Source: an uncultured Candidatus Micrarchaeota archaeon
Lineage (GTDB): Archaea > Micrarchaeota > Micrarchaeia > Anstonellales > Bilamarchaeaceae
DNA: 64,000 bases
Reading direction: 5' to 3'
Assembly (NCBI GenBank): GCA_963714085.1
Contig: OY970229.1
Location: 632,392 to 696,391 of the forward strand
Shown: in pieces, positions 1 through 64,000 of the stretch
Position numbering within the stretch: the first letter of the stretch is position 1
Layout of the letters: each line of letters opens with the position of its first letter
The notes under the pieces: model-generated
Told to the model about the DNA's origin: nothing
What the model saw: the letters and a program-made list of their open reading frames with translations, nothing else
Databases searched by the model: none
Made by a program: the position numbers and the translations under genes

Positions 1-385
1 CGAGGTAATCATGCAATATCTTCGCCGCTGGCTCGGGCTTGTCAACGACCATGGAGAGCATGGTTGTCTTGCCGTCCCGGCTCACCATGTTCACCTTGTC
101 GATATGGATGCCTTCCTGCGCCAGCATGCTGGCCAGCCGGTTGAACTCGCCGGGCTTGTCGTCAAGCCGTATCATGACGCAGTTGTCGTCGGCGACCTTG
201 TAGCCTGCCTTCCCGAGCGCCGATTTGGCGCGCTCCGAATCTGCCACCACGAGCCCGACTATGGCCTTCTTGCCCACCACATCGAAATGCAGGGCCTCTA
301 TGTTTATGTCCTTCTTCGCCAAGGCGTAGGATATCTCGGCGAGAAGCCCCACCTTGTCCTCTGAAACCACCGTTATCTGCTTCAT
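1..385 (-). CDS. ACT-domain protein (tandem ACT), partial; runs off the window start
   Basis: Manual minus-strand translation from ATG (comp. 383-385): MKQITVVSEDKVGLLAEISYALAKKDINIEAL...IRLDDKPGEFNRLASMLAQEGIHIDKV. This gives two ACT-like beta-alpha-beta-beta-alpha-beta repeats. No stop occurs before position 1. The ORF is absent from the track because it is open-ended. Confidence 0.7.
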   Translation of the reverse strand, partial: MKQITVVSEDKVGLLAEISYALAKKDINIEALHFDVVGKKAIVGLVVADSERAKSALGKAGYKVADDNCVMIRLDDKPGEFNRLASMLAQEGIHIDKVNMVSRDGKTTMLSMVVDKPEPAAKILHDYL

Positions 386-404
386 CCCATCCCCCCCTTG
401 CAGA

Positions 405-722
405 TTATAGACGATAGAGCTGGATATGCGGCGTTTTATTTATATACATAACGTCGGACTGCCTGGCCAGGCCCGCCGCCAAAGCGGCTGCGACCGCCCT
501 TGGGCCGACCAGGTTCGCCGAGCTGAAACCGGCGAGCGAGCGCCCGAGCTCGTCGGCAGACACGAGCTCTCCCTCGTAGAAGCTTCGGTATGCCTTCAGA
601 TCGAGACAGGCCCTGCCGTCGTCAAGCACGGAACCGAGCAGCTCCCGGTCGCATGCCGCGACGATCTTCCCCTGGCGGGTGTCGTGTATCTTCAGGTACA
701 TCGTTTCCATGTGCACCGCCAA
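405..722 (-). CDS. DUF424-family archaeal protein
   Basis: 105 aa. MYLKIH..GKIVAACDRELLG...FYEGE..VS..E pattern typical of the archaeal DUF424 family. Confidence 0.65.
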   Translation of the reverse strand: MAVHMETMYLKIHDTRQGKIVAACDRELLGSVLDDGRACLDLKAYRSFYEGELVSADELGRSLAGFSSANLVGPRAVAAALAAGLARQSDVMYINKTPHIQLYRL

Positions 723-738
723 CGATTAAAAACATGAC

Positions 739-1404
739 TCACAGAATCCCGGCCGCGGAATTCAGTATGAGCACGCCGAACATGACCACGAACATGACGA
801 ACACGAGGATGTTCGCCAGCTTGACGAGGCCTATGACGTCGGATATGGACTGCTTCGCATCCGCGAGGCTGGCACGTTCGTTCGCGATGTCCGCATTTAT
901 GGAGTCCACGGACGCCTTCAGCCCGGTCAGGTTGCCCCAATGGTCCGCCAGGCTGCCGGCCTGCTGCAGCTGTTGCGCCCCCTGGATGATCTGATCCCCG
1001 GAGGAGGTGAGTTGCGCCCCGTACTGGCTCATCCCGGGGATGATGGTGATCTGTGAGATTGATGCGCCGAATTGCTGCATGGTGAGGCCTGTCCCGTTCA
1101 TGCCTTCGGATAGCGAATTCACGGAGCTGTTGATGTCGGCGAAGGTCGCGTTCATGGAGCCAATCTCGGAGTCGAGCGAGGACACCGTTTGGCCGGTGTC
1201 GTCGAGCAGCGCGGATATGCCGTCGATGTTCGTGTTTATGGACGTCTGCATCTTGTCGAGGGCGTCGTTTATCACGAAGGCCAGCACCAACGCTATGAGT
1301 ATGCCTAACCCGCTGAGCGCCATGCCCACTGCGTAGGTCGGCTTCTTGAGGTGGCTGAGGCGGAATCCGTCTTCTTCCTCAGGGTCGCTTCCTTTTTTTG
1401 GCAT
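739..1404 (-). CDS. Membrane protein with N- and C-terminal TM helices and a long helical/coiled middle; unknown function
   Basis: 221 aa. Hydrophobic stretches GMALSGLGILIALVLAFVI and ANILVFVMFVVMFGVLILNSAAGIL. S/N/Q-rich helical core. Confidence 0.55.
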   Translation of the reverse strand: MPKKGSDPEEEDGFRLSHLKKPTYAVGMALSGLGILIALVLAFVINDALDKMQTSINTNIDGISALLDDTGQTVSSLDSEIGSMNATFADINSSVNSLSEGMNGTGLTMQQFGASISQITIIPGMSQYGAQLTSSGDQIIQGAQQLQQAGSLADHWGNLTGLKASVDSINADIANERASLADAKQSISDVIGLVKLANILVFVMFVVMFGVLILNSAAGIL

Positions 1405-1454
1405 GGGGAAGCTCCGGTTTCATAATTTAAAAAACATGCAGTAGAAAGGGAGTC

Positions 1455-2030
1455 ATGCGGTTCATGCTCGCACTGGCCATAGCCGCCATGCTCCTGGCGA
1501 TAACCGGCTGCGTATCCCCCGGGGCAGAGGCGCCAGCCGTGAACTCCACTGTTCCTGCGAATCTTTCGCCTCAGACCACGAACCCGAACAGCACGGCTCC
1601 GGAAAACATGACAGCAAACCTTACCGTGCAGTCCAATGCCACGAATGCTTCTGGAAATCCTACCGCCAACCTCACCGTGCCTACGAATGCCGGCGCCGTG
1701 CAAAACGTGAGCTCTAACGTGACCGTGCCTGCCAATGCTACCAGCCCGGTGGAGAGCAATGCCACTCGGAACGCCAGCGGGACCGTTTTTGGTGATGGGG
1801 AGTACTCCATCTACGTGGATGACCTGTCGACCGCGACCGGACAGGTCTGCGCGCTGCTGAGCGTCCATTACGCATCGAACGATTCGATCATAACGAAACT
1901 GGAGATATGCCCCGGGGAATCGGAGAACTGGGTAGATCCCGGAGGCCGGGTTTTCAGGATTGTGGTCCTGAAAACCGCGGCAGGCTACTCCGGTAGCACG
2001 GGTTGGGCGCAGGTGGAGATCTTCGGCTGA
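1455..2030 (+). CDS. Secreted putative lipoprotein, rich in N-glycosylation sequons
   Basis: Signal peptide ending in the lipobox-like LAITGC. N-terminal half is a run of N-x-S/T sequons (NST, NLS, NMT, NLT, NAT, NAS, NVS, NVT...). TATA-like ataatttaaaaaa about 30 nt upstream. Confidence 0.6.
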   Translation: MRFMLALAIAAMLLAITGCVSPGAEAPAVNSTVPANLSPQTTNPNSTAPENMTANLTVQSNATNASGNPTANLTVPTNAGAVQNVSSNVTVPANATSPVESNATRNASGTVFGDGEYSIYVDDLSTATGQVCALLSVHYASNDSIITKLEICPGESENWVDPGGRVFRIVVLKTAAGYSGSTGWAQVEIFG

Positions 2031-2052
2031 TGGGCTAGGGGAAACCCAGCGC

Positions 2053-2406
2053 CTACTTTTTCTCTCTGCTTGCCGCCTTCCCGGCTTCGCCTTTCTCCTC
2101 CCGACTCTCCTGAGATTTGGCGAACATGACTGGCACGAGCGATATTATCACGTAGAACAGGACGGCCAGGACCACCAGGTTTATCGCTCCTGAGACGAGG
2201 CCGCTGCTCCCGAACGACCCTCCTGCCATGGCACCCCTGCCGGCCGCTCCTGCGTACTGGCTGGCGGCTCCGGCGTACTGGTCCGCGCTCCTCGGAACGA
2301 TGAGTCCCGAGACGATCCTCGAGACGAACCCGCCCACGTAGCTCGCGGCGAGAAGGAGGACGGTCCCCACTACGTTGCTTTTATTCGGTTTCAGAGCTGA
2401 TAACAT
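2053..2406 (-). CDS. Small two-TM membrane protein with G/A-rich loop and K/E-rich tail
   Basis: 117 aa. Hydrophobic segments VVGTVLLLAASYVGGFV and INLVVLAVLFYVIISLVPVMF. Confidence 0.45.
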   Translation of the reverse strand: MLSALKPNKSNVVGTVLLLAASYVGGFVSRIVSGLIVPRSADQYAGAASQYAGAAGRGAMAGGSFGSSGLVSGAINLVVLAVLFYVIISLVPVMFAKSQESREEKGEAGKAASREKK

Positions 2407-2460
2407 CCAAACACCCCTTGTTTTTATTCATTTAACGAAAGCGGATGCGCCCCCATGCGG

Positions 2461-3021
2461 CTAATCATTTGAGGTGATCTGCGGGTTGCCGCGATGGGGG
2501 TGGTGCATCCTGCCTGCGAAACCCATTCCGGCACCCATGCCGGAGATGGACCGGTTCCCGATGCCGAGCTCCTGGTCCAGCTTCAGGGCCAGGTTGCTCA
2601 TGTCGGAATAGTCAGCGAATGTGGTCTCGTTCAGCTTCCCGAACAGCGGACCGCCCAGCCCGTACTGCGTGTGGAGCTGCTCCGCGGTCTGGTAGTCCCC
2701 GTTCAGGACCGCCTGCTGGAAGTCGCTTATTTCGGTGGCGTTGGCATGCTGCGTGGCGTTCGTAGCGCCCCAAGTGCCGTTCTGGAAGGATTGGTTGACG
2801 CCATAGCGGCCGAATCCGCCCCGCATGCCGCGCATCGGACCGCACCCATTCCATGTGCCGTTCTGCATCGAACCGTTGCGGCCCTGCCAGGCACCATTCT
2901 GAATCGAAGCGTTGTGATTCAGCCAGCTATTCAATCCCGCATGCAGGCCGGGCATCGCGTAAACCACTCCTACGAAAGCGAGAGAGGCCACCAACACGAT
3001 TGCCAATATCTTCATGTCCAT
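2461..3021 (-). CDS. Secreted protein with QNG(A/T)W repeats and a His-rich C-terminus
   Basis: Signal peptide MDMKILAIVLVASLAFVGVVYA. Repeats QNGAWQGRNGSMQNGTWNG...FQNGTWGATNAT. C-terminal GRMHHPHRGN. Confidence 0.55.
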   Translation of the reverse strand: MDMKILAIVLVASLAFVGVVYAMPGLHAGLNSWLNHNASIQNGAWQGRNGSMQNGTWNGCGPMRGMRGGFGRYGVNQSFQNGTWGATNATQHANATEISDFQQAVLNGDYQTAEQLHTQYGLGGPLFGKLNETTFADYSDMSNLALKLDQELGIGNRSISGMGAGMGFAGRMHHPHRGNPQITSND

Positions 3022-3065
3022 AATCCCACCTTATTGAAACTCTAATGTAACCTTAAAGTAGCTTC

Positions 3066-3075
3066 AATTTAAAAA
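3066..3075 (+). promoter_or_regulatory. TATA-like box for the ABC transporter operon
   Basis: aatttaaaaa lies about 27 nt upstream of ATG 3098. This supports a leaderless-type start at 3098 rather than the TTG at 3080. Confidence 0.5.
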
Positions 3076-3097
3076 GCTTTTGTTCGAACAAAGGACC

Positions 3098-4099
3098 ATG
3101 GAATACGCCGTCAGCGTGAAAAAGCTCTCGAAAAAATACGGGGATTTCCTCGCCCTGGACAAAGTGGACCTGGACGTCGAGGCGGGAGAGCTCTTCGCGC
3201 TGCTGGGGCCCAACGGAGCCGGCAAGACGACGCTCATGCGCATACTCACCACCCAGCTCGAGCCCAGCGGCGGGGAGGCGTTCGTGCTCGGCAAGAACGT
3301 GGTCAGCCAAGGCGCGGATGTCAGGCGCCTCGTGAGCTATGTGCCGCAGGAGATGAGCGTGTGGACGGAAATCAGCGGCTATGAGAACCTGCTCATCTAT
3401 TCGAAGATATACGGGGTGCCGGCGTCTGATAGGAAGAAACTCATAGCTGATGCCCTCGCGCTCATGGAACTGGAGGATGTGGCGAACCATCTAGTCAGCA
3501 CGTACTCCGGCGGAATGATACGCAAGCTCGAGCTCGCATCGGCCACCATGATAAATCCCGGCATGCTTTTCCTGGACGAGCCGACCATCGGGCTCGACCC
3601 GTCCACAAGGAAGACTGTATGGGAGAGGCTCAAGACCCTGAACCGGGAGCGCGGGATCAACGTGTTTTTCAGCACCCATTATATGGACGAGGCCGGGACC
3701 TACGCGGACAAGATAGGGATAATCAACCGCGGGAGGGTGGTCACGGTCGCTTCGCCCGAGGACCTCAAGCGCTCGGTGGGCGACGACAGCATAGAGATAG
3801 AAACGGATATCCCGCTGAGCAAGCGGGCGCTGGACGACCTGAGGGCGCTCGACGGCATCAGCAAGGCGGAAGCCGAAGGCAACACGCTCAGGGTGATGGC
3901 CAAGGACAGCGCCCTTTCCCTCAACTCCATAATCTCCGCGCTCATCGCTGACAAAGTCAATGTGCACAGGGTGAACGCTTCGAAGCCGACCATAGACGAC
4001 GCATTCCTGAAATACGCCGGCACCAAGGACATGGAGGGCGGGCAGCGGGGCTCCCTCGCGGAGCTCAAGAGCACGAGAAGGAGGATAGTGAGGGGCTGA
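3098..4099 (+). CDS. ABC transporter ATP-binding protein (ABC-2/DrrA-like)
   Basis: Walker A GPNGAGKTT, signature YSGGMIRKLELA, Walker B LLFLDEPTIGLD, H-loop STHYMDEA. Confidence 0.9.
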   Translation: MEYAVSVKKLSKKYGDFLALDKVDLDVEAGELFALLGPNGAGKTTLMRILTTQLEPSGGEAFVLGKNVVSQGADVRRLVSYVPQEMSVWTEISGYENLLIYSKIYGVPASDRKKLIADALALMELEDVANHLVSTYSGGMIRKLELASATMINPGMLFLDEPTIGLDPSTRKTVWERLKTLNRERGINVFFSTHYMDEAGTYADKIGIINRGRVVTVASPEDLKRSVGDDSIEIETDIPLSKRALDDLRALDGISKAEAEGNTLRVMAKDSALSLNSIISALIADKVNVHRVNASKPTIDDAFLKYAGTKDMEGGQRGSLAELKSTRRRIVRG

Positions 4100-4101
4100 G
4101 C

Positions 4102-4866
4102 ATGAGGGATACCATACGCATAATCCTTTCCATGATAGAACTCGAGGTCAGGAGGCTCCTCCACGACCAGACCGAGATATGCCTCAGGGCGGTACAGCCC
4201 CTGCTCTGGCTGCTGATCTTCGGGCACGTGGTCGGTTCGCTAAACACCATCCCGACCGGCAATATCCCATACACGGATTACATAATGCCCGGCGTGCTGA
4301 TACAATCCACAACAACCATCGCCATATTCTTCGGGCTGATAATAATATGGGAGCGCGAATCCGGCATACTCAAGAAGCTGGTCGCCTCGCCATCACCCAA
4401 ATTCGCCATAGTCGCGGGCAGGTCCATGGCAGCCGGTACGCGGGCGATGTTCCAGGCGGTGTTCATCGTGCCGTTCGCCATATTGATCGGCGTGAGCGTC
4501 CTTCTGAACCCCATCTACCTCTTAGGGGCCGCGGCAGTGGTCTTCATCGCGTCCAGCGGGTTCGCGGCGCTTTCAATACTCATAGCGTCCATACTCAAAT
4601 CCAGGGAGCGCTTCATGGGCCTAGGCCAGGTGATAATACTGCCCATGTTCTTCGCGAGCAGCGCCCTCTACCCGATATCTTCTATGCCGCCGCTCCTCCA
4701 GACGCTGGCGCATCTGAACCCCATGACTTACATGGTGGACGCCTGCAGGGGGCTGCTCATAACGGGCAACCTGTCCGGGCTGGGTACCGACATGCTGGTC
4801 ATCCTCGTTTTCGACGCGGTTTTGATCGGGCTCGCCACTGTGAGCTTCAAGAGGATAATAGAATAG
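4102..4866 (+). CDS. ABC-2 type transporter permease
   Basis: 254 aa with six predicted TM segments. Immediately follows the ATPase (2-nt gap). ABC-2-like topology. Confidence 0.85.
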   Translation: MRDTIRIILSMIELEVRRLLHDQTEICLRAVQPLLWLLIFGHVVGSLNTIPTGNIPYTDYIMPGVLIQSTTTIAIFFGLIIIWERESGILKKLVASPSPKFAIVAGRSMAAGTRAMFQAVFIVPFAILIGVSVLLNPIYLLGAAAVVFIASSGFAALSILIASILKSRERFMGLGQVIILPMFFASSALYPISSMPPLLQTLAHLNPMTYMVDACRGLLITGNLSGLGTDMLVILVFDAVLIGLATVSFKRIIE

Positions 4867-4917
4867 GCGGGACGTTCGATGGTTTATAAAACTAAGCGAC
4901 AAACAACATATCCATCC

Positions 4918-5044
4918 GCAGGAGTAGCGAAGCGGTCAAACGCGCCAGACTCAAGATCTGTTTGACTCCGTGTTCCCGTTTCAATCGGGAGATGGGAAAT
5001 CTGCTGGCCTAGCGCCTTCGAAGGTTCAAATCCTTCCTCCTGCA
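4918..5044 (+). tRNA. tRNA-Leu (anticodon CAA, 4952-4954) with an intron of about 43 nt in the anticodon arm
   Basis: Acceptor GCAGGAG/CTCCTGC. D arm GCG-AAGCGGTCAAA-CGC. Anticodon loop CTCAAGA. Long variable arm. T arm GAAGG-TTCAAAT-CCTTC. Discriminator A. Intron about 4956-4998, but the junction is ambiguous because ATCTG occurs on both sides. Confidence 0.8.
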
Positions 5045-5045
5045 T
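5033..5045 (+). repeat. Left copy of a 13-bp direct repeat (tRNA-Leu 3' end, att-like)
   Basis: cttcctcctgcat at 5033-5045 is repeated exactly at 5934-5946. Confidence 0.6.
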
Positions 5046-5126
5046 CATCATTTTGGTTCGGGATTGTAGCCATTGGGCAGAATTCTGCCCAAAGGGGCAC
5101 GGACCTAAAAATAGACATTCATACTC

Positions 5127-5738
5127 TTAATTCATGTACTGCGATTGCCACTTTATAAATTCCGTAAATTTATCTTCCGGAAGAAATTTTCTTGCATATG
5201 CTGTGTGTAACTGTACTGCTTTATTATGGGCCTCGTCTAGTGAGAACTGGTCTGCAAAAACAAATTCCGCTTCTTTTAATTCGTGGAAAAATACTATGTC
5301 TCGAAAATCTTTAGGTACTCCTTCCCACACCCAAATAGAAAGGCTTTGACCCCTACCAGTATCGCTTGTAATTCTGTATAATCCTGGATTGTCTTGATTA
5401 ACTAATCTGCCTTCGGTGTGTTCTAAACTTCTATAAATTTTATATGGAATTCTTCCATAACGCATAAACCCTTTCGGATTTTCAAAAGTAGGCAATCTTT
5501 CAATATTTTCTTCAGTACTGCCCATATGATCCACCATGGGACGTTCTGTCTTAGTGCAATGACGTTTCTCTGATGCGTGGACTTTTCGATTTTTCAGTTG
5601 GTCGTCCATATACTTTGGCATAAAAGTTATTATGTCAATAAATGTTTTTAAATGTATGTAATAATTCTCGACGGACCGGCAAAACACCTCTCGGTCTCTC
5701 GTTACCCTTGTACTCGCCTTGATTGGCTCACCTTTCAC
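5127..5738 (-). CDS. Hypothetical protein encoded in the AT-rich islet
   Basis: 203-aa ORF in a region of clearly lower GC than its flanks. No family recognised. An internal Met (MPKYMDD) is an alternative start. Confidence 0.45.
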   Translation of the reverse strand: MKGEPIKASTRVTRDREVFCRSVENYYIHLKTFIDIITFMPKYMDDQLKNRKVHASEKRHCTKTERPMVDHMGSTEENIERLPTFENPKGFMRYGRIPYKIYRSLEHTEGRLVNQDNPGLYRITSDTGRGQSLSIWVWEGVPKDFRDIVFFHELKEAEFVFADQFSLDEAHNKAVQLHTAYARKFLPEDKFTEFIKWQSQYMN

Positions 5739-5933
5739 TCAGTAAAAAACAGCTGAATTTTAGAAAAACTGGCAAGACCTAGCTTTATATGCGTCTCTCA
5801 TCAGAGTGGTCCTCGGTTGTGAGGTCAGGGAGTTTCCTAAGACTCGAACCTGAGGTTCAATGCAGTTCGTGAGAGTCGAACCAAAAGGTTCGGGACAGTA
5901 AATCGGTTCTGTTCCGAGTCCTGGTCTCGGCAT

Positions 5934-5946
5934 CTTCCTCCTGCAT
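5934..5946 (+). repeat. Right copy of the 13-bp direct repeat (att-like)
   Basis: cttcctcctgcat, identical to the tRNA-Leu 3' end. It sits at the point where base composition returns to high GC. Confidence 0.6.
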
Positions 5947-6048
5947 TCCGATTCCCCGGACCGCGTCGCTTCGAGGCACGGGCCATGAGCGATGCGAGGC
6001 TTTTAGATAGCATAGCGCATCAAGAATGATTGGCAGAGGGAAGAGACA

Positions 6049-6237
6049 ATGAAGAAGGATTCGTTAGCCAATCTCGCGATGGATACCCTCATAGTCCTGG
6101 CAGGGTTCGCCATCGCCATGGTCGCGGCCGGGGAGTTCTTCGTCAACAGGGATCCGGCCGTTCTGGTGGTTTTCCTTTTCGGATTCATAGTCGTCTGCTT
6201 CGGGATGGGTAGGCGGATGGCGGCCAGATGGTACTAG
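6049..6237 (+). CDS. Small two-TM membrane protein (hypothetical)
   Basis: 62 aa with hydrophobic LIVLAGFAIAMVAAG and VLVVFLFGFIVVCFG. No homology recognised. Confidence 0.35.
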   Translation: MKKDSLANLAMDTLIVLAGFAIAMVAAGEFFVNRDPAVLVVFLFGFIVVCFGMGRRMAARWY

Positions 6238-6316
6238 AAGGTGCTGATTCATCTCCGGCCAGCGGAGGACTCTGCCTGCGGCAATATTATAAAAACGAAC
6301 ACCCCAACAGCCATCC

Positions 6317-6889
6317 ATGGAAAAGCTCGACATAGACAAAAAGACCACGGCGCTCGTGGTGATAGACCTGCAGAAGGGGATAGTCGCGAGGACCACGGTA
6401 CCGCACGACACGAAAACGGTCGTCGCCAACGCTGCTAAACTCGTCAACGCCTTCAGGGCGAACGGCATGCCAGTCTTCCTGGTCCACGTATCCTCCTCTG
6501 GGCCGGAGCGGCTCAACCCTGTGACCGACGAGAAATGGACCATGCCGGCCGGAATGCCGAAAGACTGGAACGAGTTCGTGGACGAGATGAGGCCGAAGGA
6601 ATCCGACATAGTGATTACGAAGAAACAATGGGGCGCGTTCTACGGCACGGATCTGGACCTCCAGCTCAGGAGGAGGGGCATGCGCACCATCATCCTCTGC
6701 GGCATAGCGACCAACTACGGGGTGGAGAGCACCGCCCGTTTCGCCTACGAGTATGGCTACCAGCAGCTGTTCCCGGAGGATGCGATGTCTGCGATGTCCG
6801 AGGAAGCCCACAGGGCATCAGTCAATTTCGTCTTAAAGAGGATGGGGAGGGTGAGGACCACGGATGAGATAATCCGGGCCCTGGGATAG
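6317..6889 (+). CDS. Isochorismatase-family cysteine hydrolase
   Basis: TALVVIDLQKG, ITKKQWGAFYGTDLDLQLRRRGMRTIILCGIATNYGVEST: Asp-Lys-Cys catalytic pattern of the isochorismatase/nicotinamidase fold. Confidence 0.85.
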   Translation: MEKLDIDKKTTALVVIDLQKGIVARTTVPHDTKTVVANAAKLVNAFRANGMPVFLVHVSSSGPERLNPVTDEKWTMPAGMPKDWNEFVDEMRPKESDIVITKKQWGAFYGTDLDLQLRRRGMRTIILCGIATNYGVESTARFAYEYGYQQLFPEDAMSAMSEEAHRASVNFVLKRMGRVRTTDEIIRALG

Positions 6890-6954
6890 GCTCCTTGTTT
6901 CCCTGACCCTGGGATCCAGCCAATGTTTATAACGCCCGCGCGCGAGAAGCATCC

Positions 6955-8445
6955 ATGCTCGCGTCCGTAAACAGGGTATTCGTGGCTGTCCTCGTCGCGC
7001 TTGCGCTCTGCGGCATAGGCATGAGCCTGCTCGTCATAGCCACGGATTTCCTCGGCGCAGAAACGGAGAGCGGCTTCAGCTCGATGCAGCTGAGCACCGC
7101 GGTCTCGATCGCCACCGTCCTGCCGTCCGCGCAGCCAGCCGACTCCCCTTACAACCTGAACATCACCGTGCTCACTCCCAGATTGGAACGCGGGGACCGG
7201 GTGAGCCTTGAGGCGTATTCCGGAGGGAAGCTGGAGACGGAGAGTGACTGCATCAACGACTCCGGCTATGAGACGGACGCTTATGTCGGCATGACGAACA
7301 TATCCTGCGGACTCGGGCTCCCCTACGGCTACAACAGCAGCCAGGAGTTCGACATCTACGCGCTGGTCCACGGTGCGAAAGGCGACATGTATTCCGGCCC
7401 CTATCGCATGCACGTCGGATGGTCCGCATACGAGCAGAACCTGGAGAGGGCCACCGTGCTCATGCTGGCCATCGTGTGCTGCGCGTACCTGCTGCTCGTG
7501 TTCCCGGTCGCCTTCCTGCTCTTCGACCAGGGCATGAAGACGGAACACCCGGGGGCGTGGGAAGGCGAGTACACGCTCGAGTCCCTGTTCCACCCGTTCA
7601 AGGGCGGCGCCACGATGCTCCAGAAATTCGAGTCGTTCCTGGTGTCCCCCTACTTCTGGGGTCTCGAGGTCGTCGGCGTAGTGGTCCTGCTGTTTTATCT
7701 CTTCGTCTCTGCGGATGCCTGGAGGAGCGTCCCGGTCTTCGCCTCGTTCGTCCTTTCCGGGCTCATCGCATTCGTCGTCCCGTTCCTCTGGTGCGCGGCA
7801 TTCTGGTACGCGGATTTCAGGAGGCGCGCGCCGCTGCGCATGATGATGACGTTCTTCCTGTGGGGCTGCATGGCGGCTCTCATGGCCGTGGGCATAAACA
7901 CCTTCTGGGGCGCGGCGTTCGAGCTCCTGGGCCTGGGCTCCATCGGCGCCGTGGTGGTCGCCCCGTTCACGGAGGAGCTTTTCAAAGGCAGCGGGCTCGC
8001 CCTGCTCTCCGAGCACAACGACTACAGCTCCGTCGAGGCCGGCCTGGTGTTCGGGTTCGCAATAGGCATGGGATTCTCGTTCATAGAGAACTGGATGTAC
8101 CTCCTAAGCAATCCATTCAGCGCGGACATCTGGGGCTGGCTCGCCGTGTTCCTGCTGCGCTCCGTGCTGTTCTCGGCGGACCACGGGGTGTACACCGCCA
8201 TAACCGGAGGCATCATCGGGCTTCTCAAGGAAAGGAGGTACGCGGCTCCGGCCCTCGGCCTCGTACCCGGGGTGCTCATCGCGTCCGTGCTCCACGCAAT
8301 CCACAACTCCGGCGCGCCCCTAGCGGACATGTTCGGCCTTGGCGGCAGCCTCGCCTATTTCTGCATACTCCTTCCGCTGGTGGATTACGGAGCGCTCCTC
8401 CTGCTGCTTGCCATCTTCGCATGGGCGGTGCTCAGGAAAAAATAG
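6955..8445 (+). CDS. PrsW-family intramembrane metalloprotease with a ~170-aa N-terminal extracytoplasmic domain
   Basis: C-terminal multi-TM region with FTEELFKGSG (EExxK), FSADHGVYTAITGG and SVLHAIHNS (HxxxN) motifs. Confidence 0.75.
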   Translation: MLASVNRVFVAVLVALALCGIGMSLLVIATDFLGAETESGFSSMQLSTAVSIATVLPSAQPADSPYNLNITVLTPRLERGDRVSLEAYSGGKLETESDCINDSGYETDAYVGMTNISCGLGLPYGYNSSQEFDIYALVHGAKGDMYSGPYRMHVGWSAYEQNLERATVLMLAIVCCAYLLLVFPVAFLLFDQGMKTEHPGAWEGEYTLESLFHPFKGGATMLQKFESFLVSPYFWGLEVVGVVVLLFYLFVSADAWRSVPVFASFVLSGLIAFVVPFLWCAAFWYADFRRRAPLRMMMTFFLWGCMAALMAVGINTFWGAAFELLGLGSIGAVVVAPFTEELFKGSGLALLSEHNDYSSVEAGLVFGFAIGMGFSFIENWMYLLSNPFSADIWGWLAVFLLRSVLFSADHGVYTAITGGIIGLLKERRYAAPALGLVPGVLIASVLHAIHNSGAPLADMFGLGGSLAYFCILLPLVDYGALLLLLAIFAWAVLRKK

Positions 8446-8485
8446 GGGCTTGCCCATACTATTTAAGTATAAGGTGCGCCATAAT

Positions 8486-8914
8486 ATGGATATGTCAGGA
8501 TGCATATTTTGCGCTATAATCAAGGGAGAATCGGCGGCTGTCAAGGTCTACGAGGACGAGAAGACGCTGGTGATAATGGATAGGAAGCCGATAACAAACG
8601 GCCATCTGCTGGTCATACCGAAGAAGCACGCCGAGTTCCTCACGGAGCTGGACGACGAGCGGGTGGGCGAGATGTTCAAGGTGGCCAAGAAGATGTCGCT
8701 TGCGCTCAAGAAATCGAAGCTCAGGTGCAAGGGGATGAACTACCTTCTTGCCGACGGCGCTGAGGCCGGGCAGGAGGTCTTCCACGTGCACCTCCATCTC
8801 ATACCCAGATACAGGGGAGACGGGTTCTACATGCACATGCCCCCGAAGTACGAGAACGAGACGAGCACCGAGGACCTTGAAAGGGTCGCGGCCAAGATAG
8901 AGACCATGTTCTGA
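8486..8914 (+). CDS. HIT-family nucleotide hydrolase/transferase
   Basis: CIFCAII..., NGHLLVIPKKH, and histidine triad HVHLHLIP. Start chosen at ATG 8486 (MDMSGC); the upstream extension in the ORF track is not protein-like. Confidence 0.9.
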   Translation: MDMSGCIFCAIIKGESAAVKVYEDEKTLVIMDRKPITNGHLLVIPKKHAEFLTELDDERVGEMFKVAKKMSLALKKSKLRCKGMNYLLADGAEAGQEVFHVHLHLIPRYRGDGFYMHMPPKYENETSTEDLERVAAKIETMF

Positions 8915-8932
8915 GCGGCTCAACCAGCACGC

Positions 8933-9511
8933 TCACTTCCTCGCGAAAACCAGATACGCAGAATGCATGAGCCCGAAGTGCTGCGGCCTGACGCCGAAAT
9001 CACGCACCTCGTACTCGCGGACTATGCCTTCCAGCATGAATGTCCCGGAGAAATGCTTCTTAGCCTCGAGCACGAGCGCCTTGGCCTGCTCTATGTTCAG
9101 GCAATGCGCCGCGAGGAAGCCGCCCTTCCTGAGGAGCTCGTGGCTGCGTTTGGCGACCTTCTCGCTGTCTGCGATGTCGCAGAACACCAGGTCGAACCCG
9201 CCATCTTCCTCTATGCCTTCCAGGACGTCCTTGCGCTTGAGGATTATGTTCGTTAGGCCGCTCTCTTTTATGTTGTGCTCGGCCAGGTCCGCGAACTCGG
9301 AGCGCTTCTCGTAGGTCGTGACCTCCTTCGCGATATTGGCCAGCTGGATGGTCATGAATCCCGAACCGGTGCCTAGCTCGAGCACGCGGGACTCGCGGCC
9401 GATACCGGTATATCCGATGACGAGGCCCGCGTCCTTGGGCAATGTCACTGCAGGGCCTCCGCGCTTGCATTTCCTGAGGAGTTCGGGGAAGTGGAAATCT
9501 GGCTTGTCCAT
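8933..9511 (-). CDS. SAM-dependent tRNA (adenine-N1) methyltransferase, TrmI/GCD14-like
   Basis: SAM motif VLELGTGSGFMTIQLA, DLVFCD, and C-terminal RPQHFGLMHSAYLVFARK resembling the TrmI C-terminus. Confidence 0.7.
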   Translation of the reverse strand: MDKPDFHFPELLRKCKRGGPAVTLPKDAGLVIGYTGIGRESRVLELGTGSGFMTIQLANIAKEVTTYEKRSEFADLAEHNIKESGLTNIILKRKDVLEGIEEDGGFDLVFCDIADSEKVAKRSHELLRKGGFLAAHCLNIEQAKALVLEAKKHFSGTFMLEGIVREYEVRDFGVRPQHFGLMHSAYLVFARK

Positions 9512-9528
9512 GTGTTCAACTCGTGTTC

Positions 9529-9966
9529 CTATCTCTTCATCTTCTCCCGGTATTCCTTCAGCCTCCTCTCTAACGCGCCGTCTTTGAGCGCGAGGATGGA
9601 GACCGCGAGCAGGGCCGCGTTCTTGGCGTTGTCTATCCCGACCGTAGCCACCGGGATTCCTGAGGGCATCTGGATCATGGAAAGGAGCGCATCAAGGCCG
9701 TCGAGCTTGACATCCACAGGCACGCCTATGACCGGTTTCAGGGTCTTCGAGGCGATTACGCCCGGGAGCGCGGCGCTCAGTCCGGCTATGGCGATGACCA
9801 CGTCTGCAGACGTGGTCGAGACCAGTTTGTCGACCTTCTCCGGGGTGCGGTGCGCGCTTGCGACCTCGGTCCGGAATTCGACGCTGAATTCCTTCAGGAC
9901 TTCCTCTGCCCTCTCGGCGATCTTCCTGTCGCTCTCACTTCCCGCGATTATCAGAACGCGTTCCAT
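9529..9966 (-). CDS. purE: N5-carboxyaminoimidazole ribonucleotide mutase
   Basis: [13 protein letters not shown]...SAHRTP...[16 protein letters not shown]...PVIGVP...[22 protein letters not shown]. Start set at the internal ATG (comp. 9964-9966). Confidence 0.9.
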
Positions 9967-9987
9967 AAAGGTGATTGGTTTGCAGGA

Positions 9988-9997
9988 TTTTATAAAA
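9988..9997 (+). promoter_or_regulatory. TATA box in the purE/pop5 divergent gap
   Basis: ttttataaaa about 26 nt upstream of ATG 10019. Confidence 0.5.
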
Positions 9998-10018
9998 CAT
10001 TCACTACCAATCCACTCC

Positions 10019-10333
10019 ATGGTCAAGGCGGCGGCGATGAGGAAAAGGTACATCCTGTTCGAATTGCAGGGCGAGCCTGCGGAAGAGGAAACGCTCAAGC
10101 GCGCGCTATATGCCGAGGCGCTGAGGTTCTTCGGAGAGTTGGGCATGTCCCGGGCAGCGTTCAAGCTCGTCGGATTCGACCCGAAGACGAATCAGGGTAT
10201 TATCCGGTGCGAGCGCTCCCACCTTGAGGAGGTGCTCGGCTTCCTCGCGCTCCTGGGCTCACTTGATGGGAAGCCCGCCCGGGTGCGCTCGCTAAAATCC
10301 AGCGGGACGATAGCTGCGCTGAAGCGGGCTTAG
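10019..10333 (+). CDS. RNase P protein component 2 (Pop5/Rpp14 homolog)
   Basis: 104 aa. RKRYILFEL...[14 protein letters not shown]...[17 protein letters not shown] pattern of archaeal Pop5. ATG 10037 is an alternative start. Confidence 0.7.
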
Positions 10334-10827
10334 GACGACTTGACGCCTTCGAGTATCTGCTTGTTCAGCCTTATTATGTTGGTCTTGCCGCTGGATTCCT
10401 TGGAAATCGTGCCCCTTCTCTCAAGCCGCTCCAATATGCGGTGTGCCTTGACCTTCCCTATGCCTTCTATGCGCGAGAGCTCGGCCTGGGTCGCCCTTCC
10501 GCCTTCTGCGACGAGCTTGGATATCACTTTCTTCTCATCCGAAGGGAGCATGCCGAGCATTGCCTGCTCCTGGCCAGGGGTTTTCGGCAACTCGACTTTC
10601 CTCTCGAAATATAGGTAGGACACTCCAACGCCTGCGAGGAATCCGCCGATGATAATCAATGGCAGGAACATGATGACTTCCTGCAGATACGACTCGTGCT
10701 CGCATTGACCGCTGGCGCTGATGCATTGCTGCGGCATGTTGGACTGCACGAGCTGCGGCACGTAGTACACCGCCAGCACGATTGCGGCGAGCAGCACAAG
10801 CCCTAGGAGTATTTTCTTGTTTTCCAT
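10330..10827 (-). CDS. Membrane-anchored winged-helix (MarR/TrmB-like) transcriptional regulator
   Basis: Two TM segments and a Cys-containing loop (CISASGQCEHE). C-terminal wHTH LSEDEKKVISKLVAEGGRATQAELSRIEGIGKVKAHRILERLERRG. Divergent from the copper genes. Confidence 0.65.
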   Translation of the reverse strand: MENKKILLGLVLLAAIVLAVYYVPQLVQSNMPQQCISASGQCEHESYLQEVIMFLPLIIIGGFLAGVGVSYLYFERKVELPKTPGQEQAMLGMLPSDEKKVISKLVAEGGRATQAELSRIEGIGKVKAHRILERLERRGTISKESSGKTNIIRLNKQILEGVKSS

Positions 10828-10942
10828 AGTGGTAATTGCGCAAATGAGGTATATAAATATGACGTTTGGTTTCAGGAAATGAAACCATGGTTGCGCTCAA
10901 AAATAAGTATGGTTTCAGCCCTTGAACCTGCAGGTGGTTTGC

Positions 10943-11149
10943 ATGGAAAAGAAAATTACGCTAAAAACAAAGGGAATGCATTGCGCTTCCTGCGAGAAGC
11001 TGATAGAAGGGGTGGTGGGGGATTTGGCCGGAGTGAAGAGCGTCAAATCCAGCCGGGCATCGGAAAGCACTGAAATAGTATACGAAGATGCCGAAGTGGA
11101 TGCGAAAGCGATAAAGGCCGCGATTGCAGGGCTCGGGTATAGCTGCTGA
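10943..11149 (+). CDS. Heavy-metal-associated (HMA) copper chaperone, CopZ-like
   Basis: [23 protein letters not shown]: GMxCxxC metal-binding motif in a ~68-aa single domain. Confidence 0.8.
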   Translation: MEKKITLKTKGMHCASCEKLIEGVVGDLAGVKSVKSSRASESTEIVYEDAEVDAKAIKAAIAGLGYSC

Positions 11150-11161
11150 CTAGGTGGGGCT

Positions 11162-12667
11162 ATGGAAAGGAATATTACGCTCAAGACCGGGGATATGCAC
11201 TGCGCTTCCTGCGAGAAGCTGATAGAACGGGCTGCGAGAGACGTCAAAGGTGTCAGGTCCGTCAAATCCGATTACAGCACGGAAATGACCGAGATTGTAT
11301 ATGATGATGCCGAAACAGACTTGGCGACCATCAGAACGGCTATAGAGAAGGAAGGGCATACGACAGAGGTGCAGTCAGCTGTAGCGGAAAGCGGGACAAC
11401 AGTGACGGTGCAGGTTGAAGAGCCTGCATCCGAGCCCGGGTCAGCGGAAATGCCGTATAAAGTGCCGAACGGCGAGGGAACGAACCAGGGTTCAGGGCTG
11501 AACTTCGGCACTTTATCCCTGGTCTTGGGTTTCATCGCGATACTGGTGGGGCTGTACCTCTTGCTGGTAAGGTCCGTCAGCCTTGATTTCAGCAGCATAA
11601 ACGAGAACACAGGAATCGCCGTGCTTCTGGTGATTGGCTTCCTTACGGGATTCCACTGCATAGGCATGTGCGGCGGCTTCGTGCTTTCCTACTCCGGAAA
11701 GATAAAAAAGCAGGGCGACCTAATGCCCCATCTCCAGTACGGCGCCGGCAAGACCATATCATACACCATAATTGGCGCAGTGTTCGGGCTTCTTGGCTCA
11801 ATCATAGCATTCACCACCGAGCTGCGCGGTTCGATAGCGGTGATCGCAGGGCTTTTCCTTGTGCTCTACGGGATAAACATGCTCAACCTCCTGCCGTCCC
11901 TGAGAAAGCTCCAGCCACGGCTCCCGTCCTTCATGCCGAACTGGGAGTGGGGAGGTAAAGGTCCGCTGGTGACCGGCCTGCTCAACGGGCTGATGTTGGC
12001 ATGCGGGCCTCTCATGGCACTCTACATATTCGCGGCAGGCACCGGAAGCCCGGTCGCAGGAGCCAAGGCCCTCTTCTTCTTCGGACTGGGGACGCTTGTG
12101 CCGATGCTCACTTTCGGAGTTGTTGCACGTTACCTCAGCGCCGCGTTCACGAGGAACGTAGTGAGGCTCTCCGGAGTGATGGTGATCGTGCTCGGCCTGC
12201 TCATGGCTAACAATGGCCTCGCCCTTCTCGGCACGGGGATTCCGCTCTCAGTGGGTTCTGTGACGAGCCTGGCTGCGGGCGGCCCGGCGCCGGCAGGCAA
12301 CACAACGGATATTAAACTTGACCCGGAGGGTTTCCAGGTGATAGAGATGAACGTCACGGGCAGCGGGTGGGCGCCGAACAGCTTCGTGCTGAAAAAGGGC
12401 GTTCCTGTGAAGTGGGAGATAGACGCGCTCGAACTGAACGGATGCAACAGCGAAGTAGTAGTGCACGACTACGGGTTGGACATAAGGCTCAAGCCGGGCA
12501 TGCAGACCGTGCAGTTCACCCCCCAGAATACCGGGACGATCCAGTTCAGTTGCGGGATGGGCATGATACGCGGACAGTTCCTAGTCTACGATTCCTCGTC
12601 CGCCGGAAGCGTGGCCCCGGCAGCGCCCGTGGTGCAGAAAAACGGGGGCTGCGGTTGCGGCGGGTGA
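11162..12667 (+). CDS. Fusion protein: HMA domain, then a DsbD_2/TauE-like polytopic membrane domain, then a C-terminal cupredoxin-like domain
   Basis: N-terminal [13 protein letters not shown]. Membrane core with [11 protein letters not shown]-terminal ~110 aa beta-rich segment ([24 protein letters not shown]...[12 protein letters not shown]) resembling cupredoxin_1. Confidence 0.7.
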
Positions 12668-12671
12668 GTGC

Positions 12672-14945
12672 ATGACGAAGACCACCATAGGCATCACCGG
12701 GATGGACTGCGCGAGCTGCGCCATGAACATCGAGCGCAAGGTGAAGAAGCTCAATGGGGTCGCGAGCGTCAATGTCAACATAGCCACGAATAAGGCGACA
12801 ATCGAGTACGATGAGAAGGAGTTGGGACTCAGGGACATAAAGGACGCGATAGAAAGCATAGGCTACGGTGCGGACATCCCGGAAGACGCAGAGAAGAAGA
12901 TAAATATGAACGCGGGTGAGGAGCAATCCGAGTTCGAAAAAGGGATTGACAGGGAGAAACTCGCCAGGGAGAGGGAGATGTCGAATCTTAAGTATAGGCT
13001 CACATGGTCCGCCATCCTGACGGTGCCCGTGCTTGTCCTCGGATTGCCTGGGATGCTAAAGGGCGCGGTAGCGCTCCAGTACCCGGAATTCTTCATGAGG
13101 AACATGACGATACTCCAGTTCCTCCTCACGAGCCCCGTGCTGTATCTGAACCGCGACTTCTTCGTGAGAGGGTTCAGGGGGCTGGTCAGCAGGATGCCGG
13201 GCATGGACACGCTCGTTGCGCTCGGCGTGGGAACCGCTTACGTCTACAGCGTGCTGGTCGGCTTCGATCTCATCAGCGGCAGTGTCTATTACGAGAGCGC
13301 GGCGCTGCTGCTCACTTTCATAGTCCTCGGGAAATATCTCGAGTCGGTCGCCAAGGGCAGGACATCAGAGGCCATAAAGCGGCTGATAGGGCTGCAGCCC
13401 AAGACCGCGCTAGTCGTGCGCAATGGAAAGGAGATTGAAATCCCGATAAAGGAGGTCGTTGTCGGAGACATGGTGATAATAAAGCCCGGAGACAAGATTC
13501 CAGTGGACGGGACCGTCATCGAAGGGGAAAGCAGCGTCGACGAGAGCATGATAACCGGGGAGAGCATCCCGGTCCATAAGAAGAAGGGGGCTCTTGTCAT
13601 CGGAGCGACTATAAACAAGACTGGCTCGTTCACGTTCAAGGCGACCAAAATCGGCAGTGCCACAATGCTCGCGCAGATAATCAAGCTCGTGGAGGACGCG
13701 CAGGGGAGCAAGGCCCCGATACAGATGCTTGCGGACATCGTCGCCGGCTATTTCGTGCAAGGGGTGATCCTGCTCGCCCTTATCGCGTTCGGATACTGGT
13801 ATGTTGTGGCTGGTAAGGCGTTCCTGTTCGCTATAACCGTGCTTGTTTCCACGCTTGTCATAGCGTGCCCGTGCGCCATGGGGCTTGCGACTCCGACCGC
13901 GGTGATGATGGGGACGGGAAAAGGCGCGGAGAACGGCGTGCTGTTCAAGGATGCGGAGAGCCTGGAACTGCTGCACCAGGCCAAGATAATAGTATTCGAC
14001 AAGACTGGTACGATAACGAAGGGCGAAGCGGTAGTCACGGACATAGTCCCGTATAAGATGGACAAGAACGAATTGCTGTCTCTTGCGGCATCGGCCGAGA
14101 AGGGCTCCGAGCACGCGCTGGCGGAAGCGGTCGTGCAGGTGGCGAAGCAGAACAAGGTGATTGTTCCCGCGGCGAGATCGTTCAAGGCCATACCAGGTTA
14201 TGGCGTGTCGGCCAGCGTAGGAAACGCCCGCGTATTGGTCGGGAACGCCGCCCTCATGAAGAAGGGAAATGTCGTGGTAAGCGCCTCCACGACGGAACGG
14301 ATGCATGGCCTCGAGCACGAAGGAAAGACCGTTGTGATGGTCGCTGCGGACGGAGAGATGGCCGGTCTCATGGCCATCGCAGATACGATAAAGGAGCACT
14401 CCAAAGAGGCTATTGGAAGGTTGCATGAGATGGGCTACGAGACCGCCATGATAACCGGGGACAACGAGAGGACCGCTATGGCGATTGCGAAGCAGGCGGG
14501 AATCGACAGGGTCCTTGCCCATGTGCTTCCCGAGGACAAGGCTAACGAGGTGAAGGTGCTGCAGGAGGGCGGCAGGCACAAGGTCGCTTTCGTCGGGGAC
14601 GGTATAAACGACGCCCCTGCACTCGCCCAGGCGGACATAGGCATCGCCATAGGCACGGGAACGGATGTGGCGATAGAGAGCGGCGGGATCGTGCTCGTGA
14701 AAAGCGATTTGCGGGACATCGTGGCCGCGATCCAGCTCAGCCGCTACACGATGGACAAGATAAAGCAAAACCTCTTCTGGGCCTTTGTCTATAATTCCAT
14801 CGGGATTCCCATTGCCATGGGCGTGCTCTACCCCATATCCGGTTTCCTCCTAAGCCCTGTCGTAGCAGGGGCGGCTATGGCGTTCTCGAGCGTGAGCGTG
14901 GTGAGCAACAGCCTGCTCATGAGACGCTGGAAGCCCAGGATATAA
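12672..14945 (+). CDS. copA: Copper-translocating P1B-type ATPase
   Basis: N-terminal HMA GMDCASC, TGES, CPC (IACPCAMGL), [15 protein letters not shown]. Confidence 0.95.
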
Positions 14946-15028
14946 GCCGGTTTAGGGAACCGTGATAGCATAAAGAATACAACGGTGCATAAGTTAGGAT
15001 GGTAATGAGCTAAAGCGAGGAGATTTCA

Positions 15029-15697
15029 TTGACGCTTGATTTCAAGGCATGGCTCGCGGAACTGACGCCCAGGCACTTCTACAGGTTCTGCATACTCGTC
15101 ATGCTGCCGTTCCTGGTGGGCTTATGGGTGCTTCCGCATACAACATACATGGACGGCCAGCTTCTCAGCACCCCGTCCGAGAACCAAAGCGGCTCGTCGC
15201 AGAGCATCACATACACGTTCACGCACAACACTGCGGATGTGTCGATGCTACAGCAGGTGAATGCGATATTCCCGCTAGCAGACTACCTGGATTTCCCGCC
15301 TTTTGTCGTACACAACAACCCGCTGATATGCTTCGAGGACCAGGGCAGCTACGTGGTCTTGCCGGACGGAAGCGACTTCACTCCGAATTTCGACTGGGAC
15401 GTTCAGTTCGGCAACAGCACCACGCTCGACATCCCGCCGAATTCCGTCAAATGCGCACGCACCACTCCGGGCCAGACCAACTCGTATGAATGGCACGCGA
15501 CCATGGACATAAACATGGCGGACCAGAACCTGACCAGCAACCTGACTTTCGTCCCGAAAACAACCACGTACCCCCGCTTCGTGATGGATTACGGCCTGCT
15601 CCAAGGCCTGGTGATGATACCGGTCTGCTACCTTTTCATATGGTATCCCGCAGCGGGCATATGGAAGAAGATGCACAAGGGCATGGGCGAGCAATGA
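15029..15697 (+). CDS. Hypothetical membrane-anchored extracytoplasmic protein
   Basis: 222 aa from a TTG start. N-terminal TM (FCILVMLPFLVGLWVL) and C-terminal TM (LVMIPVCYLFIWYPAAGI). Several sequons. Confidence 0.45.
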   Translation: MTLDFKAWLAELTPRHFYRFCILVMLPFLVGLWVLPHTTYMDGQLLSTPSENQSGSSQSITYTFTHNTADVSMLQQVNAIFPLADYLDFPPFVVHNNPLICFEDQGSYVVLPDGSDFTPNFDWDVQFGNSTTLDIPPNSVKCARTTPGQTNSYEWHATMDINMADQNLTSNLTFVPKTTTYPRFVMDYGLLQGLVMIPVCYLFIWYPAAGIWKKMHKGMGEQ

Positions 15698-15698
15698 C

Positions 15699-16007
15699 TC
15701 AGGTGGTGCTTTTTTCCACCCAGTCGAAATAGTTCTTCTCGCATCTCTTTATCGACAGGCCGATTATCTCCGGGACCTCGTGCGGATGGATCGCCCTGAT
15801 GTGCGCCTCGGCTTTTTTGTAGAGGGCGGCTTTAGTCTTGATTAGCAGCAGCCATTCCCCGACCTCTATTGTTTTCCCCTTCCACCTGTAGACGGATTTA
15901 CTTATAGGCAATATAGAGACGCATGCCGCGAGCTTCTCCTTTACGAGGGATTTCGCGATGCGCTCCGCGGCCTTCCTGTCCGGGCAGGTGTTCAGGATAA
16001 GCATCAT
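15699..16007 (-). CDS. cutA: Divalent-cation tolerance protein CutA
   Basis: 102 aa. KLAACVSILP...S.YRWKGKIE...E.LLLIKT...HPHEVPEII: CutA1 signature. Confidence 0.85.
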   Translation of the reverse strand: MMLILNTCPDRKAAERIAKSLVKEKLAACVSILPISKSVYRWKGKTIEVGEWLLLIKTKAALYKKAEAHIRAIHPHEVPEIIGLSIKRCEKNYFDWVEKSTT

Positions 16008-16016
16008 GCGGGAATG

Positions 16017-17204
16017 TCACCTCTTAAATGCTATTTCAAGCACGTCCCTGTGCTTGAGGACATAATCCGCGCCCAGGGCACGCTTGGTCCGCACGTCTAT
16101 GGCCTTGATGAAGTTCTCCGCGAACGTCGAGTGGATTGCTCCCGCGAAATCAATCGCGGTGGAGCCAGGCTTCATCAGCCAGACATCCGGCAAAACCCGG
16201 CCCTGATCGTCGGAGAGCTTGGCGACACCGCCGGCAAACACCGCGATGTACTTGAGATAGTCGAATACCGCGGAATTCAGGCACTTCTGCGCGCCGGTGC
16301 CCCCGAACTTGTCCATCAAGGCTTTCATTATCGCCATTGCCTTCTCCTGCTGGGGGTTCAGCTCCTTGAGCACCTTGAAGCTGGCGTCTCCGGGGATGTA
16401 TTCGATGAAACCGGTCTTCGCCGCGTTCTTTAGCGTGATCTCTGCCTCTGCGGAGCAGGGGACGATGAAATAGTTGGGGAATTCCTTTTTCAGCTTCAGG
16501 TAGTTATCATAGCCGGTCGAGAGGTCGCACTTGTTCGCCGCGATTATCGTGGGCTTTCCCAGCTCCCTTAGCGTCCGGGCCAGGCTTAGGATGTCTTCTT
16601 CGGTCCAGTCCGAGAGCTGTTTCTCCCGCAGGCCGAGCTTGTTCAGCACGCGGATGGCGACGTCCTTCGTGAAACCCAGTCCAGCCATCTGGTTCGCTAT
16701 CATCTCCTCGTTCTTCTTGTTCAGCTTCGCCTCGCGCTTGAGCTTGTCCCAGTTCCTCTTGAGTATGCCCTCTATCCAGTAGTTCAGCTCGTCCTCCAGG
16801 AAGCGGATGTCTTTGGCCGGGTCGTAGCTCCCCATGGGGACCTTCTCGCCCACCTCGTTCGTGGAGCCGGACACGTCCACGATGTGTATCAGCAGGTCCG
16901 CCTGGCGCAGGTCGTCGAGGAACTTGTTCCCCAGGCCCTTGCCTTCATGCGCTCCCGGAACCAGACCTGCCACGTCGAGCAGCTCCACCGGGACGAACCT
17001 GCGGCTGTTCTTGCAGAAGCCGGTGCGGGGGTTGCACTGGACGTTGAACTCCTTGTCCACGCACTCAATCTCCACGTAGGCGACCCCGTGGTTCGGCTTG
17101 ATTGTCGTGAACGGCCTTGGCGAGCGCTCGACCGGCACGGCTGTCAACGCCTCGAAGAAAGTGCTTTTGCCCGTGGATGGTTTTCCGACTATTCCAATTA
17201 GCAT
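16017..17204 (-). CDS. YchF/OLA1-like GTPase/ATPase with C-terminal TGS-like domain
   Basis: G1 GIVGKPSTGKST, DVAGLVPGAHEG, and an NKCD-type G4 (AANKCD). Confidence 0.85.
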   Translation of the reverse strand: MLIGIVGKPSTGKSTFFEALTAVPVERSPRPFTTIKPNHGVAYVEIECVDKEFNVQCNPRTGFCKNSRRFVPVELLDVAGLVPGAHEGKGLGNKFLDDLRQADLLIHIVDVSGSTNEVGEKVPMGSYDPAKDIRFLEDELNYWIEGILKRNWDKLKREAKLNKKNEEMIANQMAGLGFTKDVAIRVLNKLGLREKQLSDWTEEDILSLARTLRELGKPTIIAANKCDLSTGYDNYLKLKKEFPNYFIVPCSAEAEITLKNAAKTGFIEYIPGDASFKVLKELNPQQEKAMAIMKALMDKFGGTGAQKCLNSAVFDYLKYIAVFAGGVAKLSDDQGRVLPDVWLMKPGSTAIDFAGAIHSTFAENFIKAIDVRTKRALGADYVLKHRDVLEIAFKR

Positions 17205-17265
17205 AGGTCTATCTCTGTGCAGCTTTTTTCTTAATGGTTCCTACCAATGAAGCCGGTTCGATGCT

Positions 17266-17886
17266 TCACCACTTGCCCTTGAACCTGTCCTCGAGCGAGC
17301 TTAGCCCCAGCGAGGAGACGCTATTCCAGAGCCTGAGCCTCCAGATTCCCTCTTCCCAGGCGAGGATGGAGAGCCCGGCGTTGCCGAGCGCCAGCGTCCT
17401 CCATTTTTCCAGGGGCATGCCGAGGATGTGCATTGCCAGGAGCACGAGCGGGCCGTGATGCGAGATCACTAGGATTTTCTCATGCGCGTCCTTCGAGATA
17501 GTAGCCTCGAAATAATCCGCCACCCTCTTTTGCACCTCTTCCGGCGTCTCCCCTCCTGGCGCCCTCAGATACGGGTCGAGGTGGAACCTTTCGGGATCCG
17601 GCACGGAATCCCAGGGCTTGCCCTCCAGCGTCCCATAGTTCCTCTCCCGCAGCGCCGGGGAATATATCACCTCGCAACCTAGCCGCGCGCACTCAACGGT
17701 CTGCCTCGTCCGCAGCAGGTCGGAGCAATAGGCGATGCCTATCCCCTCCTTATCCAGTCGCTTCTGGAGCGCCTTTGCCTGCTCCTTGCCCAATTTGGTA
17801 AGCGGAGTGTCGCTCCAGCCTCCGAACGTATTCGTCTTATTTGCGTCAGATTCCCCATGCCTGAGCAGGAATATCTGTCTCGTCAT
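17266..17886 (-). CDS. Histidine phosphatase (phosphoglycerate mutase) family protein
   Basis: LLRHGESDAN catalytic RHG motif, and SHHGPL near the C-terminus. Confidence 0.85.
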   Translation of the reverse strand: MTRQIFLLRHGESDANKTNTFGGWSDTPLTKLGKEQAKALQKRLDKEGIGIAYCSDLLRTRQTVECARLGCEVIYSPALRERNYGTLEGKPWDSVPDPERFHLDPYLRAPGGETPEEVQKRVADYFEATISKDAHEKILVISHHGPLVLLAMHILGMPLEKWRTLALGNAGLSILAWEEGIWRLRLWNSVSSLGLSSLEDRFKGKW

Positions 17887-17887
17887 A

Positions 17888-18568
17888 TTACTTCACCTTC
17901 TTCGCTTCCAGCTCTCTCCGCGCATCCGAGCCGATCCATCTCGCAGCCCGATCCGAAGACGAAGCTAGCCTCCGGGCGATGGAGAGCGCTTCCTTGTGGA
18001 GTTTCGCATTGCGCTTCCCTATCTGCCGCAGCGCCCAGTTTACCGCCTTTTTCACGAAATTGCGCTGGTCAGTGGAATATTTTTCGATTAACGGCAAGTA
18101 TAAGAGGAATTCCGCGTCTTTCGCCTTCTTGTCATGGACCGCGCGCGCGGCCATCATCACGAAACCTGCGCGCCTCACGAACTCCCGCTCGTCCGCCACC
18201 CACTGTCGGATCTTTTTCTCGCAGTGCGGCGTCTTGTCGAACAGGTTGCCGCAGCACTGGTCGCAGATATCCCAGGAATAAAAATCGCCGGCCCACTTGT
18301 CCATCTGGTTCTCCGAGACCAGCTCCGGATCGTCTATCATGGACGCGAGTATTTTAGCCTCGTGGATGTCCTCCTTCCAGAGGCGCAGCGCGAGAGCGTG
18401 GTCCTTGCCTATCTCCTTTGCGAGCCTTCGGGTTTCGGGAACCGGAATCCCGAGCGCGGTGTCAGACACTATCCCGTACCTGGCCATCCCCTCCCTGAAG
18501 CCCGGTTTCGCGTTTTTCGAGAGGGCCTTGAGTTTCTTGATTACATCCTCGGGTTCCATAAAGATCAT
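17888..18568 (-). CDS. DNA alkylation repair enzyme (AlkD-like HEAT-repeat protein)
   Basis: LRLWKEDIHEAKILA...WDICDQCC...EREFVRRAGFVMM...FVKKAVNWALRQIGKRN. Start chosen at the ATGA overlap with the upstream Lrp stop. Confidence 0.75.
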   Translation of the reverse strand: MIFMEPEDVIKKLKALSKNAKPGFREGMARYGIVSDTALGIPVPETRRLAKEIGKDHALALRLWKEDIHEAKILASMIDDPELVSENQMDKWAGDFYSWDICDQCCGNLFDKTPHCEKKIRQWVADEREFVRRAGFVMMAARAVHDKKAKDAEFLLYLPLIEKYSTDQRNFVKKAVNWALRQIGKRNAKLHKEALSIARRLASSSDRAARWIGSDARRELEAKKVK

Positions 18569-19578
18569 TCCACTGGACTTCCTTGCGCCTCCTGGTTCAA
18601 AGGAGGATAGCATCCGGGCATGAAATCAACTTTGTACTCTCTTGATATCAGTATGGAGTCGTAGCTTCTTATGATGTCGCCGAAGTGCTCCCGGAGCTTC
18701 TTCATCTCGCTGTGAAAATACTCGAAATTAGGCACCTCCAGTTCGAGCTCCACGTCCCAGCTTCCGTAGGCGGTGACCATGTTAAGGATGTTCCTGTGCT
18801 GTCGGACATACGCCATAAAGGCGTCCAACCTTTTCCGGTTTATGTTCCTGAGGTATATGAACGATTTGCAGAACTCATAGCCATAACGGTTGAGATCCAA
18901 GCCTATGCGGTAGGATAGGATTACCCCTTGTTTTTCCATAGCTTTCATGCGATGGCGTACTACTGCGGGCGTGGTTTTAGCCAGTTTCGCGATGCGGGTG
19001 GTCGGGAGACGTGCGTTGTTGGCGATTATGCGCAGTATTTCCTTGTCCGTATCGTCCAACTCTGTCTTCTCCGCCCTTCCCCCGACATCCACGCTGACCG
19101 GCTTTTCGTCAACGGGATAGAACCAACGCCGGTTCTGCAGCATGTTGTGCTTAGTCGTGCTGACTTCCTTGGAAAGTATGTAATCGCTGAATTTCCCCAT
19201 GAAATCCATGAGGAACGAGTCATCCAGGTCGACCGGGTCCTCGGCCCAGGCGCCCACTACCATGTCCCACCTCCCGGAGCAGAAGCAGAGCCAGCCGTAG
19301 CGGGGCTGAGCATAGAGGTATTCTATTATCTCCTTCTCTAGTTTCGGGGTCGTGTTCTGGAGCTGGATGTATATCTTGAAGAAGTAATACCCGAATTTCG
19401 CGGTGTTGATTATGGTGTAGAACTTGGAGATGCGCCCGTTCTCCAGCAGGCGCTTGATCCGATAGTGGGCCGACTCCTTGCTTATGCCCGCTTTTTTCGA
19501 GAGCGTGCTCAGTGGAACCCTTGCGTTCCTGTCGAGCTGGTACAGTATCTTCCGGTCTATCAGGTCCAAATCCTTCAT
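18565..19578 (-). CDS. Transcriptional regulator with two tandem Lrp/AsnC modules
   Basis: Two HTH_AsnC-type segments (LDLIDRKILYQLDRNARVPLSTLSKKAGISKESAHYRIKRL and LDDTDKEILRIIANNARLPTTRIAKLAKTTPAVVRHRMKAM), each followed by an RAM-like domain. Confidence 0.8.
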   Translation of the reverse strand: MKDLDLIDRKILYQLDRNARVPLSTLSKKAGISKESAHYRIKRLLENGRISKFYTIINTAKFGYYFFKIYIQLQNTTPKLEKEIIEYLYAQPRYGWLCFCSGRWDMVVGAWAEDPVDLDDSFLMDFMGKFSDYILSKEVSTTKHNMLQNRRWFYPVDEKPVSVDVGGRAEKTELDDTDKEILRIIANNARLPTTRIAKLAKTTPAVVRHRMKAMEKQGVILSYRIGLDLNRYGYEFCKSFIYLRNINRKRLDAFMAYVRQHRNILNMVTAYGSWDVELELEVPNFEYFHSEMKKLREHFGDIIRSYDSILISREYKVDFMPGCYPPLNQEAQGSPVE

Positions 19579-19675
19579 AATGTTTAATATAATTAAGTAA
19601 ATTTATTAATATATATAATTTTGTTAAAATAATCAATAATAGTATTTAATAACATCTAAATCCCCTAAATAACAC
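19579..19675. promoter_or_regulatory. Extremely AT-rich 97-bp divergent promoter region (Lrp operon / radical SAM genes)
   Basis: Sequence taatgtttaatataattaagtaaatttattaatatatataattttgttaaaataatcaataatagtatttaataac is far more AT-rich than the ~60% GC background. It contains multiple TATA-like elements on both strands. Confidence 0.55.
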
Positions 19676-20734
19676 ATGAACACCACGAAAAGGGTCCGGT
19701 TCAAACCGATGGATTTCAGCGAGGCTGACATTTCAGATGTTTCCCGTAAGGGGAGGATGCCAACTATCATGGCTGAGACCATAGCAAGATGCTCCCTGAG
19801 ATGCATCAATTGCTATCGACAGGAAACTGATGGAGGATGGACGCAAAAAGGCCGGCAACTCAGCCTGGAGGAGAGGCTGACCCTCATACGGGATGCAGCC
19901 AAACTCGGTGCCATAACATACCAGATCGTAGGAGCTGGAGAAACACTGGACGACCCGGATTTCCCAAGGCAGCTTGAAGAAGCAAGGAAGTTCGGGATGG
20001 AAGTCATGGTGCCAACCAACGGGATCGGGCTGCAATCCGAACGTACTATGGATACGCTGGATGCATCCGGGGCCTCCGTACTCCTGAAACTGAATAGCTT
20101 CAGTGAGGATGTTGAAAGACAATTGACCGGGCGAGCAGGTTACGCGGGTATGCGGAACAAGGTGCTGGAGAAACTGCTGGGCAGGAATTCGTTCAACAGG
20201 GAGGAGATTGGCAGGAGCGGAGCGATAACGACGAGGCTGGCGATAAGCTGCATGATAACGCGCCTCAACCAGCACGAACTCCTTGACGTCCTGAAGTTCT
20301 GCCGGGAACGCAACATCGCCCCTTTCATCAATACTTTCATTCCTATGGGAAAGACGGCAAAGGAAATCGGACTGACTCCGGCACAGAAGGATGTCGAGGG
20401 ATTGTTCCGGCAGGCAAAGGAGCAGGATACCCGGATGGGGATCGACGCTGGCAATGGAAGCATCTACCTCGGGGGAACGGAATGCTTCCAGCGGGGGCTG
20501 GGACCATACGTAAACATCGTAGGGGAAGCGAGGGTCTGCGTAGGGGAGAAGGAAGCGGTGGGTAACATACGGGAAGAGCCTCTTGCAGCGATTTGGACGC
20601 GCATCAGGGAAACGACCGCGGATTACATCAGCCATTGCGGCCGCCGGGAATGCCCGCCCAGGGAAAACGCGCTCAAGGAGAGGGAAACAGAAGGCCAGGG
20701 CATGCATTGCAAAGACCTGGTTGTGCTGCGGTAG
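19676..20734 (+). CDS. Radical SAM protein with a C-terminal Cys-rich (SPASM/twitch-like) region
   Basis: CSLRCINCY (CX3CX2C). C-terminal cysteines CFQRG...RVCVGE...HCGRRECPP. Confidence 0.85.
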   Translation: MNTTKRVRFKPMDFSEADISDVSRKGRMPTIMAETIARCSLRCINCYRQETDGGWTQKGRQLSLEERLTLIRDAAKLGAITYQIVGAGETLDDPDFPRQLEEARKFGMEVMVPTNGIGLQSERTMDTLDASGASVLLKLNSFSEDVERQLTGRAGYAGMRNKVLEKLLGRNSFNREEIGRSGAITTRLAISCMITRLNQHELLDVLKFCRERNIAPFINTFIPMGKTAKEIGLTPAQKDVEGLFRQAKEQDTRMGIDAGNGSIYLGGTECFQRGLGPYVNIVGEARVCVGEKEAVGNIREEPLAAIWTRIRETTADYISHCGRRECPPRENALKERETEGQGMHCKDLVVLR

Positions 20735-20761
20735 GAGAAACGCGCTTCACAAGGTCTTTTT

Positions 20762-22222
20762 ATGAATAAAAAGATTTTTCTCATCAACGCAGGAAACGAC
20801 AGGAAGTATGGGAACGTGGTGCATGGCGCCAGTTTCCCTCCATTGGGCGTTGTCTCACTGGCGACGTATATCGGGAAAATGGCACCCAGATGGAACGTAA
20901 GGATATTGGACGGGGTAGTCACGGATGAAAAAGGGATCTCGGAAGAATTGCGCAAAGAAAAACCAGGCGTGGTCGGAATCAGCGTCCTGTCCACTTCCTA
21001 TCAAACTGCGCTGAGACTGGCAAGAACCGCGAAGGAGTTCGATGCTGTCACCATACTCGGCAACGACCAGGCTGCAAGCACGGGCCGGAACATACTGGCC
21101 GCCAGGCAGCAGATCGACTATATCTGCACCGCGGATGTCGGGGAAATGCCGCTGGTCCAATTTTTGGAATACCTTGAAGGGAAACGGAGGATAGCCGATG
21201 TCGCCAAGCTCATGTATCGGGCCGATGACGGGGCTATAATGCATAATTCCAATTTGCCGGAATTGAACCCTGGAAGGTTTGTTCTCGATCAAATACCGAT
21301 TCCCGACAGGTCGTTACTGCCCGAGACGGTCAGATCCATTTACCAGAAAAACTACGCCGCAGCTTATCCTGATGAAGGCGTCACCGGAACAGCGACTATC
21401 GACCGGATCAGAGGCTGCGCAAGGGCAAATGCCAGGTGCGTGTATTGCGGGATAGCGGACCTTGCGATACGGAGTTCCAGCCCAGAAGTGTTCTGGGATG
21501 ATGTCCGGAACGCGAGGGAAACCGGAGCAGAAAGGCTCATGGAAGCGAGCGATAGCTTTTCCGCCATGCCGGGGTACCTCGAGCAGCTTGCGGACGCGAA
21601 GCCCGAAGACCTGGATTTTCGCGCTTTTGTCTACACATCTGCCAGGGAGGTGAACCAAAGGCTGGTAGAGGCGTACAAGCGGCTGGGTATTTTTAGGGCG
21701 AACGTGGGCCTCGACAGCGGGGATGTGAACATGCTCAAAAGGTTGAAGGGACCTCGTGATTCCGTCGAACAGAATAAAGAGTCGGCCATGCTTCTCGCAG
21801 AAGCAGGCATAAGGATTTACGCTTCTTTCGTCATCGGCGGACCGGGTGAGACCATGGAGAGCCTGGAGAACACGGGACGATTCATCAGATGGCTCATCGA
21901 TGGAAATTTAGCGGATGGCGTAGAGGTGCAACCCCTTTTCCCGGGATTGAACACCAAAGCCGGAAGACTATTGACTAGTCCTGCGCTTGCCGCCAGGTAT
22001 GCAGAATTGGAGGGATTCGAATTAAGGGATGTTGATCTGCTTCATCACATGCCAAAAAAATGGCTCGGCCATGAGAATCCAGACCCGGAAGAGATATCCA
22101 GGGACTGGACGGCTATTTTTTCCGAAGTCCCCTATGACGACCTGCTCCATTTCAGCGATTCCGTTCAGAGCCATTCACAGGAAAAAGGAGTGCCAGCGGG
22201 TAGTTCCTGGACCGCAAGATAG
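20762..22222 (+). CDS. B12-binding-domain radical SAM protein (class B-like)
   Basis: N-terminal Rossmann-like cobalamin-binding-type region (PPLGVVSLATYI...VVGISVLSTSY). Cluster motif RGCARANARCVYCG. Radical SAM core follows. Confidence 0.75.
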   Translation: MNKKIFLINAGNDRKYGNVVHGASFPPLGVVSLATYIGKMAPRWNVRILDGVVTDEKGISEELRKEKPGVVGISVLSTSYQTALRLARTAKEFDAVTILGNDQAASTGRNILAARQQIDYICTADVGEMPLVQFLEYLEGKRRIADVAKLMYRADDGAIMHNSNLPELNPGRFVLDQIPIPDRSLLPETVRSIYQKNYAAAYPDEGVTGTATIDRIRGCARANARCVYCGIADLAIRSSSPEVFWDDVRNARETGAERLMEASDSFSAMPGYLEQLADAKPEDLDFRAFVYTSAREVNQRLVEAYKRLGIFRANVGLDSGDVNMLKRLKGPRDSVEQNKESAMLLAEAGIRIYASFVIGGPGETMESLENTGRFIRWLIDGNLADGVEVQPLFPGLNTKAGRLLTSPALAARYAELEGFELRDVDLLHHMPKKWLGHENPDPEEISRDWTAIFSEVPYDDLLHFSDSVQSHSQEKGVPAGSSWTAR

Positions 22223-22237
22223 GGGCAGAACAGGGCT

Positions 22238-23392
22238 TCATTTCCTAATTATGACTACGCTCTCGCGCGTCCTCACTTTCTGCGGCTTCACGTCCGCGAT
22301 GCGCTCCGCGCCCACGACTATCTCGACATCCGAAAATCCTATGCGCAGCGCCATCTCTGCGAATATCTCGTCCACGAGCACGTGGGTGTCGTGGATGACA
22401 GAGTTGGAGACGTTCACATAGGCTGCTCCGCCCGGGACGAGCACACGGTGCATCTCCTTGATCGCGCCTTCCATGTCCGCGAAATAAGTCCCGATTATCG
22501 GAATCCTTTCCCCTATCTCCCCGACTTCCACAGGCATCTCCTGAACCCGCATCTTCCTGCCTATGAACGAGCGCACGCTACGCATGCGGACCTCTTCGGC
22601 AGCGGCCTTGGACATTGCAAAAAGGCTGAGCTCCATGCCATAGATTTTGGAGTAATCGATATTGTTGAGGTAAGGCGGCGACGTGACAATGATGTCCTCG
22701 CTCGCGTCCGGAAGCCCCATGGACCGCGCATCTCCCAGGAAGACTTCCGGCTCTGGCGCAGCCTGATTAGCGCTCGCTTCCAGGTCCGCGAGCATCCGCT
22801 TGACCTTCCTACGGAAAGCGTCCTTAACCGGCATTGCGCTCTTGTCCTTGCTGATCTTGAGCACGCCTCCGTCCTTGATGATGAGGCTGGCTTGAGGCAG
22901 AGTGGAGAGCAGGGCGAGCAGGAGCAGGCTCCTCGGCCCCGGCTCCAGGTACTCGATGCGTTCGCGGAGGAAGAGTATGTCATTGAGATTACGCTTGGGG
23001 AACGCTTTCGAGGGGTCGAAAAGCTCGAATTCCCACTGCAACGGGGCTGGGGGCCTGCTCTCAGCGAAGATGCTGGCGCTGAACTCCTTCGCTATCTCTA
23101 TATCACGGGACGAATAGTTCCGGGTCTTCGTCTTCGAGACGAACGCCGCCAGGTCAGACGCATCTACACCTGTCGCGAAAATCCCTTCCTCCTTAGCCTC
23201 GAGAAGGCTTGTTCCAACGCCGCAGAACGGGTCGAGCAGGCGCTCCGGGGACGTCCTCTCATTGTTGATAGCCCACTTGACCAGCTCTGGCGAGAAGCCC
23301 TCCTTGTACCAGAACCAGCAGTGGAACGGAAGCTCCTTGCTCTGGTCGAAGGTCATGTAGGGGCCGAGGGAGAAATCGTTCGTGATTTTCAT
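22238..23392 (-). CDS. DNA methyltransferase (N6-adenine or N4-cytosine type); no adjacent restriction enzyme
   Basis: Motif I LDPFCGVGTSLLEA and motif IV VTSPPYLNNIDY, in the order I then IV. Confidence 0.75.
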   Translation of the reverse strand: MKITNDFSLGPYMTFDQSKELPFHCWFWYKEGFSPELVKWAINNERTSPERLLDPFCGVGTSLLEAKEEGIFATGVDASDLAAFVSKTKTRNYSSRDIEIAKEFSASIFAESRPPAPLQWEFELFDPSKAFPKRNLNDILFLRERIEYLEPGPRSLLLLALLSTLPQASLIIKDGGVLKISKDKSAMPVKDAFRRKVKRMLADLEASANQAAPEPEVFLGDARSMGLPDASEDIIVTSPPYLNNIDYSKIYGMELSLFAMSKAAAEEVRMRSVRSFIGRKMRVQEMPVEVGEIGERIPIIGTYFADMEGAIKEMHRVLVPGGAAYVNVSNSVIHDTHVLVDEIFAEMALRIGFSDVEIVVGAERIADVKPQKVRTRESVVIIRK

Positions 23393-23398
23393 CGGAAT

Positions 23399-23830
23399 CT
23401 ACACCAGCTTCTGCTGCCCTGTCCTCTTTTTATGCGCCTTACCCTCTTCAGCCGCGGCTTTCGAAAGCGCGTCAGCATCCTGATTCTGCTCCCTTGGGAT
23501 GTGCTCGAATTTCACCGCCATGCCGGTGCGGAGATCGTCCACCCTGAGCTTGAGCTCCTTGAGCTTCGCGTCCTTCACCTTGTATTGCCCGTTGAGCTGC
23601 CGCACGATGAGCTGGCTGTCGGACTTGATATGGACGCCGTTCTCGCCTTCATGCTTCGCGTATTCCAGGCCGCGGATGACGGCGCTGTACTCGGCTATGT
23701 TGTTCGTCCCTTCCCCGATATATTCGCTTATCTCCTTCACTTTTTTACCGTGACGGAGCACTACGACGCCTATGCCCATGGGCCCGGGGTTGCCCAGCGA
23801 AGCCCCGTCTGTGAAGATGGTGAGCGCCAT
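23399..23830 (-). CDS. rnhA: Ribonuclease HI (type 1 RNase H)
   Basis: IFTDGASLGNPGPMGIGVV...NNIAEYSAVIRGLEYA...SDSQLIVRQL...REQNQDADALS: DEDD catalytic residues in place. Confidence 0.9.
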   Translation of the reverse strand: MALTIFTDGASLGNPGPMGIGVVVLRHGKKVKEISEYIGEGTNNIAEYSAVIRGLEYAKHEGENGVHIKSDSQLIVRQLNGQYKVKDAKLKELKLRVDDLRTGMAVKFEHIPREQNQDADALSKAAAEEGKAHKKRTGQQKLV

Positions 23831-23882
23831 GGAGAGCTTCGGCGGGGTTCGTTTTTAAAATGCTTTGTGGCGGTAGAATAGC

Positions 23883-24317
23883 ATGGTCAAGGTCATCCAT
23901 CCTACGCCCGTGGTCAAGGTGGCGAAGGCCATCCTGCTCGCGGTCCTGCTTACGATCGTTCTCTACGCCATGAGGGATTACGTACAGGGCATCTTCGTAC
24001 AGGTGCTGGCGATAATCTGGGGGCTGGCGATCCTTGCGTGCCTGGCCGCCTTCGTCTCCGTCATGTTCACCACGTTGGAGATAGGGGACGACGACCTGGT
24101 CTTCAAAAAGGGCCTGCTGGCCGTGAAGACCGTGCTGGTCCCGTACGACAAGGTGACGAACACGCGCTACAACCAGTCCCTCGTCGACAGGCTCTTCGGC
24201 GTCGGCAGGCTGGATGTGGAGACCGCCGGCCAGTTGGCCTTCATGATACCCTCGGTCCGCTACGATGACGTGAAGGGGATAATGCAGAGCGTGACCGGAA
24301 GCGGGGCGAAGAAATGA
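23883..24317 (+). CDS. Membrane protein with bacterial-type PH domain (bPH_2/DUF304)
   Basis: Two N-terminal TM helices, then KKGLLAVKTVLVPYDKVTNTRYNQSLVDRLFGVGRLDVETAG. Confidence 0.7.
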   Translation: MVKVIHPTPVVKVAKAILLAVLLTIVLYAMRDYVQGIFVQVLAIIWGLAILACLAAFVSVMFTTLEIGDDDLVFKKGLLAVKTVLVPYDKVTNTRYNQSLVDRLFGVGRLDVETAGQLAFMIPSVRYDDVKGIMQSVTGSGAKK

Positions 24318-24814
24318 AAGAAACCAAGGAGGCCGAACTCACGGACAGGTTCGTGGTCATAAAGGACAAGCCGCTCATGCTCTTATTGCGGAACATAGGC
24401 GCTGCGGTGGAGGAGGGGAAGGAAGCGAAGGTTCCTCTCATCGAGGCGGCGTATTTCGCGGAAAAGGGGAAGCTGCCGTTCACAAAAGACGAAATCCTCT
24501 CCCGTGCGTCCGAAAACGACCCGCTCGCGAAGGAGAAGTACCTGGTCATCGAGCACCTAAGGAGCAGGGGTTATATCACCCGCGTCTCGCTCGACACGGA
24601 CGAGTTTTTGCGTTTGCACAGGAAGGGCTTCAGGCCTGGCGAGGACAGGACTTATTACCTGGTGAAGGTCGTGGCCGACTCGTGGGTGCCCAAGCCAGGG
24701 GAATTGGACGAGGCCCTGGATTTCGCCGGCAAGCTGCGGAAGGAGCTGGTGATCGCAGTAGTCAGACCGAACGGGCTCAGGTTCATCAAGCTGGGAAGGG
24801 CTAATTTCGAATAG
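24314..24814 (+). CDS. endA: tRNA-splicing endonuclease
   Basis: EAAYFAEKGKL...YLVIEHLRSRGYITR...FLRLHRKG...YYLVKVV...AGKLRKELVIAVV matches the archaeal EndA catalytic domain. It is consistent with the two intron-bearing tRNAs here. ATGA overlap with the upstream gene. Confidence 0.8.
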   Translation: MKETKEAELTDRFVVIKDKPLMLLLRNIGAAVEEGKEAKVPLIEAAYFAEKGKLPFTKDEILSRASENDPLAKEKYLVIEHLRSRGYITRVSLDTDEFLRLHRKGFRPGEDRTYYLVKVVADSWVPKPGELDEALDFAGKLRKELVIAVVRPNGLRFIKLGRANFE

Positions 24815-24815
24815 C

Positions 24816-25454
24816 TCAGAATATCTCTATCCTGGATTTCTCTGATATGTCCCTTCTCACGAAAAGGTAGGTCAGCAGCAGCGTGATGAACATGAACAAC
24901 AGCGGGCTGATGGGGAAGAACAGCAGCGCCGCGATGTAGAACAGCGCGTTTATGGTGCTGGAGAAGTCGTCATAGGTGTTGTCCATCAGGCGGCCAAGGT
25001 ACTCCTCCTTGCTCATCTTCTCGTGCTTCTCTATGAGCTTCCCGTCCACCGAGAATATCAGCGGTATGTAGGTGCTGGTGCGTATCTCCATGAGCAGGTG
25101 GAAGAACGCGAATATCATGACCACCAGGATGAGCCCCAGATGCAGCAGGGAGATTGCCGTTGCGGCTGAGCCGATGGCACTGAGCACGAAGCCGGCCGCG
25201 ACCACGAGGCCGCCGAGCATCGCGGTCAGTATGGTGAGGTTGTTCCTGAACAGGTCCGCCACCGGGGAGACGTTGCCTGCCTTGAGGACCGCGGCCGCCC
25301 AGCTGCGCCTGTACTCCGAGCGGACCTCGCGCGCGGTGTTGCCGCGCTTGAACGACCTGCCGCTGGTGATGATGCTTATGATGAAGCACAATGCGAAGAT
25401 TGCCAGCGACACGATCTCGGTGAAGTTCGATGAATCCCCGAACGTGAAGTCCAT
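24816..25454 (-). CDS. Polytopic membrane protein, unknown function
   Basis: 212 aa from the internal ATG (comp. 25452-25454) with about 5 hydrophobic helices. The upstream part of the 484-aa track ORF is antisense to herA and is not protein-like. Confidence 0.5.
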   Translation of the reverse strand: MDFTFGDSSNFTEIVSLAIFALCFIISIITSGRSFKRGNTAREVRSEYRRSWAAAVLKAGNVSPVADLFRNNLTILTAMLGGLVVAAGFVLSAIGSAATAISLLHLGLILVVMIFAFFHLLMEIRTSTYIPLIFSVDGKLIEKHEKMSKEEYLGRLMDNTYDDFSSTINALFYIAALLFFPISPLLFMFITLLLTYLFVRRDISEKSRIEIF

Positions 25455-25514
25455 GGATTGCAATGGTACGAGAAAGCTTATTAAGTTGCGACGTGTATCG
25501 GTTTGGGAGAAGAC

Positions 25515-27026
25515 ATGGACAAGCAGCTCGGTACGATAGTGGCGCTCGAGGGCTCGCCCTCGACGTCCGATTTCTCGTTCGTGATAAACAGCGGGGCTGA
25601 CGTCAAGAAAGGCCAATACGTCCAGGTGGAGAGCGGCAAGGAGCTGGTCTTCGGCTTCGTGGCCGAGATTGTGCGCGCTAACCGGTATTTCGAGCAGGTG
25701 GAATCCGTGGCCGAGTACGAGAAGTCCGGCAGGATAGCCGATTCCTTCCCTTCGGATGGCTGGGAGTACGTGCTCGCCCAGGTCAGGATACTGGGCAACC
25801 GCCAGAACGGGAAGTTCGTGAGGACCTTCACGCCGCCGTGCCCGGGCGCGGCGGTCTCGAATGCCGATGACGACGTCCTCAGGGAGTTCCTGGGCTTCGA
25901 CGGGAACGGACTGCACATGGGCGAGATACAGCACCACGACGTCGCGGCGAAGCTGAGCATGACTAGGCTGCTGCAGAAGCACCTGGCCATACTCGCCATG
26001 AGCGGAGCCGGGAAGAGCCATCTCGCGAGCGTGCTCCTCGAGGAGCTGCTCGAACGCAAGAAGGAGCAGGGGAGGATTGCGGTCATCGTCGTGGACATAC
26101 ACGGGGAGTACAACGGCTTCGCGCATGATGAAAGATACGGCCATCTGACGAAGGTAGTCGAGGGGAGCGACATCGCGGTCCCGTTCAGGAAGGTCCCTCC
26201 GGAATTCGTGGAGGAATGGCTGCCGAATCTTTCGGGTCCGCAGCGCGAGCTGCTGCGCCATGCCATGCACGAGTTGCGCAAAAGCAAGGGAAAGGACGGG
26301 TACTCGCTAAAGGATCTATTAGCCGGAGTGAACGCGGCGGCTGTCGCGAAGGAGGACACGAAGAAGACCCTCGCCCGGGCGCTCAACGAGCTGCGCAGGT
26401 ACAGGTTCCTCTCCCAGGGCAAGGAGAACCCGAAGCTGATTTCGGACATCCAGCCCGGAAAGCTGCTGATCCTGGATTTCAGCAGCATCGACTCGCTGCG
26501 CAAGAAGCAGATACTCGTGGCGCTGCTCGCAAGAAGATTGTTCAACCTGCGCAAGAAGGGCAGGATACCGCCGTTCCTCCTGCTCATCGAGGAGGCGCAC
26601 AACTTCGCCCGTGAGAAGGCCGAGGCGCACGAGGCGATATCCAGGAGCGTCATAGAGACCATAGCCAGGGAAGGCAGGAAATTCGGCGCATCTTTATGCC
26701 TCATATCGCAGAGGCCGGTGAACCTCAGCACCACCGCGCTTTCACAATGCAACACGCACATCATATTACGTATCACGAACCCGAATGACCTGGACCACAT
26801 ACAGATGTCCAGCGAAGGCATAGACTCGCGGGTTGCGAAAAGCATCACCGGCCTCAAAGTCGGTGAGGCCATAATCGTGGGCGAGGCGGTCAACTATCCG
26901 GTGTTCGTCAGCATCCGCAACCGCAAGTCGCTCAAGCGCGAGAGGGGCGCGCCATTGCAGCAGCAGGCGCTGGACTACGAAATGGCCAAGGAAGATAAGG
27001 GGAAGCAGGTCGAGGCGTTCCTTTAG
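25515..27026 (+). CDS. herA: HerA-like (DUF87) FtsK/HerA-superfamily ATPase
   Basis: HAS-barrel-like N-terminus (GTIVALEGSPSTSDFSFVI...GQYVQVE). Walker A MSGAGKSH. Walker B LLLIEEAHNF. QRP...THIILR. Confidence 0.8.
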   Translation: MDKQLGTIVALEGSPSTSDFSFVINSGADVKKGQYVQVESGKELVFGFVAEIVRANRYFEQVESVAEYEKSGRIADSFPSDGWEYVLAQVRILGNRQNGKFVRTFTPPCPGAAVSNADDDVLREFLGFDGNGLHMGEIQHHDVAAKLSMTRLLQKHLAILAMSGAGKSHLASVLLEELLERKKEQGRIAVIVVDIHGEYNGFAHDERYGHLTKVVEGSDIAVPFRKVPPEFVEEWLPNLSGPQRELLRHAMHELRKSKGKDGYSLKDLLAGVNAAAVAKEDTKKTLARALNELRRYRFLSQGKENPKLISDIQPGKLLILDFSSIDSLRKKQILVALLARRLFNLRKKGRIPPFLLLIEEAHNFAREKAEAHEAISRSVIETIAREGRKFGASLCLISQRPVNLSTTALSQCNTHIILRITNPNDLDHIQMSSEGIDSRVAKSITGLKVGEAIIVGEAVNYPVFVSIRNRKSLKRERGAPLQQQALDYEMAKEDKGKQVEAFL

Positions 27027-27050
27027 CCACATCGCGCGCAAACCGCCAAC

Positions 27051-27059
27051 TTTATAATT
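27051..27059 (+). promoter_or_regulatory. TATA-like box
   Basis: tttataatt about 26 nt upstream of ATG 27081. Confidence 0.45.
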
Positions 27060-27080
27060 CTTGAGAGTAAAAACAGGAAC

Positions 27081-27908
27081 ATGCGACCGAGTACCCTGTT
27101 GATAGCGATTTTTGCGTTGGCAGCATTAGCCTCCGCGGTTCCGGTGCAGATGACATCCCCGTTCGAGCAGACCATCAACACCGGGGACACGGTCTTCATC
27201 GGGACAATAGGCCCTGGCCAGACGCTGGCTGTGGAGATAAACCCCATCGTGACCACAGGGGGGATCTACGGCGCAGGAGGCCAGTACGACATCGCACAGG
27301 TCTCCAACCTGCCGCCTGGCTGGAATGCGCAGCAGAGCAAGCTGTACCAGAACCCGCTCCAGGTCAAGATAACCGCCGACAAGGCAGCGCCCCCGGGCCA
27401 ATACAACGTGGACATCACGGTGATCAACGAGAACAACGGCGAGGAGCTCGGTAACGTCACGTTCACGGCGAGGATAAACGTAACCTGGGACGTGCTGGGC
27501 ATGAGCGTCTCCCCGACGCAGGCCATCGCCGGGCCGGGCCAGCCGGCCCAGTTCGGGATAACGATTATGAACAAGGGCTCTGCGAGCGACACCTATATCG
27601 TGAACGCGAGCGGGGTGGACCAGTGGGATTTCGTCAAGCAGGTCTATGTGCCGGCGCAGAGCTCGATAACGGTCCCCTACGAGATAGCCGGCAATGAGGA
27701 GGAGACTTACAACCCGAGCATAAGCGTGGTCTCGGTGTCGAGCGGCATAATACAGCAGGAGCAGAATGTCACGCTCACCGTGAGATCAGGCCTCATCGGG
27801 GACTATCGGGCGACCAGCGACGGCACGCTGCTTTTCCCGATCTTCGAGGCGCCTATATACGCCCTGGCAGGCCTTATCGGAGCTGCCGCTAAGCTGTTCG
27901 GATTATAA
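27081..27908 (+). CDS. Secreted protein with Ig-like/NEW3-like repeats and a C-terminal hydrophobic anchor
   Basis: Signal peptide LLIAIFALAALASA. Beta-rich repeats (KAAPPGQYNVDITV..., GPGQPAQFGITIMNKGSASDTYIV). C-terminal IYALAGLIGAAAKLFGL. Confidence 0.55.
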   Translation: MRPSTLLIAIFALAALASAVPVQMTSPFEQTINTGDTVFIGTIGPGQTLAVEINPIVTTGGIYGAGGQYDIAQVSNLPPGWNAQQSKLYQNPLQVKITADKAAPPGQYNVDITVINENNGEELGNVTFTARINVTWDVLGMSVSPTQAIAGPGQPAQFGITIMNKGSASDTYIVNASGVDQWDFVKQVYVPAQSSITVPYEIAGNEEETYNPSISVVSVSSGIIQQEQNVTLTVRSGLIGDYRATSDGTLLFPIFEAPIYALAGLIGAAAKLFGL

Positions 27909-27940
27909 AACTGACGACGGAAAGATAATCCTGATTCTGC

Positions 27941-29467
27941 ATGGATGACCGAGAAAAGGCGCTTGATTACATCATAGCCCGGCTCAGGAAAGGCCGCAGG
28001 GACGTCTCCAGCCTCAAGCTCGATGCCGCGAGGAAGCTCGGCATGGGAAGCGTGGTGAGGAACAGCGAACTCATCACGAGGGTGAGGGCGCGGAACCCGG
28101 AGCTGCTTCCGCTGCTACAGAAGCGCCCCATGCGCACGCTCTCCGGAGTGACCCCGGTCGCAGTCATGGTCAGACCCGAGGGCTCCTGCCCCTACTCCTG
28201 CGCATACTGCCCGACCGGGCTCGGCGCCAAGAGCTACACCGGCTTCGAGCCTGCGGCGCTCAGGGCGAGGGAGGAGGGTTTCGATTCCTACGGCCAGGTA
28301 CGGAACAGGCTGAGGCATTACACCGAATGCGGACATCCTACTGACAAATGCGAGCTCATAGTGATGGGCGGCACGTTCCTGAGGATGGGCGCGGCCTATA
28401 AGCGCTCCTTCGTGAAGGGGATATACGACGCGCTGAACTGCAGGAGAGGCAGGACACTGGCGGATTCCCAGAAACGGAATGAGCACGCGCGCAGCCGAGC
28501 CGTGGGACTGACCATAGAGACCAGGCCCGACGTCTGCGGGGAAAAAGAGATAGACGAGATGCTCGGCTTCGGTGCGACGCGCGTCGAGCTCGGGGTCCAG
28601 CACCCGGACGACAGGATATACAAGGCGATAAACAGGGGGCATGAGACCAGCGACGTGATAAGGGCGACCGCGCTGCTCAAGGACAGCGCGTTCAAGGTCC
28701 TCTACCATATCATGCCGGGGCTGCCGGGGTCCAGCCCCAGGAAAGACGTATCGATGGTGAAGCGGCTCTTCTCCGACCAGAGGTTCAGGCCGGACATGCT
28801 GAAGATATATCCAGCCCTGGTGATGCCCGGGACCGGGTTGGAGAGGATGATGCGGGAGGGCGGTTACGAACCGTACGACACCGAGAAGGCGGTGGAGACG
28901 ATATCGGAGTTCTACCGCCATCTGCCCTCTTATGTGCGCGTGATGCGCATACAGCGCGACATACCCGCCGGCCTGATAGCCGCCGGTGTGAGGAACAGCA
29001 ACCTGAGGCAGTTGGTCGAGGAGAGGATAGGGGAGAAGAGGATCAGGTCGCACGAGATCAGGATGCGGGAGATAGGCGGCTGCAGCATGAGGGGCTTCAG
29101 GACGAAAAGGCTCGAGTACGAAGCGAGCTCCGGCAAGGAGGTCTTCCTCTCTTACGAGAACGGCGATTCGATGATCGCCGGGTTCCTGCGCCTGCGCATC
29201 CCGCACGAGCCGTTCCGCAGGGAGATAAGCGAGGGGACCGGGCTCCTCAGGGAGCTCCACGTCTACGGAGCCGAGACGCGGCTCAGGCAGAGCGGGCGCG
29301 TGCAGCACAGGGGCGTCGGGAGCCGCCTGCTCATGGAAGCAGAACGGATCGCGCGCGATCAGTTCGATATGAGGAGGATGGCTGTCATAAGCGGGATAGG
29401 CGCAAGGGACTACTACAGGAAAAGGGGATACCGCCTCGAAGGCGGCTACATGACGAAAAAGATATGA
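27941..29467 (+). CDS. elp3: Elp3-type tRNA uridine(34) modification enzyme (radical SAM + GNAT)
   Basis: CPYSCAYCP cluster motif, a radical SAM core, and C-terminal GNAT QHRGVGSRLLMEAERIA. Confidence 0.9.
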   Translation: MDDREKALDYIIARLRKGRRDVSSLKLDAARKLGMGSVVRNSELITRVRARNPELLPLLQKRPMRTLSGVTPVAVMVRPEGSCPYSCAYCPTGLGAKSYTGFEPAALRAREEGFDSYGQVRNRLRHYTECGHPTDKCELIVMGGTFLRMGAAYKRSFVKGIYDALNCRRGRTLADSQKRNEHARSRAVGLTIETRPDVCGEKEIDEMLGFGATRVELGVQHPDDRIYKAINRGHETSDVIRATALLKDSAFKVLYHIMPGLPGSSPRKDVSMVKRLFSDQRFRPDMLKIYPALVMPGTGLERMMREGGYEPYDTEKAVETISEFYRHLPSYVRVMRIQRDIPAGLIAAGVRNSNLRQLVEERIGEKRIRSHEIRMREIGGCSMRGFRTKRLEYEASSGKEVFLSYENGDSMIAGFLRLRIPHEPFRREISEGTGLLRELHVYGAETRLRQSGRVQHRGVGSRLLMEAERIARDQFDMRRMAVISGIGARDYYRKRGYRLEGGYMTKKI

Positions 29468-30286
29468 TCAGGGCAGCCCTTCCGGGGGTTTGAGCAGCTC
29501 GTCCTGCTGCTTGAGCAGCTTCAGATACTCGTTCTGCAGGTCCGCGAACTCCTTCTCCTCCTCGTCGCTGAATATCCTGACATGGCGCACGGCGTTCTTC
29601 ACCTGTATCTTCGGCGAGATGTCCGCTATGAGCTTGAGGTTCTCGCTCAGCTTGTCCCGCACATCCGGCGTCACCCAGACCCTGCGGTTCTGCAGCTGGA
29701 CCGCTACCTCCGGATGAGTAGGCGCTGGGAATAGCGAGCCGTTACTCACCTCGGCGGGCATGCCCAGCCTTCCAAGGACCAGAGCGATCTCCCTGCCCAA
29801 AGGCTCCTCGCCTTTGAGTATAGGGATGGGGACATCGAGCTTGCCTTTGCGCACCTGCTCGGCCAGCGAGTCCCGGACGTCCTTCTGCAGCCTCGCGAGC
29901 AGGAGCGCGAGCTTGGCGATGCTCTCCCGCTCTTCGTAGTTCCGCTTGAGCAGCGCTCCGCGGCTGGAGAGGAGCTCGTAGCTGCCGCCCGCGCGCTTCG
30001 CCATGCAATCCGCCAGCTCCTTCGGCGGGCAGGAGGAGAGCAGCTGGTTGAGCCTCGCTATCTCCTGCTCGTTGGGAATTGCGATCTTCACCCCTGCGGC
30101 GTCCATCCTGGCCGAGAGCGCGTCGAGCTGACCCTGCACTGAGCGCAGGGCGGCCTCCGCCTGCTCCAGCGCGGCGGGTTCTGCCCCAGCGGACTTCCGG
30201 ACGTCCAGCTTGAACGACAGCTCAGCCCTGCTTTTGGCCAGTTCTAGGAACGTGACGAGGTCTTTTGATTCCACGCTTGGCGCCAT
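29468..30286 (-). CDS. Coiled-coil hypothetical protein (last gene of the long minus-strand run)
   Basis: 272 aa, Ala/Leu/Glu/Lys-rich heptad-like sequence. Its start overlaps the upstream gene's 3' end by about 65 nt, so the start is uncertain. Confidence 0.45.
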   Translation of the reverse strand: MAPSVESKDLVTFLELAKSRAELSFKLDVRKSAGAEPAALEQAEAALRSVQGQLDALSARMDAAGVKIAIPNEQEIARLNQLLSSCPPKELADCMAKRAGGSYELLSSRGALLKRNYEERESIAKLALLLARLQKDVRDSLAEQVRKGKLDVPIPILKGEEPLGREIALVLGRLGMPAEVSNGSLFPAPTHPEVAVQLQNRRVWVTPDVRDKLSENLKLIADISPKIQVKNAVRHVRIFSDEEEKEFADLQNEYLKLLKQQDELLKPPEGLP

Positions 30287-31970
30287 CGGATAACCCTTGG
30301 TCGTAGGCTTTCCTGACTAATATGTAGATTAGCACTATCAATATTAAAAACATTAACAACACGACGAGGATTGTCTGGAGGCCGGACGACGGCTGGGTTT
30401 GGGGCTGCGCCGCGGGGCGCGCCGATGATTCCATCCGCGCGAAGAGCGCGTCCAATCCCTCGGCGTAGCGCAGCGTGGTGAACGCCTCTGGCTCCAGGGA
30501 CGTGTTGTTCTGGGCCGCGAGCCATGCGGCGTGGGACTGGTAGACCGCGCCCCAGAGCGAGATCCGCTTCTCGGCCAGCATCGCCTGCACCTGCGATTTC
30601 ATGTCCGCGCTGCCCATGCCTACCATGTCGGAGTCCGCCTGGGAGGTCTCGATCACGTAGGTGCAGTCGAACAGCGCCGCGCCGTACCTGCCCTGGTCGA
30701 AGGACAGCCTGGCCGAATCCAGATGCTGCGCGAGGTCGGCATCCAGGTTGTCAAGGCCCTCGGCTTGGGCGAGCTCTGCGGACGCGAGCCCTTTCCATGC
30801 GGATTCGTTGAGCTCCGTGCCGTTCCTTCCAGCGGCGTCGCTGAGCAGGCCGGACACCGAGCACCAGGCGTAGGCGTACATGATCGCGTCGTAATCGCTG
30901 TACTTCTCATCGACCGTGTCCGCGCCAGAGATGTCCGTGGAGTTCAGCTGGTTCTCGGCCCAGGATCTCCGCGCGTCCGCGCCCACCAGCCATTGGAAGT
31001 TCTCGCTCGTCTTTGGGATGTCTGGCAGCGATGCTATGCACCTGGCCACGGATTCCTTCTCCGTCTGCAGGTCTGTGTCCTGGGTGAGCATGGCGCCCAC
31101 CGTGGAAGCCTCTATGTAATCCTCGAACGCCTCGTTGGCAGCGCTGAAGAGATAGCCTTTCCCCAGGATCTTCTCCTGCCTAGAGAGCTCCGAGGAGTAG
31201 TACTTCTTTATGGTGGCGGAATCGTTGTCCGATGACGGAAGGCCCTGGACGGTCCGGTTCTCCAGCGACATCATGCCGGCTGCCACGTTGTAGAAACCGG
31301 CCGCGGCGGATGGGTCGTACTGCGGCACGTCCGGGACCGGCTCGGACTCGCGTTCCAGTGATGGGGCGGGCAGGGACTGGTTGAAGAGCATGAATCCGAT
31401 TGCGTCGTCCATGTTCCCGGCCTCGACCACCCTGAGCCCGGTGGCCGCTTCGCTGTTCCTGAGCATGAGGGTGTCGAAGATGCTGTCGTTCGGAGTCATG
31501 AAGTACTTCGCGCCCGATGCCGCCACAGCCAGGGATTTCTCATAGAGCCCGCCGACCTGTCCGACGCCGCCTTCGGGGTCCACCGCGCCGGTCATCATGG
31601 CGTCCTGCCTCGGGGACATGCCGGTCGCGGCGCCATAGGTGAGGACGGCTATCGCGGCGCCCGCGCTGGGACCGTCCACGTAGCTGGCTGAACCCGAGCT
31701 GATGCTGACGATCGCATCGCAGCCGGACTCGTTGGCTTTCCCCAGCCCGTATTCCACGGCATCATGCACGGACTGCTGGGTTGTGGTGCTGGTCTGGGGA
31801 TAGACGGAAAGATACGCCCCTCCGCTCCCGGGCACGATTGTCACGGAGATGTTCACGGTATCCGAACCCGAGCCCACCACGGCCGGCACGCTCATACCCG
31901 CGCTGCCGTTGCACTGCGCAACGCAGAGGGCGCTCAGCAGGATGAGGAACAGAAAACATCGTGGGTCCAT
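30222..31970 (-). CDS. Exported, C-terminally membrane-anchored protein with a Lon (S16) protease-like domain
   Basis: Signal peptide MDPRCFLFLILLSALCVAQC. VDGPSAGAA (Lon catalytic Ser context) and VGGLYEKSLAVAASGAKYFMTP (catalytic Lys context). Long helical region. C-terminal TM ILVVLLMFLILIVLIYILV. Start set at the internal ATG (comp. 31968-31970). Confidence 0.7.
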   Translation of the reverse strand: MDPRCFLFLILLSALCVAQCNGSAGMSVPAVVGSGSDTVNISVTIVPGSGGAYLSVYPQTSTTTQQSVHDAVEYGLGKANESGCDAIVSISSGSASYVDGPSAGAAIAVLTYGAATGMSPRQDAMMTGAVDPEGGVGQVGGLYEKSLAVAASGAKYFMTPNDSIFDTLMLRNSEAATGLRVVEAGNMDDAIGFMLFNQSLPAPSLERESEPVPDVPQYDPSAAAGFYNVAAGMMSLENRTVQGLPSSDNDSATIKKYYSSELSRQEKILGKGYLFSAANEAFEDYIEASTVGAMLTQDTDLQTEKESVARCIASLPDIPKTSENFQWLVGADARRSWAENQLNSTDISGADTVDEKYSDYDAIMYAYAWCSVSGLLSDAAGRNGTELNESAWKGLASAELAQAEGLDNLDADLAQHLDSARLSFDQGRYGAALFDCTYVIETSQADSDMVGMGSADMKSQVQAMLAEKRISLWGAVYQSHAAWLAAQNNTSLEPEAFTTLRYAEGLDALFARMESSARPAAQPQTQPSSGLQTILVVLLMFLILIVLIYILVRKAYDQGLSDGAKRGIKRPRHVPRTGQKQG

Positions 31971-31978
31971 TGCGATCA

Positions 31979-32545
31979 CTATAGCCTTTTGGCTGCCAAT
32001 ATGCCCTTGTCCGTCTTGAAGAACTCGTATTCCTCCGCCAGATAGAGCTTGCCGAGCTGGGAGCCGGCCCCTTTTATCGAGTCCACTATGCTGCCGCTCG
32101 GCAGATCCTCGTAGAGGTAGGCCACTGCGTAGGACTTCCCCATGGACCTGGCGTCCTCCTCCCTCTGCCTGAGCAGGATGCGCCTTATGTCCCTGCCTTC
32201 GAAGGACAGCAGGACCGCGGGGTCTTCGAGATATATGGCGTTCGTCTGCTCCCCGCCCCGCACCGTGCGCCTCTCCGGGTCGTATACCGCGGGCCATGAG
32301 AGGCCCACGCCTATGAGCATGCGGTTGACGCAGCAGCCGAATGAGGTCTTGTAGTCTATTATGCCGCCGACCTCGGCAGGCGTGACGTCGAAGGCGCACT
32401 TCTGCATCACCTTGACGCATTCCTCCAGATCCTCGCGCGTGAGCCTCTTGACCTCGACCTGGTCCTCGTCGAGAAGGTAGAGGAATTTCTTCTTCTGGGC
32501 TTCCGGCTTCTTCTCCTCCTGCTTCAAGGCAAACGACTCGCTCAT
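31979..32545 (-). CDS. Hypothetical cytoplasmic protein (possibly GNAT-like fold)
   Basis: 188 aa with no TM. The weak resemblance to the acetyltransferase fold is an impression only. Confidence 0.45.
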   Translation of the reverse strand: MSESFALKQEEKKPEAQKKKFLYLLDEDQVEVKRLTREDLEECVKVMQKCAFDVTPAEVGGIIDYKTSFGCCVNRMLIGVGLSWPAVYDPERRTVRGGEQTNAIYLEDPAVLLSFEGRDIRRILLRQREEDARSMGKSYAVAYLYEDLPSGSIVDSIKGAGSQLGKLYLAEEYEFFKTDKGILAAKRL

Positions 32546-32563
32546 CTCAAATACCCTCCGGAC

Positions 32564-32902
32564 TCACATGAATTTCGTGTTGCATGCCGGGCACTGGGTG
32601 AGGAAGGCCTCGCTCCTGTACCCGCATATAGGGCATATGTAATAAGTCCTTTTAGCCCTTTCCAATTCGGCTTCGAAGCTGTATTTGCACTGGCCGCACC
32701 TCGGGGCGTCCAGCTCGTTGAGGAAACCGCAGTTCGGGCACTTGCGCCTGAACATGCTCTTTATGTGCGTGCCGCACTTCGGGCAGCGCTCCATGTCCAG
32801 CGTGACCGGGGCGCCGCAGTTCGGGCAGTTCTGCGACTGGCCCTTATGCGTGGAGCCGGACTGGCCGCGCAGCGCGTCCTTGAACATCTGGAGGATTCCC
32901 AT
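32564..32902 (-). CDS. Multi zinc-ribbon protein (six CxxC pairs)
   Basis: CPNCG...CPKCG...CPNCG...CGQCK...CPICG...CPACN in 112 aa. Confidence 0.7.
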   Translation of the reverse strand: MGILQMFKDALRGQSGSTHKGQSQNCPNCGAPVTLDMERCPKCGTHIKSMFRRKCPNCGFLNELDAPRCGQCKYSFEAELERAKRTYYICPICGYRSEAFLTQCPACNTKFM

Positions 32903-32910
32903 GCACCCAC

Positions 32911-35900
32911 CTATCCTGACCCGGGGGACGGCACGCAGTTTATGTCATAGTTCTTCACAGGCAGGCTGATGCCGCAGAACCCGCCCAGCTGGGTGAGCGA
33001 ATTGCCAGTCCCGATGCCGCAGTCCTGGTTCGCGTTTCCGGTCCTGGAGAACACCGCCGGGGCGGTCACGGACGTGTAGTACATCTGCTTGAAGTACGTG
33101 TAGTTGGCCCCGGTCGAATCCGTCAGGCAGCATTTGCCGGGCTTGCTCATGCCGGCCATCACGTCCTCGTAGGCGTCCGAGACCATGTTCACGGATTTCA
33201 CAAGCGGTTCTGACTCCTGGGTGCCGTTCCCGAAGCTCTCGGTGCAGTTGTATACCGTATTGGTCATGTTGCAGGGCGTGCATGGCTCGACCACGGTCTC
33301 ATCCGGGCATTTGTACTTGCCTACGTCCTCCAAGGGCACGCCCCCGGGCATCGTGCATTGGACGCCGTTGTCGCACGTCTTGCCGCACTCCCCCTGGGCC
33401 AGCTCCAGGGAGGTGCAGAGCGTGCAGTTCACGGACGGCACGGTAAACACCTGGACGAAAGTCGCGTACGGGTTGGTGCCGGCCATCCTGTTTATGGCGC
33501 TCTCGAGCGCGCAGAATTTCGTGGTTTTCATTCCGTATGGCAGTGCGATGCTGGTGCTAGTACCCGGCAGGGAAAACGACAGCACAGTGCTCACGAGGCT
33601 CTCCTTCTGCCCGGCCGTATTCGAGCTGTCGACGCGGACGGGCTGGTATATGAGGCCGATGATGCCGGCTTTCACCAGCTGGTCCTCGTTATTCACTATG
33701 CTGCTGAAGAGCGTCCCGTAGGTGTTGCCATTCCAGTATTGGTCGTCGGTCACGGTGAAATTGGTTATGATGACCGGCTTGCTATAGTTCAGCGCGGCCT
33801 CGCCATATGTCATCACGTCGTTGATCACGAATGAGGCCCTCGTGTCCGCTGTGATCGAACTGGCTGAGTATATCACCGTGTTCGCCAGCCGGGTTATGTA
33901 CCCCGCCAAGCCCAAAAATCCTCCTGCTGTGGCCGCCCCATTGCCGTAATTCGAGGTGTCGTAGTCGGTCACGATCATGTCGACGTTGACCTTCAGCCTC
34001 GGGTCGAAGCCGAATAGCTGGCTCAGGTCGTTATCGTAGGTCGATAACCCTACGCTGCTTCCTGGCACCCTAACCGCGGTCAGGCATCTGGGACAGGCCG
34101 CCCTGACCACCGCGGTCCTGTTCAATATCCTGTTCCTGGACAACGAAGCCGAGGAGGAATTGAACGTGTCCACGACCACCACTATCGCTCCGCTGTTGCC
34201 CAGGAGGCGCTGGAAATCGTACTCTTGGTACAGGCTCGAGTCCTGATGGCCCGATACTAAGCTGCTATCAACCCGTACTATCACATAGGGCGCGGTGAGG
34301 TTCCAGTTGCTGTTATCCGAGATGTCGATCACGGGCATTATGCCGGATTTGAGGTAGTTGCCCATGCGCTCCTTGATCAGGGTCGGGTCCTGGTCGGTCC
34401 TTGGAGCGCCTTCCGGAGTGACGTCGTAGGTGGTGTTCGTCACATAGACGCTGCCGCTGGTGCCCGAGTAGCCGTCTGTACTGCTGACGGATTCATAACC
34501 GGATGTCGACGTCACGTGATAGATGAACAGGTTGCTGTAATCTCCGATGTCGGTCACGTACGGGTCGCCGCAGGAGGTGGTAATGTTGCTCGGTGAGTTA
34601 GCCGTGATACTGCATATCGTGGTCGGGCTCACTCCCTGCCAGAGCTCCTGCTCCATCGATGGGATTGCCACCCTGTTGTCGCTGTTTGCGGATTTCGTGC
34701 CCGCTGTTATCTTCTGGTAAGCCAGGGTCGTGAGCGTGCACGGCTCGCACCAACCGAAGCTCTGGATCTGCGGCAGGGTCGAACCCGGCTCTATGTCGCA
34801 CCTGCCGATCTTCATGTTGCCCCCTGAATCCTTCGTGCCCACGAGCAGGTATATGGTGCTCGGGACCAGAGCCTGGTAAGCCATGGGTTGCCAGTCAAGT
34901 CCATTGCCCTGGCCCAGATTTATCTGCCTGATTGACGCCTTTTGGAGGTTGCAGAGGTTGTTTCCTGCGAAATAGGGCGAGGTTGTCTGCTGGTATATGT
35001 TGTCCTGGTCCCTGAAGAAGTTCAGCGCTGGCGAGTTCAGGATGTCGTACTCAGGGTCGCCATACTTGGGGTCGCCACCGCCGCCACCGCCGCCATCACC
35101 AGAATCGTCCCCGCTAGAAGAATAGTACGCTGGAATGGCCACGAATTTCTTGTACTCGGGTATCCACGGCATGGAGGCGAAGAACAGGTCATCGATGTCG
35201 ACTGAATTCGAGCGGTCGCAGTGCTCGTTCCACTCGTTAGCGTCATTCATATAGCCGTCCATGGTGTCGTTGTAGAGCGGCGCGAACGCGGTCAGAAGGC
35301 CTTGATAGGTGTCATAGAAGTCCTGCCCGGTGCCCGAGAGGTCGACTTTTATGTAGCTGGCGGTGGAAGGATAGCTGGTAACCGTATAATTGCACGGCGA
35401 GGGCGGCTCAGGATTGAATGTCGGGGCGTCTACCGGTGTGTCGGGGTTGGTTGTGTTGATGTAAGCTCTGCAATAAGCGAGGCATCTGCTTAATGTCGAA
35501 TAGGCGCCGTTGGCGTAATTAAACTCGTCAGCCGGGCACTTTCCTGACTTTCCTAGAGTTCCCGCGCAATCGTCCTGGCAGATGGTTACCATCTGGTTCG
35601 GGGTCACTGGCGAATTATAAATGGGTTGGCCCCCCGGCATAGCGTCGAACGAGTAGTTCAGCACTGTGCTCACGGACGCGAAGATGCAGCTCTTGGCGAA
35701 ATAGGTCTGCTCGAACTGCCCCGGGTCCGCCACCGCATAGCCGACTATGGTCTGGCCGTCGTATTGCACGTTCTGGTCGTCGAAGAACACGATCTGGCCC
35801 GCGGGCGGGTATGCGCCTGTCGTGTCCACATAGGAGTCCACCACATTGTTGGTCGAATCCCAGGTGACGCTGAAATCCGACGGAAGCAGGCTCACGGTCG

Positions 35901-37512
35901 CGGGGTCGCCGAACATCTCGTTCTGTATCGTATTGCCAAACTGATCCTGGTACGATCCAGTATTATAGAAGGAACCATCATTTGAGTCCCATAGCTGGAT
36001 GTAGGTGTTCGTACCATCGAAGTAACCGCCCCCAGATGTAAGAGGCGTAGTGAAGAAGTTGTTCCACATCCAGTCGAGCTGGCACTTGTCGTGCTTCTGC
36101 TCGCCGCTCGCCGCACAGCTCGGAATGCCAGCGATCGGTACGTTATCCTGGACATAAGGAGCGTTTTCGGTGTCGCTGCCTGCGTCCTGCAGCTGGTTCC
36201 TGTCGTAGTCCTCAGTGGCAAGCGTAAACTGGACCGGCCTGTAGGTTACGTTGGCGTACACGAAGCTGGCGGTACCGCCTGCGTTGCTCGCGTTGATGGT
36301 CGGGTAGCACACCACGACATTCTGGCCCGTCACCGTTTGGGTGCTCTTGCAGTCCGTGACCACGTAGCTCTGCGTGCCGGCCGCGTCCGTCACGACGTTC
36401 ACGCCCCTGCTGTAGAAATCGTTCGAGCATTCCCCGGAGAGGCACTCGTACGCGGATTTGTCGCACTCGAAGGGCGCGCGCCCCACCGTCGTGTTGTAGA
36501 ACTCCGGTATGTAAGCGGTGGAGAGCGCCTCCCTGTAGAATCCTTTATCCAGCTTCTCGTAGTAGTAAAGGGCAGATTTGTTCAGCCTGCTCGAGGAATT
36601 GGAATTGGGCCAGTCGACTACGCCGGTCGTCGGATGAAGCGTAACCGTCCAGGCATAACCGAGATAATCTATGTACTTGTAGGATTTGAAATCCGTGATG
36701 AAGCTCGGGTTCATGCTCAATGCCTTCGTGATGGTGACGTTCAAGAACGCGTTGGTTCCTGCGGTCGTGAGCGGCAGTATGCTCGCGGTCGGGGTTATGC
36801 TCGCTGGGGGCACCGGCGCCGCGTCGCTCGTGCATGATGTGTTCATCTTCGTCGGGTCGTAGGCGACGTAGGTGCCGGATGCGGTCCCGGGCTGCAGGTA
36901 ATTCATGTACCTGTCTATGGTCCCGGTGGGGTTGATCATGCAGTCCTTGTCCGATATGGGGAAGTAATAATGATAGTAGTCGTATTCGTCGAAATTCGCT
37001 CCTATGCCGAACCTGAAGTCCCCTACCGCGGATTTCGAGGTCTTCATGATCCTCTCGAAGCTCGAGTCCAGGGGAAGGAACCTGCACTGGCCGTTGTAGA
37101 GCGCCTGCGTTTTCGTGCTGGTGCTGCTGGTCGGCATCTCGTTCGCCGCCTCCTGCACCGAGGCCACCCCGGGCGCGACCTGGGGCGCATAGGCGAAATC
37201 GCCGCACGCCATGGCCAGGCAGTCCGGCTTTATGCACTCGGTCAGGTTGTCGTCCGTGCAGAATGGTATGGCAGAGTCGACCGAATCGATGGTGACGTTG
37301 CACATCTCGCTGGTCTGGTTGCAATAGATGGTCTGCGGGTACATGTCGATGAAGGCGTCGTTGGACATGTTGAACCAGTAGCATTTGCCGTCTTTGGTCG
37401 CGTTGTTCCTGACGCAGCAGCCCAGCTCCTTGGATTTGGTTATGCAGCCCGCGGAGAGCAGCATGGCGAAGGCGATCGCGAGCGAGATTGCGAGTGCGGT
37501 CCTGGGCTTCAT
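32911..37512 (-). CDS. Giant (1533 aa) exported Cys-rich, sequon-rich protein with a lipobox-like signal peptide
   Basis: N-terminus MKPRTALAISLAIAFAMLLSAGC. No other TM. Numerous Cys and N-x-S/T sites. Gly run SGDGGGGGGGDP. Start abuts the stop of the upstream membrane gene. Confidence 0.8.
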   Translation of the reverse strand: MKPRTALAISLAIAFAMLLSAGCITKSKELGCCVRNNATKDGKCYWFNMSNDAFIDMYPQTIYCNQTSEMCNVTIDSVDSAIPFCTDDNLTECIKPDCLAMACGDFAYAPQVAPGVASVQEAANEMPTSSTSTKTQALYNGQCRFLPLDSSFERIMKTSKSAVGDFRFGIGANFDEYDYYHYYFPISDKDCMINPTGTIDRYMNYLQPGTASGTYVAYDPTKMNTSCTSDAAPVPPASITPTASILPLTTAGTNAFLNVTITKALSMNPSFITDFKSYKYIDYLGYAWTVTLHPTTGVVDWPNSNSSSRLNKSALYYYEKLDKGFYREALSTAYIPEFYNTTVGRAPFECDKSAYECLSGECSNDFYSRGVNVVTDAAGTQSYVVTDCKSTQTVTGQNVVVCYPTINASNAGGTASFVYANVTYRPVQFTLATEDYDRNQLQDAGSDTENAPYVQDNVPIAGIPSCAASGEQKHDKCQLDWMWNNFFTTPLTSGGGYFDGTNTYIQLWDSNDGSFYNTGSYQDQFGNTIQNEMFGDPATVSLLPSDFSVTWDSTNNVVDSYVDTTGAYPPAGQIVFFDDQNVQYDGQTIVGYAVADPGQFEQTYFAKSCIFASVSTVLNYSFDAMPGGQPIYNSPVTPNQMVTICQDDCAGTLGKSGKCPADEFNYANGAYSTLSRCLAYCRAYINTTNPDTPVDAPTFNPEPPSPCNYTVTSYPSTASYIKVDLSGTGQDFYDTYQGLLTAFAPLYNDTMDGYMNDANEWNEHCDRSNSVDIDDLFFASMPWIPEYKKFVAIPAYYSSSGDDSGDGGGGGGGDPKYGDPEYDILNSPALNFFRDQDNIYQQTTSPYFAGNNLCNLQKASIRQINLGQGNGLDWQPMAYQALVPSTIYLLVGTKDSGGNMKIGRCDIEPGSTLPQIQSFGWCEPCTLTTLAYQKITAGTKSANSDNRVAIPSMEQELWQGVSPTTICSITANSPSNITTSCGDPYVTDIGDYSNLFIYHVTSTSGYESVSSTDGYSGTSGSVYVTNTTYDVTPEGAPRTDQDPTLIKERMGNYLKSGIMPVIDISDNSNWNLTAPYVIVRVDSSLVSGHQDSSLYQEYDFQRLLGNSGAIVVVVDTFNSSSASLSRNRILNRTAVVRAACPRCLTAVRVPGSSVGLSTYDNDLSQLFGFDPRLKVNVDMIVTDYDTSNYGNGAATAGGFLGLAGYITRLANTVIYSASSITADTRASFVINDVMTYGEAALNYSKPVIITNFTVTDDQYWNGNTYGTLFSSIVNNEDQLVKAGIIGLIYQPVRVDSSNTAGQKESLVSTVLSFSLPGTSTSIALPYGMKTTKFCALESAINRMAGTNPYATFVQVFTVPSVNCTLCTSLELAQGECGKTCDNGVQCTMPGGVPLEDVGKYKCPDETVVEPCTPCNMTNTVYNCTESFGNGTQESEPLVKSVNMVSDAYEDVMAGMSKPGKCCLTDSTGANYTYFKQMYYTSVTAPAVFSRTGNANQDCGIGTGNSLTQLGGFCGISLPVKNYDINCVPSPGSG

Positions 37513-38598
37513 TCATATCACCTTGGTCACCATTCTCATCAGCGTGTACGGGTCTCCGCCCAGCAGGGTCATCATGTAGCGCACGAAGGCGAGCGTGAGG
37601 AAGAGAGCGACGAGGGGCTGCAGTATGAGGCCTATGTAGGCCTGCGAGAGCTGGTCGCTGATACGGGCGAAGCTGAGCGACTGTGTCGCGGCGCCCGCGG
37701 TGTTGGTGGACACCATCGCCACCGCTGCGCTGAGCGTGGGATAGCAGAGCTGCTGCGCCAGGACCTGCGGGCTCCCCATGACCGGGGGCGAGTCCACCTT
37801 CACGAAGCCCGGGTCCAGAAGCACGAAGAAGACCGGGAACAGGAAGAAGAGCCCGACGCCGAGCGAGATGAACAGCGCGCCCGCGCCCCTCGTGAACTGG
37901 AACGAGCGGAGCAGTATGCCCAGCGGTATGAACATCGTCAGCATGGTGTTCTTCACGTAGAGCACCAGGAAGGACTGGGCGTCCAGCCCTATGAGCAGCA
38001 CCGTGGCGAGGTTGTTCGATATGCGTATGGACTCTGTCTCCTGGAACATGCTGCCTATCCAGTCGCCCCTGAACACTGTGATCCCGAAGAACGATACCTG
38101 CATGTTGAGCAGGTTGAAGTCCAAGGCGCTGCCGCTGACGATGGCGTCCTGGATCTTCGCTATGGCCATCGCCTTCTCCTGGAGCCTGCACTGCACTATC
38201 GCGAGCATATCCTGGAAGGATTGCGTTGCGACCTGGTCCGAGGTATCGGACGGGCCATTTATGTTTCCGGCCATGACCGGCATCTGCGTGCCGCCGCATG
38301 TGACGTAGGAGCTGCTGCTCCCCAGGACGCCGGCCACGAACGAGCCCGCGCCGGTGACGATGGTGGCGCCGCCGATGAGACACATCGCCATCAGGGCGGT
38401 TGCGATCGCCTGGAGTATCTCGGATTCGGCGTAATGCTCCAGCTCGGTCATTTTGAATGCCTTGGCGAACGCGATGAACAGGGCGTAGATGGTGACGGCT
38501 ATCAGCGTGGCGAGTATGCACATGGGGAGCCAGCTGGCCCAGCTCCCGAAGAAATCCATGGCGTCAAGCAGCGGCATAACAGGCAACATAGTCATCAC
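37513..38598 (-). CDS. Polytopic membrane protein, paralog F of a six-member tandem family
   Basis: 361 aa. Motifs HYAESEILQAIAT, GILLRSFQFTRGAGALFISLGVGLFFLFP, and C-terminal LLGGDPYTLMRMVTKVI. ATGA overlap with the upstream paralog. Confidence 0.8.
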   Translation of the reverse strand: MMTMLPVMPLLDAMDFFGSWASWLPMCILATLIAVTIYALFIAFAKAFKMTELEHYAESEILQAIATALMAMCLIGGATIVTGAGSFVAGVLGSSSSYVTCGGTQMPVMAGNINGPSDTSDQVATQSFQDMLAIVQCRLQEKAMAIAKIQDAIVSGSALDFNLLNMQVSFFGITVFRGDWIGSMFQETESIRISNNLATVLLIGLDAQSFLVLYVKNTMLTMFIPLGILLRSFQFTRGAGALFISLGVGLFFLFPVFFVLLDPGFVKVDSPPVMGSPQVLAQQLCYPTLSAAVAMVSTNTAGAATQSLSFARISDQLSQAYIGLILQPLVALFLTLAFVRYMMTLLGGDPYTLMRMVTKVI

Positions 38599-39770
38599 AC
38601 CATCTGGAGCAGCCTGCTCAGGTCTATCTCCTCACCGTAAATCCTCGCCAGGTAGTTCACCGAGGCCAGTGCCGCGAGCAGCGCGGCGGTCGGCAGGAAC
38701 ACTCCGGCTATGAACGCGTAGGCCGCGAATGCTATCGCCCCCGCGGCGTTATCGACGCCGCCCGGGAAATATAACTTCTCGAAGTAGGCCGCCCCGCTGC
38801 TCAACGCGGCCGCCGTGGATGCGCCCAGCGCGCTGGCGCCGGCATTGTTGGGGAACACGTTCTCGTCCAGGAAGGGCGCCACATTCTGAGGCGGGCTCAG
38901 CAGCACGTCCGTCATCATCCCGAGTATCGCGAGCATGAGGGGGTATATCACCATGAACGAGAGGGCCAGGGCTATGAGCAGGGAGCCGAAGGAGCGCATG
39001 TAGGGCATGGAGCGCATGAATATGGCGAACGGGAGCAGGAACAGCACGAATCCCTTGTATATGAACATCAGTATGAACAGGAAATTGAGCGTCGTAAGGT
39101 ATGCGACGAGGGTGCTGTTGAAGAACAGGTTGAGGGGGCCCATGACCGAGGAATAGGCGCCGAGGGCCGGGCCCTGGGTGCCGGAATAGGAGAAGAAGCA
39201 GCCCCACCCTATTGCCGGGATCGTGAAGACCCCGAAGACGCTTATCGGCGGCTGCCTCAGGTCGCAGCTGAACATGCTTATCTGGCTCAGGATGGTGAAG
39301 GCCTCGAGATGGTAGCGCACCATCATGAGCGCGGTATGGCTGTAGATCAGCGTATTGGTGAGGTACGCCTGCGCCGCGGAGTACACCGAGCCGGAGTAGT
39401 CCGAACCGATGGGCACCCCGAATATGGACGCCACGTCGCCCATGTTTATCGCGCAGAAGGAGTCCACCAGGAAGAGCAGGAGCGCCACTGAGGCCACGGA
39501 CATGAGTATCTGGATTATCTCCCCTTTGGCCCAGACGGTCACCTTGGGATTGCTTATGATCTGGCCTATGTAATAGCCGAACACTATGATCATTATGCCG
39601 GCCGCGCTTGCGATCGCGCATATGTCCAGTATCGGTCCGTTGAGGATCGTGTCGAATCCCGGGGAGCACACCTCGGTCCCTTCGATCGGCGGCGTAGCCG
39701 GTGGCACGGCCGCGTGCAGGGCGCTTATCAGCAGGAGGAGGAACGCGAGGAGGAGGATGTGTTTCGCCAT
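38595..39770 (-). CDS. Polytopic membrane protein, paralog E
   Basis: 391 aa. Signal peptide MAKHILLLAFLLLLISALHA. Motifs TVWAKGEIIQILMS, AIFMRSMPYMRSFGSLLIALALSFMVIYP, and C-terminal IYGEEIDLSRLLQMV. Confidence 0.8.
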   Translation of the reverse strand: MAKHILLLAFLLLLISALHAAVPPATPPIEGTEVCSPGFDTILNGPILDICAIASAAGIMIIVFGYYIGQIISNPKVTVWAKGEIIQILMSVASVALLLFLVDSFCAINMGDVASIFGVPIGSDYSGSVYSAAQAYLTNTLIYSHTALMMVRYHLEAFTILSQISMFSCDLRQPPISVFGVFTIPAIGWGCFFSYSGTQGPALGAYSSVMGPLNLFFNSTLVAYLTTLNFLFILMFIYKGFVLFLLPFAIFMRSMPYMRSFGSLLIALALSFMVIYPLMLAILGMMTDVLLSPPQNVAPFLDENVFPNNAGASALGASTAAALSSGAAYFEKLYFPGGVDNAAGAIAFAAYAFIAGVFLPTAALLAALASVNYLARIYGEEIDLSRLLQMV

Positions 39771-40748
39771 TCAGACCACCCTCGACAGCGCGCTCACGTC
39801 GACCTCCGCTCCGGCGAGCGAGGTTATGGCCCTTATGCCAGCGCTCATCATGAGCACCGCGACGACGGGGCCCAGCGTGGCTTTCACGAATATCAGGTAC
39901 ATGTAGGACTTTATCGCGGTCCTGAGCGAATTGTACACTTTTATGGCGGCGTCCGAATTGCCGTCACCGACGTCGCCCGGCGTGCATGAGGGGCTGATGC
40001 CGCTCAGGCTCCCGCTCCCGGGCTGGTAGCCGGCCGCGTCCGGGCTGGCCAGGAACGACTTGCCGAGTATGTCAACGAAGACTATGCCCATGGGCAGCAG
40101 GAGGTAGAGGGAGATGGCCAGCGCGATGAGGAAGCCGCCCGCGCCGCGCGTGAACCTGAAGGTGCGCAGCACGATGCCCAGCGGCAGGATCAGGTTCAGC
40201 CCGTAATTGACCGCGATGTCTATCAGCCGGTAGGCCGCGTTCAGCTCGCCCAGCGCGAAGCCCATGATGGTGCCTGCCAGCGAGAACGGGCCCGCGAGCA
40301 TGGAGAACCCGCCGCATCCGGACACGGAGTATCCTATGCCCTGGAGGTTGCAGGAGAGCATCTGGGAGCCCTGTATGCCCGCGTTCTTGTCCACCGCGCG
40401 CACGTCGTCATATGCCGAGGACAAGTCGGTTATGGAGGTGTTCAGGCTGTCGAGGGCGGCCAGCTGCAGCGTGGGCGCTCCCTGGGTGAGGTCCGAATTC
40501 GTTGACAGCCCGTCTATGAAACTGTTCGCGCCGTAGAAGACCGCGATCATGATGGCGAGCGCGATGAGCTGGTAGACCTCGTCCTTGGCCAGCGCGGTGA
40601 GGGCGTCGACGCCGAAGCCGAACCCTATCATGTACACCACCGCGACCAGTATGAGGGATGTGAGGATGGCCAGGGCTGCCGTGTCCTGCCATGCGGCGAA
40701 GCTGGCGGACACCAGCAGGAACAGCGCCAGCAATGCCTTTCCCTTCAT
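39771..40748 (-). CDS. Polytopic membrane protein, paralog D
   Basis: 325 aa. Signal peptide MKGKALLALFLLVSASFA. Motifs LAKDEVYQLIAL, GIVLRTFRFTRGAGGFLIALAISLYLLLP, and C-terminal LAGAEVDVSALSRVV. Confidence 0.8.
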   Translation of the reverse strand: MKGKALLALFLLVSASFAAWQDTAALAILTSLILVAVVYMIGFGFGVDALTALAKDEVYQLIALAIMIAVFYGANSFIDGLSTNSDLTQGAPTLQLAALDSLNTSITDLSSAYDDVRAVDKNAGIQGSQMLSCNLQGIGYSVSGCGGFSMLAGPFSLAGTIMGFALGELNAAYRLIDIAVNYGLNLILPLGIVLRTFRFTRGAGGFLIALAISLYLLLPMGIVFVDILGKSFLASPDAAGYQPGSGSLSGISPSCTPGDVGDGNSDAAIKVYNSLRTAIKSYMYLIFVKATLGPVVAVLMMSAGIRAITSLAGAEVDVSALSRVV

Positions 40749-40757
40749 AATATCGCC

Positions 40758-42890
40758 TCAGAATATCCTTGACATGCCCGGGATCTCCACGTCCCCGCCA
40801 AGCATCTCGGAGAGGGACTTTATCACTATGAGCGTCGCTGCTATGTTCAGCAGCGGAAGCAGGTAGGCCGGCCCCATGAACTTGGCCACAGACTGTATCT
40901 CCTGCGCGCCGACCATGCCCTCGGCCCCTATCTGGGTATACGCGCCGGACGTCTTGGACGGCCCGCTGTCCGAAGGCGCGCACAGGTTCGTGCATTCGGT
41001 GTCTATCGGAGGGTTGTAGGTGTACGACTCCTGGCTGGTCGCGCACGTGTCGCATGAGCTGTAAGGCACCTGCACCCGATAATCCAGGGGGCAGCTCGTG
41101 GGGGAGCAGTCCTCGTGTATAACCCAAAAGTCGAAGTCAGTGAGGTATAGGGCCGGGAGGTTCGTGCCGATTATCCTCATATCCTCCGGGCAGGTGCTGC
41201 AATTGATGCTGTCCGTGGGGGCCTTCGCCTCTATGGCGGCCAGCGGCACCTTGCACGTGTCAGGGCATTGCTTGCACGAGACGCCGTCCTCGCTGTCATT
41301 GCTGCAGTATTCCGGGAGTATCTTCGACATGTCGGACGTGCCGTTGTTCATCCTGCACTCCTCCGGGCATCCGGTGCACAGGTCGTCGCACGAGCCGAAA
41401 TTGGGCATCACCCAGACGCAGCTCTGGTTCGCGTCCAGGCTCGCGATGCAGTCCTTGGGATACGTGTTGCAGCGGCTGGCGTTCGCGACGCTCGGGTCCA
41501 CGGAGGGCCTCCAACTCAGGTCGCTCACCTCCGCCACCCTGCAGTCGAACCTCGACTGCAGGCAGTTGCCTCCTGACTTGTTCCCGTTATTGGCGTTCAG
41601 ATCGCAGTCGCTCCTCAGCGGCGGGACTATCTTGCACTCGCTGGGGCATGCGGCCGCCTCGGTGGTGTTGATATGCACGATTATGCGGGTCACCTTGCAT
41701 TCCGCTGGAAGCGCCGCGCATGCGAACTGCTGGGTGTAGTTCGCGCACAGGTTGGAGCCTGCCGGGTAGGGAAGATCCCTGCAGGAGCGGTCGCAAGCAA
41801 TGTCACACTGACCGTTTCCTCCGCAGCTCGGATCGGTTATATGCACGGTCCAGTTCTCGCAGGAGGTCACGTTTACGCCGGAGTTGTTGAGCATGGAGTG
41901 GGTGTTGCCGAGTATGAGGTCCCTGACGGCGTCTGTCTGCGAGTCGTCGAACAGGGCGTATACCTGCGTGGTGGTGTTCAGGGCCACCGTCTCGCCGCCC
42001 TGCTTGTAAAAGGCGATCGGAGCCACGTAGCTGCATTCCGCTGGGCAGAAGCTGGGGAGCGTACTGCTCGCGTCCCCGGTTATCGTCATGTCGAGGCTCA
42101 TCCAGTCGAAGATGTACATGGCCGGGAAGAAGAACATCACTCCCACGGCGATTGCTATGAGGAGGCCGCCTACCTTGCGCGATATGAAGAACGACCGCGC
42201 CACTATGCCCAGCGCGAGAAGGAGCGGCGCGACCTTGAAGCATATCTCGCTCACGAAGAATACCTGGGAGTATAGCGAGGACAGCACGCCCTGGTAGTAC
42301 TCGAAGACCAGGCCGTACCTGTCGGCATCCAGTATGTAATTGGCCCAGAGCGACCATGTCACCCCGGCCTCCGCGCACCATACCGAGTAGCAGTAGATCC
42401 CGAAGCGCCTGTTCGCCCAAGCGGTGGCCACCAGGTCCTGGTGCAGCACGTTCTTCGCACCGTCCTGCGCGATTCCTATGTAGTCGCTCAGGTAGGCGTT
42501 CGCGGTCTTGTTCAGGCAGTTCTCGCCGGGGACGCAGTGGAGGCCTCCTATGCCGGAGGCGTTCACCATGGTCATGGTCGTGACATCCATGAGCGCGACT
42601 ACGCCTATGAGCGCGATCACGATGATCGCGTTCGCGAACACCTGGCCAAGCTCGCTCCTAGCCCAGGCCTGCATCTCGGGCAGCTCGAATCCTATACCCA
42701 CCATGTAGCCGATGCCCACGAGCACGGTGGATAACACGAGGGCGATCACCGAGATGGACTGCCAGTTGTTGAACAGCTCGAACGCGGAGCTGGACGGAGC
42801 CTGCTGCACGACCTGGGTGACGTTCTGGGCGAGCGCCGTGGCTGATAGCAGCAGAAGGACGATCGCCAGCGTGAGTCTGTGCTTCATCAT
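40758..42890 (-). CDS. Polytopic membrane protein, paralog C, with a ~360-aa Cys-rich ectodomain insertion
   Basis: 710 aa. Signal peptide MMKHRLTLAIVLLLLSATALA. Motifs AWARSELGQVFAN, GIVARSFFISRKVGGLLIAIAVGVMFFFP, and C-terminal MLGGDVEIPGMSRIF. The insertion carries CPAEC, LPAEC, CPSEC, CPEEC, CPDTC and CPED motifs. Confidence 0.8.
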   Translation of the reverse strand: MMKHRLTLAIVLLLLSATALAQNVTQVVQQAPSSSAFELFNNWQSISVIALVLSTVLVGIGYMVGIGFELPEMQAWARSELGQVFANAIIVIALIGVVALMDVTTMTMVNASGIGGLHCVPGENCLNKTANAYLSDYIGIAQDGAKNVLHQDLVATAWANRRFGIYCYSVWCAEAGVTWSLWANYILDADRYGLVFEYYQGVLSSLYSQVFFVSEICFKVAPLLLALGIVARSFFISRKVGGLLIAIAVGVMFFFPAMYIFDWMSLDMTITGDASSTLPSFCPAECSYVAPIAFYKQGGETVALNTTTQVYALFDDSQTDAVRDLILGNTHSMLNNSGVNVTSCENWTVHITDPSCGGNGQCDIACDRSCRDLPYPAGSNLCANYTQQFACAALPAECKVTRIIVHINTTEAAACPSECKIVPPLRSDCDLNANNGNKSGGNCLQSRFDCRVAEVSDLSWRPSVDPSVANASRCNTYPKDCIASLDANQSCVWVMPNFGSCDDLCTGCPEECRMNNGTSDMSKILPEYCSNDSEDGVSCKQCPDTCKVPLAAIEAKAPTDSINCSTCPEDMRIIGTNLPALYLTDFDFWVIHEDCSPTSCPLDYRVQVPYSSCDTCATSQESYTYNPPIDTECTNLCAPSDSGPSKTSGAYTQIGAEGMVGAQEIQSVAKFMGPAYLLPLLNIAATLIVIKSLSEMLGGDVEIPGMSRIF

Positions 42891-42891
42891 G

Positions 42892-43854
42892 TCACCCTAG
42901 TGCCCGCAATGCTTTGTTAGTTGCAGCGATGAAGGTTATGAACATTGCCATTGTGAGGTTCGGCAGGAAGAACGCCTGCGGTATCAGCCTCCCCACGTTC
43001 CAGAACCCGTAGGTGGCGCAGCCCGGGCCGAACACGAAATCGTTGACGCCGGCGGCGAACGTGCTGCAGTTCTGGCCCATTATGTCGTACATGGACAGGT
43101 TGAACGCGTACATGAAGGGCACGAGCACGTAGAGCCCCACAGCCACGGCGATGAGCATGTTGCCCATGTTGCGGAAGGGGGGTATCACCCTGAAGAGGAA
43201 CGCTATGGGCAGCACCCAGGTTATCACGTTGCTGTTTATGAATTCCAGGACCATCTTCTGCATGTTGATGCTGATGAGCGCGGGCAGCACGAAGCTGTTC
43301 ATCACCATGTCGTACTGCTGGGCATGCACCTTGAGGTAGCTGTCCGCCACCGCGGTGTACGCGTCCATCAAGGGAATCTGGACCGTGAATGCGAATGTGG
43401 ACTGCATCATGAGCTGTATGTTCTGGTTGATGTAGTACTGGGCGATGTTGTCCGCGTCGTCCTGCGCCATTTTGATGTAGCACATGGAGGTCGCGTTCAT
43501 GTTGCCTTGCACGTAGCACGAGAGGGTCCCCATCTTGGACATTGTGGAATCGAAGAAATAGTTCATGGTCTGGCAGGAGACGAGCAGTATGCCGGAGAAG
43601 CCGATGAGCAGCAGGATCGAGAAGAACAGATGGTAGAGCTCGTCCTTTGCCAGCACGGTGAGCCCGGAGTTGCTCGTGATGCTGCCGCCCGCGTACGCGA
43701 CCGCGATTATCATCACCGTCAGGCTGAATGCCGCGACTATCGCCGCCCCCTGGCCGTTCACCGGATCCAGTATCGCCTGGGTGGCATTGCCTATGCAGGA
43801 CGATGCGGAGAACACCGCGGGCATCAGGAGAAGGAGCAGCAGCAGGCGCCTCAT
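42892..43854 (-). CDS. Polytopic membrane protein, paralog B
   Basis: Start at MRRLLLLLLLMPAVFSASSC (comp. 43852-43854), overlapping the paralog A stop by 1 nt. Motifs LAKDELYHLFFS and AFLFRVIPPFRNMGNMLIAVAVGLYVLVP. Confidence 0.75.
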   Translation of the reverse strand: MRRLLLLLLLMPAVFSASSCIGNATQAILDPVNGQGAAIVAAFSLTVMIIAVAYAGGSITSNSGLTVLAKDELYHLFFSILLLIGFSGILLVSCQTMNYFFDSTMSKMGTLSCYVQGNMNATSMCYIKMAQDDADNIAQYYINQNIQLMMQSTFAFTVQIPLMDAYTAVADSYLKVHAQQYDMVMNSFVLPALISINMQKMVLEFINSNVITWVLPIAFLFRVIPPFRNMGNMLIAVAVGLYVLVPFMYAFNLSMYDIMGQNCSTFAAGVNDFVFGPGCATYGFWNVGRLIPQAFFLPNLTMAMFITFIAATNKALRALG

Positions 43855-45059
43855 CACACAAACCTCTGTATCCCGGCTAGATACCATTCGCCGCCGAGCG
43901 CAGTCGAGATGCTGCGCGCCCCGGACATGGTTATTATCGCTATCACTATGGTGTCGAGGTAGCTGAGCAGGATGGCGTTGTTAACGTTGCTCAGGAAGGT
44001 CACGAGCACTCCGAACGCCTGGTCAGTGTAGCCGACGCCCTCCCCGGCGAACGCGATCCAGGCCCCGAGGGCGGTGTCGTAGCTGACCTGCAGGCCTATC
44101 ATGAGGAGGGGGTATACGACGTACTGCACCAGGTCCTGGCATGGCAGGAAGAATCCGGCTGTCCAGGGGGTCAGAAGGAGCGGCAGGCACACCACTATGG
44201 AGAAGAGGAGGTCGTTGAGCGAGAGGAGCACGCGTATGGGCATGAGCTCGCAGAACGGCTGCGCCACGGTCATCGCCCACGTGCCCGGGTCCAGCTGGTC
44301 CAGCTGGGAGCTGGTCAGGTATGCCTTCGGATAGTCGATGACCTTGTTCGTCTCTCCGATCAGGATGACCGAGAACGGCACGAGCACCATGCCCGCGAGG
44401 CAGATGGCGACCAGCGTGTTCCCGGTTTTCCGCGTGAACGGGATCATGCGGAGGGAGAGCGAGACGGGCAGCAGCACCGCGGGCACGGCAGTGGCGCAGA
44501 ATTTGAGGATGAACAGCAGGCCCTCGTAGATGAAGATGCTGTTCGCGATGCCGCTGGTCGCTGAGGTGAGCGAGGAGAAAAGCGGGGCCACGCCGCCCAG
44601 CGGGGACGTCGAGTATGTCAGGCCCACTACGTACAGGGGGACGCTGATGTATGGGGAATACGTCGCAGCGGCCCTTATCTTGGTCGCGGCCCTTATGATG
44701 TCGTCGAACGACCGGTCCAACCCGGTCGTCTGGTTAGTCATGAGGTTGGTTATGACGTCCTGCGAAGCGGTCAGGTAATCTCCCTGACCGGTTATCGCCT
44801 TCGTCAGGCTCGTGGAGCCCACGAAGAACGCGTATATGAGCGCCGCGAGTATCACGCCGGCGATGAGCTCCCGGAGCTCGTTCTTGGACCAGGCCTCCAG
44901 CTGGGGCGATGAGACCGCGGTGGAGAGCATCATCATCAGTGCGAGGAATATGGCCACCAGCACGGCCGTGATCGGCACTATTGACGTGAAGTCGGGGCCG
45001 GATGCGAATGAGAGTCCGAGCACGATTAGCAATAGCAATAGGTGCCTGAACGGACGCAT
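43854..45059 (-). CDS. Polytopic membrane protein, paralog A (first gene of the operon)
   Basis: 401 aa. Signal peptide MRPFRHLLLLLIVLGLSFASG. Motifs AWSKNELRELIAG, LSLRMIPFTRKTGNTLVAICLAGMVLVP, and C-terminal ALGGEWYLAGIQRFV. Confidence 0.8.
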   Translation of the reverse strand: MRPFRHLLLLLIVLGLSFASGPDFTSIVPITAVLVAIFLALMMMLSTAVSSPQLEAWSKNELRELIAGVILAALIYAFFVGSTSLTKAITGQGDYLTASQDVITNLMTNQTTGLDRSFDDIIRAATKIRAAATYSPYISVPLYVVGLTYSTSPLGGVAPLFSSLTSATSGIANSIFIYEGLLFILKFCATAVPAVLLPVSLSLRMIPFTRKTGNTLVAICLAGMVLVPFSVILIGETNKVIDYPKAYLTSSQLDQLDPGTWAMTVAQPFCELMPIRVLLSLNDLLFSIVVCLPLLLTPWTAGFFLPCQDLVQYVVYPLLMIGLQVSYDTALGAWIAFAGEGVGYTDQAFGVLVTFLSNVNNAILLSYLDTIVIAIITMSGARSISTALGGEWYLAGIQRFV

Positions 45060-45079
45060 GCTAACATCTCCATGGTAAT

Positions 45080-45089
45080 GATTAAAATG
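45080..45089. promoter_or_regulatory. Single central AT-rich TATA-like element in the 50-bp divergent gap
   Basis: gattaaaatg is centred about 25 nt from both divergent start codons (comp. 45059 and 45110). Confidence 0.5.
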
Positions 45090-45109
45090 CTTGTTCCTGA
45101 TAGTTCATT

Positions 45110-48100
45110 ATGCGGACGAGACTGCTTTTTGTGGCATTGCTGGTTTTAGTAGCGCTGATGGCCCGGCCGATCATGGCCGACTGCACGATCCCTGGCACCG
45201 ACTGCCCGGCGTGCAGCGAGACGAACGGCGTGCCCCAGGCGCAGATGTTCCTCAAGGTGAATTCCGCGAATGAGTCGCTCGTCGGCACCTTTTTCTACGA
45301 GAACATCTCCGACGAGGCGAATCCCAGGCCGCTGCTCGTGGACGCGCCCGTGATAGTGGAGATGTACAACAACACCGTAGACAAGACATACCGCATATAC
45401 ACGGACGCGAACGGCAAGGCGGTGTTCGACTTCTCGGCGTACGCAGGAGCATGCATGAACTTCAAGGTCATGTACTGCCCCTTCGCATGCACCACCGGTC
45501 CCTCAAAGTCGGACTGCGGGTTCCAGAACTGCCTCAATTACTCCGGCATACCGTGCAGCCCGGGCACGTGCCTGGCCTCATGCACAGCAGGGAGCGTATT
45601 GGACGCCCCTAACATCCAAGCTCCGCAGACCCCGCAGTGCTACATCCTGCTACCGACCATGGACACCGCGAGCTACTGCCCGCCGCCGCCCCCGATCAGC
45701 AGCGTGCCGGCGATATGCTTCCCGCTGCTGCTCATATTCGCTGTGCTCGGAGGCGGGCTTTTCCTCAGCGGGAAGAATCCGTTCGGGGGCTTCGACTTCA
45801 CCACTCCGAGGACCGGGAAGCACATAAGGTACGAGGCCAAAGGCAGGGGGCTCGGGGTGAGCGCGCCGAACGTAGTCACCCAGAAGATACACGAAACCGG
45901 AAACAAGCTCGCGACAGCCGGCGCGAAGAAATTAGCTGGCGGAGCCGCTTCACTGATGGCAGGAGGCGGCAAAAAGGGAGCGGCCGCATCCGCGTCTGTC
46001 GCAGGACACATAGAAATGAAGCAAGCAGGAGGACAGAGAGGAGGCGGCATGGTCACGATGGCCGGCGGCAGGACGATGGCGACGGGAAGCCCTGCTGAAA
46101 GGTTTGGCGGTTTCGGGAAGGTCCTGGGCCTTGTCGGTTATGGGATCAAGGGGACTGTACAGGCCATAAGCGGGAATACCACCGGCGCGAAAGCCACATT
46201 CATGAAAAGCTCGATGATATCCCAGAGCGTGGGCGGCATCAAGAGCATGGTTAATACCAACAGGGCCGTGAATAAGGCTATGGCGAATGCCGCTTCGGCC
46301 AACCCCATCGTCTACACTCCGGTGGCATGGGCGATGCTCATCTCAACGCTGAAGAACGCCCAGGACGTGAATGATGGGAAGAAAACCCAGGCCGGATTGG
46401 GCTCGATCGTATCCCAGCTCATGAATGTCAAAAAAGGGAAGGCAGGCGCCAAGACAACCATAGATAATTCCAAGACAGTGACGGTGAAAGAAAACCCCGC
46501 GGATCCAAATAGCAAGAATGTGAACAAGGTCGTATACGAGATGACAGTAGGGGGCAAAAAGGTGGTGGCGACGCTCGATGAGGCCTCCCTGCGCCTCGGC
46601 AAATTCAACGGGACTGTGACTGTCGGAAACAAGACAGTCAATATAGAAGAAGGCAAGGTTGTAAGCGGCTGGAACGAGCTGGGCGGCAAGGACAGGAACG
46701 CGGTGACAGACAGGGTCAGCATCAGCGAGGTCAGGCAGCTGGTGGATGGGGATAAGACCGCCAAAAAAGAGCTCGAGAAAACTGGCACGACCACGGTCAC
46801 GCTGGGCAGTGGAGAGACGATAAAGGTCTCGGTCGCTGCCGATAAGGAAGGCAAGTTCAGCGCATCCGCGATCAGCGATGAGAAAGGCACCAAGGGCAGT
46901 TTCACCATAACGACCTCGGATGAGCGGGTGACCTTCGTCAAAGACGGCAAACCCACGACGCCTATTGGCGAGAGACTCGACATGACCGAGATCACGGGCA
47001 AGCTGAGGAGCGAGGGCGCCATGAGCGATATCGCGGAATCCGGCAAGACCACGATCAAGCTGGAAAGCGGGGAGAAGGTGACGGTCATAGCCGCGGATGT
47101 CGCTTCCCTGGATAGCGGCAAGTTCAGCATAAAGACAGACGATGACAAGATAGTGGTGGTCGATACCAGCAAGAAGGATCCGAACACTGGCAAGCCGGAT
47201 CCAATCGTATCCGTGGGCACGTCCATAACCGGAGCCAGTGATCTGGCCGCGACCGGGAAGGAGTTGGGCATGCCTGCCATCACCGCCACGCTCACTGCTG
47301 CGGTGACCATGGAAAGCAGGTTCAGCTCAAACGAGTACGGCGGCGCGGTCACGGTGGTGACGAACCCGCTCGGCTCGCCGGACGACTATACGGTCATAAG
47401 GCCCCGAGACAATGACGACTTGAAAGGCGTGGCGTTCGAGGTCGTTGATGGGAAGGTCAAGACGATAACCGACAATAGCACCGGCGAGTCCCTGAAGGCA
47501 GACAGCACGACCGGGATCAAGGTGGGCTCGGGCGCACCCGGATACATACCGGACAAGGTGGCCGCACTCGGCGCATCCGTGGTGCAGGTGCAGATGGCGG
47601 GCCAGGACCTGGCGAACGATACCATGAGACTCGAAAAGTCGCTCCACGACATCCGCGTGACCGACTCCGTGAGCAGCGCCAACGGAGGGGCACCGGAAGA
47701 GGTGAGGGATTACCTCAGCGAGCACCCCGAGGTGCACGCGACGATTATCCAGCAAGCGCACGAGGATGCGATAGAGACAATGGCGAGGAAGGATTATCCG
47801 GAAAAGGCGGATGAATTCAGGGCAGCGAACCAGCAGTTTGAGAAGGACAGGCAGACCATGGGTTCTGAGGCGGCATACGACAAGGATCTGAAGCCGGTCA
47901 CGGAAAAGCCATTCGAAGAGTTTGCAGCGAGGTCCGTCAGGGAAGAGACAAGCTCGCAGGGAGCGAGATACGCCGAACTCGTCAACAAGCCGGAGATCAG
48001 CGAGGGCCTCAGTTACGATGAGATCGCGAAAATGAAGGCGGATACGAAGCCGTATGGTGCGGCGATGGCAGCGGCCGCGGCGACCGAGCTCCAGTCCGGA

Positions 48101-48511
48101 GCCAGGAGCGATACCGAGGTGCGGATCCACGAGATAGGCGTATACGCGCAGGCAGAAGCCAAAAACACGGGCCCGACCGAGCCGCAGAAAGGGGTGGACA
48201 TGCTCAACTCCGCGATAGCGAGTCTCCAAAAGGAGGAACAAGAAAGGAAACCTCCCGAAGCTGCCGAAGCAACGGCCCGGCAGGCAGTCGTACCGGTCAG
48301 GACAGGCGGCGGGGGATCCGAACCGCCATCCAAACCCGAGACCCCGGCCGTCAGCGAACCCGTCAAACCAGAGGCGCCGGAAGAAACGAAGCGGGCCAAA
48401 CGTGAAGAGACAGTGACCCCCAGCGAACCCGTCAAAGTCGAGAAGCCCGAGGAGCGGGAAGCAGAGGAAACCACGAAGCCCAGGAAGAGGGGCGGCAAGA
48501 AGGAATCCTGA
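45110..48511 (+). CDS. 1133-aa single-pass membrane protein: Cys-rich ectodomain, one TM, then a long repeat-containing K/G/T/E-rich region
   Basis: Signal peptide MRTRLLFVALLVLVALMARPIMA. Cys-rich ~190 aa. PPPPP then TM PAICFPLLLIFAVLGGGLFLSG. Internal repeats (TGTTTVTLGSGETIKVSVAADKEGKFSAS / SGKTTIKLESGEKVTVIAADVASLDSGKFSIK). Acidic/basic tail. Confidence 0.8.
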   Translation: MRTRLLFVALLVLVALMARPIMADCTIPGTDCPACSETNGVPQAQMFLKVNSANESLVGTFFYENISDEANPRPLLVDAPVIVEMYNNTVDKTYRIYTDANGKAVFDFSAYAGACMNFKVMYCPFACTTGPSKSDCGFQNCLNYSGIPCSPGTCLASCTAGSVLDAPNIQAPQTPQCYILLPTMDTASYCPPPPPISSVPAICFPLLLIFAVLGGGLFLSGKNPFGGFDFTTPRTGKHIRYEAKGRGLGVSAPNVVTQKIHETGNKLATAGAKKLAGGAASLMAGGGKKGAAASASVAGHIEMKQAGGQRGGGMVTMAGGRTMATGSPAERFGGFGKVLGLVGYGIKGTVQAISGNTTGAKATFMKSSMISQSVGGIKSMVNTNRAVNKAMANAASANPIVYTPVAWAMLISTLKNAQDVNDGKKTQAGLGSIVSQLMNVKKGKAGAKTTIDNSKTVTVKENPADPNSKNVNKVVYEMTVGGKKVVATLDEASLRLGKFNGTVTVGNKTVNIEEGKVVSGWNELGGKDRNAVTDRVSISEVRQLVDGDKTAKKELEKTGTTTVTLGSGETIKVSVAADKEGKFSASAISDEKGTKGSFTITTSDERVTFVKDGKPTTPIGERLDMTEITGKLRSEGAMSDIAESGKTTIKLESGEKVTVIAADVASLDSGKFSIKTDDDKIVVVDTSKKDPNTGKPDPIVSVGTSITGASDLAATGKELGMPAITATLTAAVTMESRFSSNEYGGAVTVVTNPLGSPDDYTVIRPRDNDDLKGVAFEVVDGKVKTITDNSTGESLKADSTTGIKVGSGAPGYIPDKVAALGASVVQVQMAGQDLANDTMRLEKSLHDIRVTDSVSSANGGAPEEVRDYLSEHPEVHATIIQQAHEDAIETMARKDYPEKADEFRAANQQFEKDRQTMGSEAAYDKDLKPVTEKPFEEFAARSVREETSSQGARYAELVNKPEISEGLSYDEIAKMKADTKPYGAAMAAAAATELQSGARSDTEVRIHEIGVYAQAEAKNTGPTEPQKGVDMLNSAIASLQKEEQERKPPEAAEATARQAVVPVRTGGGGSEPPSKPETPAVSEPVKPEAPEETKRAKREETVTPSEPVKVEKPEEREAEETTKPRKRGGKKES

Positions 48512-48843
48512 TGCTCTCCCATGAAAGCGGCGCCAAAGGCACCAAACCCATCAAGCGCCTCGAGAACCTGCTCACGTTCGGCAACCTCTGGCTCTACATC
48601 CTCTCGCTAATAAAGAGGAAAGGCAGGGCTTACGCCTACATGCTCGACTCCGGCATCGAGAAGGAGTTCGCGTTCAAGCCTTCCAAGGTCATGGTCTACA
48701 TAGTGCTCTACAAACTCGAGAACGAGGGCCTCATAAAGTCCGAGTTCGAGGAGCGCAGGAAGTACTACAGCATGACGAAGAAGGGCGACGGCACCCTCAA
48801 GGCGGCGAGGCAGTATTTCAAGGTCCTTGCAAGCAAACTGTGA
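48511..48843 (+). CDS. PadR-family transcriptional regulator
   Basis: LWLYILSLIKRKGRAYAYML...MVYIVLYKLENEGLIKSEFEERRKYYSMTKKG: PadR wHTH pattern. The ATG overlaps the upstream TGA by 1 nt. Confidence 0.8.
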   Translation: MLSHESGAKGTKPIKRLENLLTFGNLWLYILSLIKRKGRAYAYMLDSGIEKEFAFKPSKVMVYIVLYKLENEGLIKSEFEERRKYYSMTKKGDGTLKAARQYFKVLASKL

Positions 48844-48849
48844 CCTAAG

Positions 48850-49398
48850 ATGCGGATCATCATAACTGGAACCCCAGGTACCGGCAAGACCAGGATCAGC
48901 CGGATGCTCGCCAAGAGGATGAGGCTCCCGCTCGTCGAGATAAAGGAATTCGTGAACGATAACCGTATCTTCAGGATGGAGAAGGGTGAGAAGACGGTCG
49001 ATGTAGGAAAGCTGAGGAGAAAGCTCCTTCCGCGTTTGACCGGCCTCGGGCGGGCAGGCGGCTACGTGGTGGAAGGCCACCTCGCCTGCGAGATGAAGCT
49101 GCCTGCGGATTTCGTCTTCGTGCTCCGGACCCACCCTAAAAAGCTCAGGCAAAGGCTCGCACCGAGGCGTTATAGCAGGAAGAAAATAGACGAAAACCTC
49201 GAAGCCGAGATGCTCGATTACTGCGTGCAGAGGGTGGAGTCGGTCTACGGCATAAGACCGCTCGAGCTCGACACCACGGAGCGCACGGCCCTGGTTTCCG
49301 CGCAGGTTATGCTAAAAGCCGTGAAGGCAAAGAAAAAAAAGCTTGACGCACCAGATTACTCATCGGAACTGGAATCCTTCCTGGGGCTACGATCATGA
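48850..49398 (+). CDS. Fap7/adenylate kinase isoenzyme 6-like nucleotide kinase
   Basis: MRIIITGTPGTGKT P-loop. Size and layout match archaeal Fap7/AK6. Confidence 0.75.
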   Translation: MRIIITGTPGTGKTRISRMLAKRMRLPLVEIKEFVNDNRIFRMEKGEKTVDVGKLRRKLLPRLTGLGRAGGYVVEGHLACEMKLPADFVFVLRTHPKKLRQRLAPRRYSRKKIDENLEAEMLDYCVQRVESVYGIRPLELDTTERTALVSAQVMLKAVKAKKKKLDAPDYSSELESFLGLRS

Positions 49399-49946
49399 GC
49401 GAGAAAGAGGAAACGAGGATAATCGAGGCTGCTTTGTTCATCTCAGCCAGGCCCATGGCGCTTGAGGAGCTGCGCACGCTCACAGGCATCGGGGCGCTGG
49501 GCTATCTGAGGAAGGTCGTGGAGGACCTGCAGTCCGAATACGCCGGGCGCAACAGCGCCATAGAGATACTGAGCGTTGACGGCAAATACGAGATGCGCGT
49601 GCGCCAGGACTACGTGGGCAGGGTGAAGCAGTTCGCCCAGGATACGGAGATATCCAAGCCCGCGCTGCGCACGCTGGCCTATATATCCAAGCACGACGGG
49701 GTGCTCAAATCCGAGATTGCCAGGCGCATCGGCTCGTCCATCTACGAGGATGTACGCGAGCTGGTGGAAGCCGGATTCGTGAAGCCGAAGAAGGCGGGCA
49801 GGAGCTCGAGCCTCTGGCTCACGGACAAGTTCCACAAATATTTCGTCAAGGGCGAGGTCGCCGCCGTAGCCCCCAAGCCGCAGGACGCCGAGGCGCAGAC
49901 CACGCTTCCGGCTGCTGCTCCGGAACCAGATGAAACAATGGAATAG
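49395..49946 (+). CDS. scpB: Segregation and condensation protein B
   Basis: IIEAALFISARPMALEEL...YEMRVRQDY...LSKPALRTLAYISKHDGVLKSEIARRIG: ScpB tandem wHTH pattern. Confidence 0.8.
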   Translation: MSEKEETRIIEAALFISARPMALEELRTLTGIGALGYLRKVVEDLQSEYAGRNSAIEILSVDGKYEMRVRQDYVGRVKQFAQDTEISKPALRTLAYISKHDGVLKSEIARRIGSSIYEDVRELVEAGFVKPKKAGRSSSLWLTDKFHKYFVKGEVAAVAPKPQDAEAQTTLPAAAPEPDETME

Positions 49947-50002
49947 GATGTTTCCGGGAGCGGGTTTTAGCTAAATCAGATGGGCGTTAACCTGGGCGAT
50001 GC

Positions 50003-51397
50003 CTAGAACCCGAGCAGGTCCTTCACCATACCCACCGCATTGCCGCCGGTCTCCTCTTCTTCTTCAGGCTCCTCCTCCTTGGCGGTCTTTTTGCCTTTGG
50101 CTTTTTTAGGTTTTTTCGCGGGTTTCGGCTCAGGCTCTTCCTCTTCTGGTTCCTTCTTGGCCTCCTTCTCCTCTGATTCGTCGCCTAGGCCGATGTCCCA
50201 GAAAGGCTTCCCTTCTTTCTTTTGCTTTTTCCTGGGTTTGGGCTCTGGCTTCTTCTCCTCAGGTTCTTGCTTCTCCTTTTCAGCCGGCTCGCCCTCCCCG
50301 GATTCATCGCCGAAGCCTAGGCCCCAGAACGGCTTGCCTTCCTTCTTCGGCTGTTCCTCGGGCTCTTTCTCTTCATGAGCTTCCTTCTCCTCTTCTGCAG
50401 GTTTAGCCGGGCTCTCCGCGGACTCTCCGCCGAAGCCGAGGTTCCAGAACTGCCTGCCTTCTTTCTTAGGCTTTTCCCTGGGCTTCGCCCCGGAACCGAG
50501 CAGCTTGAGCAGCAGCGCCTCCTGCGCCCACATCCTGTTCTCGGCCTGGTCCCATACCGCGGTGGCGCTCGCGCCGTCCAGCACGGAATCCGTTATCTCC
50601 TGGCCCCTGTGCGCGGGCAGGCAGTGCATCACTATGCAGTCCGGCTTCGCGAGCTTCAACAGCCCGTCGTTCACCTGGTATGGCGTGAGCTTCTCGATGC
50701 GCTCGGCCTGGCTGGCCTCCTCGCCCATGGACACCCAGACGTCGGTGTATATCACGTCGGCGTCCTTGACCGCATGATTCGGGTCGCTCGTGACCTCGAC
50801 CTTGGCCCCGGATTTCCATGCGGACTCCAGCGTCTCGCCCTTGGGGAGGTATCCCTTCGGGCCGCAGAGCACCACGTGCATGCCATAGCGCGCGGCTATG
50901 TGCATTATCGAGGTCGCCACGTTGTCCGCCGCGTCCCCTATGAAGACCAGCTTGCCCTTGTCCTTGCCGTGCTCGATTATGGTCTGCATGTCAGCGAGCG
51001 CCTGGCAGGGGTGCTCGAGGTTCGTGAGCGCGTTTATGACCGGGACCGTTGCGTGCTTCGCCAGCTCCTCCAGGTCCGAGTGCTTGGAAAGCCTCGCGGT
51101 TATGGCATGGCAGTAGCGGGAGAGCACGCGCGCGGTGTCGGCCAGGGTCTCGCCCCTGCTGATCTGGGAGCTGTTGAAATCCATGACTATGGACTGGCCG
51201 CCGAGGTTAGCCATCGCGGTCTCGAAGGAGAGCCGCGTGCGTGTGGACGGCTTCTCGTAGAGCGATATTAGGACCTTGCCCCTCAGGTCGTCCCGCGCCC
51301 GATCGTTCTCCTCCTTGAGCTGCATCGCGAGGTCAACTACTTCCCTCATGAAGTCTTCGGGCATGTCCCGCATGGTCAGCACGTTCATAGTAATCAT
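50003..51397 (-). CDS. argF: Ornithine carbamoyltransferase with a ~163-aa K/E/P-rich C-terminal repeat extension
   Basis: STRTR, HPCQALAD, DVWVSMG (OTCase-type SMG), HCLPAHRG. Start uncertain (Met codons at comp. 51397, 51388, 51373). The track ORF start at 51442 lies inside tnpB. Confidence 0.85.
   Translation of the reverse strand: MITMNVLTMRDMPEDFMREVVDLAMQLKEENDRARDDLRGKVLISLYEKPSTRTRLSFETAMANLGGQSIVMDFNSSQISRGETLADTARVLSRYCHAITARLSKHSDLEELAKHATVPVINALTNLEHPCQALADMQTIIEHGKDKGKLVFIGDAADNVATSIMHIAARYGMHVVLCGPKGYLPKGETLESAWKSGAKVEVTSDPNHAVKDADVIYTDVWVSMGEEASQAERIEKLTPYQVNDGLLKLAKPDCIVMHCLPAHRGQEITDSVLDGASATAVWDQAENRMWAQEALLLKLLGSGAKPREKPKKEGRQFWNLGFGGESAESPAKPAEEEKEAHEEKEPEEQPKKEGKPFWGLGFGDESGEGEPAEKEKQEPEEKKPEPKPRKKQKKEGKPFWDIGLGDESEEKEAKKEPEEEEPEPKPAKKPKKAKGKKTAKEEEPEEEEETGGNAVGMVKDLLGF
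50177..50467 (-). repeat. Three spaced copies of a KKEG(K/R)(P/Q)FW-x-(L/I)G(F/L)G(G/D)ES coding repeat within the argF tail
   Basis: KKEGRQFWNLGFGGES (about 50417-50467), KKEGKPFWGLGFGDES (about 50300-50347), KKEGKPFWDIGLGDES (about 50177-50221). Confidence 0.8.
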
Positions 51398-51399
51398 CG

Positions 51400-52790
51400 T
51401 ATCCTGGAAAGCATCATCCCGGCAACCGCGTGAACTACCCATGTCTAAAGCCCTGGGCTTCCTGTTTCATTGAAGATACTTGCCAGTTACGTTTATAACC
51501 AGTAGAGGTCTCTTCTCCACAGGCCTTACTTCCCGGCGTCCCGCCGGTAGCTCGTTGGAGTATGTTTATCGCCGCATTGAGGTCCCTGTGCATGGATGCC
51601 CCGCACGGGCAATCGTGCCACCTCTCCGCAAGCGACTTCTTTCGTATAAGACCGCAGTTGCTGCACCTCTGCGAGGTGTGGGCAGGATTCACCAGCACGA
51701 CTTCGCAACCAGCTCCTTCCGCCTTGTAGCTGATCATGCTGACGAACTCCGCCCAGCTGCAGTCCAATACCTCTTTCGCCAGGAAACCCCGCGTCAATCC
51801 TTCGTTGTTCAGCGCTTCCATGGCTATGAGCGAATGATTCTCCACAAGGGCGCGGCTTGCCTTGTGCAGGAAATCCCTTCTTTTGTTCGCGAGCCTCTCA
51901 TAGGCGATTGCAACCGCTTTTCTGTTTTTGGCCCTGTTTGAGCTGCCTTTCGTTTTATTCGACATCCTCCGCTGGACGAGCTTAAGCCGTTCCTCTGCCA
52001 ATCTGAGATTCCGCGGATTCTCTATCCTTGAGCCGTCGCTCAGATAGGCGAATGTTTCTATCCCCAAGTCGATTCCGACTGGAGACGCCTTATTTCTCTC
52101 CGGCGTCTTTCTTTCGGATTCGGTCGTGAAAATCGCATACCACTTCCCTGAAGGGGATTTCTTTATGGTAAGGGTTTTGATTCTACCATCCATCTCCCTG
52201 TGTTTCCTGATTGCCACGCTCCCGATTCCTGACAGCTCCAGCTTGTCTTTGAGCTTGAAGCCGAACTGGGGATAAGTCATGGATTTCACCCGTTCGAATG
52301 ATTTGAACCGCGGAAATCCTGCTTTCCTGCGGGCTTTTTTCCTTGCGACCACCCCTTTCAGGGATTTCACAAGCCTGTCTGCGACGTTCTGGGCTACCTG
52401 GGAATAAAGCCCCGTATCCTTTGCCAGAATATAGAGATGCTTTCGAGTCGGGAATTTCTTTGTTTCCTCGTAATATCCCTTCGTGTGATCCAGCAAGGAA
52501 TTCCAGAGTGTTTTGCATTCGTAGAACTGACGGTTCAGCAATTTTTCCTGGCTTCTTGAAGGGTATAACCTGTACTTCCAAGCGCGCGTCAGTCTCATAA
52601 AGCTTTGCCGGAAAGGCTGTTTATAAGCGTTTCCCGGGTGCATTTCCGCGGTGCGCACGACGCAGTTGAGCAGATTCGGCCCTTTCATCCCATATTTGAA
52701 AATATGGGACTTCCCGGGCCTAAGGCATTTAAAAGTCGTCCCCGAACGTTTAAATATGTTTGCGCCCAAATCTCATCTCTACGTAATTCT
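51400..52790 (-). mobile_element. TnpB-only IS200/IS605-family (IS1341-like) element; ends approximate
   Basis: Contains only tnpB. No tnpA and no obvious terminal inverted repeats. It is wedged between argF and rps10. Boundaries were not determined. Confidence 0.55.
51435..52598 (-). CDS. tnpB: TnpB (IS605 OrfB) RNA-guided endonuclease family protein
   Basis: MRLTRAWKYRLYPS start. RuvC-I GIDLGI, RuvC-II IAMEALN, zinc finger CSNCG...CPCG, RuvC-III HRDLNAAINIL. All catalytic positions present. Confidence 0.9.
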   Translation of the reverse strand: MRLTRAWKYRLYPSRSQEKLLNRQFYECKTLWNSLLDHTKGYYEETKKFPTRKHLYILAKDTGLYSQVAQNVADRLVKSLKGVVARKKARRKAGFPRFKSFERVKSMTYPQFGFKLKDKLELSGIGSVAIRKHREMDGRIKTLTIKKSPSGKWYAIFTTESERKTPERNKASPVGIDLGIETFAYLSDGSRIENPRNLRLAEERLKLVQRRMSNKTKGSSNRAKNRKAVAIAYERLANKRRDFLHKASRALVENHSLIAMEALNNEGLTRGFLAKEVLDCSWAEFVSMISYKAEGAGCEVVLVNPAHTSQRCSNCGLIRKKSLAERWHDCPCGASMHRDLNAAINILQRATGGTPGSKACGEETSTGYKRNWQVSSMKQEAQGFRHG

Positions 52791-52802
52791 CACAGAGTTG
52801 AT

Positions 52803-53111
52803 ATGATGACAAAGGTAAGGATAACTTTGAGCGGCGAGGACCCCAAGGCCCTTGAATCAGTCATAGGCCAGGTCAGGGAGCTCTCTACCGCGCTGCAGAT
52901 GAAATTCCACGGCCCGGTTAGGATGCCGGTCAGGCGCCTCAACATCGCGTGCAGGCGCACGCCCTGCGGAGACGGCTCTGACACCTACGAGATATGGGAG
53001 AAGCGCGTCTCCAAGCGGCTCGTGGACATCGAGGGGGACGAGAAGTACATAAAGCAGATACTCAGGATAAAAGTCCCGACCAACGTGTTCGTGAAGATAT
53101 CGATATCATGA
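52803..53111 (+). CDS. rps10: 30S ribosomal protein uS10
   Basis: MMTKVRITLSGEDPKALESVIGQV...GPVRMPVRRL...WEKRVSKRLVDIEGDEK...LRIKVPTNV. Start at ATG 52803. Confidence 0.9.
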   Translation: MMTKVRITLSGEDPKALESVIGQVRELSTALQMKFHGPVRMPVRRLNIACRRTPCGDGSDTYEIWEKRVSKRLVDIEGDEKYIKQILRIKVPTNVFVKISIS

Positions 53112-53581
53112 AACTCCTTCTGGACGAGATGCTCAAGAAAGCAGTGAAACTGCTGCGTATTTTCGGCATGGACGCGGAGTTCGCGGAAGGCAGGAACGAC
53201 AACGAGCTCCTTGAAGCGGCCAGAGACTCCGGCGCTGTGCTGGTCACGCGGGACGCGGAGCTCTATTCAAGATGCCTCAAAGCCGGAGCGAGGGGCTTCT
53301 TCGTGAAGAGCGACGCGATCGAGGAGCAGATAGCCGAGATGAAGAACGGGCTGGCCCTGGAGTTCACTTTCCCGAAGGAGAGCAGGTGCCCGGCGTGCAA
53401 CACCCCCTTGGAAGCGGTCCTGCCCGGCCAGGTCGCTGATCTCGTGCAGCCGAATGTGCTCAAGGAGTACGAGAAGTTCTACTTGTGCAGGAAATGCAAC
53501 AAGGCCTACTGGGAAGGGTCGCACTGGAGGAACATAACCAGGATATACGAGAATGCCCAGAGGATAGCGCGCGGCGAGTAG
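53108..53581 (+). CDS. Mut7-C/DUF82 PIN-like RNase domain protein with a zinc ribbon
   Basis: MKLLLDEMLKKAVKLLRIFGMDA...LVTRD...CPACN...CRKCNKAYWEGSHW. ATGA overlap with the rps10 stop. Confidence 0.75.
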   Translation: MKLLLDEMLKKAVKLLRIFGMDAEFAEGRNDNELLEAARDSGAVLVTRDAELYSRCLKAGARGFFVKSDAIEEQIAEMKNGLALEFTFPKESRCPACNTPLEAVLPGQVADLVQPNVLKEYEKFYLCRKCNKAYWEGSHWRNITRIYENAQRIARGE

Positions 53582-53659
53582 ACGTTCCCCACAGCGGGTA
53601 GGCGATGAGTGGGGATTCCCACAGCCAGAACGGCATTCAACGTGATGCTCGCCAAAAAA

Positions 53660-53667
53660 TTTATAAA
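53660..53667 (+). promoter_or_regulatory. Strong TATA-like box with an A-rich upstream element, in a gap with no convincing ORF
   Basis: gccaaaaaatttataaatg. No credible CDS for about 290 nt downstream. Confidence 0.4.
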
Positions 53668-53954
53668 TGTTGGTGAAGTATACCTTCCCGCCTCCGAAGG
53701 GCTCTGAGGAGGACATTTCGGTTGTCCTGAAAAGGATGGATACGCTTCAGCCTCTGTCAAGTGATCGGCCATTAATGCGGTGACTGGACTATAACTCACC
53801 ACACGAAACCCCGGCTTGTCATGCTTCCGGCGTTCCGAAAGAGATCACCTCTAGAACGAGCGAATCGGGTTAAGATTGATATTCGCAATCGCTCGGGGAA
53901 CTCTTTCACCGAGTCCAGATAACAGAGCCCCAAGGATTCTTTTAGGTGTGTGTG

Positions 53955-54107
53955 ATGGCGAAGAAACAGAAGAAAGCCTCCCGTGTGGTGAAGAAAGCGA
54001 AGCCTGGCCCGAACAGGAAGGGCGGGAGGAGCGCGAGCGGGAAGGACAAGCACTCCAAGGTCAGGAAGCTCATCGCGCTCGCGAAGAAGATGCTGCGCAG
54101 GAAGTAA
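53955..54107 (+). CDS. Small (50 aa) highly basic protein; not in the ORF track because it is under 60 aa
   Basis: Manual translation MAKKQKKASRVVKKAKPGPNRKGGRSASGKDKHSKVRKLIALAKKMLRRK. Lies 36 nt upstream of the next gene on the same strand. Confidence 0.35.
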   Translation: MAKKQKKASRVVKKAKPGPNRKGGRSASGKDKHSKVRKLIALAKKMLRRK

Positions 54108-54143
54108 AGCAAGCTATTTATTAGTGCGCTCCGAATCCCGAAC

Positions 54144-55067
54144 ATGCAGACCAGGGTCCGACGCATAGTGAGTGACATAAAAGCGCTCAAGATACAGGGC
54201 GCGAGGAATGTCGCCAGGTCAGCCATAGGCGCGCTGATCATCGAAGCCGATGGGTCCAAGGCGAAGAGCCCCGCGGCGCTGGTGCGCGAGATAAGGCTCG
54301 CCGGAGACGCGCTCGCGGCTTCGAGGCCCACCGAGCCCATGATGAGGAACGCGATCGAGGATGCGAACCGGTACCTCGCAGGGGAAGCGAAGAAGAAACA
54401 GGCCATCGGACGGCTCAAAAGCTCGTTCGCCGCGCGGGAGAACGCACAGCTCGAGCGCATGGTCAGGGAATTCGAGAAGCTCACCGAGTACGGCGCGGGG
54501 CTAATCCCGGACAACGCGGTCGTGCTCACCCACTGCCACTCCTCCACCGTGACCGGGATACTCAAAAGGGCCAAGATGAATAGGACGAGGTTCAGCGTCG
54601 TCGCATGCGAGACCAGGCCCAGGTGGCAGGGAAGGATAACCGCGACCGAGCTCGCCAAGGCTGGCATAGACGTGACGCTCGTGGTGGACGGGGCGGCGAA
54701 CATGATGATGAAGAAGGCGGACCTCTGCCTGGTGGGCGCGGATTCCATCACATCCAAGGGCGACCTGATAAACAAGGTCGGGACCAGCATGATAGCGCAC
54801 CTGGCGAGGATGCACGATGTGTCGTTCTTCTCGGCGGCCGAGCTCTCGAAGTTCAGCCGCTTCACCATGTACGGCGCGCGGGAGCAGATAGAGGAGAGGG
54901 ACCGCGCCGAGGTCTGGGACATGCCCGCCCGCGGGGTGAGGATAAGGAACCCTGCCTTCGACGTCACCGCTTCGTCCTACATAAGCGGATACGTGACCGA
55001 ACTGGGCGTGATACCGGCCCAGTCGTTTTTCAATGTTGCTGCGCAGAAGCTCGGAATAGACATATGA
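54144..55067 (+). CDS. Ribose-1,5-bisphosphate isomerase (eIF-2B alpha/beta/delta-like family)
   Basis: IKALKIQGARNVA...VLTHCHSSTV...ETRPRWQGR...TLVVDGAA...VGADSI...GDLINKVGT...NPAFDVT. Adjacent to AMP phosphorylase. Confidence 0.75.
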   Translation: MQTRVRRIVSDIKALKIQGARNVARSAIGALIIEADGSKAKSPAALVREIRLAGDALAASRPTEPMMRNAIEDANRYLAGEAKKKQAIGRLKSSFAARENAQLERMVREFEKLTEYGAGLIPDNAVVLTHCHSSTVTGILKRAKMNRTRFSVVACETRPRWQGRITATELAKAGIDVTLVVDGAANMMMKKADLCLVGADSITSKGDLINKVGTSMIAHLARMHDVSFFSAAELSKFSRFTMYGAREQIEERDRAEVWDMPARGVRIRNPAFDVTASSYISGYVTELGVIPAQSFFNVAAQKLGIDI

Positions 55068-55076
55068 GGTGTTCAC

Positions 55077-56687
55077 ATGGCGAAGAAAGACGAAAAGGAA
55101 GACGAGAAAGAGCCCATGTTCGTGGAGAAGGAGATGAAGAAGGTTGATGTGTGGAGGTACAAGAAGTACATCTGCAGGGCAAGGATAGTGAACATACTCA
55201 CCACCATGAACATCATAGTGCTCAACACCGCGGAGGCCAAGCAGCACGACATCTACGGCGGCTACCGCACCGAGATGCACTTCGGGGGCAAGAACGTCAT
55301 CGCCATAGTGGATGTGAGCGACGCGCTGGTGAAGCCCGGCGAGGTGGGCGTGTACAAGGACATCGCCGACGCCTACGGCTTGAAGGACGGCGAAAGCGTG
55401 GAGATAGTCCACATGGACAGGCCCGCGTCCATAGAGTACATCAAGAAGAAGCTCGACAACGGGACCCTCTCCACCGACCAGATAAGGACCGTGGTGCAGG
55501 AAGTGATGGACGGCAAGCTGAACGACGTAGAGACATCGGCCTGGATAACCGGCACCTACGTGAACGGGCTGGCGGACAGCGAGATAATCGCCCTCACCAA
55601 CGCGACGGTGGAATCCGGCGAATCGCTGGACCTGGGCGTCAAGCCGGTGCTGGATAAGCATTGTATCGGAGGAGTCGCCGGGAACCGGACCACCATGATA
55701 CTCGTCCCCATAATCGCCGCGGCAGGGCTTTACATACCGAAGACCTCGAGCAGGTCCATAACCTCGGCATCCGGCACCGCGGACACCATGGAGGTTCTCT
55801 GCGACGTTGACTTCAAGATAGAGGAGATGAAGACCATCGTGCTCAAGGCCAAGGGCGCGGTGGTGTGGGGCGGAGGCATGAACCTGGCTCCTGTCGACGA
55901 CAAGCTCATCAAGATAAGGCACCCCCTGAGCCTGGACCCGGAAGGCATGCTCCTGGCGTCCATACTGGGCAAGAAGAAGTCCGTGGGCGCGCAGTACATC
56001 GTGATTGACATACCGGTCGGCCGCGGGGTCAAGGTGCCCTATGTCGAGAAGGCGCGGGACCTGGCTAAGCACTTCCTCACGATAGGCAAGTCTCTCAACA
56101 TGGGCATCGAGGCGCTGATAACTGACGGCGCCGAGCCCGTGGGCAATGGCATAGGGCCGGCGCTCGAATGCCGGGACGTGCTCCAGGTGCTCGAAGGCGG
56201 CGGACCTGAGGACCTGCGGCACAAGTCCCTGCTCATGTCAGGCAAGCTCATGGAGCTCTGCGGCAAGGTGGAGAAGGACGGGGGCTATGCGGCTGCGGAG
56301 AATCTCCTCAAATCAGGCAAGGCGCTCGCCAAGATGAAGGAGATAATCGAGCTCCAGGGCGGGGACCCGAAGGTGAAATCCTCGGACATGCCCATCGGCC
56401 AGTACAAGTTCACGGTCAAGGCCGAGCAGGGAGGCAGCATATTCCACATCGACAACCATACGATGTCCAAGATAGCCAGGATAGCGGGCGCGCCCAGGGA
56501 CCAGGGCGCTGGCATAGACCTCTACAAGCTCAGGGGCGACCGGATAAACACCGGGGACGACCTGTTCACCATCTACGCGGAGAGCGAGACCGCCCTGGAT
56601 TTCACGCTCAAGGCCCTGGAGGAGCTGGAACCCATCGAGATGCGCAAGATGCTGCTGGGCACCATGGGAGGCGGGGGCGGCCAGTGA
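55077..56687 (+). CDS. AMP phosphorylase (thymidine phosphorylase family with an archaeal N-terminal extension)
   Basis: About 536 aa. N-terminal domain typical of archaeal AMPpase, then DKHCIGGVAGNRTT...SSRSITSASGTADTME and GPALECRDVLQVL. Confidence 0.8.
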   Translation: MAKKDEKEDEKEPMFVEKEMKKVDVWRYKKYICRARIVNILTTMNIIVLNTAEAKQHDIYGGYRTEMHFGGKNVIAIVDVSDALVKPGEVGVYKDIADAYGLKDGESVEIVHMDRPASIEYIKKKLDNGTLSTDQIRTVVQEVMDGKLNDVETSAWITGTYVNGLADSEIIALTNATVESGESLDLGVKPVLDKHCIGGVAGNRTTMILVPIIAAAGLYIPKTSSRSITSASGTADTMEVLCDVDFKIEEMKTIVLKAKGAVVWGGGMNLAPVDDKLIKIRHPLSLDPEGMLLASILGKKKSVGAQYIVIDIPVGRGVKVPYVEKARDLAKHFLTIGKSLNMGIEALITDGAEPVGNGIGPALECRDVLQVLEGGGPEDLRHKSLLMSGKLMELCGKVEKDGGYAAAENLLKSGKALAKMKEIIELQGGDPKVKSSDMPIGQYKFTVKAEQGGSIFHIDNHTMSKIARIAGAPRDQGAGIDLYKLRGDRINTGDDLFTIYAESETALDFTLKALEELEPIEMRKMLLGTMGGGGGQ

Positions 56688-56731
56688 GGCGCGAGATTTA
56701 TAAGGACTTCTCAGCACTTTCATGTTCCATC

Positions 56732-56852
56732 CCCGCCTTAGCTCAATGGTAGAGCGGTCGGCTGTAGCTTGGTCCGGCTCCTTTTTGGAGCTTCACTACT
56801 GTAATCAGCAGTAGATACCGACAGGTTGCTTGTTCAAGTCAGGCAGGCGGGA
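56732..56852 (+). tRNA. tRNA-Tyr (anticodon GTA, 56764-56766) with a 49-nt intron at the canonical 37/38 position
   Basis: Acceptor CCCGCCT/AGGCGGG. D arm GCTC-AATGGTA-GAGC. Anticodon stem GTCGG/CCGAC. T arm GCTTG-TTCAAGT-CAGGC. Discriminator A. Intron about 56768-56816. Confidence 0.8.
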
Positions 56853-56908
56853 TCGCACTCCTCCAGCACCATTTTTAACCTTTCAAATGGAATTTGAGCT
56901 GATAAAGC

Positions 56909-57871
56909 ATGATTGACATAGTATACTTCCCGGGTCTCGTACTGATGCTGGCCATGTCGGCCTTCTTCGCGCTGGCAGAGGTCGGGATAATCGGGATACC
57001 CTACCCGAAAGTCCACAGGTTCGCCAAGGAGGGCAGATGGGGGGCCGAGAGCCTGCGCAGGCTGAAACAGAACCTGAGGAGCACCATAATCACCATAATC
57101 ATAGGGAACAACATCGTGAACATCGTGCTATCGTCCATATCCACCCTGCTGGCCATAGAGGCCTTCGGCTCCGTGGGCGTGGGGCTGGCAATAGGGGTGA
57201 TATCCCTGCTGGTGCTGACCTTCGGGGAGGTTTTCCCCAAGACCTTCGCCACTACCCACATGGAGAAGGCGGCGCTCTATTCCGCCCCGCTGATCGAGAT
57301 CTTGTCGTTCGTCCTCTCGCCGTTCGTGCTCATGTTCAGGGCCGTGCCAGACGTGATATTCCGCACCTCCAAGGAGCACAGCAGGGTGATGGTCACCGAA
57401 AAGGAGATACACGACCTCATGGAGCTGGGCATGGACGAGAACGTGCTCGAGAAGAACGAGGTGGGCATGATAAAGCGCGTGCTCCTGTTCAACGACATCC
57501 CGGTGAAAAGCATAATAACCCCGATAGAGCGGGTGGCGAAGCTCTCCGAGGACGCCACAGTGGAGGAGGCCATAAAGCAGGTGTCCATCCACGACTACAC
57601 CAGGTATCCGATAGTCGATGCCTCGGGGAGGATAACCGGCAGCCTGAGGGTGAAGAACCTCTTCCACCACGCCTACGACGGCAGGAACAAGAAAATCGCG
57701 GAGCTGGCGGACAAACCGCTGTTCATGGACGGGGAGATAATGATAGACGACGCCTTCGGTCTCATGAAGAAGGAGCACGCCCACATAGCCTACATCACCG
57801 ACCCTGCAGGCAAGGTGACAGGCATAGCGACTACGGAAGACGTGCTCGAGGAGATAGTCGGCGAGTTCTAG
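56909..57871 (+). CDS. CNNM/CorC-HlyC family transporter (DUF21 + CBS pair)
   Basis: N-terminal four-TM DUF21 region (GEVFPKTFA), followed by two CBS-like segments. Confidence 0.8.
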   Translation: MIDIVYFPGLVLMLAMSAFFALAEVGIIGIPYPKVHRFAKEGRWGAESLRRLKQNLRSTIITIIIGNNIVNIVLSSISTLLAIEAFGSVGVGLAIGVISLLVLTFGEVFPKTFATTHMEKAALYSAPLIEILSFVLSPFVLMFRAVPDVIFRTSKEHSRVMVTEKEIHDLMELGMDENVLEKNEVGMIKRVLLFNDIPVKSIITPIERVAKLSEDATVEEAIKQVSIHDYTRYPIVDASGRITGSLRVKNLFHHAYDGRNKKIAELADKPLFMDGEIMIDDAFGLMKKEHAHIAYITDPAGKVTGIATTEDVLEEIVGEF

Positions 57872-58449
57872 GTCTTTTTCTCGACTATATAACTGACTTC
57901 GAGCAGCTCGCCTCTCGCCTGCTCTATCTGCATGCGGGCCACGTCCTGCTTGTGCCGGAAATCCGGCAGCACCGCGTTCGAGAAGCGCAGCGGCAGGAGT
58001 TCGTCGTAGACCTGCTCCATCATCGCGAAGTAGTACTTCGCCTCGTGGCGGTTCCCGCGCCGCAGCGACTCGTACATCTCGCGCTTGAGCTCGCCTATCG
58101 CGTCCAGCAGGCCGTTCAGATAGGGTATCTCGCCGACGTCCAGCTCGCCGTAGGACGGGATCTTCTTCTTCTCTATGGCGGACAGCACGATCCTCGCCTC
58201 CGCGTATTCCTGGAGTATGTGGTTGAGCTGGCCGGGGAAGGACACTGATAATGCACGGATCTCCTTGAGGTCCTTCTCCGCATCCTTGAGATGCGCCCTA
58301 GCTGTCTTCAGGTCGTAGGCGTGGAGCGCCTTTATGGCGTTGGAGCAGTCCCTCACGATCTGCCTGCTGCCGGTCATTACGCTGTCCAGCTGCTCCTCTT
58401 TCTTCCGGAGTGATTTGTCTATCGTTTCTATACCGAGATGTAATGGCAT
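57868..58449 (-). CDS. Translin-family protein
   Basis: QEYAEARIVLSAI...IPYLNGLLDAIGELKREMYESLRRGN: translin signature. Start at the internal ATG (comp. 58447-58449). Confidence 0.7.
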   Translation of the reverse strand: MPLHLGIETIDKSLRKKEEQLDSVMTGSRQIVRDCSNAIKALHAYDLKTARAHLKDAEKDLKEIRALSVSFPGQLNHILQEYAEARIVLSAIEKKKIPSYGELDVGEIPYLNGLLDAIGELKREMYESLRRGNRHEAKYYFAMMEQVYDELLPLRFSNAVLPDFRHKQDVARMQIEQARGELLEVSYIVEKKT

Positions 58450-58508
58450 GTATGCACCGAAGAGAATAGGAAAAGAGCATTTATATCCTTTCTCAAGTAA
58501 AGAGACTT

Positions 58509-58976
58509 GTGTTCGATAATCCAAAAAGTTTTGTGAAGCAGATAGCCATCTTCATAGACAAAAAGGACAGCAAGAGAGCGTATGAGACCTCAAAGGAAAT
58601 GGCAGCGGCGTTTCCACGCATGATGATATCGCATTTCCTGCTGGCCAAATCAGCTTTCGCACTGGAATTGTACGGAGAATCATTTTCAGAGGCCGGCAAG
58701 GCGCTCAATCTGGCTACTGAAAAAGAAGACAGGATATCTTCAGCCATTATCGCTTCTGCCGCCCTATTCATGCTCGGGAGATACTCCGATGGCTATGAAC
58801 TGCTCAAACGTTTCGAAGACGCAAACAACGAACGCATCGAGAAGCTGCTTATAGCGTTTTCAGCTACGCTTGGAGAAGAATCAGCGAGTTTCAAACATGC
58901 GAAAACGCTTATAAGGCTGAACCGTTTTGCTGCTCAAAAGCTGATTTCCCGTTTTCTCGGAAAAGAGGGCGACTGA
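58509..58976 (+). CDS. Hypothetical helical (TPR-like) protein
   Basis: 155 aa from a GTG start. All-helical appearance. Lower-GC segment. Confidence 0.4.
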   Translation: MFDNPKSFVKQIAIFIDKKDSKRAYETSKEMAAAFPRMMISHFLLAKSAFALELYGESFSEAGKALNLATEKEDRISSAIIASAALFMLGRYSDGYELLKRFEDANNERIEKLLIAFSATLGEESASFKHAKTLIRLNRFAAQKLISRFLGKEGD

Positions 58977-58997
58977 AGCCGCAGTTTGGGAAGACGC

Positions 58998-59918
58998 CTA
59001 TTCTTCGATGAAAGAATCGACTGCCTGCGTTATCCTCCGCATTGCCGCGGCACTGACATACATATCTATTTGCCCGGTTGCGAGCCTGTTGATTCTAGCG
59101 AGGTATTTTTTCGCGTCCTCCGGATTCGTATATCCTATTCTTCCGGTCTTGTATTCCGTACATCCGGCGCAATCGTATCTCTTCCCAAATTTATTGAAGC
59201 TGTTGTCTACGCGGAATTCTTTGCCGCCGATGCTCACCACGGTTTCCACATGGTCGCTCCCGGTCATGATTATCCTGCCATGCAGCCCCGAATAGAGCAG
59301 CAGCCGCCTGTATACCATCTCGAGCTCGTCGCAGTCCCCGAATGAGAATATCCTCACGGTTTTCGGCCCTTGACCATCCTGATCAGAGATGGCCATGACA
59401 TAGCTTGCTTTTTCTGAGAACATGTCCCGCGTCATCTTGCCCGGATACCGTTGGCTCGCATCGGCACCTATCTTGGTTGTCCCTTTTTTTGCGACCTTGG
59501 CTAGCCGGCTGTCACGCTCTTCTACGATCACATAATGATTATCAAGAATGCCCCTGTGCTTCACCATCTCATGGAGCAGCCTGGCGGTCGCGTATTCTCT
59601 CTTAACCGAGCTGTCATCTGGGTTCAGGTCGTTTTCCTGGCAAAAAGCTTCGAATTCGCCTCTCCTACGTTCCAGATAGGCTTTCGCCTTGCTGGACAGG
59701 AGGCGGCTGACGAATCCAGACACGCAATCCCGACACTGTTTAATCTGCGGCCTCGATTCTTCAGCAGACACGCACTGCGCAACCTGCGGTCTCGATCCCT
59801 CAGCAAACACGTCTTTGGAACTGAAAAGGCCGATGCCTACCGCTAAGGCTGTTGCAAGCCGGAATTGTTTGAATCCGGAGCTTGTTACCTGACAGTAGCT
59901 GTTCACGTGCGCCATCAT
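58998..59918 (-). CDS. Transglutaminase-like (Cys-His-Asp) fold protein, paralog 1
   Basis: FSFGDCDELEMVYRRLLLYSGLHGRIIMTGSDHVETVVSIGGKEFRVDNS resembles the transglutaminase-core pattern G-x-C...H...D. Confidence 0.55.
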   Translation of the reverse strand: MMAHVNSYCQVTSSGFKQFRLATALAVGIGLFSSKDVFAEGSRPQVAQCVSAEESRPQIKQCRDCVSGFVSRLLSSKAKAYLERRRGEFEAFCQENDLNPDDSSVKREYATARLLHEMVKHRGILDNHYVIVEERDSRLAKVAKKGTTKIGADASQRYPGKMTRDMFSEKASYVMAISDQDGQGPKTVRIFSFGDCDELEMVYRRLLLYSGLHGRIIMTGSDHVETVVSIGGKEFRVDNSFNKFGKRYDCAGCTEYKTGRIGYTNPEDAKKYLARINRLATGQIDMYVSAAAMRRITQAVDSFIEE

Positions 59919-59966
59919 ATAATAGGTGATACAAACTGTTTAAAAATGTTCGCAATTCGTACGAAG

Positions 59967-61439
59967 TCATGCGATAGCGAAGCGTTTCTTAGCCTCGCTC
60001 ATGGAATACCCGGTTCTCTTCATGTCCATAGCCATGTCCTTGAGGATGCTGATTTTTTGAGCTTCGGTCCTCTCATGGATGGCCGCCTGCAGCTCCTCGA
60101 CATTCTGGCGGTATGGGCCGTCTAGCGACGACGCGACCAGGTCGGTGAGCATGCTTATCGCCCTCGCGGTTCCGCCAGGTTCTTTGAGCAGCTTGGGGAG
60201 CACGTTTTTATCGAGGCGGTACGAGATGCTTACGAAGCTGTTGCCCCAGCGCCTCCGCGACGCTTCGCGCCTCACCAGGGCTTCCTCTGGTGACATTCCG
60301 ACTGCGGTTTTCGCAGCTGCCGTAACCATCTCTTGCTGTGAAGGCGAAATCGAAGGCAGGGAGATGGTCTTTATGACTTTATCCCTGTCTTTATCCGACA
60401 TAGAACGCCATCTTGGCCAGAGCTCAGGCTTCTGCTTTAGCGCGGCTTCGAGCCGCCTGGCAGGGCCGGATTCGTAGTCGTCCTTGAAAATCGAGGCTGG
60501 CGGCTTGCCTTTGGACAGGGCTGAAAGCGCTACATTGACCAGCTTCTTGTCCAGTTCAGACGAGCCTTCCAAATCACGGCGTTCCGTCAGTTCCCTTGCC
60601 AGATTCTTCGGATATTCGATTTCGTAGAGGGATGGCTCCAGGTAAAACCATTTCTCTCCAATCGTAACACCCACGCCGGCATGCGAGGGGCCGCTGAGTC
60701 GGTAGACCATCATATCCATGCCCAAATTGTTTTTATCGCTCATGTAGCGGAGCATCTGGGCCATCATGAGGGACACCTCGTCGCAGTCCCCGAATGTGAG
60801 ATAATCCTGCTTGCTCGCCCCGTCACGATAGCGCGATCCATAGACGACATCCTTCATGAGGAAGCTGAATGCTTTCCCGTGGATGCTGGCGTCGTCACGC
60901 ACAGAAGGAGGGACCTCCCCTACGTTTTTCAAAGTAACGCGTTTATCTGTGTACTTGAAATTCACGCCCATGGATCCGCCATAGCGGCCCATCCTGTAGA
61001 CCATCCATGCCACAGACCATTGCTTGCGCACCTGTTCGTTGTCAGCGAGGCCTCCGCTCTGCTTGAGGAAGAGACTATACTCGTCCTTGTGATTTTCAAA
61101 GAACTGCTTCCAGTTGTCAGCAAAAAGCTGCCCGAAGAATGCTTCGGCGGGTAGGTTGCCAACTTTTCTTGGAACGATGCCTTCTGGCTGGTTTTTCAGG
61201 GCTGCAGAAAGTGCATTTCTCACGGCATCAGGCGTGCCTTTTTTCAGCGCCGCCTCGAGAGTCTTTGCAACCTCGCCGTTGACGCTCGACAGCGCACCGC
61301 CATAGCGCTCTGAATACTGCCTCAGCACGCCTTCGACTTCCTTGCGGGCAGGAGAAGGCACCAGTGTCAGCATCTTCCGTATCGTCGCTTCCTCAGGGCT
61401 CGCTTGCTGCTCTGCCATGGCTATAAATTGGAGCAGCAT
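59967..61439 (-). CDS. Transglutaminase-like (Cys-His-Glu/Asp) fold protein, paralog 2
   Basis: LTFGDCDEVSLMMAQMLRYMS...GPSHAGVGVTIGEKWFYLEPS parallels paralog 1 and the transglutaminase-core pattern. Confidence 0.6.
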   Translation of the reverse strand: MLLQFIAMAEQQASPEEATIRKMLTLVPSPARKEVEGVLRQYSERYGGALSSVNGEVAKTLEAALKKGTPDAVRNALSAALKNQPEGIVPRKVGNLPAEAFFGQLFADNWKQFFENHKDEYSLFLKQSGGLADNEQVRKQWSVAWMVYRMGRYGGSMGVNFKYTDKRVTLKNVGEVPPSVRDDASIHGKAFSFLMKDVVYGSRYRDGASKQDYLTFGDCDEVSLMMAQMLRYMSDKNNLGMDMMVYRLSGPSHAGVGVTIGEKWFYLEPSLYEIEYPKNLARELTERRDLEGSSELDKKLVNVALSALSKGKPPASIFKDDYESGPARRLEAALKQKPELWPRWRSMSDKDRDKVIKTISLPSISPSQQEMVTAAAKTAVGMSPEEALVRREASRRRWGNSFVSISYRLDKNVLPKLLKEPGGTARAISMLTDLVASSLDGPYRQNVEELQAAIHERTEAQKISILKDMAMDMKRTGYSMSEAKKRFAIA

Positions 61440-61481
61440 TGCTTAAAAAGGATAATATGAGAGTAAAGAGCTGGTGCGTGT

Positions 61482-62159
61482 ATGCATGTCGTCCTCTCAA
61501 TAGGCGGAAGCGCGGTGGTGCCTGATGGGAAACCGAATATAAAGTTCCTCAGGGAGCTCGCTGGCGTCATAAGGGCGAGCAAGAACGAGTTCGGCATCGT
61601 CGTCGGCGGAGGGCCGCCCGCGAGGACGTACGCCAACGCGGCGCGCGAACTCGGCGCTGGCGAATTCGACGCGGACCAGATAGCCATAATGTCCACGAAG
61701 CAGAATGCGAAGCTTCTCCTGGCAGCGTTCGGTGACGTGGCTGCGTCGGAGGTCATCCGGAGCTTCGACAAGGCACGGGAGCTGGCCGGCAGGCACAAAG
61801 TCGTGGTCATGGGAGGGACGATTCCCGGCATAACCACGGACACAGATGCCGTGCTCCTTGCAGAGGCCACTGGCGCGAAACGCCTGGTCAACGTATCCAA
61901 CGTCACCGGCATTTATGATAAAGACCCGAAGAAGGATCCGAAGGCGAAGAAGTTCGACACTATGGGCTACGACCAGCTGGTGTCGCTCGCAATGTCCTCG
62001 GACAAGAGGACCGCTGGCATGAACTTCGTGTTCGACCTCCTTGCCTGCAAGCTAATAGCCCGCTCGAAAATAGAGACCCATTTCGTGGGCTGGAAAAGCA
62101 TGGACGACGTGAAGGCAGCGATGGAAGGCAAGAGGCATGGGGGGACCGTGGTAAGGTAG
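61482..62159 (+). CDS. pyrH: Uridylate (UMP) kinase, archaeal type
   Basis: VVLSIGGSAV...VVGGGPPAR...VVVMGGTIPGITTDTDAVLLAE...VSNVTGIYDKDPKK. Confidence 0.9.
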   Translation: MHVVLSIGGSAVVPDGKPNIKFLRELAGVIRASKNEFGIVVGGGPPARTYANAARELGAGEFDADQIAIMSTKQNAKLLLAAFGDVAASEVIRSFDKARELAGRHKVVVMGGTIPGITTDTDAVLLAEATGAKRLVNVSNVTGIYDKDPKKDPKAKKFDTMGYDQLVSLAMSSDKRTAGMNFVFDLLACKLIARSKIETHFVGWKSMDDVKAAMEGKRHGGTVVR

Positions 62160-62383
62160 TCAGAGGACGCAGACGAACAAGGCTTAAAACAATTCCCTTC
62201 AGCATACGGCTTTGACATGCTAAAGGCCATCGAGGGAGTAAAGCACACGGAAGAGCTTGCGCGGCTCTTTTAATACCGGCGCTGGACGACCAGGAAGAGG
62301 CACATCGACGACCTTTACCGGCTGAATAAGAAAACAGTAGAAAGACTCATGGTGCAGTTTATCTGAAAATGATAGTGACTGGA

Positions 62384-62965
62384 TTACTTCTTAGTTGCAG
62401 TTCCGATCAGCCTGTCTGCAAGTCCCTCTGGCTTCTCTTCGGAAAGCACCCAGGTCCTGACTTCCTTGAGCCTTCCCTCGTTCTCAGGCGTGGTTTTCTT
62501 GAACGTGCTGAAAACCTCTTCAACGTAGGCAGGACCGCCGGAAGTTTTGGCGATTGCCCTCATCTCGCTGGCCGTGGTCACTGCCAGACCAAGCACGATC
62601 TGGCGCCTCTGCTCTGCTGTGAACATATGGCCTCCCTTGACCAGGCACTCCAGCTTTCTAGCCACGTGACGCTGTTCTTTCCCTTTGGTTTCATTATCGA
62701 ATACGTAGTTGATGATCCCCATAAGACTCTCTTTGTCTTTATTCTGGATGTCGTCTTCGATGCCCTTGCCCCGGACCATGTCCATCGTGAGCATGGACTT
62801 GTAGAGCTTTTCAACGGTGGACTGGGGCTCCATGAACCTGTCGGTTGCTGGGGTCCTGTCGTGGAAGCCGCGGTTCTCGCTCCCGACGTTGGCCCTGCAT
62901 GGCTGCGCTGCCAGCACCAACGCCAGGGACGAAGCCGCAAGAAGCCTGTAACTAGTAACACGCAT
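62384..62965 (-). CDS. Secreted hypothetical protein
   Basis: 193 aa. Signal peptide LLAASSLALVLAAQPCRA. No family recognised. Lower-GC segment. Confidence 0.5.
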   Translation of the reverse strand: MRVTSYRLLAASSLALVLAAQPCRANVGSENRGFHDRTPATDRFMEPQSTVEKLYKSMLTMDMVRGKGIEDDIQNKDKESLMGIINYVFDNETKGKEQRHVARKLECLVKGGHMFTAEQRRQIVLGLAVTTASEMRAIAKTSGGPAYVEEVFSTFKKTTPENEGRLKEVRTWVLSEEKPEGLADRLIGTATKK

Positions 62966-63000
62966 AACTATGTTTTATAACATAGAATTTAAAAGGCTTG

Positions 63001-63708
63001 TCACTTCAGGTACTTGGCGACTTCCTTGTCGAAGAGCGTCCTGCAGTTCTTGGTCTTGAGGTCGCATATTGAGATCTCGACGTTCTCCTGCTGGAGCTTC
63101 TCGTCCTGGGTCTTGCGCAGGGCCTCGAGCGCGAGCTCGACCGCCTCGTCCGTGTTCATGGTGTCCTTGTAGTGCTTCTCCAGCAGGTCGTCAACTTCCT
63201 TCTTGTTGGCGCCTATGGAATCGGCCTTGTATGCAGTCATGGCGCCGCTCGGCTCGGCCTCGAAAAGCCTGGGCGAGCTGTCCACGCCCGCGATGAGCAG
63301 CGACACGCCGAATGGCCTGATGCCGCCGTACTGGGTGTACACCTGCATGAGGTCGCACACGGAGCGTGAGATGTTCTCCACAGTGGGCGCCTCGTTGTAA
63401 GTTATCCTGTGCTTCTGGGACTCCATCCTCGCGACGTCCACGAGCCGCCTCGCGTCCGCGATCAGCCCCGAAGCCGTGACCACGATGTGGCTGTCCACCT
63501 CGAATACCTTCTTGAGCGACTCCGGCATCACGAGCTTGGAGTGTATGGACTTGAACGCCACGAGCACTGCCCCGTCCTTGGCGGTTATGCCGATTGCCGT
63601 CGCTCCTCTTTTCACCGCTTCCTTCGCGTACTCCACCTGGAACAGCCGTCCGTCCGGGGAGAAAACAGTGATCGCACGATCATACGCCTGTGGGGATACT
63701 CCATACAT
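63001..63708 (-). CDS. psmA: Proteasome subunit alpha
   Basis: YDRAITVFSPDGRLFQVEYAKEAVKRGATAIGI: canonical alpha-subunit N-terminus. Confidence 0.95.
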   Translation of the reverse strand: MYGVSPQAYDRAITVFSPDGRLFQVEYAKEAVKRGATAIGITAKDGAVLVAFKSIHSKLVMPESLKKVFEVDSHIVVTASGLIADARRLVDVARMESQKHRITYNEAPTVENISRSVCDLMQVYTQYGGIRPFGVSLLIAGVDSSPRLFEAEPSGAMTAYKADSIGANKKEVDDLLEKHYKDTMNTDEAVELALEALRKTQDEKLQQENVEISICDLKTKNCRTLFDKEVAKYLK

Positions 63709-63771
63709 AACAAATTCACCTCTAATCGTTCATAGGATTGTTAGCATATCCTATCGAAGTATTTAAAATGT

Positions 63772-64000
63772 TCACATCGCCCGCAGCCGCTTTATCCGGT
63801 CGTCTATGGGCGGGTGGGTGGAGAACAGGGTCGACACCTTGCCTGTGAACGGGCTCGCGATATAGAGCGGCGCCGTGGCGTCCGAAGCCTTCTGCACAGG
63901 CATGGCGGCGTTCTTTATCTTCTCCAACGCGGATGCGAGGCCTTCAGGATAGCGCGTGAGCTTGGCGGCATTGGCGTCCGCGAGGTATTCCCTCTGCCTC
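63772..64000 (-). CDS. htpX: M48 zinc metalloprotease HtpX-like, C-terminal part (runs off the window end)
   Basis: Manual minus-strand translation ends ...[18 protein letters not shown]-stop, which is typical of the HtpX C-terminus. Confidence 0.6.

Follow-up and report, generated by a model that had tools for sequence, protein, structure and literature searches.

Within the 64,000-nucleotide stretch of Micrarchaeota DNA that we analyzed (the window), the gene under study is an open reading frame on the minus strand (32911..37512) that begins with ATG and encodes a Cys-rich exported protein of 1533 residues, hereafter the giant protein. As had been stated in the preliminary description, its start codon adjoins the preceding gene, the TGA stop of which is followed at once by the ATG (a gap of 0 nt). 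Upstream, and likewise on the minus strand, are the genes for six membrane paralogs, A to F. These include paralog A (401 residues; 43854..45059) as the first gene of the operon, paralog B (331 residues; 42892..43887, with a true start probably at 43854), paralog C (710 residues; 40758..42890), paralog D (325 residues; 39771..40748) as the minimal form, paralog E (391 residues; 38595..39770), and paralog F (361 residues; 37513..38598), whose stop is the one that adjoins the giant protein. Gaps between genes in this operon range from -1 to 18 nt. On the other side, 8 nt 3' of the giant gene, lies a minus-strand gene for a cytoplasmic double zinc-ribbon protein of 112 residues and 12 cysteines (32564..32902; PF12773 DZR, E 4e-16), which is accompanied on the same strand by genes for a soluble 188-residue protein with no family match (31979..32545) and an exported 582-residue protein with a Lon_C (S16) protease domain (30222..31970; PF05362, E 8e-10), the latter having a signal peptide, a C-terminal transmembrane (TM) anchor, and 12 sequons. 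Each of these three genes is syntenic in most loci. Divergently transcribed on the plus strand (45110..48511) is a gene for a single-pass protein of 1133 residues, made up of a signal peptide, a Cys-rich ectodomain of ~180 residues, one TM segment (residues 201-219), and a cytoplasmic region of ~900 residues rich in Lys, Thr, and Gly.

To follow this arrangement in other genomes, we used a set of 35 relatives of the giant protein (1262-1753 residues) and a set of loci from 62 species-level Micrarchaeota genomes. Exactly six paralogs followed by the giant gene were found in every locus with enough upstream DNA, and so homologs of the giant protein do stand beside the same paralogs elsewhere, in keeping with the coupling to the membrane paralogs that had been proposed. 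Of 60 loci, 50 have the paralogs in the order ABCDEF, and the others are mostly truncated contigs or ambiguous assignments. The single-pass protein (1000-2000 residues across loci) is encoded either divergently upstream or, in other Micrarchaeota lineages, on the same strand directly downstream of the giant gene. The gene for the giant protein is real, and its reading frame is intact in all relatives (intact orthologs at the 62 genome loci), with no frameshift of the kind that would have spoken against it. Homologs were found in Micrarchaeota from several named orders, and none in genomes labeled as another phylum; a profile built from divergent members of the family found only 7 proteins, none of them under the name of a cultured species. 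A viral or mobile origin was considered and rejected, as a search of IMG/VR found no relatives and the neighborhood of the locus is conserved and of a housekeeping type.

Sequence searches with the giant protein gave no match in Pfam, NCBIfam, PHROGs, or the PDB sequences, and a Pfam scan of the 35 family members revealed no consistent family. Hence, these searches tied it to none of the described S-layer or enzyme families; such a tie would have told against the preliminary description. Rather similarly, the 1133-residue protein has no match in the same four collections, and the 188-residue protein and a 272-residue protein of the neighborhood have no meaningful one. Sequence and profile searches of the PDB with the giant protein, the proteins labeled A2, A3, and A6, and the 188-, 272-, and 1133-residue proteins likewise returned nothing meaningful. 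By BLAST, no internal repeats were detected in the giant protein, nor any similarity to the Cys-rich insert of paralog C, the ectodomain of the 1133-residue protein, or the Lon_C protein. The computed mature form is acidic (pI 4.3) with a mass of ~164 kDa, and the composition is indeed dominated by the residues named at the outset, with T at 9.7%, S at 9.3%, G at 7.9%, D at 7.0%, N at 6.8%, and Y at 6.2%, along with A at 7.2%.

At its N-terminus (residues 1-23; 37444..37512, minus strand), the giant protein has a signal peptide with a lipobox-like end, MLLSAG followed by Cys. Residues ~3-25, which end in LLSAGC, form the single segment above the hydropathy threshold, and no further TM segment follows. 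A hydrophobic region and then Gly-Cys at residues ~16-24 is found in every one of the 35 homologs, with Gly22 and Cys23 being invariant, in keeping with the lipoprotein-type signal that had been suspected. The lipobox of the giant protein itself (S-A-G-C, with Ser at position -3) is not a textbook one; many homologs have the canonical LSGC, AAGC, or LAGC, and some have FFGC or LFGC. Lipidation at the archaeal lipobox is an established modification, for which AliA has been reported in DPANN archaea (PMC12462473). The giant protein resembles the AliA/AliB-dependent lipoproteins of Haloferax volcanii (PMC12462473) in having a signal peptide that ends with a small residue and then Cys, in the family-wide invariance of that Cys, and in its predicted extracytoplasmic location and glycosylation. 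It differs from them in having Ser rather than Leu, Val, or Ile at -3 and in being far larger than typical substrate-binding lipoproteins, and lipidation in a Micrarchaeon is a prediction. On these grounds, the giant protein is probably exported and lipid-anchored, and Cys23 presumably carries the lipid as the first residue of the mature form. A second lipobox protein, with a sequon-rich linker, is encoded elsewhere in the window (1455-2030).

The giant protein contains 51 Cys (3.3%, compared with 1.18% in the other open reading frames of the window), and this richness extends throughout the family (41-107 Cys per homolog), in which ~35 positions are invariant or near-invariant. Such conservation is consistent with the disulfide-stabilized protein that had been envisaged. 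Four conserved CxxC motifs start at residues 922, 1140, 1363, and 1411, the first of these lying within an invariant GWCEPC (residues 920-925; 34738..34755, minus strand), and the Cys clusters that had been seen near the C-terminus are located at residues 1363-1387 and 1402-1415. As for the N-x-S/T sequons, there are 28 of them, where composition would predict 18.6 (shuffle P = 0.011), which is a density of 18.3 per 1000 residues versus 5.9 for the other open reading frames of the window. The enrichment is thus real but modest, and because the homologs carry 6-29 sequons each, it is lineage-specific. Still, several of these sites are well conserved (N72 in 35/35 homologs, N48 in 30/35, N37 in 29/35, and N1429 in 27/35). 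Taken together, the preliminary description of a heavily glycosylated protein holds with regard to the enrichment and the conserved sites, though less so for its extent, and the pattern of conservation suggests that the giant protein is probably N-glycosylated at specific positions.

The N-terminal half is the most conserved part of the giant protein. Here, a Cys-rich module (residues 24-105; 37198..37443, minus strand) has invariant cysteines at positions 32, 33, 44, 71, 85, 93, 98, and 103 along with the conserved sequons N37, N48, and N72, and AF2 modeled its residues ~31-84 with a pLDDT of 73-86. The family's most conserved stretch follows at residues 140-210 (36883..37095, minus strand), with the motif FRxGxGxSFDEFxxYRYYFPxSDKxC...DRYMNYL and with F166, R167, G169, G171, F184, P185, D188, R201, N204, and Y205 all invariant. 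For this half, the AF2 model is of moderate confidence (pLDDT 67), and Foldseek searches with it found nothing below E 0.49 in the PDB or BFVD. The main function may reside here. The SGDGGGGGGGDP linker that had been pointed out earlier was located at residues 804-815 (35068..35103, minus strand), in a poorly conserved and gap-rich region (alignment occupancy of 0.54 and identity of 0.19). At the other end of the protein, a C-terminal Cys-rich domain (residues 1361-1533; 32914..33432, minus strand), with a pLDDT of 80-89 up to about residue 1480, holds CTLC...C...C...C, CPDE...CTPC, and a CC pair (1461/1462), as well as the conserved sequons N1415 and N1429.

Preceding this domain, residues ~1043-1360 (33433..34386, minus strand) were modeled by AF2 as a (β/α)8 TIM barrel, with a pLDDT mostly above 80 and with strands and helices that alternate. 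In the model, this barrel resembles those of the clan GH-A glycosidases. A Foldseek search of the PDB gave 91 matches at E ≤ 1e-3, the best of which were GH10 xylanases, GH2 glucuronidases, and GH5 enzymes (E from 7e-6 to 4e-4), though these are loose matches, with a TM-score of ~0.48 on the target, an rmsd of ~8 Å, and an identity of 10-14%. Modeling in segments and a Foldseek search, as had been proposed, thus produced a recognizable fold for this part of the protein and no match for its N-terminal half. While the modeled barrel fold is common to GH10 xylanases, GH5 glucanases and mannanases, and GH2 glucuronidases, it has no Pfam or PDB sequence signal in the giant protein, and it sits inside a Cys-rich protein of 1533 residues. 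Moreover, clan GH-A enzymes canonically have their acid/base Glu where strand 4 ends (in N-E-P) and their nucleophile Glu where strand 7 ends, but neither is conserved here: strand 4 finishes with D1183-Y1184-D1185, conservation around strand 7 is poor, and no Glu is invariant anywhere in the barrel in the family alignment. Since strands 4 and 7 lack an invariant Glu at their ends, the barrel may be purely structural. Conserved Asp, Tyr, Trp, and Asn residues are nonetheless found at or just past the strand ends (D1063, N1069, W1070, Y1184, W1260, and Y1289). Accordingly, the absence of a catalytic motif that had been noted at first stands with regard to the Glu pair, but has to be set against a predicted glycosidase-like fold.

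All six paralogs are predicted to have a signal peptide and five TM segments, which in paralog D are joined by an R-x5-R-x2-G loop in the cytoplasm and by a C-terminal tail that is conserved. In paralog C, an extracytoplasmic insert of ~410 residues with 39 Cys and 15 sequons lies between TM4 and TM5. As this Cys- and sequon-rich loop fixes the topology, the loop with the arginines and the C-terminal tail of the paralogs would be inside the cell. Searches of Pfam, NCBIfam, and PHROGs with paralogs A to F found no match, no Pfam domain was found in any of 154 paralog homologs, and a paralog profile (A3) gave only a chance match (E 0.07) among the PDB sequences.

Our tentative reading, which we hold with slightly less belief than doubt, is that the giant protein belongs to a cell-envelope complex, undescribed so far and specific to the Micrarchaeota, in which it would be the large extracytoplasmic subunit, anchored by a lipid and facing glycans. 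In such a scheme, it would be exported via Sec and then lipidated at the conserved Gly-Cys of the signal peptide in the style of the archaeal lipobox. The lipid tether would hold the acidic ~164-kDa protein at the cytoplasmic membrane, on its outer face and perhaps under the S-layer, which departs from the surface-displayed adhesin of the preliminary description. Here, the protein would be N-glycosylated, and its cysteines may confer stability via disulfides or metal. Paralogs A to F, whose conserved features face the cytoplasm, would together form a hetero-oligomer as the membrane base of the complex, and the single-pass 1133-residue protein would join this base, with the whole lying beneath or reaching through the S-layer. 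Adjacency in an operon is in itself no proof that the giant protein and the paralogs associate physically. At its far end, the C-terminal half of the giant protein would present the GH-like TIM barrel, without the canonical catalytic glutamates, and this barrel would most likely bind glycans, or else cleave them by a non-canonical mechanism. The glycan target may be the host glycocalyx or the symbiont's own S-layer and envelope.

Rather than a subunit of this kind, the giant protein could be an active extracytoplasmic glycosidase or glycan-processing enzyme, one that scavenges sugars from host glycans or exopolysaccharide or remodels the cell's own glycosylated envelope, with the paralogs serving as an uptake or export permease. 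The predicted clan GH-A-like fold and the acidic and aromatic residues conserved near the strand ends are in line with this, as is the dependence of cultured Micrarchaeota on host sugars, since they are unable to make their own carbohydrates (bioRxiv 10.1101/2021.04.28.441871). We regard it as improbable, however, as the glutamates expected at strands 4 and 7 are not conserved, no GH family of Pfam matches any of the 35 family members, and only some 20% of the protein belongs to the barrel. In addition, a C-terminal profile retrieved only 246 proteins among 1.84 billion representatives, the best 150 of these 246 having the architecture of the giant protein. Quite unlikely, in our estimation, is that the module represents a highly diverged type IV secretion (T4SS) or Ced-like trans-envelope conduit for exchanging DNA, protein, or metabolites with the host, with the paralogs serving as channel subunits like VirB6 and the giant protein as an extracellular cap or adhesin. 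The likeness is one of topology, as VirB6/TrbL and CedA are, like the paralogs, proteins of ~300-400 residues with an N-out/5-TM/C-in arrangement and a large outside loop, and are presumed to form a multimeric platform; for VirB6, we take the published topology to match that of the paralogs in being N-out with five TM segments, in having a large loop on the outside after TM2, and in keeping the C-terminal tail inside. A conceptual analogue also exists in the ultra-small Patescibacteria, where T4SS components are essential for epibiotic growth (PMC12102498). Yet the paralogs show no sequence or profile similarity to TrbL, VirB6, or CedA in Pfam, NCBIfam, or the PDB sequences, they are six in fixed number compared with a single gene, and we saw nothing like pilin, VirB3, or VirB8 genes in the operon. 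Nor is a VirB4-type ATPase consistently linked. The window does encode a HAS-barrel/DUF87 HerA-type ATPase at a distance of 6 kb, but on the opposite strand and with the housekeeping ELP3 gene in between, and because such an ATPase occurs within 10 kb in only 26/67 loci, we rejected it as a dedicated partner.

In our view, it is very unlikely that the giant protein forms an S-layer or serves as the membrane stalk or anchor for one. It is large, acidic, exported, and predicted to be glycosylated, and Micrarchaeota do possess an S-layer, with a pseudoperiplasm of 20-25 nm (bioRxiv 10.1101/2021.04.28.441871). The S-layer protein of the same phylum (SLP_Mh; Micr_00292), which is also exported, acidic, and glycosylated, has a mass of 101 kDa, the PF05123 domain, and almost no sulfur-containing residues (bioRxiv 10.1101/2021.04.28.441871). 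In contrast, the giant protein (164 kDa) is 3.3% Cys and is encoded in another operon context, and neither PF05123 nor any other Pfam family matched any of the 35 family members at E ≤ 0.1. For its lack of PF05123 and its richness in Cys, we rejected it as the known S-layer protein of Micrarchaeota. Furthermore, we know of no S-layer gene that comes with a dedicated operon of six membrane paralogs. Viral and cellular fusogens have Cys-rich, glycosylated, and membrane-tethered ectodomains, of which that of the giant protein is reminiscent, and the family is confined to an obligately host-associated phylum. Even so, we find it hardly probable that the module is a machine for membrane fusion or cytoplasmic bridges with the giant protein as the fusogen or pore former at the host contact, given that neither viral proteins (BFVD) nor fusogens in the PDB matched it in structure, that the giant protein has no evident hydrophobic fusion loop or TM anchor, and that no relative of it occurs in viral contigs. 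As for giant exported surface proteins of other DPANN archaea, the SPEARE proteins of Nanohaloarchaeota have a proposed role in host contact. Like these, the giant protein is large, exported, and found in host-dependent DPANN archaea, but it is non-homologous, has no detected protease, adhesin-repeat, or restriction-endonuclease domain, and is encoded by a core gene that is present in single copy within a fixed operon.

Returning to the envelope complex that we favor, the eight-gene core of the locus (paralogs A to F, the giant protein, and the single-pass long-tailed protein), together with the zinc-ribbon, 188-residue, and exported Lon_C proteins, could be taken further as an undescribed, phylum-specific trans-envelope machine. 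In this, a pseudo-hexameric membrane ring of paralogs would carry a glycan-recognizing ectodomain, and the cell would use the machine to dock onto its host and take material from it, a counterpart of the T4SS-like machinery of Patescibacteria built from unrelated parts; we consider this extension possible, but rather unlikely. To our knowledge, no dedicated machinery for host attachment or uptake has been identified so far in Micrarchaeota, and our literature searches on Micrarchaeota returned no description of the locus of the giant protein and six paralogs. The locus is a concrete candidate for host recognition and attachment in DPANN archaea and for their acquisition of lipids, sugars, and nucleotides. 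What it would bring together, going by sequence and model, is a membrane platform of six ancient paralogs and a large, putatively lipid-anchored ectodomain with a barrel like that of sugar enzymes. Cultured systems include Micrarchaeum harzensis with Scheffleriplasma and Microcaldus ARM-1 with Metallosphaera, and such existing co-cultures make the role of the locus directly testable. Should it prove to be one of housekeeping envelope biogenesis, the fixed assembly of six paralogs and the protein half without a matching fold would still be new structural biology. Some MAGs carry the complete module in duplicate, copied as one unit.

A scan of GTDB species representatives returned 62 loci for the giant protein (1533 aa in the window), among whose named orders are Anstonellales and Micrarchaeales; most are labeled Micrarchaeota, three only as 'archaeon', two as 'uncultured archaeon', and one as 'ainarchaeum sp.'. 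All ORFs of these loci were translated and then searched with profiles of the window's genes. The coupling to membrane paralogs suggested by the preliminary description recurs throughout, with exactly six same-strand membrane-protein genes upstream of the giant gene (paralogs A–F; 37513–45059, minus strand, in the window) at every locus with enough upstream DNA, their sizes in order being ~400, 335, 700, 330, 355, and 345 aa. Best-hit assignment gives ABCDEF as the order in 50 of 60 loci; of the others, most are on truncated contigs or belong to divergent lineages in which the assignment is ambiguous. The gene for a single-pass 1133-aa protein (45110–48511, plus strand) is either upstream and divergent or, in other clades, immediately after the giant gene and on its strand. 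The usual downstream set comprises a 112-aa double Zn-ribbon (32564–32902), a 188-aa protein (31979–32545), an exported Lon_C-domain protease (30222–31970, minus strand), and a 272-aa protein, and in the window the intergenic gaps from paralog A through the Lon_C gene range from −1 to 18 nt. Moreover, two complete core modules occur in some MAGs, i.e., isolate PMV_4.13 (loci L009 and L039) and C2.bin.27 (loci L012 and L024). The fixed gene order, the tight gaps, and the duplication of the whole module in some MAGs argue strongly, on comparative grounds, for a joint function of the giant and the paralogs, and the giant is genetically locked to its six paralogous membrane proteins and the single-pass protein.

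Two copies of the six paralogs plus the giant sit on different contigs in some Micrarchaeota MAGs (L009/L039, L012/L024, and L038/L049), the second of which shows no Zn-ribbon, 188-aa, or Lon_C gene in the available downstream sequence. In a divergent lineage (locus L068, 1–21533), the third membrane gene is enlarged to 1143 aa and the giant is followed by a gene of 2469 aa, so large ectodomain expansions are tolerated by the module. The Lon_C (S16) protein, whose gene is conserved after that of the giant in most loci, has no ATPase domain; given its signal peptide, its C-terminal TM anchor, and its 12 sequons, it is predicted to be an extracytoplasmic Lon-like protease, a candidate for processing or quality control in the module.

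Judged by pairwise E-values of 1e-14 to 1e-5, A–F are true paralogs, in each of which a signal peptide is followed by five TM segments. In paralog C, TM4 and TM5 are separated by an insert of 410 aa that carries 39 Cys and 15 sequons and must be extracytoplasmic, and this fixes the predicted topology of the family: the N-terminus and the ~100-aa loop after TM2 would lie outside, and the conserved R-x5-R-x2-G loop (TM3–TM4) and conserved C-terminal tail (LGGE...R.V) inside. With this topology, the residues conserved family-wide would therefore face the cytoplasm, and the Zn-ribbon and 188-aa proteins would be on the same side, as would the long tail of the single-pass 1133-aa protein. Searches of Pfam, NCBIfam, PHROGs, and PDB sequences gave no match for A–F or for their at least 154 homologs, all from Micrarchaeota.

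The giant ORF at 32911–37512 is present as described, with an ATG start and 1533 codons, on the minus strand (none had been given), and its ATG follows the TGA of paralog F (37513–38598) without a gap. A hydropathy scan gave only one hydrophobic stretch, at the N-terminus and ending LLSAG-C23, in agreement with the proposed N-terminal signal and lack of other TM segments; the computed mature protein is ~164 kDa with a pI of 4.3. The reported richness in cysteines and sequons also held, with 51 Cys (3.3% versus 1.18% in the window's other ORFs) and 28 N-x-S/T sites where 18.6 would be expected from the protein's composition (shuffle P = 0.011); per 1000 aa this is 18.3, versus 5.9 for the other ORFs. 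We could place the C-terminal Cys clusters at residues 1363–1387 and 1402–1415 and the Gly linker at 804–815.

Searching 5.8 billion proteins gave 35 full-length relatives (1262–1753 aa, identity down to 22%), none with a Pfam domain, whose named sources are all Micrarchaeota or Bilamarchaeaceae. All open with a hydrophobic region and directly then G-C at residues ~16–24, many with canonical LSGC, AAGC, or LAGC boxes; Gly22-Cys23 is invariant in the alignment, as are, or nearly so, ~35 further cysteines, and four CxxC motifs (starting at residues 922, 1140, 1363, and 1411) are kept. Sequon conservation is highest at N72 (35/35), followed by N48 (30/35), N37 (29/35), and N1429 (27/35). With 41–107 Cys per protein, Cys richness is a trait of the whole family, and the high sequon count is one of the giant's own lineage, since homologs carry 6–29. 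A profile of the C-terminal 500 residues, run with HMMER against all 1.84 billion cluster representatives, found 246 proteins only; the best 150 share the long architecture, and the named proteins among the matches listed are from Micrarchaeota. No relatives were found in viral contigs. The gene is thus a genuine one maintained by purifying selection, and its product, with a conserved lipobox-like Cys, is predicted to be exported.

Segment-wise modeling with Foldseek, as had been proposed, gave a barrel in the C-terminal half that resembles clan GH-A and no match for the N-terminal half. The AlphaFold2 model of residues 720–1533, from a 35-sequence alignment, has a mean pLDDT of 72 (mostly above 80 from ~1109 to 1479) and places eight strand-helix units at ~1043–1360. 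Against the PDB, this barrel gave 91 matches at E ≤ 1e-3, the best being GH10 xylanases, GH2 beta-glucuronidases, and GH5 glucanases/mannanases (E from 7e-6, probability 1.0), all loose (TM-score ~0.48 on the target, rmsd ~8 Å, 10–14% identity). Conserved at or just past strand ends are D1063, N1069, W1070, Y1184, W1260, and Y1289; D1099 and D1178 are conserved too, but away from them. Mapping conservation onto the strands revealed no invariant Glu anywhere in the barrel, D-Y-D instead of N-E-P at the end of strand 4, and poor conservation around strand 7. Thus, the model points to a GH-like barrel, although, since the catalytic signature defining clan GH-A is missing despite the fold, we do not assign the giant to a GH family. 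A Cys-rich domain, modeled with confidence, makes up the C-terminal 170 residues. The N-terminal half (24–760; pLDDT 67, beta-rich parts well modeled) had no match in the PDB or BFVD (best E 0.49), and we found neither internal repeats in the giant nor any resemblance to the Cys-rich regions of paralog C and of the 1133-aa protein.

In archaea, the lipobox Cys receives a thioether-linked archaeol via AliA/AliB, and AliA is present in DPANN (PMC12462473). We tentatively favor a composite reading, in which the giant would be tethered by lipid on the outer membrane face and carried by a hetero-oligomeric A–F platform, its barrel, and possibly also the N-terminal domains, binding or processing glycans of the host surface or of the symbiont's own envelope. 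In the one pair studied, the host surface has galactose and mannose (PMC8975820). An active glycosidase coupled to a permease would suit the fold, but the missing catalytic signature leaves it improbable.

A diverged T4SS/Ced-like conduit seems still less probable. A HerA-type HAS-barrel/DUF87 ATPase (25503–27026, plus strand) does lie 6 kb from the giant, followed by a 275-aa protein (27081–27908, plus strand) with no family match, NurA not being detected; this pair is syntenic with ELP3 in ~40% of related loci. The ATPase is within 10 kb in 26 of 67 loci only and tracks the neighboring housekeeping ELP3, and so is no dedicated partner. That the giant is an S-layer protein or anchor we consider quite unlikely: the identified Micrarchaeota S-layer protein Micr_00292 (101 kDa, PF05123) has almost no sulfur-containing residues (bioRxiv 10.1101/2021.04.28.441871), whereas the giant is Cys-rich and PF05123 is absent from all 35 family members, excluding identity with it. 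A fusion or bridge machine is the least probable reading.

By sequence searches, none of the eight core proteins falls in a described family, and the fold-level likeness of one modeled domain is the sole link to known biology. Our literature search found no paper describing this locus, and we know of no counterpart to the fixed six-paralog arrangement; as a gene module we regard the system as new, its function putative. Such a phylum-wide, fixed-order envelope module should surprise DPANN specialists and, since co-cultures already exist, opens hypotheses on host interaction to testing.

Elsewhere in the window, a 191-aa ORF (1455–2030, plus strand; no Pfam match) joins a canonical lipobox signal (MLLAITG|C) to a small globular domain through a ~90-residue linker bearing 14 N-x-S/T sequons (73 per 1000 aa); this second lipobox protein suggests that the organism makes N-glycosylated lipoproteins. 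An exported 186-aa ORF (2461–3021, minus strand), also without a Pfam match, contains 9 sequons, and the motif 'QNG(T/A)W' recurs in it. A fusion of HMA, DsbD_2 (CcdA-like thiol-disulfide transporter), and cupredoxin (11162–12667) adjoins a copper-type P1B ATPase (12672–14945), both on the plus strand; a DsbD-type reductant exporter could be relevant to the module's many extracytoplasmic cysteines, but the context looks like copper handling. The ornithine/aspartate carbamoyltransferase (50003–51442, minus strand) ends in a ~160-aa extension of Lys/Glu-rich repeats, an appendage unusual for this enzyme, in three copies each with 'KKEGKPFWxLGFGxES'. The sole mobile element evident in the vicinity of the locus is a TnpB/IS605 OrfB-type gene (51435–52688, minus strand; OrfB_IS605 and Cas12f1-like TNB domain). 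Two Rfam tRNA matches of 127 and 121 nt (4918–5044 and 56732–56852, plus strand), where ARAGORN reported no tRNA, are probably intron-containing archaeal tRNAs, and a tRNA-intron endonuclease gene is present at 24314–24814.

Follow-up and report, generated by a model that had tools for sequence, protein, structure and literature searches.

Micrarchaeota, tiny archaea that form one of the major DPANN lineages, have an envelope organisation and a cell exchange that are, to our knowledge, essentially unexplained at the molecular level. In the literature on cultured strains, S-layers, contacts and nanotubes are described, but no membrane machinery on the symbiont side is named. A row of six adjacent genes for polytopic membrane proteins, in a stretch of 64,000 nucleotides from an uncultured member of the phylum (the window), raises the question of what such a set makes together, and why there are six. 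The locus is a concrete candidate for Micrarchaeota envelope organisation or exchange machinery.

Six paralogues in a fixed order

A sequence-only reading had described six tandem paralogues with three common motifs at this place. The minus-strand open reading frames are as it gave them (Table 1), and MAFFT alignment puts motifs 1–3 in identical columns across the six proteins at ~21% pairwise identity. When profiles of the six orthogroups, built from 29 lineages, were compared by hhalign, 15/15 pairs were related at 95.9–99.8% probability (E 5e-9 to 7e-28). In a 174-sequence family alignment (p1 numbering) R204, R210, G213 and P228 show 100% conservation and E61 99%, these five being the only invariant residues across paralogues at ~20% identity; C270 (83%) and G389 (82%) come next. 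Judged by their sequences, the six are genuine paralogues, all belonging to a single family of polytopic membrane proteins.

Table 1. Features of the array and its surroundings (window positions; p1–p6, paralogues 1–6)
Feature	Position	Strand	Size	Remarks
Paralogue 1 (p1)	43854-45059	minus	401 aa	ORF and translation, alignment
Paralogue 2 (p2)	42892-43854	minus	320 aa	from ATG at 43854
Paralogue 3 (p3)	40758-42890	minus	710 aa	core as in others
Paralogue 4 (p4)	39771-40748	minus	325 aa	ORF, alignment
Paralogue 5 (p5)	38595-39770	minus	391 aa	ORF, alignment
Paralogue 6 (p6)	37513-38598	minus	361 aa with GTG start, 360 aa with ATG	
Giant secreted protein	32911-37512	minus	1533 aa	abuts paralogue 6
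Double-zinc-ribbon protein	32564-32902	minus	112 aa	8 nt downstream of giant gene
Lon_C (S16 protease domain) protein	30222-31970	minus		signal peptide, C-terminal TM helix
HerA-type ATPase	25503-27026	opposite to array		
Divergent intergenic region	45060-45109		50 bp	read from sequence
Single-pass membrane protein	45110-48511	plus	1133 aa	divergent from array
PadR-family winged-helix regulator	48511-48843	plus		start overlaps stop of 1133-aa gene

The members are individually distinctive. Paralogue 1 has a signal peptide, five TM helices and motifs 1–3, and its outside loop 4 contains an additional pair of hydrophobic helices. In p3 the same loop carries an insert of ~400 aa; the protein as a whole contains 39 Cys together with 15 N-x-S/T sequons, and its orthologues in other lineages are always the long member of the set (640–1683 aa). 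Paralogue 4 is the minimal member and, of the six, the one most similar to the rest. The longest ORF of p2 reaches 43887, and its product ends in ...KALRALG; the motif-3 tail had been assigned to five of the six, and its absence here is kept throughout the orthogroup (tail in 0/29 p2 orthologues vs 27–29/29 in each other orthogroup), while each of the five tailed orthogroups retains a distinct conserved tail sequence. The signal peptide that had been ascribed to all six is present on five, p6 alone being without a signal-peptide-like segment at its N-terminus. Orthogroup-specific signatures of this kind (the p3 insert, the loss of the p2 tail in 29/29 and the distinct tails) indicate non-redundant roles.

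At the p1/p2 junction the sequence is GTGTGATGA, with the 1-nt overlap at 43854 that had been read there. The p5/p6 junction is also GTGTGATGA, so that the supposed 4-nt ATGA overlap at 38595–38598 has to be corrected: with GTG as the start of p6 the overlap is 4 nt long (GTGA), with ATG 1 nt. Paralogue 6 and the giant gene meet directly at TGAATG. In other lineages, according to independent gene calls, nearly all array junctions lie between −4 and +14 nt, with one at +38.

Exactly six members, on one strand and in a fixed order, are found in 29/29 complete non-redundant loci, and the gene at a given locus position corresponds to the window paralogue of the same number in 29/29, or in 28/29 at positions 1 and 2 (the value at these two positions is an ORF-calling artefact). 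The fixed number and order, together with one-to-one orthology, imply that the duplications predate the radiation and that no copy has been lost or gained. The complete loci examined span several orders of Micrarchaeota with identical architecture in all, and p1 orthologues occur in 38 GTDB species representatives. A family search of metagenomes, also proposed in the sequence-only reading, yielded ~2,900 clusters (50% identity), in which every named match is from Micrarchaeota and annotated ‘hypothetical’. No member of the family turned up on IMG/VR viral contigs, and the array is flanked by housekeeping genes; the locus, ~15.6 kb in size, is chromosomal core and not a mobile element. [ScpB and a Fap7-like kinase are likewise conserved neighbours of the array, so the order within it could partly reflect general synteny.]

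Topology and predicted structure

Hydropathy and composition predict one topology for the family: a signal peptide (other than in p6) and five TM helices, N-out/C-in. Loops 1 and 3 and the tail contain 13%, 28% and 12% K/R respectively, with zero Cys and zero sequons. Loop 2 (2.0 Cys per sequence) and loop 4 (7.5) are acidic. From this loop composition E61, R204, R210 and G213 are placed at the predicted cytoplasmic face; P228 is within TM4. Motif 1 is the invariant Glu after TM1, motif 2 the invariant R-x5-R-x2-G in a tight hairpin between TM3 and TM4, and motif 3 the subunit-specific acidic C-terminal tail. All three would be on the cytoplasmic side, and the Cys-rich loops, which are highly variable in length and sequence across the family, would be outside.

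The AF2 monomer of p1 (pLDDT 82.6) is all-helical, with helices at 52–90, 155–205, 207–240 and 301–388. Two of these are very long (51 and 88 residues) and extend past the membrane in the model, as is characteristic of subunits that assemble into larger bundles.

Conserved neighbours

In 33 loci the next gene downstream after the array is the giant one. In its product, a Cys-rich lipoprotein-like protein found only in Micrarchaeota, the lipobox-like G22-C23 is invariant, as are ~30 of the 51 Cys, and there are 28 sequons; the protein has no sequence match in Pfam or PDB. An AF2 model of residues 880–1533 (pLDDT 75) contains a predicted (beta/alpha)8 barrel at residues ~1040–1360. Foldseek with this model gave 76 PDB matches at E<=0.001, with GH10 and GH2 at the top (probability 1.0); the match of the barrel to GH10 1e0v has E 1.4e-5 and probability 1.0, and those to GH10 xylanases and GH2 glucuronidases have E 1e-5 to 5e-4 with a target TM-score of ~0.45. 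The predicted fold is like that of clan GH-A (GH10, GH2, GH5/GH164). Unlike in that clan, however, the pair of catalytic Glu at the ends of strands 4 and 7 has no conserved counterpart in 35 homologues of the giant protein, where the only conserved acidic residues in the predicted barrel strands are D1063, D1066 and D1178, and the barrel is set in a 1533-aa Cys-rich protein.

On the other side, the single-pass gene is beside the array in 34 loci and nearly always immediately upstream and divergent. Its product has a Cys-rich ectodomain (residues 1–200), a conserved TM helix and juxtamembrane NPFGGFDFTTPRTGKHIR, and a poorly conserved Lys-rich cytoplasmic tail of ~900 aa. Both the giant and the single-pass gene are kept in distant Bilamarchaeaceae despite differing other neighbours. 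In 31 loci the PadR regulator, too, is a conserved neighbour of the module.

Relationship to described families

The six proteins have no significant match in Pfam, NCBIfam, PHROGs or PDB sequences, and Foldseek of the family model found no significant match in PDB (none at E<=0.001) or BFVD. That the motifs had not been recognised is in keeping with this, as they match no library that was tried; as far as sequence comparison goes, the array is a new membrane protein family unlike any described. The best Foldseek matches are weak, the top seven non-redundant ones being mostly TTYH (TTYH1/2/3; E 0.016–0.08, probability 0.2–0.69, TM-score 0.15–0.19), and neither the six proteins nor 76 diverse members match Pfam Tweety. 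TTYH and prominin nevertheless resemble the array proteins in having five TM helices, an N-out/C-in orientation and an ectodomain made of long TM-helix extensions that is glycosylated and disulfide-bonded (by prediction in the case of the array). TTYH are homo-dimers and exclusively eukaryotic, whereas the array comes as six-paralogue sets, and we know of no counterpart in TTYH/prominin for the cytoplasmic E / R-x5-R-x2-G / tail motifs.

The likeness to VirB6 and CedA drawn in the sequence-only reading survives as an analogy of organisation, since TrbL/VirB6 and CedA are polytopic inner-membrane proteins that can be divergent tandem paralogues; it does not extend to homology with VirB6/TrbL. 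There was no PF04610 match at E<=1 for the six proteins or the 76 diverse members in a comparison where authentic VirB6 proteins, as positive control, scored 57–79 bits, an alignment of five VirB6 proteins compared by hhalign with three profiles of the family gave probabilities of 0.3%, 0.1% and 0.65%, and no T4SS chain is among the 50 PDB matches listed by Foldseek, although VirB6 may be incompletely represented in the PDB models. VirB4/VirD4/VirB2/3/8-10-type genes are absent from the module in the window and in six independently annotated loci. VirB6/TrbL homology was accordingly rejected. CedA is set apart by gene context: the module contains no ATPase or CedB-type gene and no other Ced partner such as the small CedA1/CedA2 proteins, and the nearest HerA-type gene is 10.5 kb away.

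A closer organisational analogy is provided by the mycobacterial mce operons, in which six tandem MCE paralogues, MceA-F, form one hetero-hexamer. In both cases six ancient paralogues stand in fixed order in one operon with one of each per lineage, which implies a one-of-each envelope hetero-oligomer, and the organisms that bear them depend on foreign lipids. The array differs in that neither its proteins (Pfam) nor its neighbours include an MCE domain (PF02470), YrbE/MlaE permeases or an ATPase, and in that its subunits have five TM helices where Mce proteins are single-pass, no sequence or fold similarity having been found.

A proposed hetero-oligomeric envelope complex

The array and the giant gene probably encode a multi-subunit cell-envelope complex. 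The explanation that we tentatively favour, giving it somewhat less than an even chance, is that the six proteins are non-interchangeable subunits of one hetero-oligomeric membrane complex, whose assembly and stoichiometry we infer, and that the locus is a vertically inherited, Micrarchaeota-specific chromosomal envelope module. Each subunit except p6 would be exported by way of a Sec-type signal peptide and would span the membrane five times. The charged cytoplasmic elements (motifs 1–3) would act as subunit contacts, as a docking site for a cytoplasmic partner, or as both, with the conserved juxtamembrane segment of the 1133-aa protein as the candidate docking partner. The outside face, made up of the helical TM extensions and the variable, disulfide-rich, glycosylated loops (the p3 insert being the largest), would hold or organise the co-transcribed giant Cys-rich lipoprotein with its predicted glycosidase-like TIM barrel, and it is likely that the complex works with this surface protein. 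Overlapping stop and start codons would lead to roughly equimolar synthesis, consistent with one copy per subunit. The complex could be an anchor, a conduit or an assembly platform; since the locus encodes neither an ATPase nor any other source of energy, an active machine would have to rely on PMF or on partners at a distance.

The six-paralogue design gives a testable structural prediction, a one-of-each hetero-oligomer, and even were the role structural only, the array would define a membrane protein family not described before and serve as a marker of the phylum. A bolder and quite speculative proposal, to which we attach little probability, is that the six, one of each, constitute a new hetero-hexameric envelope conduit which, with the giant lipoprotein and the single-pass partner, takes up lipids or building blocks from neighbouring cells. 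If true, Micrarchaeota would have a conduit that is functionally the archaeal counterpart of Mce machines although its five-TM fold is unrelated, and this would supply the molecular basis of DPANN-host exchange that has been missing for the phylum.

Other explanations

An envelope conduit or carrier that takes up or exchanges lipids or other hydrophobic molecules, functionally like the Mce1A-F tunnel or the lipid-binding five-TM TTYH/prominin, is unlikely. It would serve organisms that are often unable to make their own lipids, and in cultured Micrarchaeota the lipid pathways are incomplete, transporters are few and the lipids are identical to those of the host (PMC8975820). It is in keeping with six tandem paralogues whose order is fixed, as it is in mce operons, with the best (weak) Foldseek matches, mostly to TTYH1/2/3 and with probability up to 0.69, and with a five-TM, N-out/C-in layout and an ectodomain of helical TM extensions such as TTYH also has. 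However, the TM-scores of those matches are only ~0.19 with none at E<=0.001, and the locus lacks the MCE domain, MlaE/YrbE-type permease and ATPase. It is also present in large-genome lineages, the source of the window included (1.57 Mb contig), some of which have been proposed to be less host dependent (PMC12892359).

Improbable, too, is a platform for assembly, anchoring or maturation of the giant lipoprotein, or of the S-layer and surface glycans, with a role in envelope biogenesis and not in transport or cell contact. The co-transcription and strict co-conservation of the giant lipobox protein, the glycosidase-like TIM-barrel fold modelled for its C-terminal part, and the accessory neighbours (a DsbA-like gene, a secreted Lon_C protease and the zinc-ribbon protein) would all suit such a platform, as would the Micrarchaeota S-layer protein that is without a clear anchor (bioRxiv 10.1101/2021.04.28.441871). 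It is at odds with the absence of a recognisable catalytic signature from the six proteins, whose conserved residues are predicted to be cytoplasmic and so away from exported substrates, and with a TIM barrel that lacks the two conserved GH-A catalytic Glu; six different subunits for a single client would also be unusual.

Six independent, diversified surface receptors, sensors or adhesins, clustered only through shared regulation, would account for outside loops that vary strongly in length and sequence and for a PadR regulator conserved beside the locus. Such families normally vary in copy number, though, whereas here the number is invariant (29/29) with one-to-one orthology; translational coupling argues for fixed ratios, and the conserved residues cluster on the cytoplasmic face that the six have in common, all of which makes this distinctly improbable. 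A VirB6/CedA-like channel array belonging to a type IV secretion or DNA-transfer system, suggested by the likeness of these tandem divergent polytopic paralogues to the VirB6 arrays of Rickettsiales and by the HerA-type ATPase, is very unlikely indeed and largely refuted by the profile and fold comparisons above, by the lack of VirB4/VirD4/pilin genes in the conserved module of any lineage, by the absence from IMG/VR viral contigs and the housekeeping flanks, and by the HerA gene itself, which lies five genes away on the opposite strand and, in distant Bilamarchaeaceae, outside the neighbourhood of the locus.

Accessory genes and the divergent intergenic region

The zinc-ribbon gene is accessory, being kept in related lineages and lost in distant Bilamarchaeaceae. 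The Lon_C gene, also accessory, is kept in a lineage with a ~46% identical p1 orthologue; its product likely starts at 31970 (582 aa) and not where the longest ORF (732 aa) does. In one lineage a DsbA-like thioredoxin lies within the locus, which fits the disulfide-rich ectodomains. Between the array and the single-pass gene, the intergenic region contains one central AT-rich ATTAAAAT element, which may be a TATA box shared by two near-leaderless divergent transcripts.

Six genes kept as a set

The six tandem membrane protein genes of the array (paralogues 1–6) are tightly packed. GTGTGATGA is present at both the 1/2 and the 5/6 junctions with the stop and start overlapping, paralogues 4 and 5 abut directly, and the TGAATG that follows paralogue 6 is the start of the ORF for the 1533-aa giant protein. 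The six proteins have ~21% identity to each other, and the three motifs that they share fall in common columns of a MAFFT alignment. The sequence-only reading of this region, six tandem paralogues with three shared motifs, thus holds up in all but small details. [One such detail is the 5/6 overlap, which was given as ATGA and is actually GTGA or 1 nt.]

A scan with the paralogue 1 motif yielded 38 loci from GTDB species representatives, all Micrarchaeota, and all ORFs of these and of further loci were then searched with an HMM built from the six proteins of the window. Exactly six members, on one strand, are present in every locus with complete coverage (n=29, non-redundant), and the third is always the long one (640–1683 aa). 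By best-hit mapping the member at each position corresponds to the window paralogue of the same number in 29/29 loci, or 28/29 at positions 1 and 2, where a single ORF-calling artefact accounts for the missing case. The six orthogroup profiles are all mutually homologous (hhalign probability 95.9–99.8%). Essentially invariant residues in the alignment of 174 sequences are confined to E61 (99%) and R204, R210, G213 and P228 (100%; paralogue 1 numbering); L197-P198, C270 and G389 are near 80%. The C-terminal tail is strongly conserved within each orthogroup and distinct in each; that of orthogroup 2 ends in ...KALRxIG, without an acidic tail, in 29/29 lineages. From the fixed six-member sets, the one-to-one mapping and the orthogroup-specific tails it follows that the six genes were present before these archaea radiated, and that all six have persisted since as separate, non-redundant genes.

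Positions of the array and of other features in the window
Feature	Position	Strand	Remarks
Intron-containing tRNA genes (two, 121–127 nt)	4918-5044, 56732-56852	+	Rfam; missed by ARAGORN in bacterial mode
DsbD_2/HMA/cupredoxin fusion and adjoining copper-type P1B ATPase (HMA + E1-E2 ATPase)	11162-14945	+	
HerA-type ATPase (DUF87 + HAS barrel)	25503-27026	+	10.5 kb from the array, other strand
275-aa protein	27081-27908	+	No Pfam match; follows HerA; possibly a NurA-like partner
Lon_C gene	30222-32420	-	732 aa as longest ORF, running into the upstream 188-aa gene
Giant protein gene	32911-37512	-	1533 aa
Paralogues 1–6	45059 to 37513	-	401, 320 (331 = longest ORF), 710, 325, 391 and 361 aa
Divergent spacer	45060-45109		50 bp
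Single-pass protein gene	45110-48511	+	1133 aa
Single-pass gene, PadR, Fap7-like AAA_18 kinase, ScpB	45110-49946	+	Genes abut or overlap
IS605-family OrfB/TnpB gene (Cas12f-like TNB domain)	51435-52769	-	Outside the conserved block; adjoins aspartate carbamoyltransferase

Conserved gene neighbourhood

The gene for the giant protein directly follows the array in 33 loci, and a divergent gene for a single-pass membrane protein of 1000–1500 aa accompanies it in 34, upstream in all except one (L005), where the homologue is downstream of the giant gene. Distant Bilamarchaeaceae keep the block of single-pass gene, six paralogues and giant gene while the other neighbours change, and this block is the core module. 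Downstream of the single-pass gene on its own strand are PadR (31 loci), a Fap7-like AAA_18 kinase (30) and ScpB (29). This run, syntenic in ~30 lineages, oddly joins a gene for an envelope protein to genes of chromosome segregation and ribosome maturation. [At L005 the PadR and kinase genes are separated by a DsbA/thioredoxin-like gene (6319–7221 of that locus), in keeping with the module's disulfide-rich ectodomains.]

The spacer between the divergent starts of paralogue 1 and the single-pass gene contains a single central ATTAAAAT element. So short a spacer with only one such element suggests shared control of both transcripts, and ATTAAAAT is possibly one TATA box common to two leaderless or near-leaderless transcripts.

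After the giant gene come genes for a double zinc-ribbon protein, a 188-aa protein and a secreted Lon_C protease, both here and in a lineage whose paralogue 1 orthologue is ~46% identical; these three are accessory. The real Lon_C start is most likely at 31970 (MDPRCFLF..., 582 aa). With its signal peptide and C-terminal TM helix, the product would be secreted and held in the membrane, an S16-type protease domain with no ATPase.

Topology and predicted structure of the paralogues

By hydropathy, five of the six proteins have a signal peptide, and five TM helices follow. [The N-terminus of paralogue 6, to which a signal peptide had also been attributed, is not signal-peptide-like.] In the 174 sequences, loops 1 and 3 and the tail are rich in K/R (13%, 28% and 12%) and essentially without Cys or N-x-S/T sequons. 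Loops 2 and 4 are acidic, with 2.0 and 7.5 Cys per sequence, and carry the sequons. This supports an N-out/C-in topology in which all three motifs would be cytoplasmic and the variable parts outside.

The AF2 model of paralogue 1, from an input alignment of 82 sequences (pLDDT 82.6, pTM 0.67), is all-helical with very long helices (52–90, 155–205, 207–240 and 301–388) and one small beta-hairpin. In Foldseek searches of PDB and BFVD it has no match at E≤0.001. The top matches, all sub-threshold, are TTYH1/2/3 (E 0.016–0.08, TM-score ~0.19).

A putatively new family

Among 1.84 billion cluster representatives searched exhaustively with HMMER, 2,912 proteins match the family at E≤0.001, and 1,963 do so at E≤1e-10. 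All homologues that bear a name belong to Candidatus Micrarchaeota, Micrarchaeia or Bilamarchaeaceae (NCBI taxonomy puts the last in class Micrarchaeia of phylum Microcaldota). No hit carries a precomputed Pfam domain, and the names are all 'hypothetical' except for one paralogue 4 orthologue (P0378), which JGI labels 'voltage-gated potassium channel Kch'. No Pfam or other support for that label was found, and it looks like a spurious annotation artefact. The six proteins themselves have no match in Pfam, NCBIfam or PHROGs; 76 diverse members searched against Pfam at E≤1 gave single-member noise, with no Pfam family common to more than one member; and neither single proteins nor three profiles found anything meaningful among PDB sequences. 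Since no database model or solved structure matches, and no description of family or locus was found in the literature searched, both the protein family and the gene module are regarded as new.

The tandem arrays of divergent VirB6 paralogues in Rickettsiales T4SS, and the VirB6-like CedA of archaea, had been offered as an analogy to be tested. Authentic VirB6 genes from Ti and other plasmids, with their PF04610 match confirmed, were aligned and compared by hhalign with three family profiles, giving probabilities of 0.3%, 0.1% and 0.65%. With values below 1% for all three, and no T4SS or Ced partner genes in the conserved module, either in the window or at the other loci examined, VirB6/TrbL membership is ruled out. 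[In two of three runs the best sub-threshold alignment paired TM5 and motif 3, the C-terminal tail (LGGExD...R), with VirB6 TM1 and MRGExDxRxGIxRV, residues ~30–70; at a probability below 1% this is treated as coincidence.] A mobile-element or viral origin is likewise ruled out, there being no relatives on IMG/VR viral contigs and housekeeping genes on the flanks. The window as a whole is archaeal, to judge by its two intron-containing tRNA genes and by neighbours such as Elp3, ScpB, the Fap7-like kinase, tRNA-intron endonuclease, proteasome alpha and HerA.

The two large partner proteins

Homologues of the giant protein were found only in Micrarchaeota (35), none with a Pfam domain. They have an invariant lipobox-like G22-C23 and ~30 invariant cysteines. 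Residues 880–1533, modelled by AF2 at pLDDT 75, include a (beta/alpha)8 barrel at ~1040–1360 that resembles glycosidases of the GH10, GH2 and GH5 types (probability 1.0, best E 1.4e-5). The catalytic glutamate pair of clan GH-A is not conserved, only D1063, D1066 and D1178 being so, and enzymatic activity is thus only putative. The Micrarchaeota S-layer protein bears PF05123 and contains few sulfur amino acids (bioRxiv 10.1101/2021.04.28.441871), whereas the giant protein has 51 Cys and no Pfam match; it is ruled out as the S-layer protein.

In the single-pass protein the Cys-rich ectodomain, TM helix and juxtamembrane segment are conserved, and the Lys-rich cytoplasmic tail of ~900 aa is poorly so. 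BLASTP found no modules common to these two proteins and the insert of the long paralogue 3.

Possible function of the module

The reading that we tentatively prefer, though it falls somewhat short of probable, is that the six paralogues would assemble, one of each, into a hetero-oligomeric membrane complex, and that this complex would act together with the giant surface protein and probably also the single-pass protein. In its favour are a copy number and gene order that never vary, orthology that is one-to-one, conserved features peculiar to each subunit, translational coupling, common charged cytoplasmic residues and strict co-conservation with the two large envelope proteins. A conduit that carries lipids or other molecules has its appeal, given the incomplete lipid synthesis and few transporters of cultured Micrarchaeota (PMC8975820), and it echoes the analogies to Mce and TTYH; it is nevertheless rather unlikely. 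An envelope-biogenesis or anchoring platform is slightly less likely again, and six independent receptors slightly less likely than that.

Some large-genome Micrarchaeota orders have been proposed to be less host dependent (PMC12892359). Since this genome is itself large (the window's proteins lie on a contig of 1,571,539 bp), the module may serve the envelope in general and not host contact in particular.

Other features of the window

One related lineage (L051) shows the 275-aa/Elp3 part of the HerA neighbourhood, but HerA itself is not seen there; in Bilamarchaeaceae none of HerA, the 275-aa gene and Elp3 is near the locus. The DsbD_2 fusion and P1B ATPase genes look like a metal-resistance pair unconnected with the array.

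Follow-up and report, generated by a model that had tools for sequence, protein, structure and literature searches.

The window, that is, the whole 64,000-nucleotide stretch of Candidatus Micrarchaeota DNA that was analyzed, contains a cluster of six paralogous genes on the minus strand, here termed A to F. Gene C (40758..42890) encodes a 710-aa subunit with a large insertion. It is preceded by paralogs A (43854..45059; 401 aa) and B (42892..43887; 331 aa as listed) and followed by paralogs D (39771..40748; 325 aa), E (38595..39770; 391 aa), and F (37513..38598; 361 aa). Translation of B likely begins at the codon-12 ATG, whose sequence overlaps the A stop codon. The gene junctions in the cluster measure −1, 1, 9, 0, −4, and 0 nt, and the six paralogs are predicted to be translationally coupled.

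Three further genes accompany the paralogs. Protein G (32911..37512, minus strand; 1533 aa, 51 Cys, 28 sequons), whose gene abuts the F stop codon, has one N-terminal hydrophobic segment, itself ending in LLSAGC, and is a predicted secreted or anchored Cys-rich glycoprotein. Protein H (45110..48511, plus strand; 1133 aa) is bitopic and transcribed divergently from A, with a predicted signal peptide, a Cys-containing outside domain of ~180 aa, a transmembrane (TM) helix at 201-219, and a K/A/G/E-rich cytoplasmic tail of ~900 aa. The only family-library match near the cluster was on a neighboring gene (30222..32420, minus strand), whose product contains a Lon_C (S16 peptidase) domain (Pfam, 8e-10). 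The true start of this protein is probably M151, with a signal peptide. Together with a C-terminal TM (684-702) and 12 sequons, this predicts a membrane-anchored protease outside the cytoplasm. The window also encodes a DsbD_2-HMA-cupredoxin fusion and a Cu-ATPase, which are extracytoplasmic thiol/metal proteins, and a HerA-type ATPase lies ~11 kb away, without linkage in other genomes.

Conservation of the cluster and searches for known families

In each of 64 Micrarchaeota loci, six genes of the family occurred in the same fixed order. The third gene always encoded a protein of 600-1405 aa with 22-107 Cys, and the other proteins mostly had 3-10 Cys. An ortholog of A occupied position 1 in 63 of the 64 loci, and position-wise orthology to the paralogs of the window held for 382 of 384 proteins. 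The six paralogs are ancient and non-interchangeable. A homolog of G directly followed F in 62 related loci, a homolog of H was present in 51 (divergent from A or directly after G), and a Lon_C homolog was located ~5.5 kb downstream of F in 32. At the species level, at least about 150 Micrarchaeota genomes contained the module, and the family extends to about 2,900 clusters at 50% identity. All named matches were Micrarchaeota, Micrarchaeia, or Bilamarchaeaceae, except for three loci and one protein labeled "ainarchaeum." Some metagenome-assembled genomes (MAGs) contained the whole cluster in two copies, and according to record titles, the sources of many related MAGs, among them groundwater, sediments, Zodletone, and Lac Pavin, were anoxic or sulfidic. 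An origin from a mobile element or virus was rejected on the basis of housekeeping flanks, conserved synteny, and a search of 2.9 million viral contigs that yielded no relatives.

Scans of A-F, G, and H against Pfam, NCBIfam, and PHROGs gave no match, and for A-F, none of the Pfam families matched at E ≤ 0.1, including Tweety (PF04906) and TrbL/VirB6 (PF04610). Profiles A1, A2, and A3 searched against all PDB chain sequences returned nothing meaningful, with no Tweety homolog (TTYH) at E ≤ 10. When the AlphaFold2 (AF2) model of C was searched with Foldseek against PDB and BFVD, nothing was obtained at E < 0.1. Full-text literature searches found no paper describing the family. Thus, in these searches, neither the ectodomain of C described below nor the eight-gene module (A-F, G, and H) had a significant match to a described protein family. 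An S-layer protein of the SLP_Mh type was considered for C and G and rejected; both are Cys-rich and have no NCBIfam match, and SLP_Mh contains almost no sulfur amino acids and has the S-layer domains TIGR01564/01567 (bioRxiv 10.1101/2021.04.28.441871). Identity with the nanotubes between ARM-1 and its host was not supported because those tubes originate from the host: cryo-electron tomography (cryo-ET) of ARM-1 ascribed the intercellular nanotubes to the host and not to the micrarchaeon (PMC11329633).

Cysteine-rich ectodomain of protein C

Protein C has a predicted signal peptide and five TM helices (48-66, 83-101, 212-236, 243-261, and 672-693 by hydropathy); in the predicted topology, its N-terminus is outside and its C-terminus inside. 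The confidence of its AF2 model (pLDDT) was 79.3, with values mostly of 80-92 across residues 280-640; that of the paralog A model was 81.5. According to the six-paralog alignment, a conserved membrane core (42108..42749, minus strand) comprises TM1-TM4 and the outside loop 102-211, in which C119 and C125 are invariant. The core includes a cytoplasmic motif, R-x5-R-x2-G, at 232-241, and its conservation is 0.55-0.72. At the other end, TM5 and the cytoplasmic tail (40761..40877, minus strand) contain the motif LGGD-x-E-I-P-G-x-S-x-x-F, with a pairwise identity of 0.70.

Between these conserved parts lies the Cys-rich, predicted N-glycosylated ectodomain (40878..42107, minus strand), an insertion between TM4 and TM5 at residues 262-671. 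With the bounds set by the hydropathy TMs, this loop is 410 aa long in C, with 34 Cys, and contains 12 sequons. Its counterpart is 124 aa in A, 42 in B, 59 in D, 70 in E, and 60 in F, with 0-3 Cys each, in agreement with the initial annotation, which had described extra residues in one paralog only. The span given there, 40941-42038, corresponds to residues 285-650 and contains 33 Cys and 12 N-x-S/T sequons. Its estimate of roughly 40 cysteines is accurate for the entire protein (39 Cys, with 15 sequons) but too high for the insertion, and the "several" sequons it mentioned numbered 12.

The distribution of sequons and cysteines bears on the side of the membrane on which the loop lies. The 12 sequons of the ectodomain represent a 2.7-fold enrichment over the 4.4 expected, and none of 5000 shuffles reached 12. 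Sequon density per 100 residues was 1.3 in the ectodomain, 0.8-1.8 in the other predicted outside segments, and 0 in the predicted cytoplasmic loops. Similarly, the Cys content was 8% in the ectodomain and 0% in the cytoplasmic loops, and across 54 full-length C orthologs, the predicted cytoplasmic segments had no Cys and no sequon. The short loop preceding TM4 is 27% K/R. Hydropathy, the positive-inside rule, and the way in which sequons, Cys, and K/R are distributed lead us to infer that the ectodomain is located on the extracytoplasmic side. Sequons and cysteines were confined to the predicted outside segments; the prediction places the loop outside and not in the cytoplasm.

Comparison of the 54 orthologs showed that 32 of the 34 ectodomain cysteines are near-invariant: 16 occurred in all or at least 50 of the 54 orthologs, 4 were present in 53, and 12 were present in 46-47. 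The pair 356/362 was lineage-specific. Because the total number of ectodomain cysteines was even in 50 of 54 orthologs, and cysteines were gained or lost as pairs or as a block of 12, the pattern fits paired cross-links. These would most likely amount to about 16-17 disulfides. Short spacings were also enriched, with four CPxxC observed against 0.19 expected from shuffles (P = 5e-5) and eight CxxxC against 2.7 (P = 0.002). The other outside loop of C contains the conserved pairs 119/125 and 167/172, which resemble small disulfide loops. Exposed disulfides would be at risk in anoxic or sulfidic habitats, and even Cys counts fit Cys4 metal sites too.

The cysteines could instead bind metal, as Zn(Cys)4 knuckles or Fe-S-like clusters, which would make the domain a metal-stabilized, metal-sequestering, or redox surface module. 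The four CxxC spacings and the eight CxxxC spacings, of which several are joined into CxxCPxxC, are compatible with this, as are the numbers of conserved cysteines (32) and of cysteines in the dispensable block (12), both multiples of four. The anoxic origin of many relatives, where disulfides are less stable, and the copper- and thiol-related genes in the window point in the same direction. However, ectodomain totals such as 34, 22, and 14 are not divisible by four, lineage-specific cysteines arise as single pairs, and the pairs of the other outside loop have the appearance of small disulfide loops. Moreover, C has no metal-binding or Fe-S family match in Pfam or NCBIfam, the short motif described below has no His, CxxCPxxC is not known as a canonical cluster motif, and heavy sequon enrichment is typical of structural ectodomains. 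Metal binding is therefore less favored than disulfides, and we consider it improbable.

The ectodomain was restricted to C-type proteins. A profile search with the ectodomain alone matched C-type Micrarchaeota proteins only, and the domain was present on the third paralog only in 64 of 64 six-gene loci. Cys-rich extras do occur in other paralogs; these are N-terminal and lack CPxxC. BLASTP detected no similarity between C and G or between C and H, which indicates that the ectodomain is not common to the partner proteins; G also has no CPxxC motif. The term "grafted" used in the initial annotation does not apply to a recent event, since the insertion is older than the radiation of the sampled phylum. 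Excluding Cys, pairwise identity of the ectodomain was 0.32-0.46, comparable to that of the other outside loop of C, and several non-Cys stretches were conserved phylum-wide (CRELPYP, CKIVPPLKSDC, SRFDCRVAKR-DL-WRP, and PASL-A--SCV-V-P). The ectodomain is moderately conserved and not hypervariable.

Short repeat unit of the ectodomain

All eight short motifs quoted in the initial annotation were found in C: FCPAECS at 281, LPAECK at 394, ACPSECK at 414, GCPEECR at 507, QCPDTCK at 541, TCPEDMR at 566, TSCPLD at 598, and NLCAPSD at 635. A motif of the form [C/L]-P-x-x-[C/M/Y]-[K/R]-hydrophobic, hereafter the knuckle, has 8-9 copies in the ectodomain. Eight copies in C had the same predicted local structure in the AF2 model, a helix-turn and beta-bridge (DSSP HHH-EE). 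The motif logo from 577 windows showed C at −3 (36%), P at +1, E at +3 (33%), R/K at +5 (76%), V/I at +6, and P at +8/+9. The unit [C-x-x]-C-P-x-x-C-[K/R]-hydrophobic would form a single helical turn that leads into a short beta bridge.

Two blocks contain four copies each. Knuckle block 1 (41532..41807, minus strand; residues 362-453) has motif copies at 366, 394, 415, and 446 together with flanking stretches that are conserved (CRELPYP, CKIVPPLKSDC, and SRFDCRVA); all of its cysteines were invariant in 54 of 54 orthologs. Knuckle block 2 (41073..41390, minus strand; residues 501-606) has CxxCPxxC[K/R]-type copies at 508, 542, 567, and 600 and contains 12 Cys. This four-knuckle block was missing as a unit from 8 of 54 orthologs and showed the lowest conservation within the ectodomain (identity of 0.32 when Cys are excluded).

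Formal repeat analysis of C gave negative or borderline results. The best off-diagonal P in an hhalign self-comparison of the ectodomain was 0.004-0.01, with a weak match of residues 507-576 to 365-424, and Smith-Waterman self-alignment of C did not stand out from shuffles (z = 1.15). By contrast, two long relatives were self-similar beyond shuffles (z = 3.5, 0 of 30 shuffles). Relatives of 1000-1700 aa had 9-14 motif copies, those >900 aa had about 10-11 CPxxC copies, and motif count rose with protein length (rho = 0.50, p = 5e-12). The modularity claimed initially is thus retained at the level of the short motif, its shared DSSP signature, and the block that is present or absent as a unit; a formal domain repeat was not significant or borderline for C.

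Furin-like, TNFR, and Giardia VSP modules, which are rod-like, rich in disulfides, and part of receptors or surface coats in eukaryotes, are extracellular and glycosylated, and their copy number varies. Like furin-like and TNFR repeats and the CxxC repeats of Giardia VSP, the C ectodomain appears as a series of small Cys-stapled units with little regular secondary structure. However, the unit C-P-x-x-C-[K/R] is distinct from these, the domain occupies a loop in an archaeal polytopic membrane protein, and Pfam gave no match for C or seven relatives of 1100-1700 aa to EGF, TNFR, furin-like, Giardia VSP, and similar families.

Proposed assembly and alternative interpretations

We consider it somewhat better than even, at a probability of roughly 55%, that residues 262-671 of C form an extracytoplasmic, N-glycosylated, Cys-cross-linked domain of reiterated units on a hetero-oligomeric platform of A-F, in a module that acts in the cell envelope or in host contact. 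We infer the disulfide bonding, the formation of the hetero-oligomer, and the function. Since the ectodomain would leave the outer end of TM4 and return to TM5, it is expected to top the helical membrane core common to A-F. From the genomics, A-F would assemble as one membrane platform that probably contains each subunit once; C alone would supply it with a rigid rod or head on the outside. The knuckle count, which varies (about 4-5, 8-9, or 12-14), would set the size of this domain. G and H are constant genomic partners, and the predicted extracytoplasmic Lon-like protease is a frequent one. The module may function in the cell-envelope or host-contact machinery of host-dependent episymbionts, for example, in docking or uptake.

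Mycobacterial MceA-F, whose organization is known from Mce1 structures, are six paralogous subunits that form a hetero-hexameric lipid-import needle. The present cluster resembles Mce by analogy only, with six paralogs in fixed order in one operon, long predicted outside helices, and, in Mce, lipid uptake by a host-dependent organism. It differs in that it has no MCE domain, YrbE permease, or MceG ATPase and in that each subunit has five TM helices instead of one; no homology was detected by Pfam.

Another comparison concerns TTYH1-3 and the related prominins, and A-F might be their prokaryotic five-TM counterparts, in which case the complex would take up or hand over host lipids and the C ectodomain would be a distal contact element. 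The TTYH plan has been described (PMC8361169), and the paralogs share with it, by prediction, an outside N-terminus, five TM helices, an inside C-terminus, and an outside domain with two large loops on extended TM helices, with conserved disulfides and N-glycans. In a Foldseek search, the top matches of the paralog A model were TTYH1/2/3, with ~400 aligned columns (E = 6e-3 to 5e-2, prob 0.44-0.77); the best were 7p5j_A (E = 6e-3, prob 0.66) and 9g71_A (E = 9e-3, prob 0.77), and TTYH chains were also among the matches of the C model. TTYH2 is reported to mediate lipid transfer (PMC12328215), and Micrarchaeota must obtain lipids from hosts (PMC8975820). Nevertheless, the TM-scores were 0.14-0.20 and the rmsd was >19 Å, which could reflect generic long-helix similarity, and no sequence or profile similarity was found in the PDB or Pfam Tweety searches. 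In addition, TTYHs are known only in eukaryotes and form homo-dimers or tetramers, whereas six distinct paralogs are co-encoded here, and they contain nothing like the 410-aa CPxxC knuckle domain of C. We regard A-F as quite unlikely to be such counterparts of TTYH.

The initial annotation had also raised the possibility of a ligand-recognition head. In the strict sense, this would be a rapidly diversifying host-recognition adhesin acting largely alone. The domain is predicted to be outside and glycosylated, its protein varies from 600 to 1405 aa with lineage, its middle block is the least conserved part, and some MAGs have two copies of the whole cluster. However, phylum-wide conservation extends to the 32 Cys and to several non-Cys stretches, and overall the domain is as conserved as the other outside loop. 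This pattern fits a conserved partner, such as G or other subunits, better than variable host ligands, and an adhesin of this kind seems distinctly unlikely.

The VirB6/TrbL proteins (for example, TrwI of R388), which form an oligomeric platform, are polytopic helical membrane proteins with outward helices, as A-F are predicted to be, and Rickettsiales, which are obligate symbionts, have tandem enlarged VirB6 paralogs with large extra domains. The C model gave weak Foldseek matches to TrwI/VirB6 (8rtd_L, 8rt9_F, and 7o3v_F; TM-score on target 0.28-0.31, E about 2-3) and to a viral TrbL-annotated model (E = 2.1), and the position of the HerA-type ATPase ~11 kb away would also agree with such a system. 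It is nonetheless very unlikely that A-F are divergent type IV secretion system (T4SS) or conjugation-like platform proteins with C as an "extended VirB6," since the E-values are far from significant, VirB6 was not in the top 50 matches of the paralog A model, Pfam gave no TrbL/VirB6 match even at E = 0.1, no VirB4, VirD4, or other T4SS gene was found in the neighborhoods of the window and of related loci L001-L003, the nearby HerA-type ATPase is unlinked in other genomes, and viral contigs contained no relatives.

The favored interpretation, a cross-linked ectodomain on an A-F platform, defines an eight-gene envelope module of six non-redundant membrane paralogs, the Cys-rich G, and H, all without annotation, and would add a new type of Cys-rich extracellular module in Archaea. 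Micrarchaeota and other DPANN are unable to produce their lipids and many metabolites, have few recognizable transporters, and live attached to host archaea; Micrarchaeota have no lipid synthesis and depend on cell contact with their hosts (PMC8975820). The module is a candidate for the symbiont-side surface machinery, for contact or uptake, of these host-dependent cells. More speculatively, and with low probability, A-F, G, and H could be a previously unrecognized, Micrarchaeota-specific envelope machine, a pseudo-symmetric hetero-hexamer of TTYH-like five-TM subunits in which the length-adjustable, disulfide-stapled knuckle rod of C would cross the pseudo-periplasm and S-layer, dock on the host together with G, and mediate the acquisition of lipids or metabolites. 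If so, it would be this DPANN lineage's missing apparatus for contact and uptake. If the complex is only ordinary envelope scaffolding, it would still be a phylum marker and a new protein family. The module thus provides a concrete, testable candidate for groups working in cryo-ET, proteomics, and structure prediction.

Anatomy and topology of the cysteine-rich insertion

C (40758-42890, -), the third of six tandem membrane-protein genes (A to F), is an ORF of 710 aa. Its loop between TM4 and TM5 is 410 aa long and contains 34 Cys, compared with 42-124 aa and 0-3 Cys in the five other paralogs. Positions 40941-42038 correspond to C residues 285-650, with 33 Cys and 12 sequons (N-x-S/T); the entire protein has 39 Cys. 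CPxxC was observed 4 times in C against 0.19 expected by chance (P = 5e-5), CxxxC 8 times against 2.7 expected, and sequons in the insertion 12 times against 4.4 expected. The initial annotation had described an insertion of about 360 extra residues with about 40 Cys, confined to one paralog. The insertion is real and Cys-rich, but the Cys count was too high, and the excess length over the other paralogs is ~290-370 aa. All eight motifs quoted were found in C where expected, and among the six paralogs of the window C alone has a long Cys-rich loop. The motifs, the loop length, and the excess of Cys, sequons, and CPxxC over chance thus confirm that observation.

The topology of C was read indirectly, from the distribution of sequons, Cys, and Lys/Arg over 54 orthologs. 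The N-terminal segment, the ectodomain, and the loop at 102-211 all had sequons, the three predicted cytoplasmic segments had none, and Cys followed the same rule. The 11-residue loop preceding TM4 is 27% Lys/Arg. These patterns are consistent with a model that would start with a signal peptide, an outside N-terminus, and TM1. An amphipathic stretch in the cytoplasm would lead from TM1 to TM2, and an outside loop carrying the invariant pair C119/C125 would lead from TM2 to TM3. TM3 and TM4 would be joined by the cytoplasmic R-x5-R-x2-G motif, and the ectodomain would come next, ahead of TM5 and a cytoplasmic tail. The insertion is therefore predicted to lie outside, as its designation as an ectodomain had implied, and not in a cytoplasmic loop.

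Formal evidence for repeats within C is weak. When the ectodomain was aligned with itself by hhalign, the best off-diagonal P values were only 0.004-0.01 (including 365-424 versus 507-576), and a Smith-Waterman self-comparison fell inside the shuffle range (z = 1.15). At the level of short motifs, [C/L]-P-x-x-[C/M/Y]-[K/R]-hydrophobic recurs at residues 282, 366, 394, 415, 446 (degenerate), 508, 542, 567, and 600. In the AF2 model of C (mean pLDDT 79.3; 80-92 across most of the ectodomain), eight copies share the same DSSP signature: a helix of one turn runs up to the second Cys, and the basic residue is followed by a beta bridge of two residues. Residues ~501-600, comprising four such knuckles and 12 Cys, are absent as a block in 8 of the 54 orthologs. 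An exhaustive HMMER search of 1.84 billion representatives retrieved 2,912 family members, the top 150 of which include C-type proteins of 1000-1700 aa with 60-128 Cys (mostly at least 80) and usually 9-14 CPxxC. Longer family members have more knuckle motifs, and the internal similarity of two long forms was higher than in any of 30 shuffles (z = 3.5). Across 577 motif windows, the logo reads [C-x-x]-C-P-x-[E]-C-[R 53%/K 23%]-[V/I]-x-P-P. From the motif reiteration, the block loss, the long forms, and the weak formal tests, the ectodomain is best seen not as a regular tandem repeat but as a string of small knuckles, stapled by Cys, the number of which changed in evolution. The proposed modularity is thus supported for the short knuckle; formal repeat detection in C was negative or borderline.

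Whether the ectodomain Cys form disulfides or bind metals was judged from their numbers and setting. The count was even in 50 of the 54 orthologs, lineage-specific Cys came in pairs (residues 356 and 362 in the ectodomain, and 167 and 172 in the other outside loop), and totals such as 34, 22, and 14 do not divide by four. Together with the predicted outside location, the strong sequon enrichment, and the lack of a match between C and any metal-binding family in Pfam or NCBIfam, these counts argue for disulfides, with a probability of roughly 0.6-0.7. Metal sites, for which a fused CxxCPxxC pattern could supply Cys4 ligands and which would suit the anoxic habitats where many relatives originate, are improbable.

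The gene cluster and its neighbors

The other five genes are A (43854-45059, -), B (42892-43887, -), D (39771-40748, -), E (38595-39770, -), and F (37513-38598, -). The junctions from A to the gene following F, termed G, are -1, 1, 9, 0, -4, and 0 nt, a spacing that points to translational coupling within one operon. The listed start of B overlaps A by 34 nt, and the ATG at codon 12, which overlaps the A stop codon by one base, would be the likelier start. The six products have a pairwise identity of ~20% and share a signal-peptide-like N-terminus, five hydrophobic segments, and, between TM3 and TM4, the R-x5-R-x2-G motif. At the C-terminus, A, C, D, E, and F carry an L-G-G-[D/E] tail that is missing from B, which stops exactly at the L-G and lacks the last ~12 residues of the other five. 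Residues invariant in all six lie only on the predicted cytoplasmic face or inside TM4: loop 3 contributes two Arg and a Gly, and single residues come from a W-x-K-x-E-L stretch (Glu), TM4 (Pro), and the tail (Gly). Such positions would be apt for contacts that form a ring or for a partner shared by all six in the cytoplasm.

G (32911-37512, -) encodes 1533 aa with 51 Cys and 28 sequons; its only hydrophobic segment is N-terminal and ends in LLSAGC, which resembles a lipobox. G lacks CPxxC and had no match in Pfam, NCBIfam, or PHROGs; a homolog immediately follows F in 62 related loci. H (45110-48511, +), transcribed divergently from A, begins with a signal peptide; 14 Cys lie in its outside domain, and a single TM helix (201-219) connects this to a Lys/Ala/Gly/Glu-rich cytoplasmic tail of ~900 aa, in which segments such as TTVTLGSGETIKVSVAADKEGKFSAS and TTIKLESGEKVTVIAADVASLDSGKFSIK are visibly repeated. 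H homologs were cluster-linked in 51 loci, divergent from A in most lineages and immediately after G in deeper-branching ones.

A protein with a Lon_C (S16 peptidase) domain by Pfam match and no AAA+ module (30222-32420, -) was syntenic with the cluster in 32 loci. The first 150 codons of its listed ORF are Arg-rich and look spurious, and M151, followed by a signal peptide, is the probable start. This signal peptide, a C-terminal TM helix (684-702), and 12 sequons predict a membrane-anchored protease outside the cytoplasm. In two related loci, L001 and L002, the cluster has an S8 peptidase downstream of it, and no Lon-like homolog was detected.

The rest of the window genes are housekeeping, and viral contig and PHROG searches gave no viral signal. 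Rfam identified tRNA genes at 4918-5044 (+, 127 nt) and 56732-56852 (+, 121 nt), both matching the full 71-position model, and these lengths point to introns of ~50 nt in each; ARAGORN in bacterial mode reported zero tRNAs in the window. Taken with the protein hits, these intron-bearing tRNAs assign the DNA to an archaeon of Micrarchaeota, a DPANN phylum. A fusion of HMA, DsbD_2 (CcdA-like thiol-disulfide membrane transporter), and cupredoxin domains is followed by a Cu-type P1B ATPase (11162-14945, +). As a pair they serve the handling of thiols and copper outside the cytoplasm and may bear on the upkeep of a Cys-rich surface proteome. A transposon-associated IS605 OrfB/TnpB gene with a Cas12f-like TNB domain (51435-52769, -) adjoins aspartate carbamoyltransferase, and local GC falls to 0.52 around it. 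An IF-2B-family protein (ribose-1,5-bisphosphate isomerase-like) and an adjoining DeoA-type AMP or nucleoside phosphorylase (54144-56687, +) are a nucleotide-salvage pair of the archaeal AMP pathway.

Conservation and age of the cluster

The 54 relatives of C came from a set of 5.8 billion proteins; nearly all are 600-770 aa long and matched C over most of its length, at 32-87% identity. In the ectodomain, 32 Cys vary little or not at all. Species-representative genomes, when scanned, gave 159 relatives. Nearly all of the best 80 are labelled Micrarchaeota (at present Microcaldota at NCBI, class Micrarchaeia), Micrarchaeia, or Bilamarchaeaceae, the exceptions being three "ainarchaeum" loci and a few labelled only "archaeon". 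A search with an ectodomain-only profile retrieved C-type proteins alone.

ORFs were then called in 81 loci and searched with an HMM built from the six paralogs. Where no contig end interrupted the locus, six family genes ran in a single orientation. The large Cys-rich gene was third in every case (600-1405 aa, 22-107 Cys), and the others usually had 300-450 aa and 3-10 Cys. In 64 six-gene loci, the best match was the same-position window paralog for 382 of 384 proteins. Given the fixed order, the Cys-rich third gene, and these position-wise matches, the six genes had already arisen by duplication, and C had acquired its insertion, before the sampled phylum radiated. The insertion can thus be called grafted, as initially proposed, only in a deep evolutionary sense. 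Three MAGs have two complete clusters on separate contigs (L030/L033, L011/L051, and L016/L055). In a few deep-branching Micrarchaeia, A, D, or E gained N-terminal knottin-like Cys-rich domains before TM1, with reiterated C-C-S-G...C patterns and no CPxxC (related loci L072, 12994-16525; L068, 6234-7922; and L070), a route of decorating the complex independent of the CPxxC insertion in C.

Relation to known families and possible role

The cluster proteins had no significant family match in Pfam, NCBIfam, or PHROGs, and the family had none among PDB sequences. Foldseek with the C model likewise gave no significant match; its weak leads were TrwI/VirB6 and, from a virus, a model annotated as TrbL, both at E ~2-3. 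Six ordered paralogs are also found in Mce hetero-hexamers, and tandem extended VirB6 paralogs occur in Rickettsiales; both are conceptual parallels to A-F. With the model of paralog A (pLDDT 81.5), the best matches were TTYH1/2/3 (E = 6e-3 to 5e-2, prob up to 0.77), with TM-scores of just 0.14-0.20. TTYH proteins have five TM helices, an outside N-terminus, an inside C-terminus, and an outside domain on extended TM helices with disulfides and N-glycans (PMC8361169). The five-TM, N-out/C-in plan is that predicted for A-F. TTYH proteins handle lipids (PMC8361169; PMC12328215), and the likeness may be worth testing as a functional analogy, not as family membership. The Micrarchaeota S-layer protein was ruled out, being a different, Cys-poor protein (bioRxiv 10.1101/2021.04.28.441871), and the ARM-1-host nanotubes come from the host (PMC11329633). 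We found no paper describing the protein family of C.

The initial interpretation of a modular disulfide-type domain on one subunit, possibly for ligand recognition, was partly borne out, for a predicted extracellular, probably Cys-cross-linked domain that is modular at the knuckle level and restricted to one subunit. Because the ectodomain is ancient and moderately conserved, a hypervariable receptor for ligands is a poorer fit than a structural rod or head whose partner is conserved. No described family includes the ectodomain or the module of A-F, G, and H. Most likely, C would be the outside head of a hetero-oligomeric A-F platform working with G and H in the Micrarchaeota envelope, and we infer that the specific role of the module may be host contact, uptake, or scaffolding.
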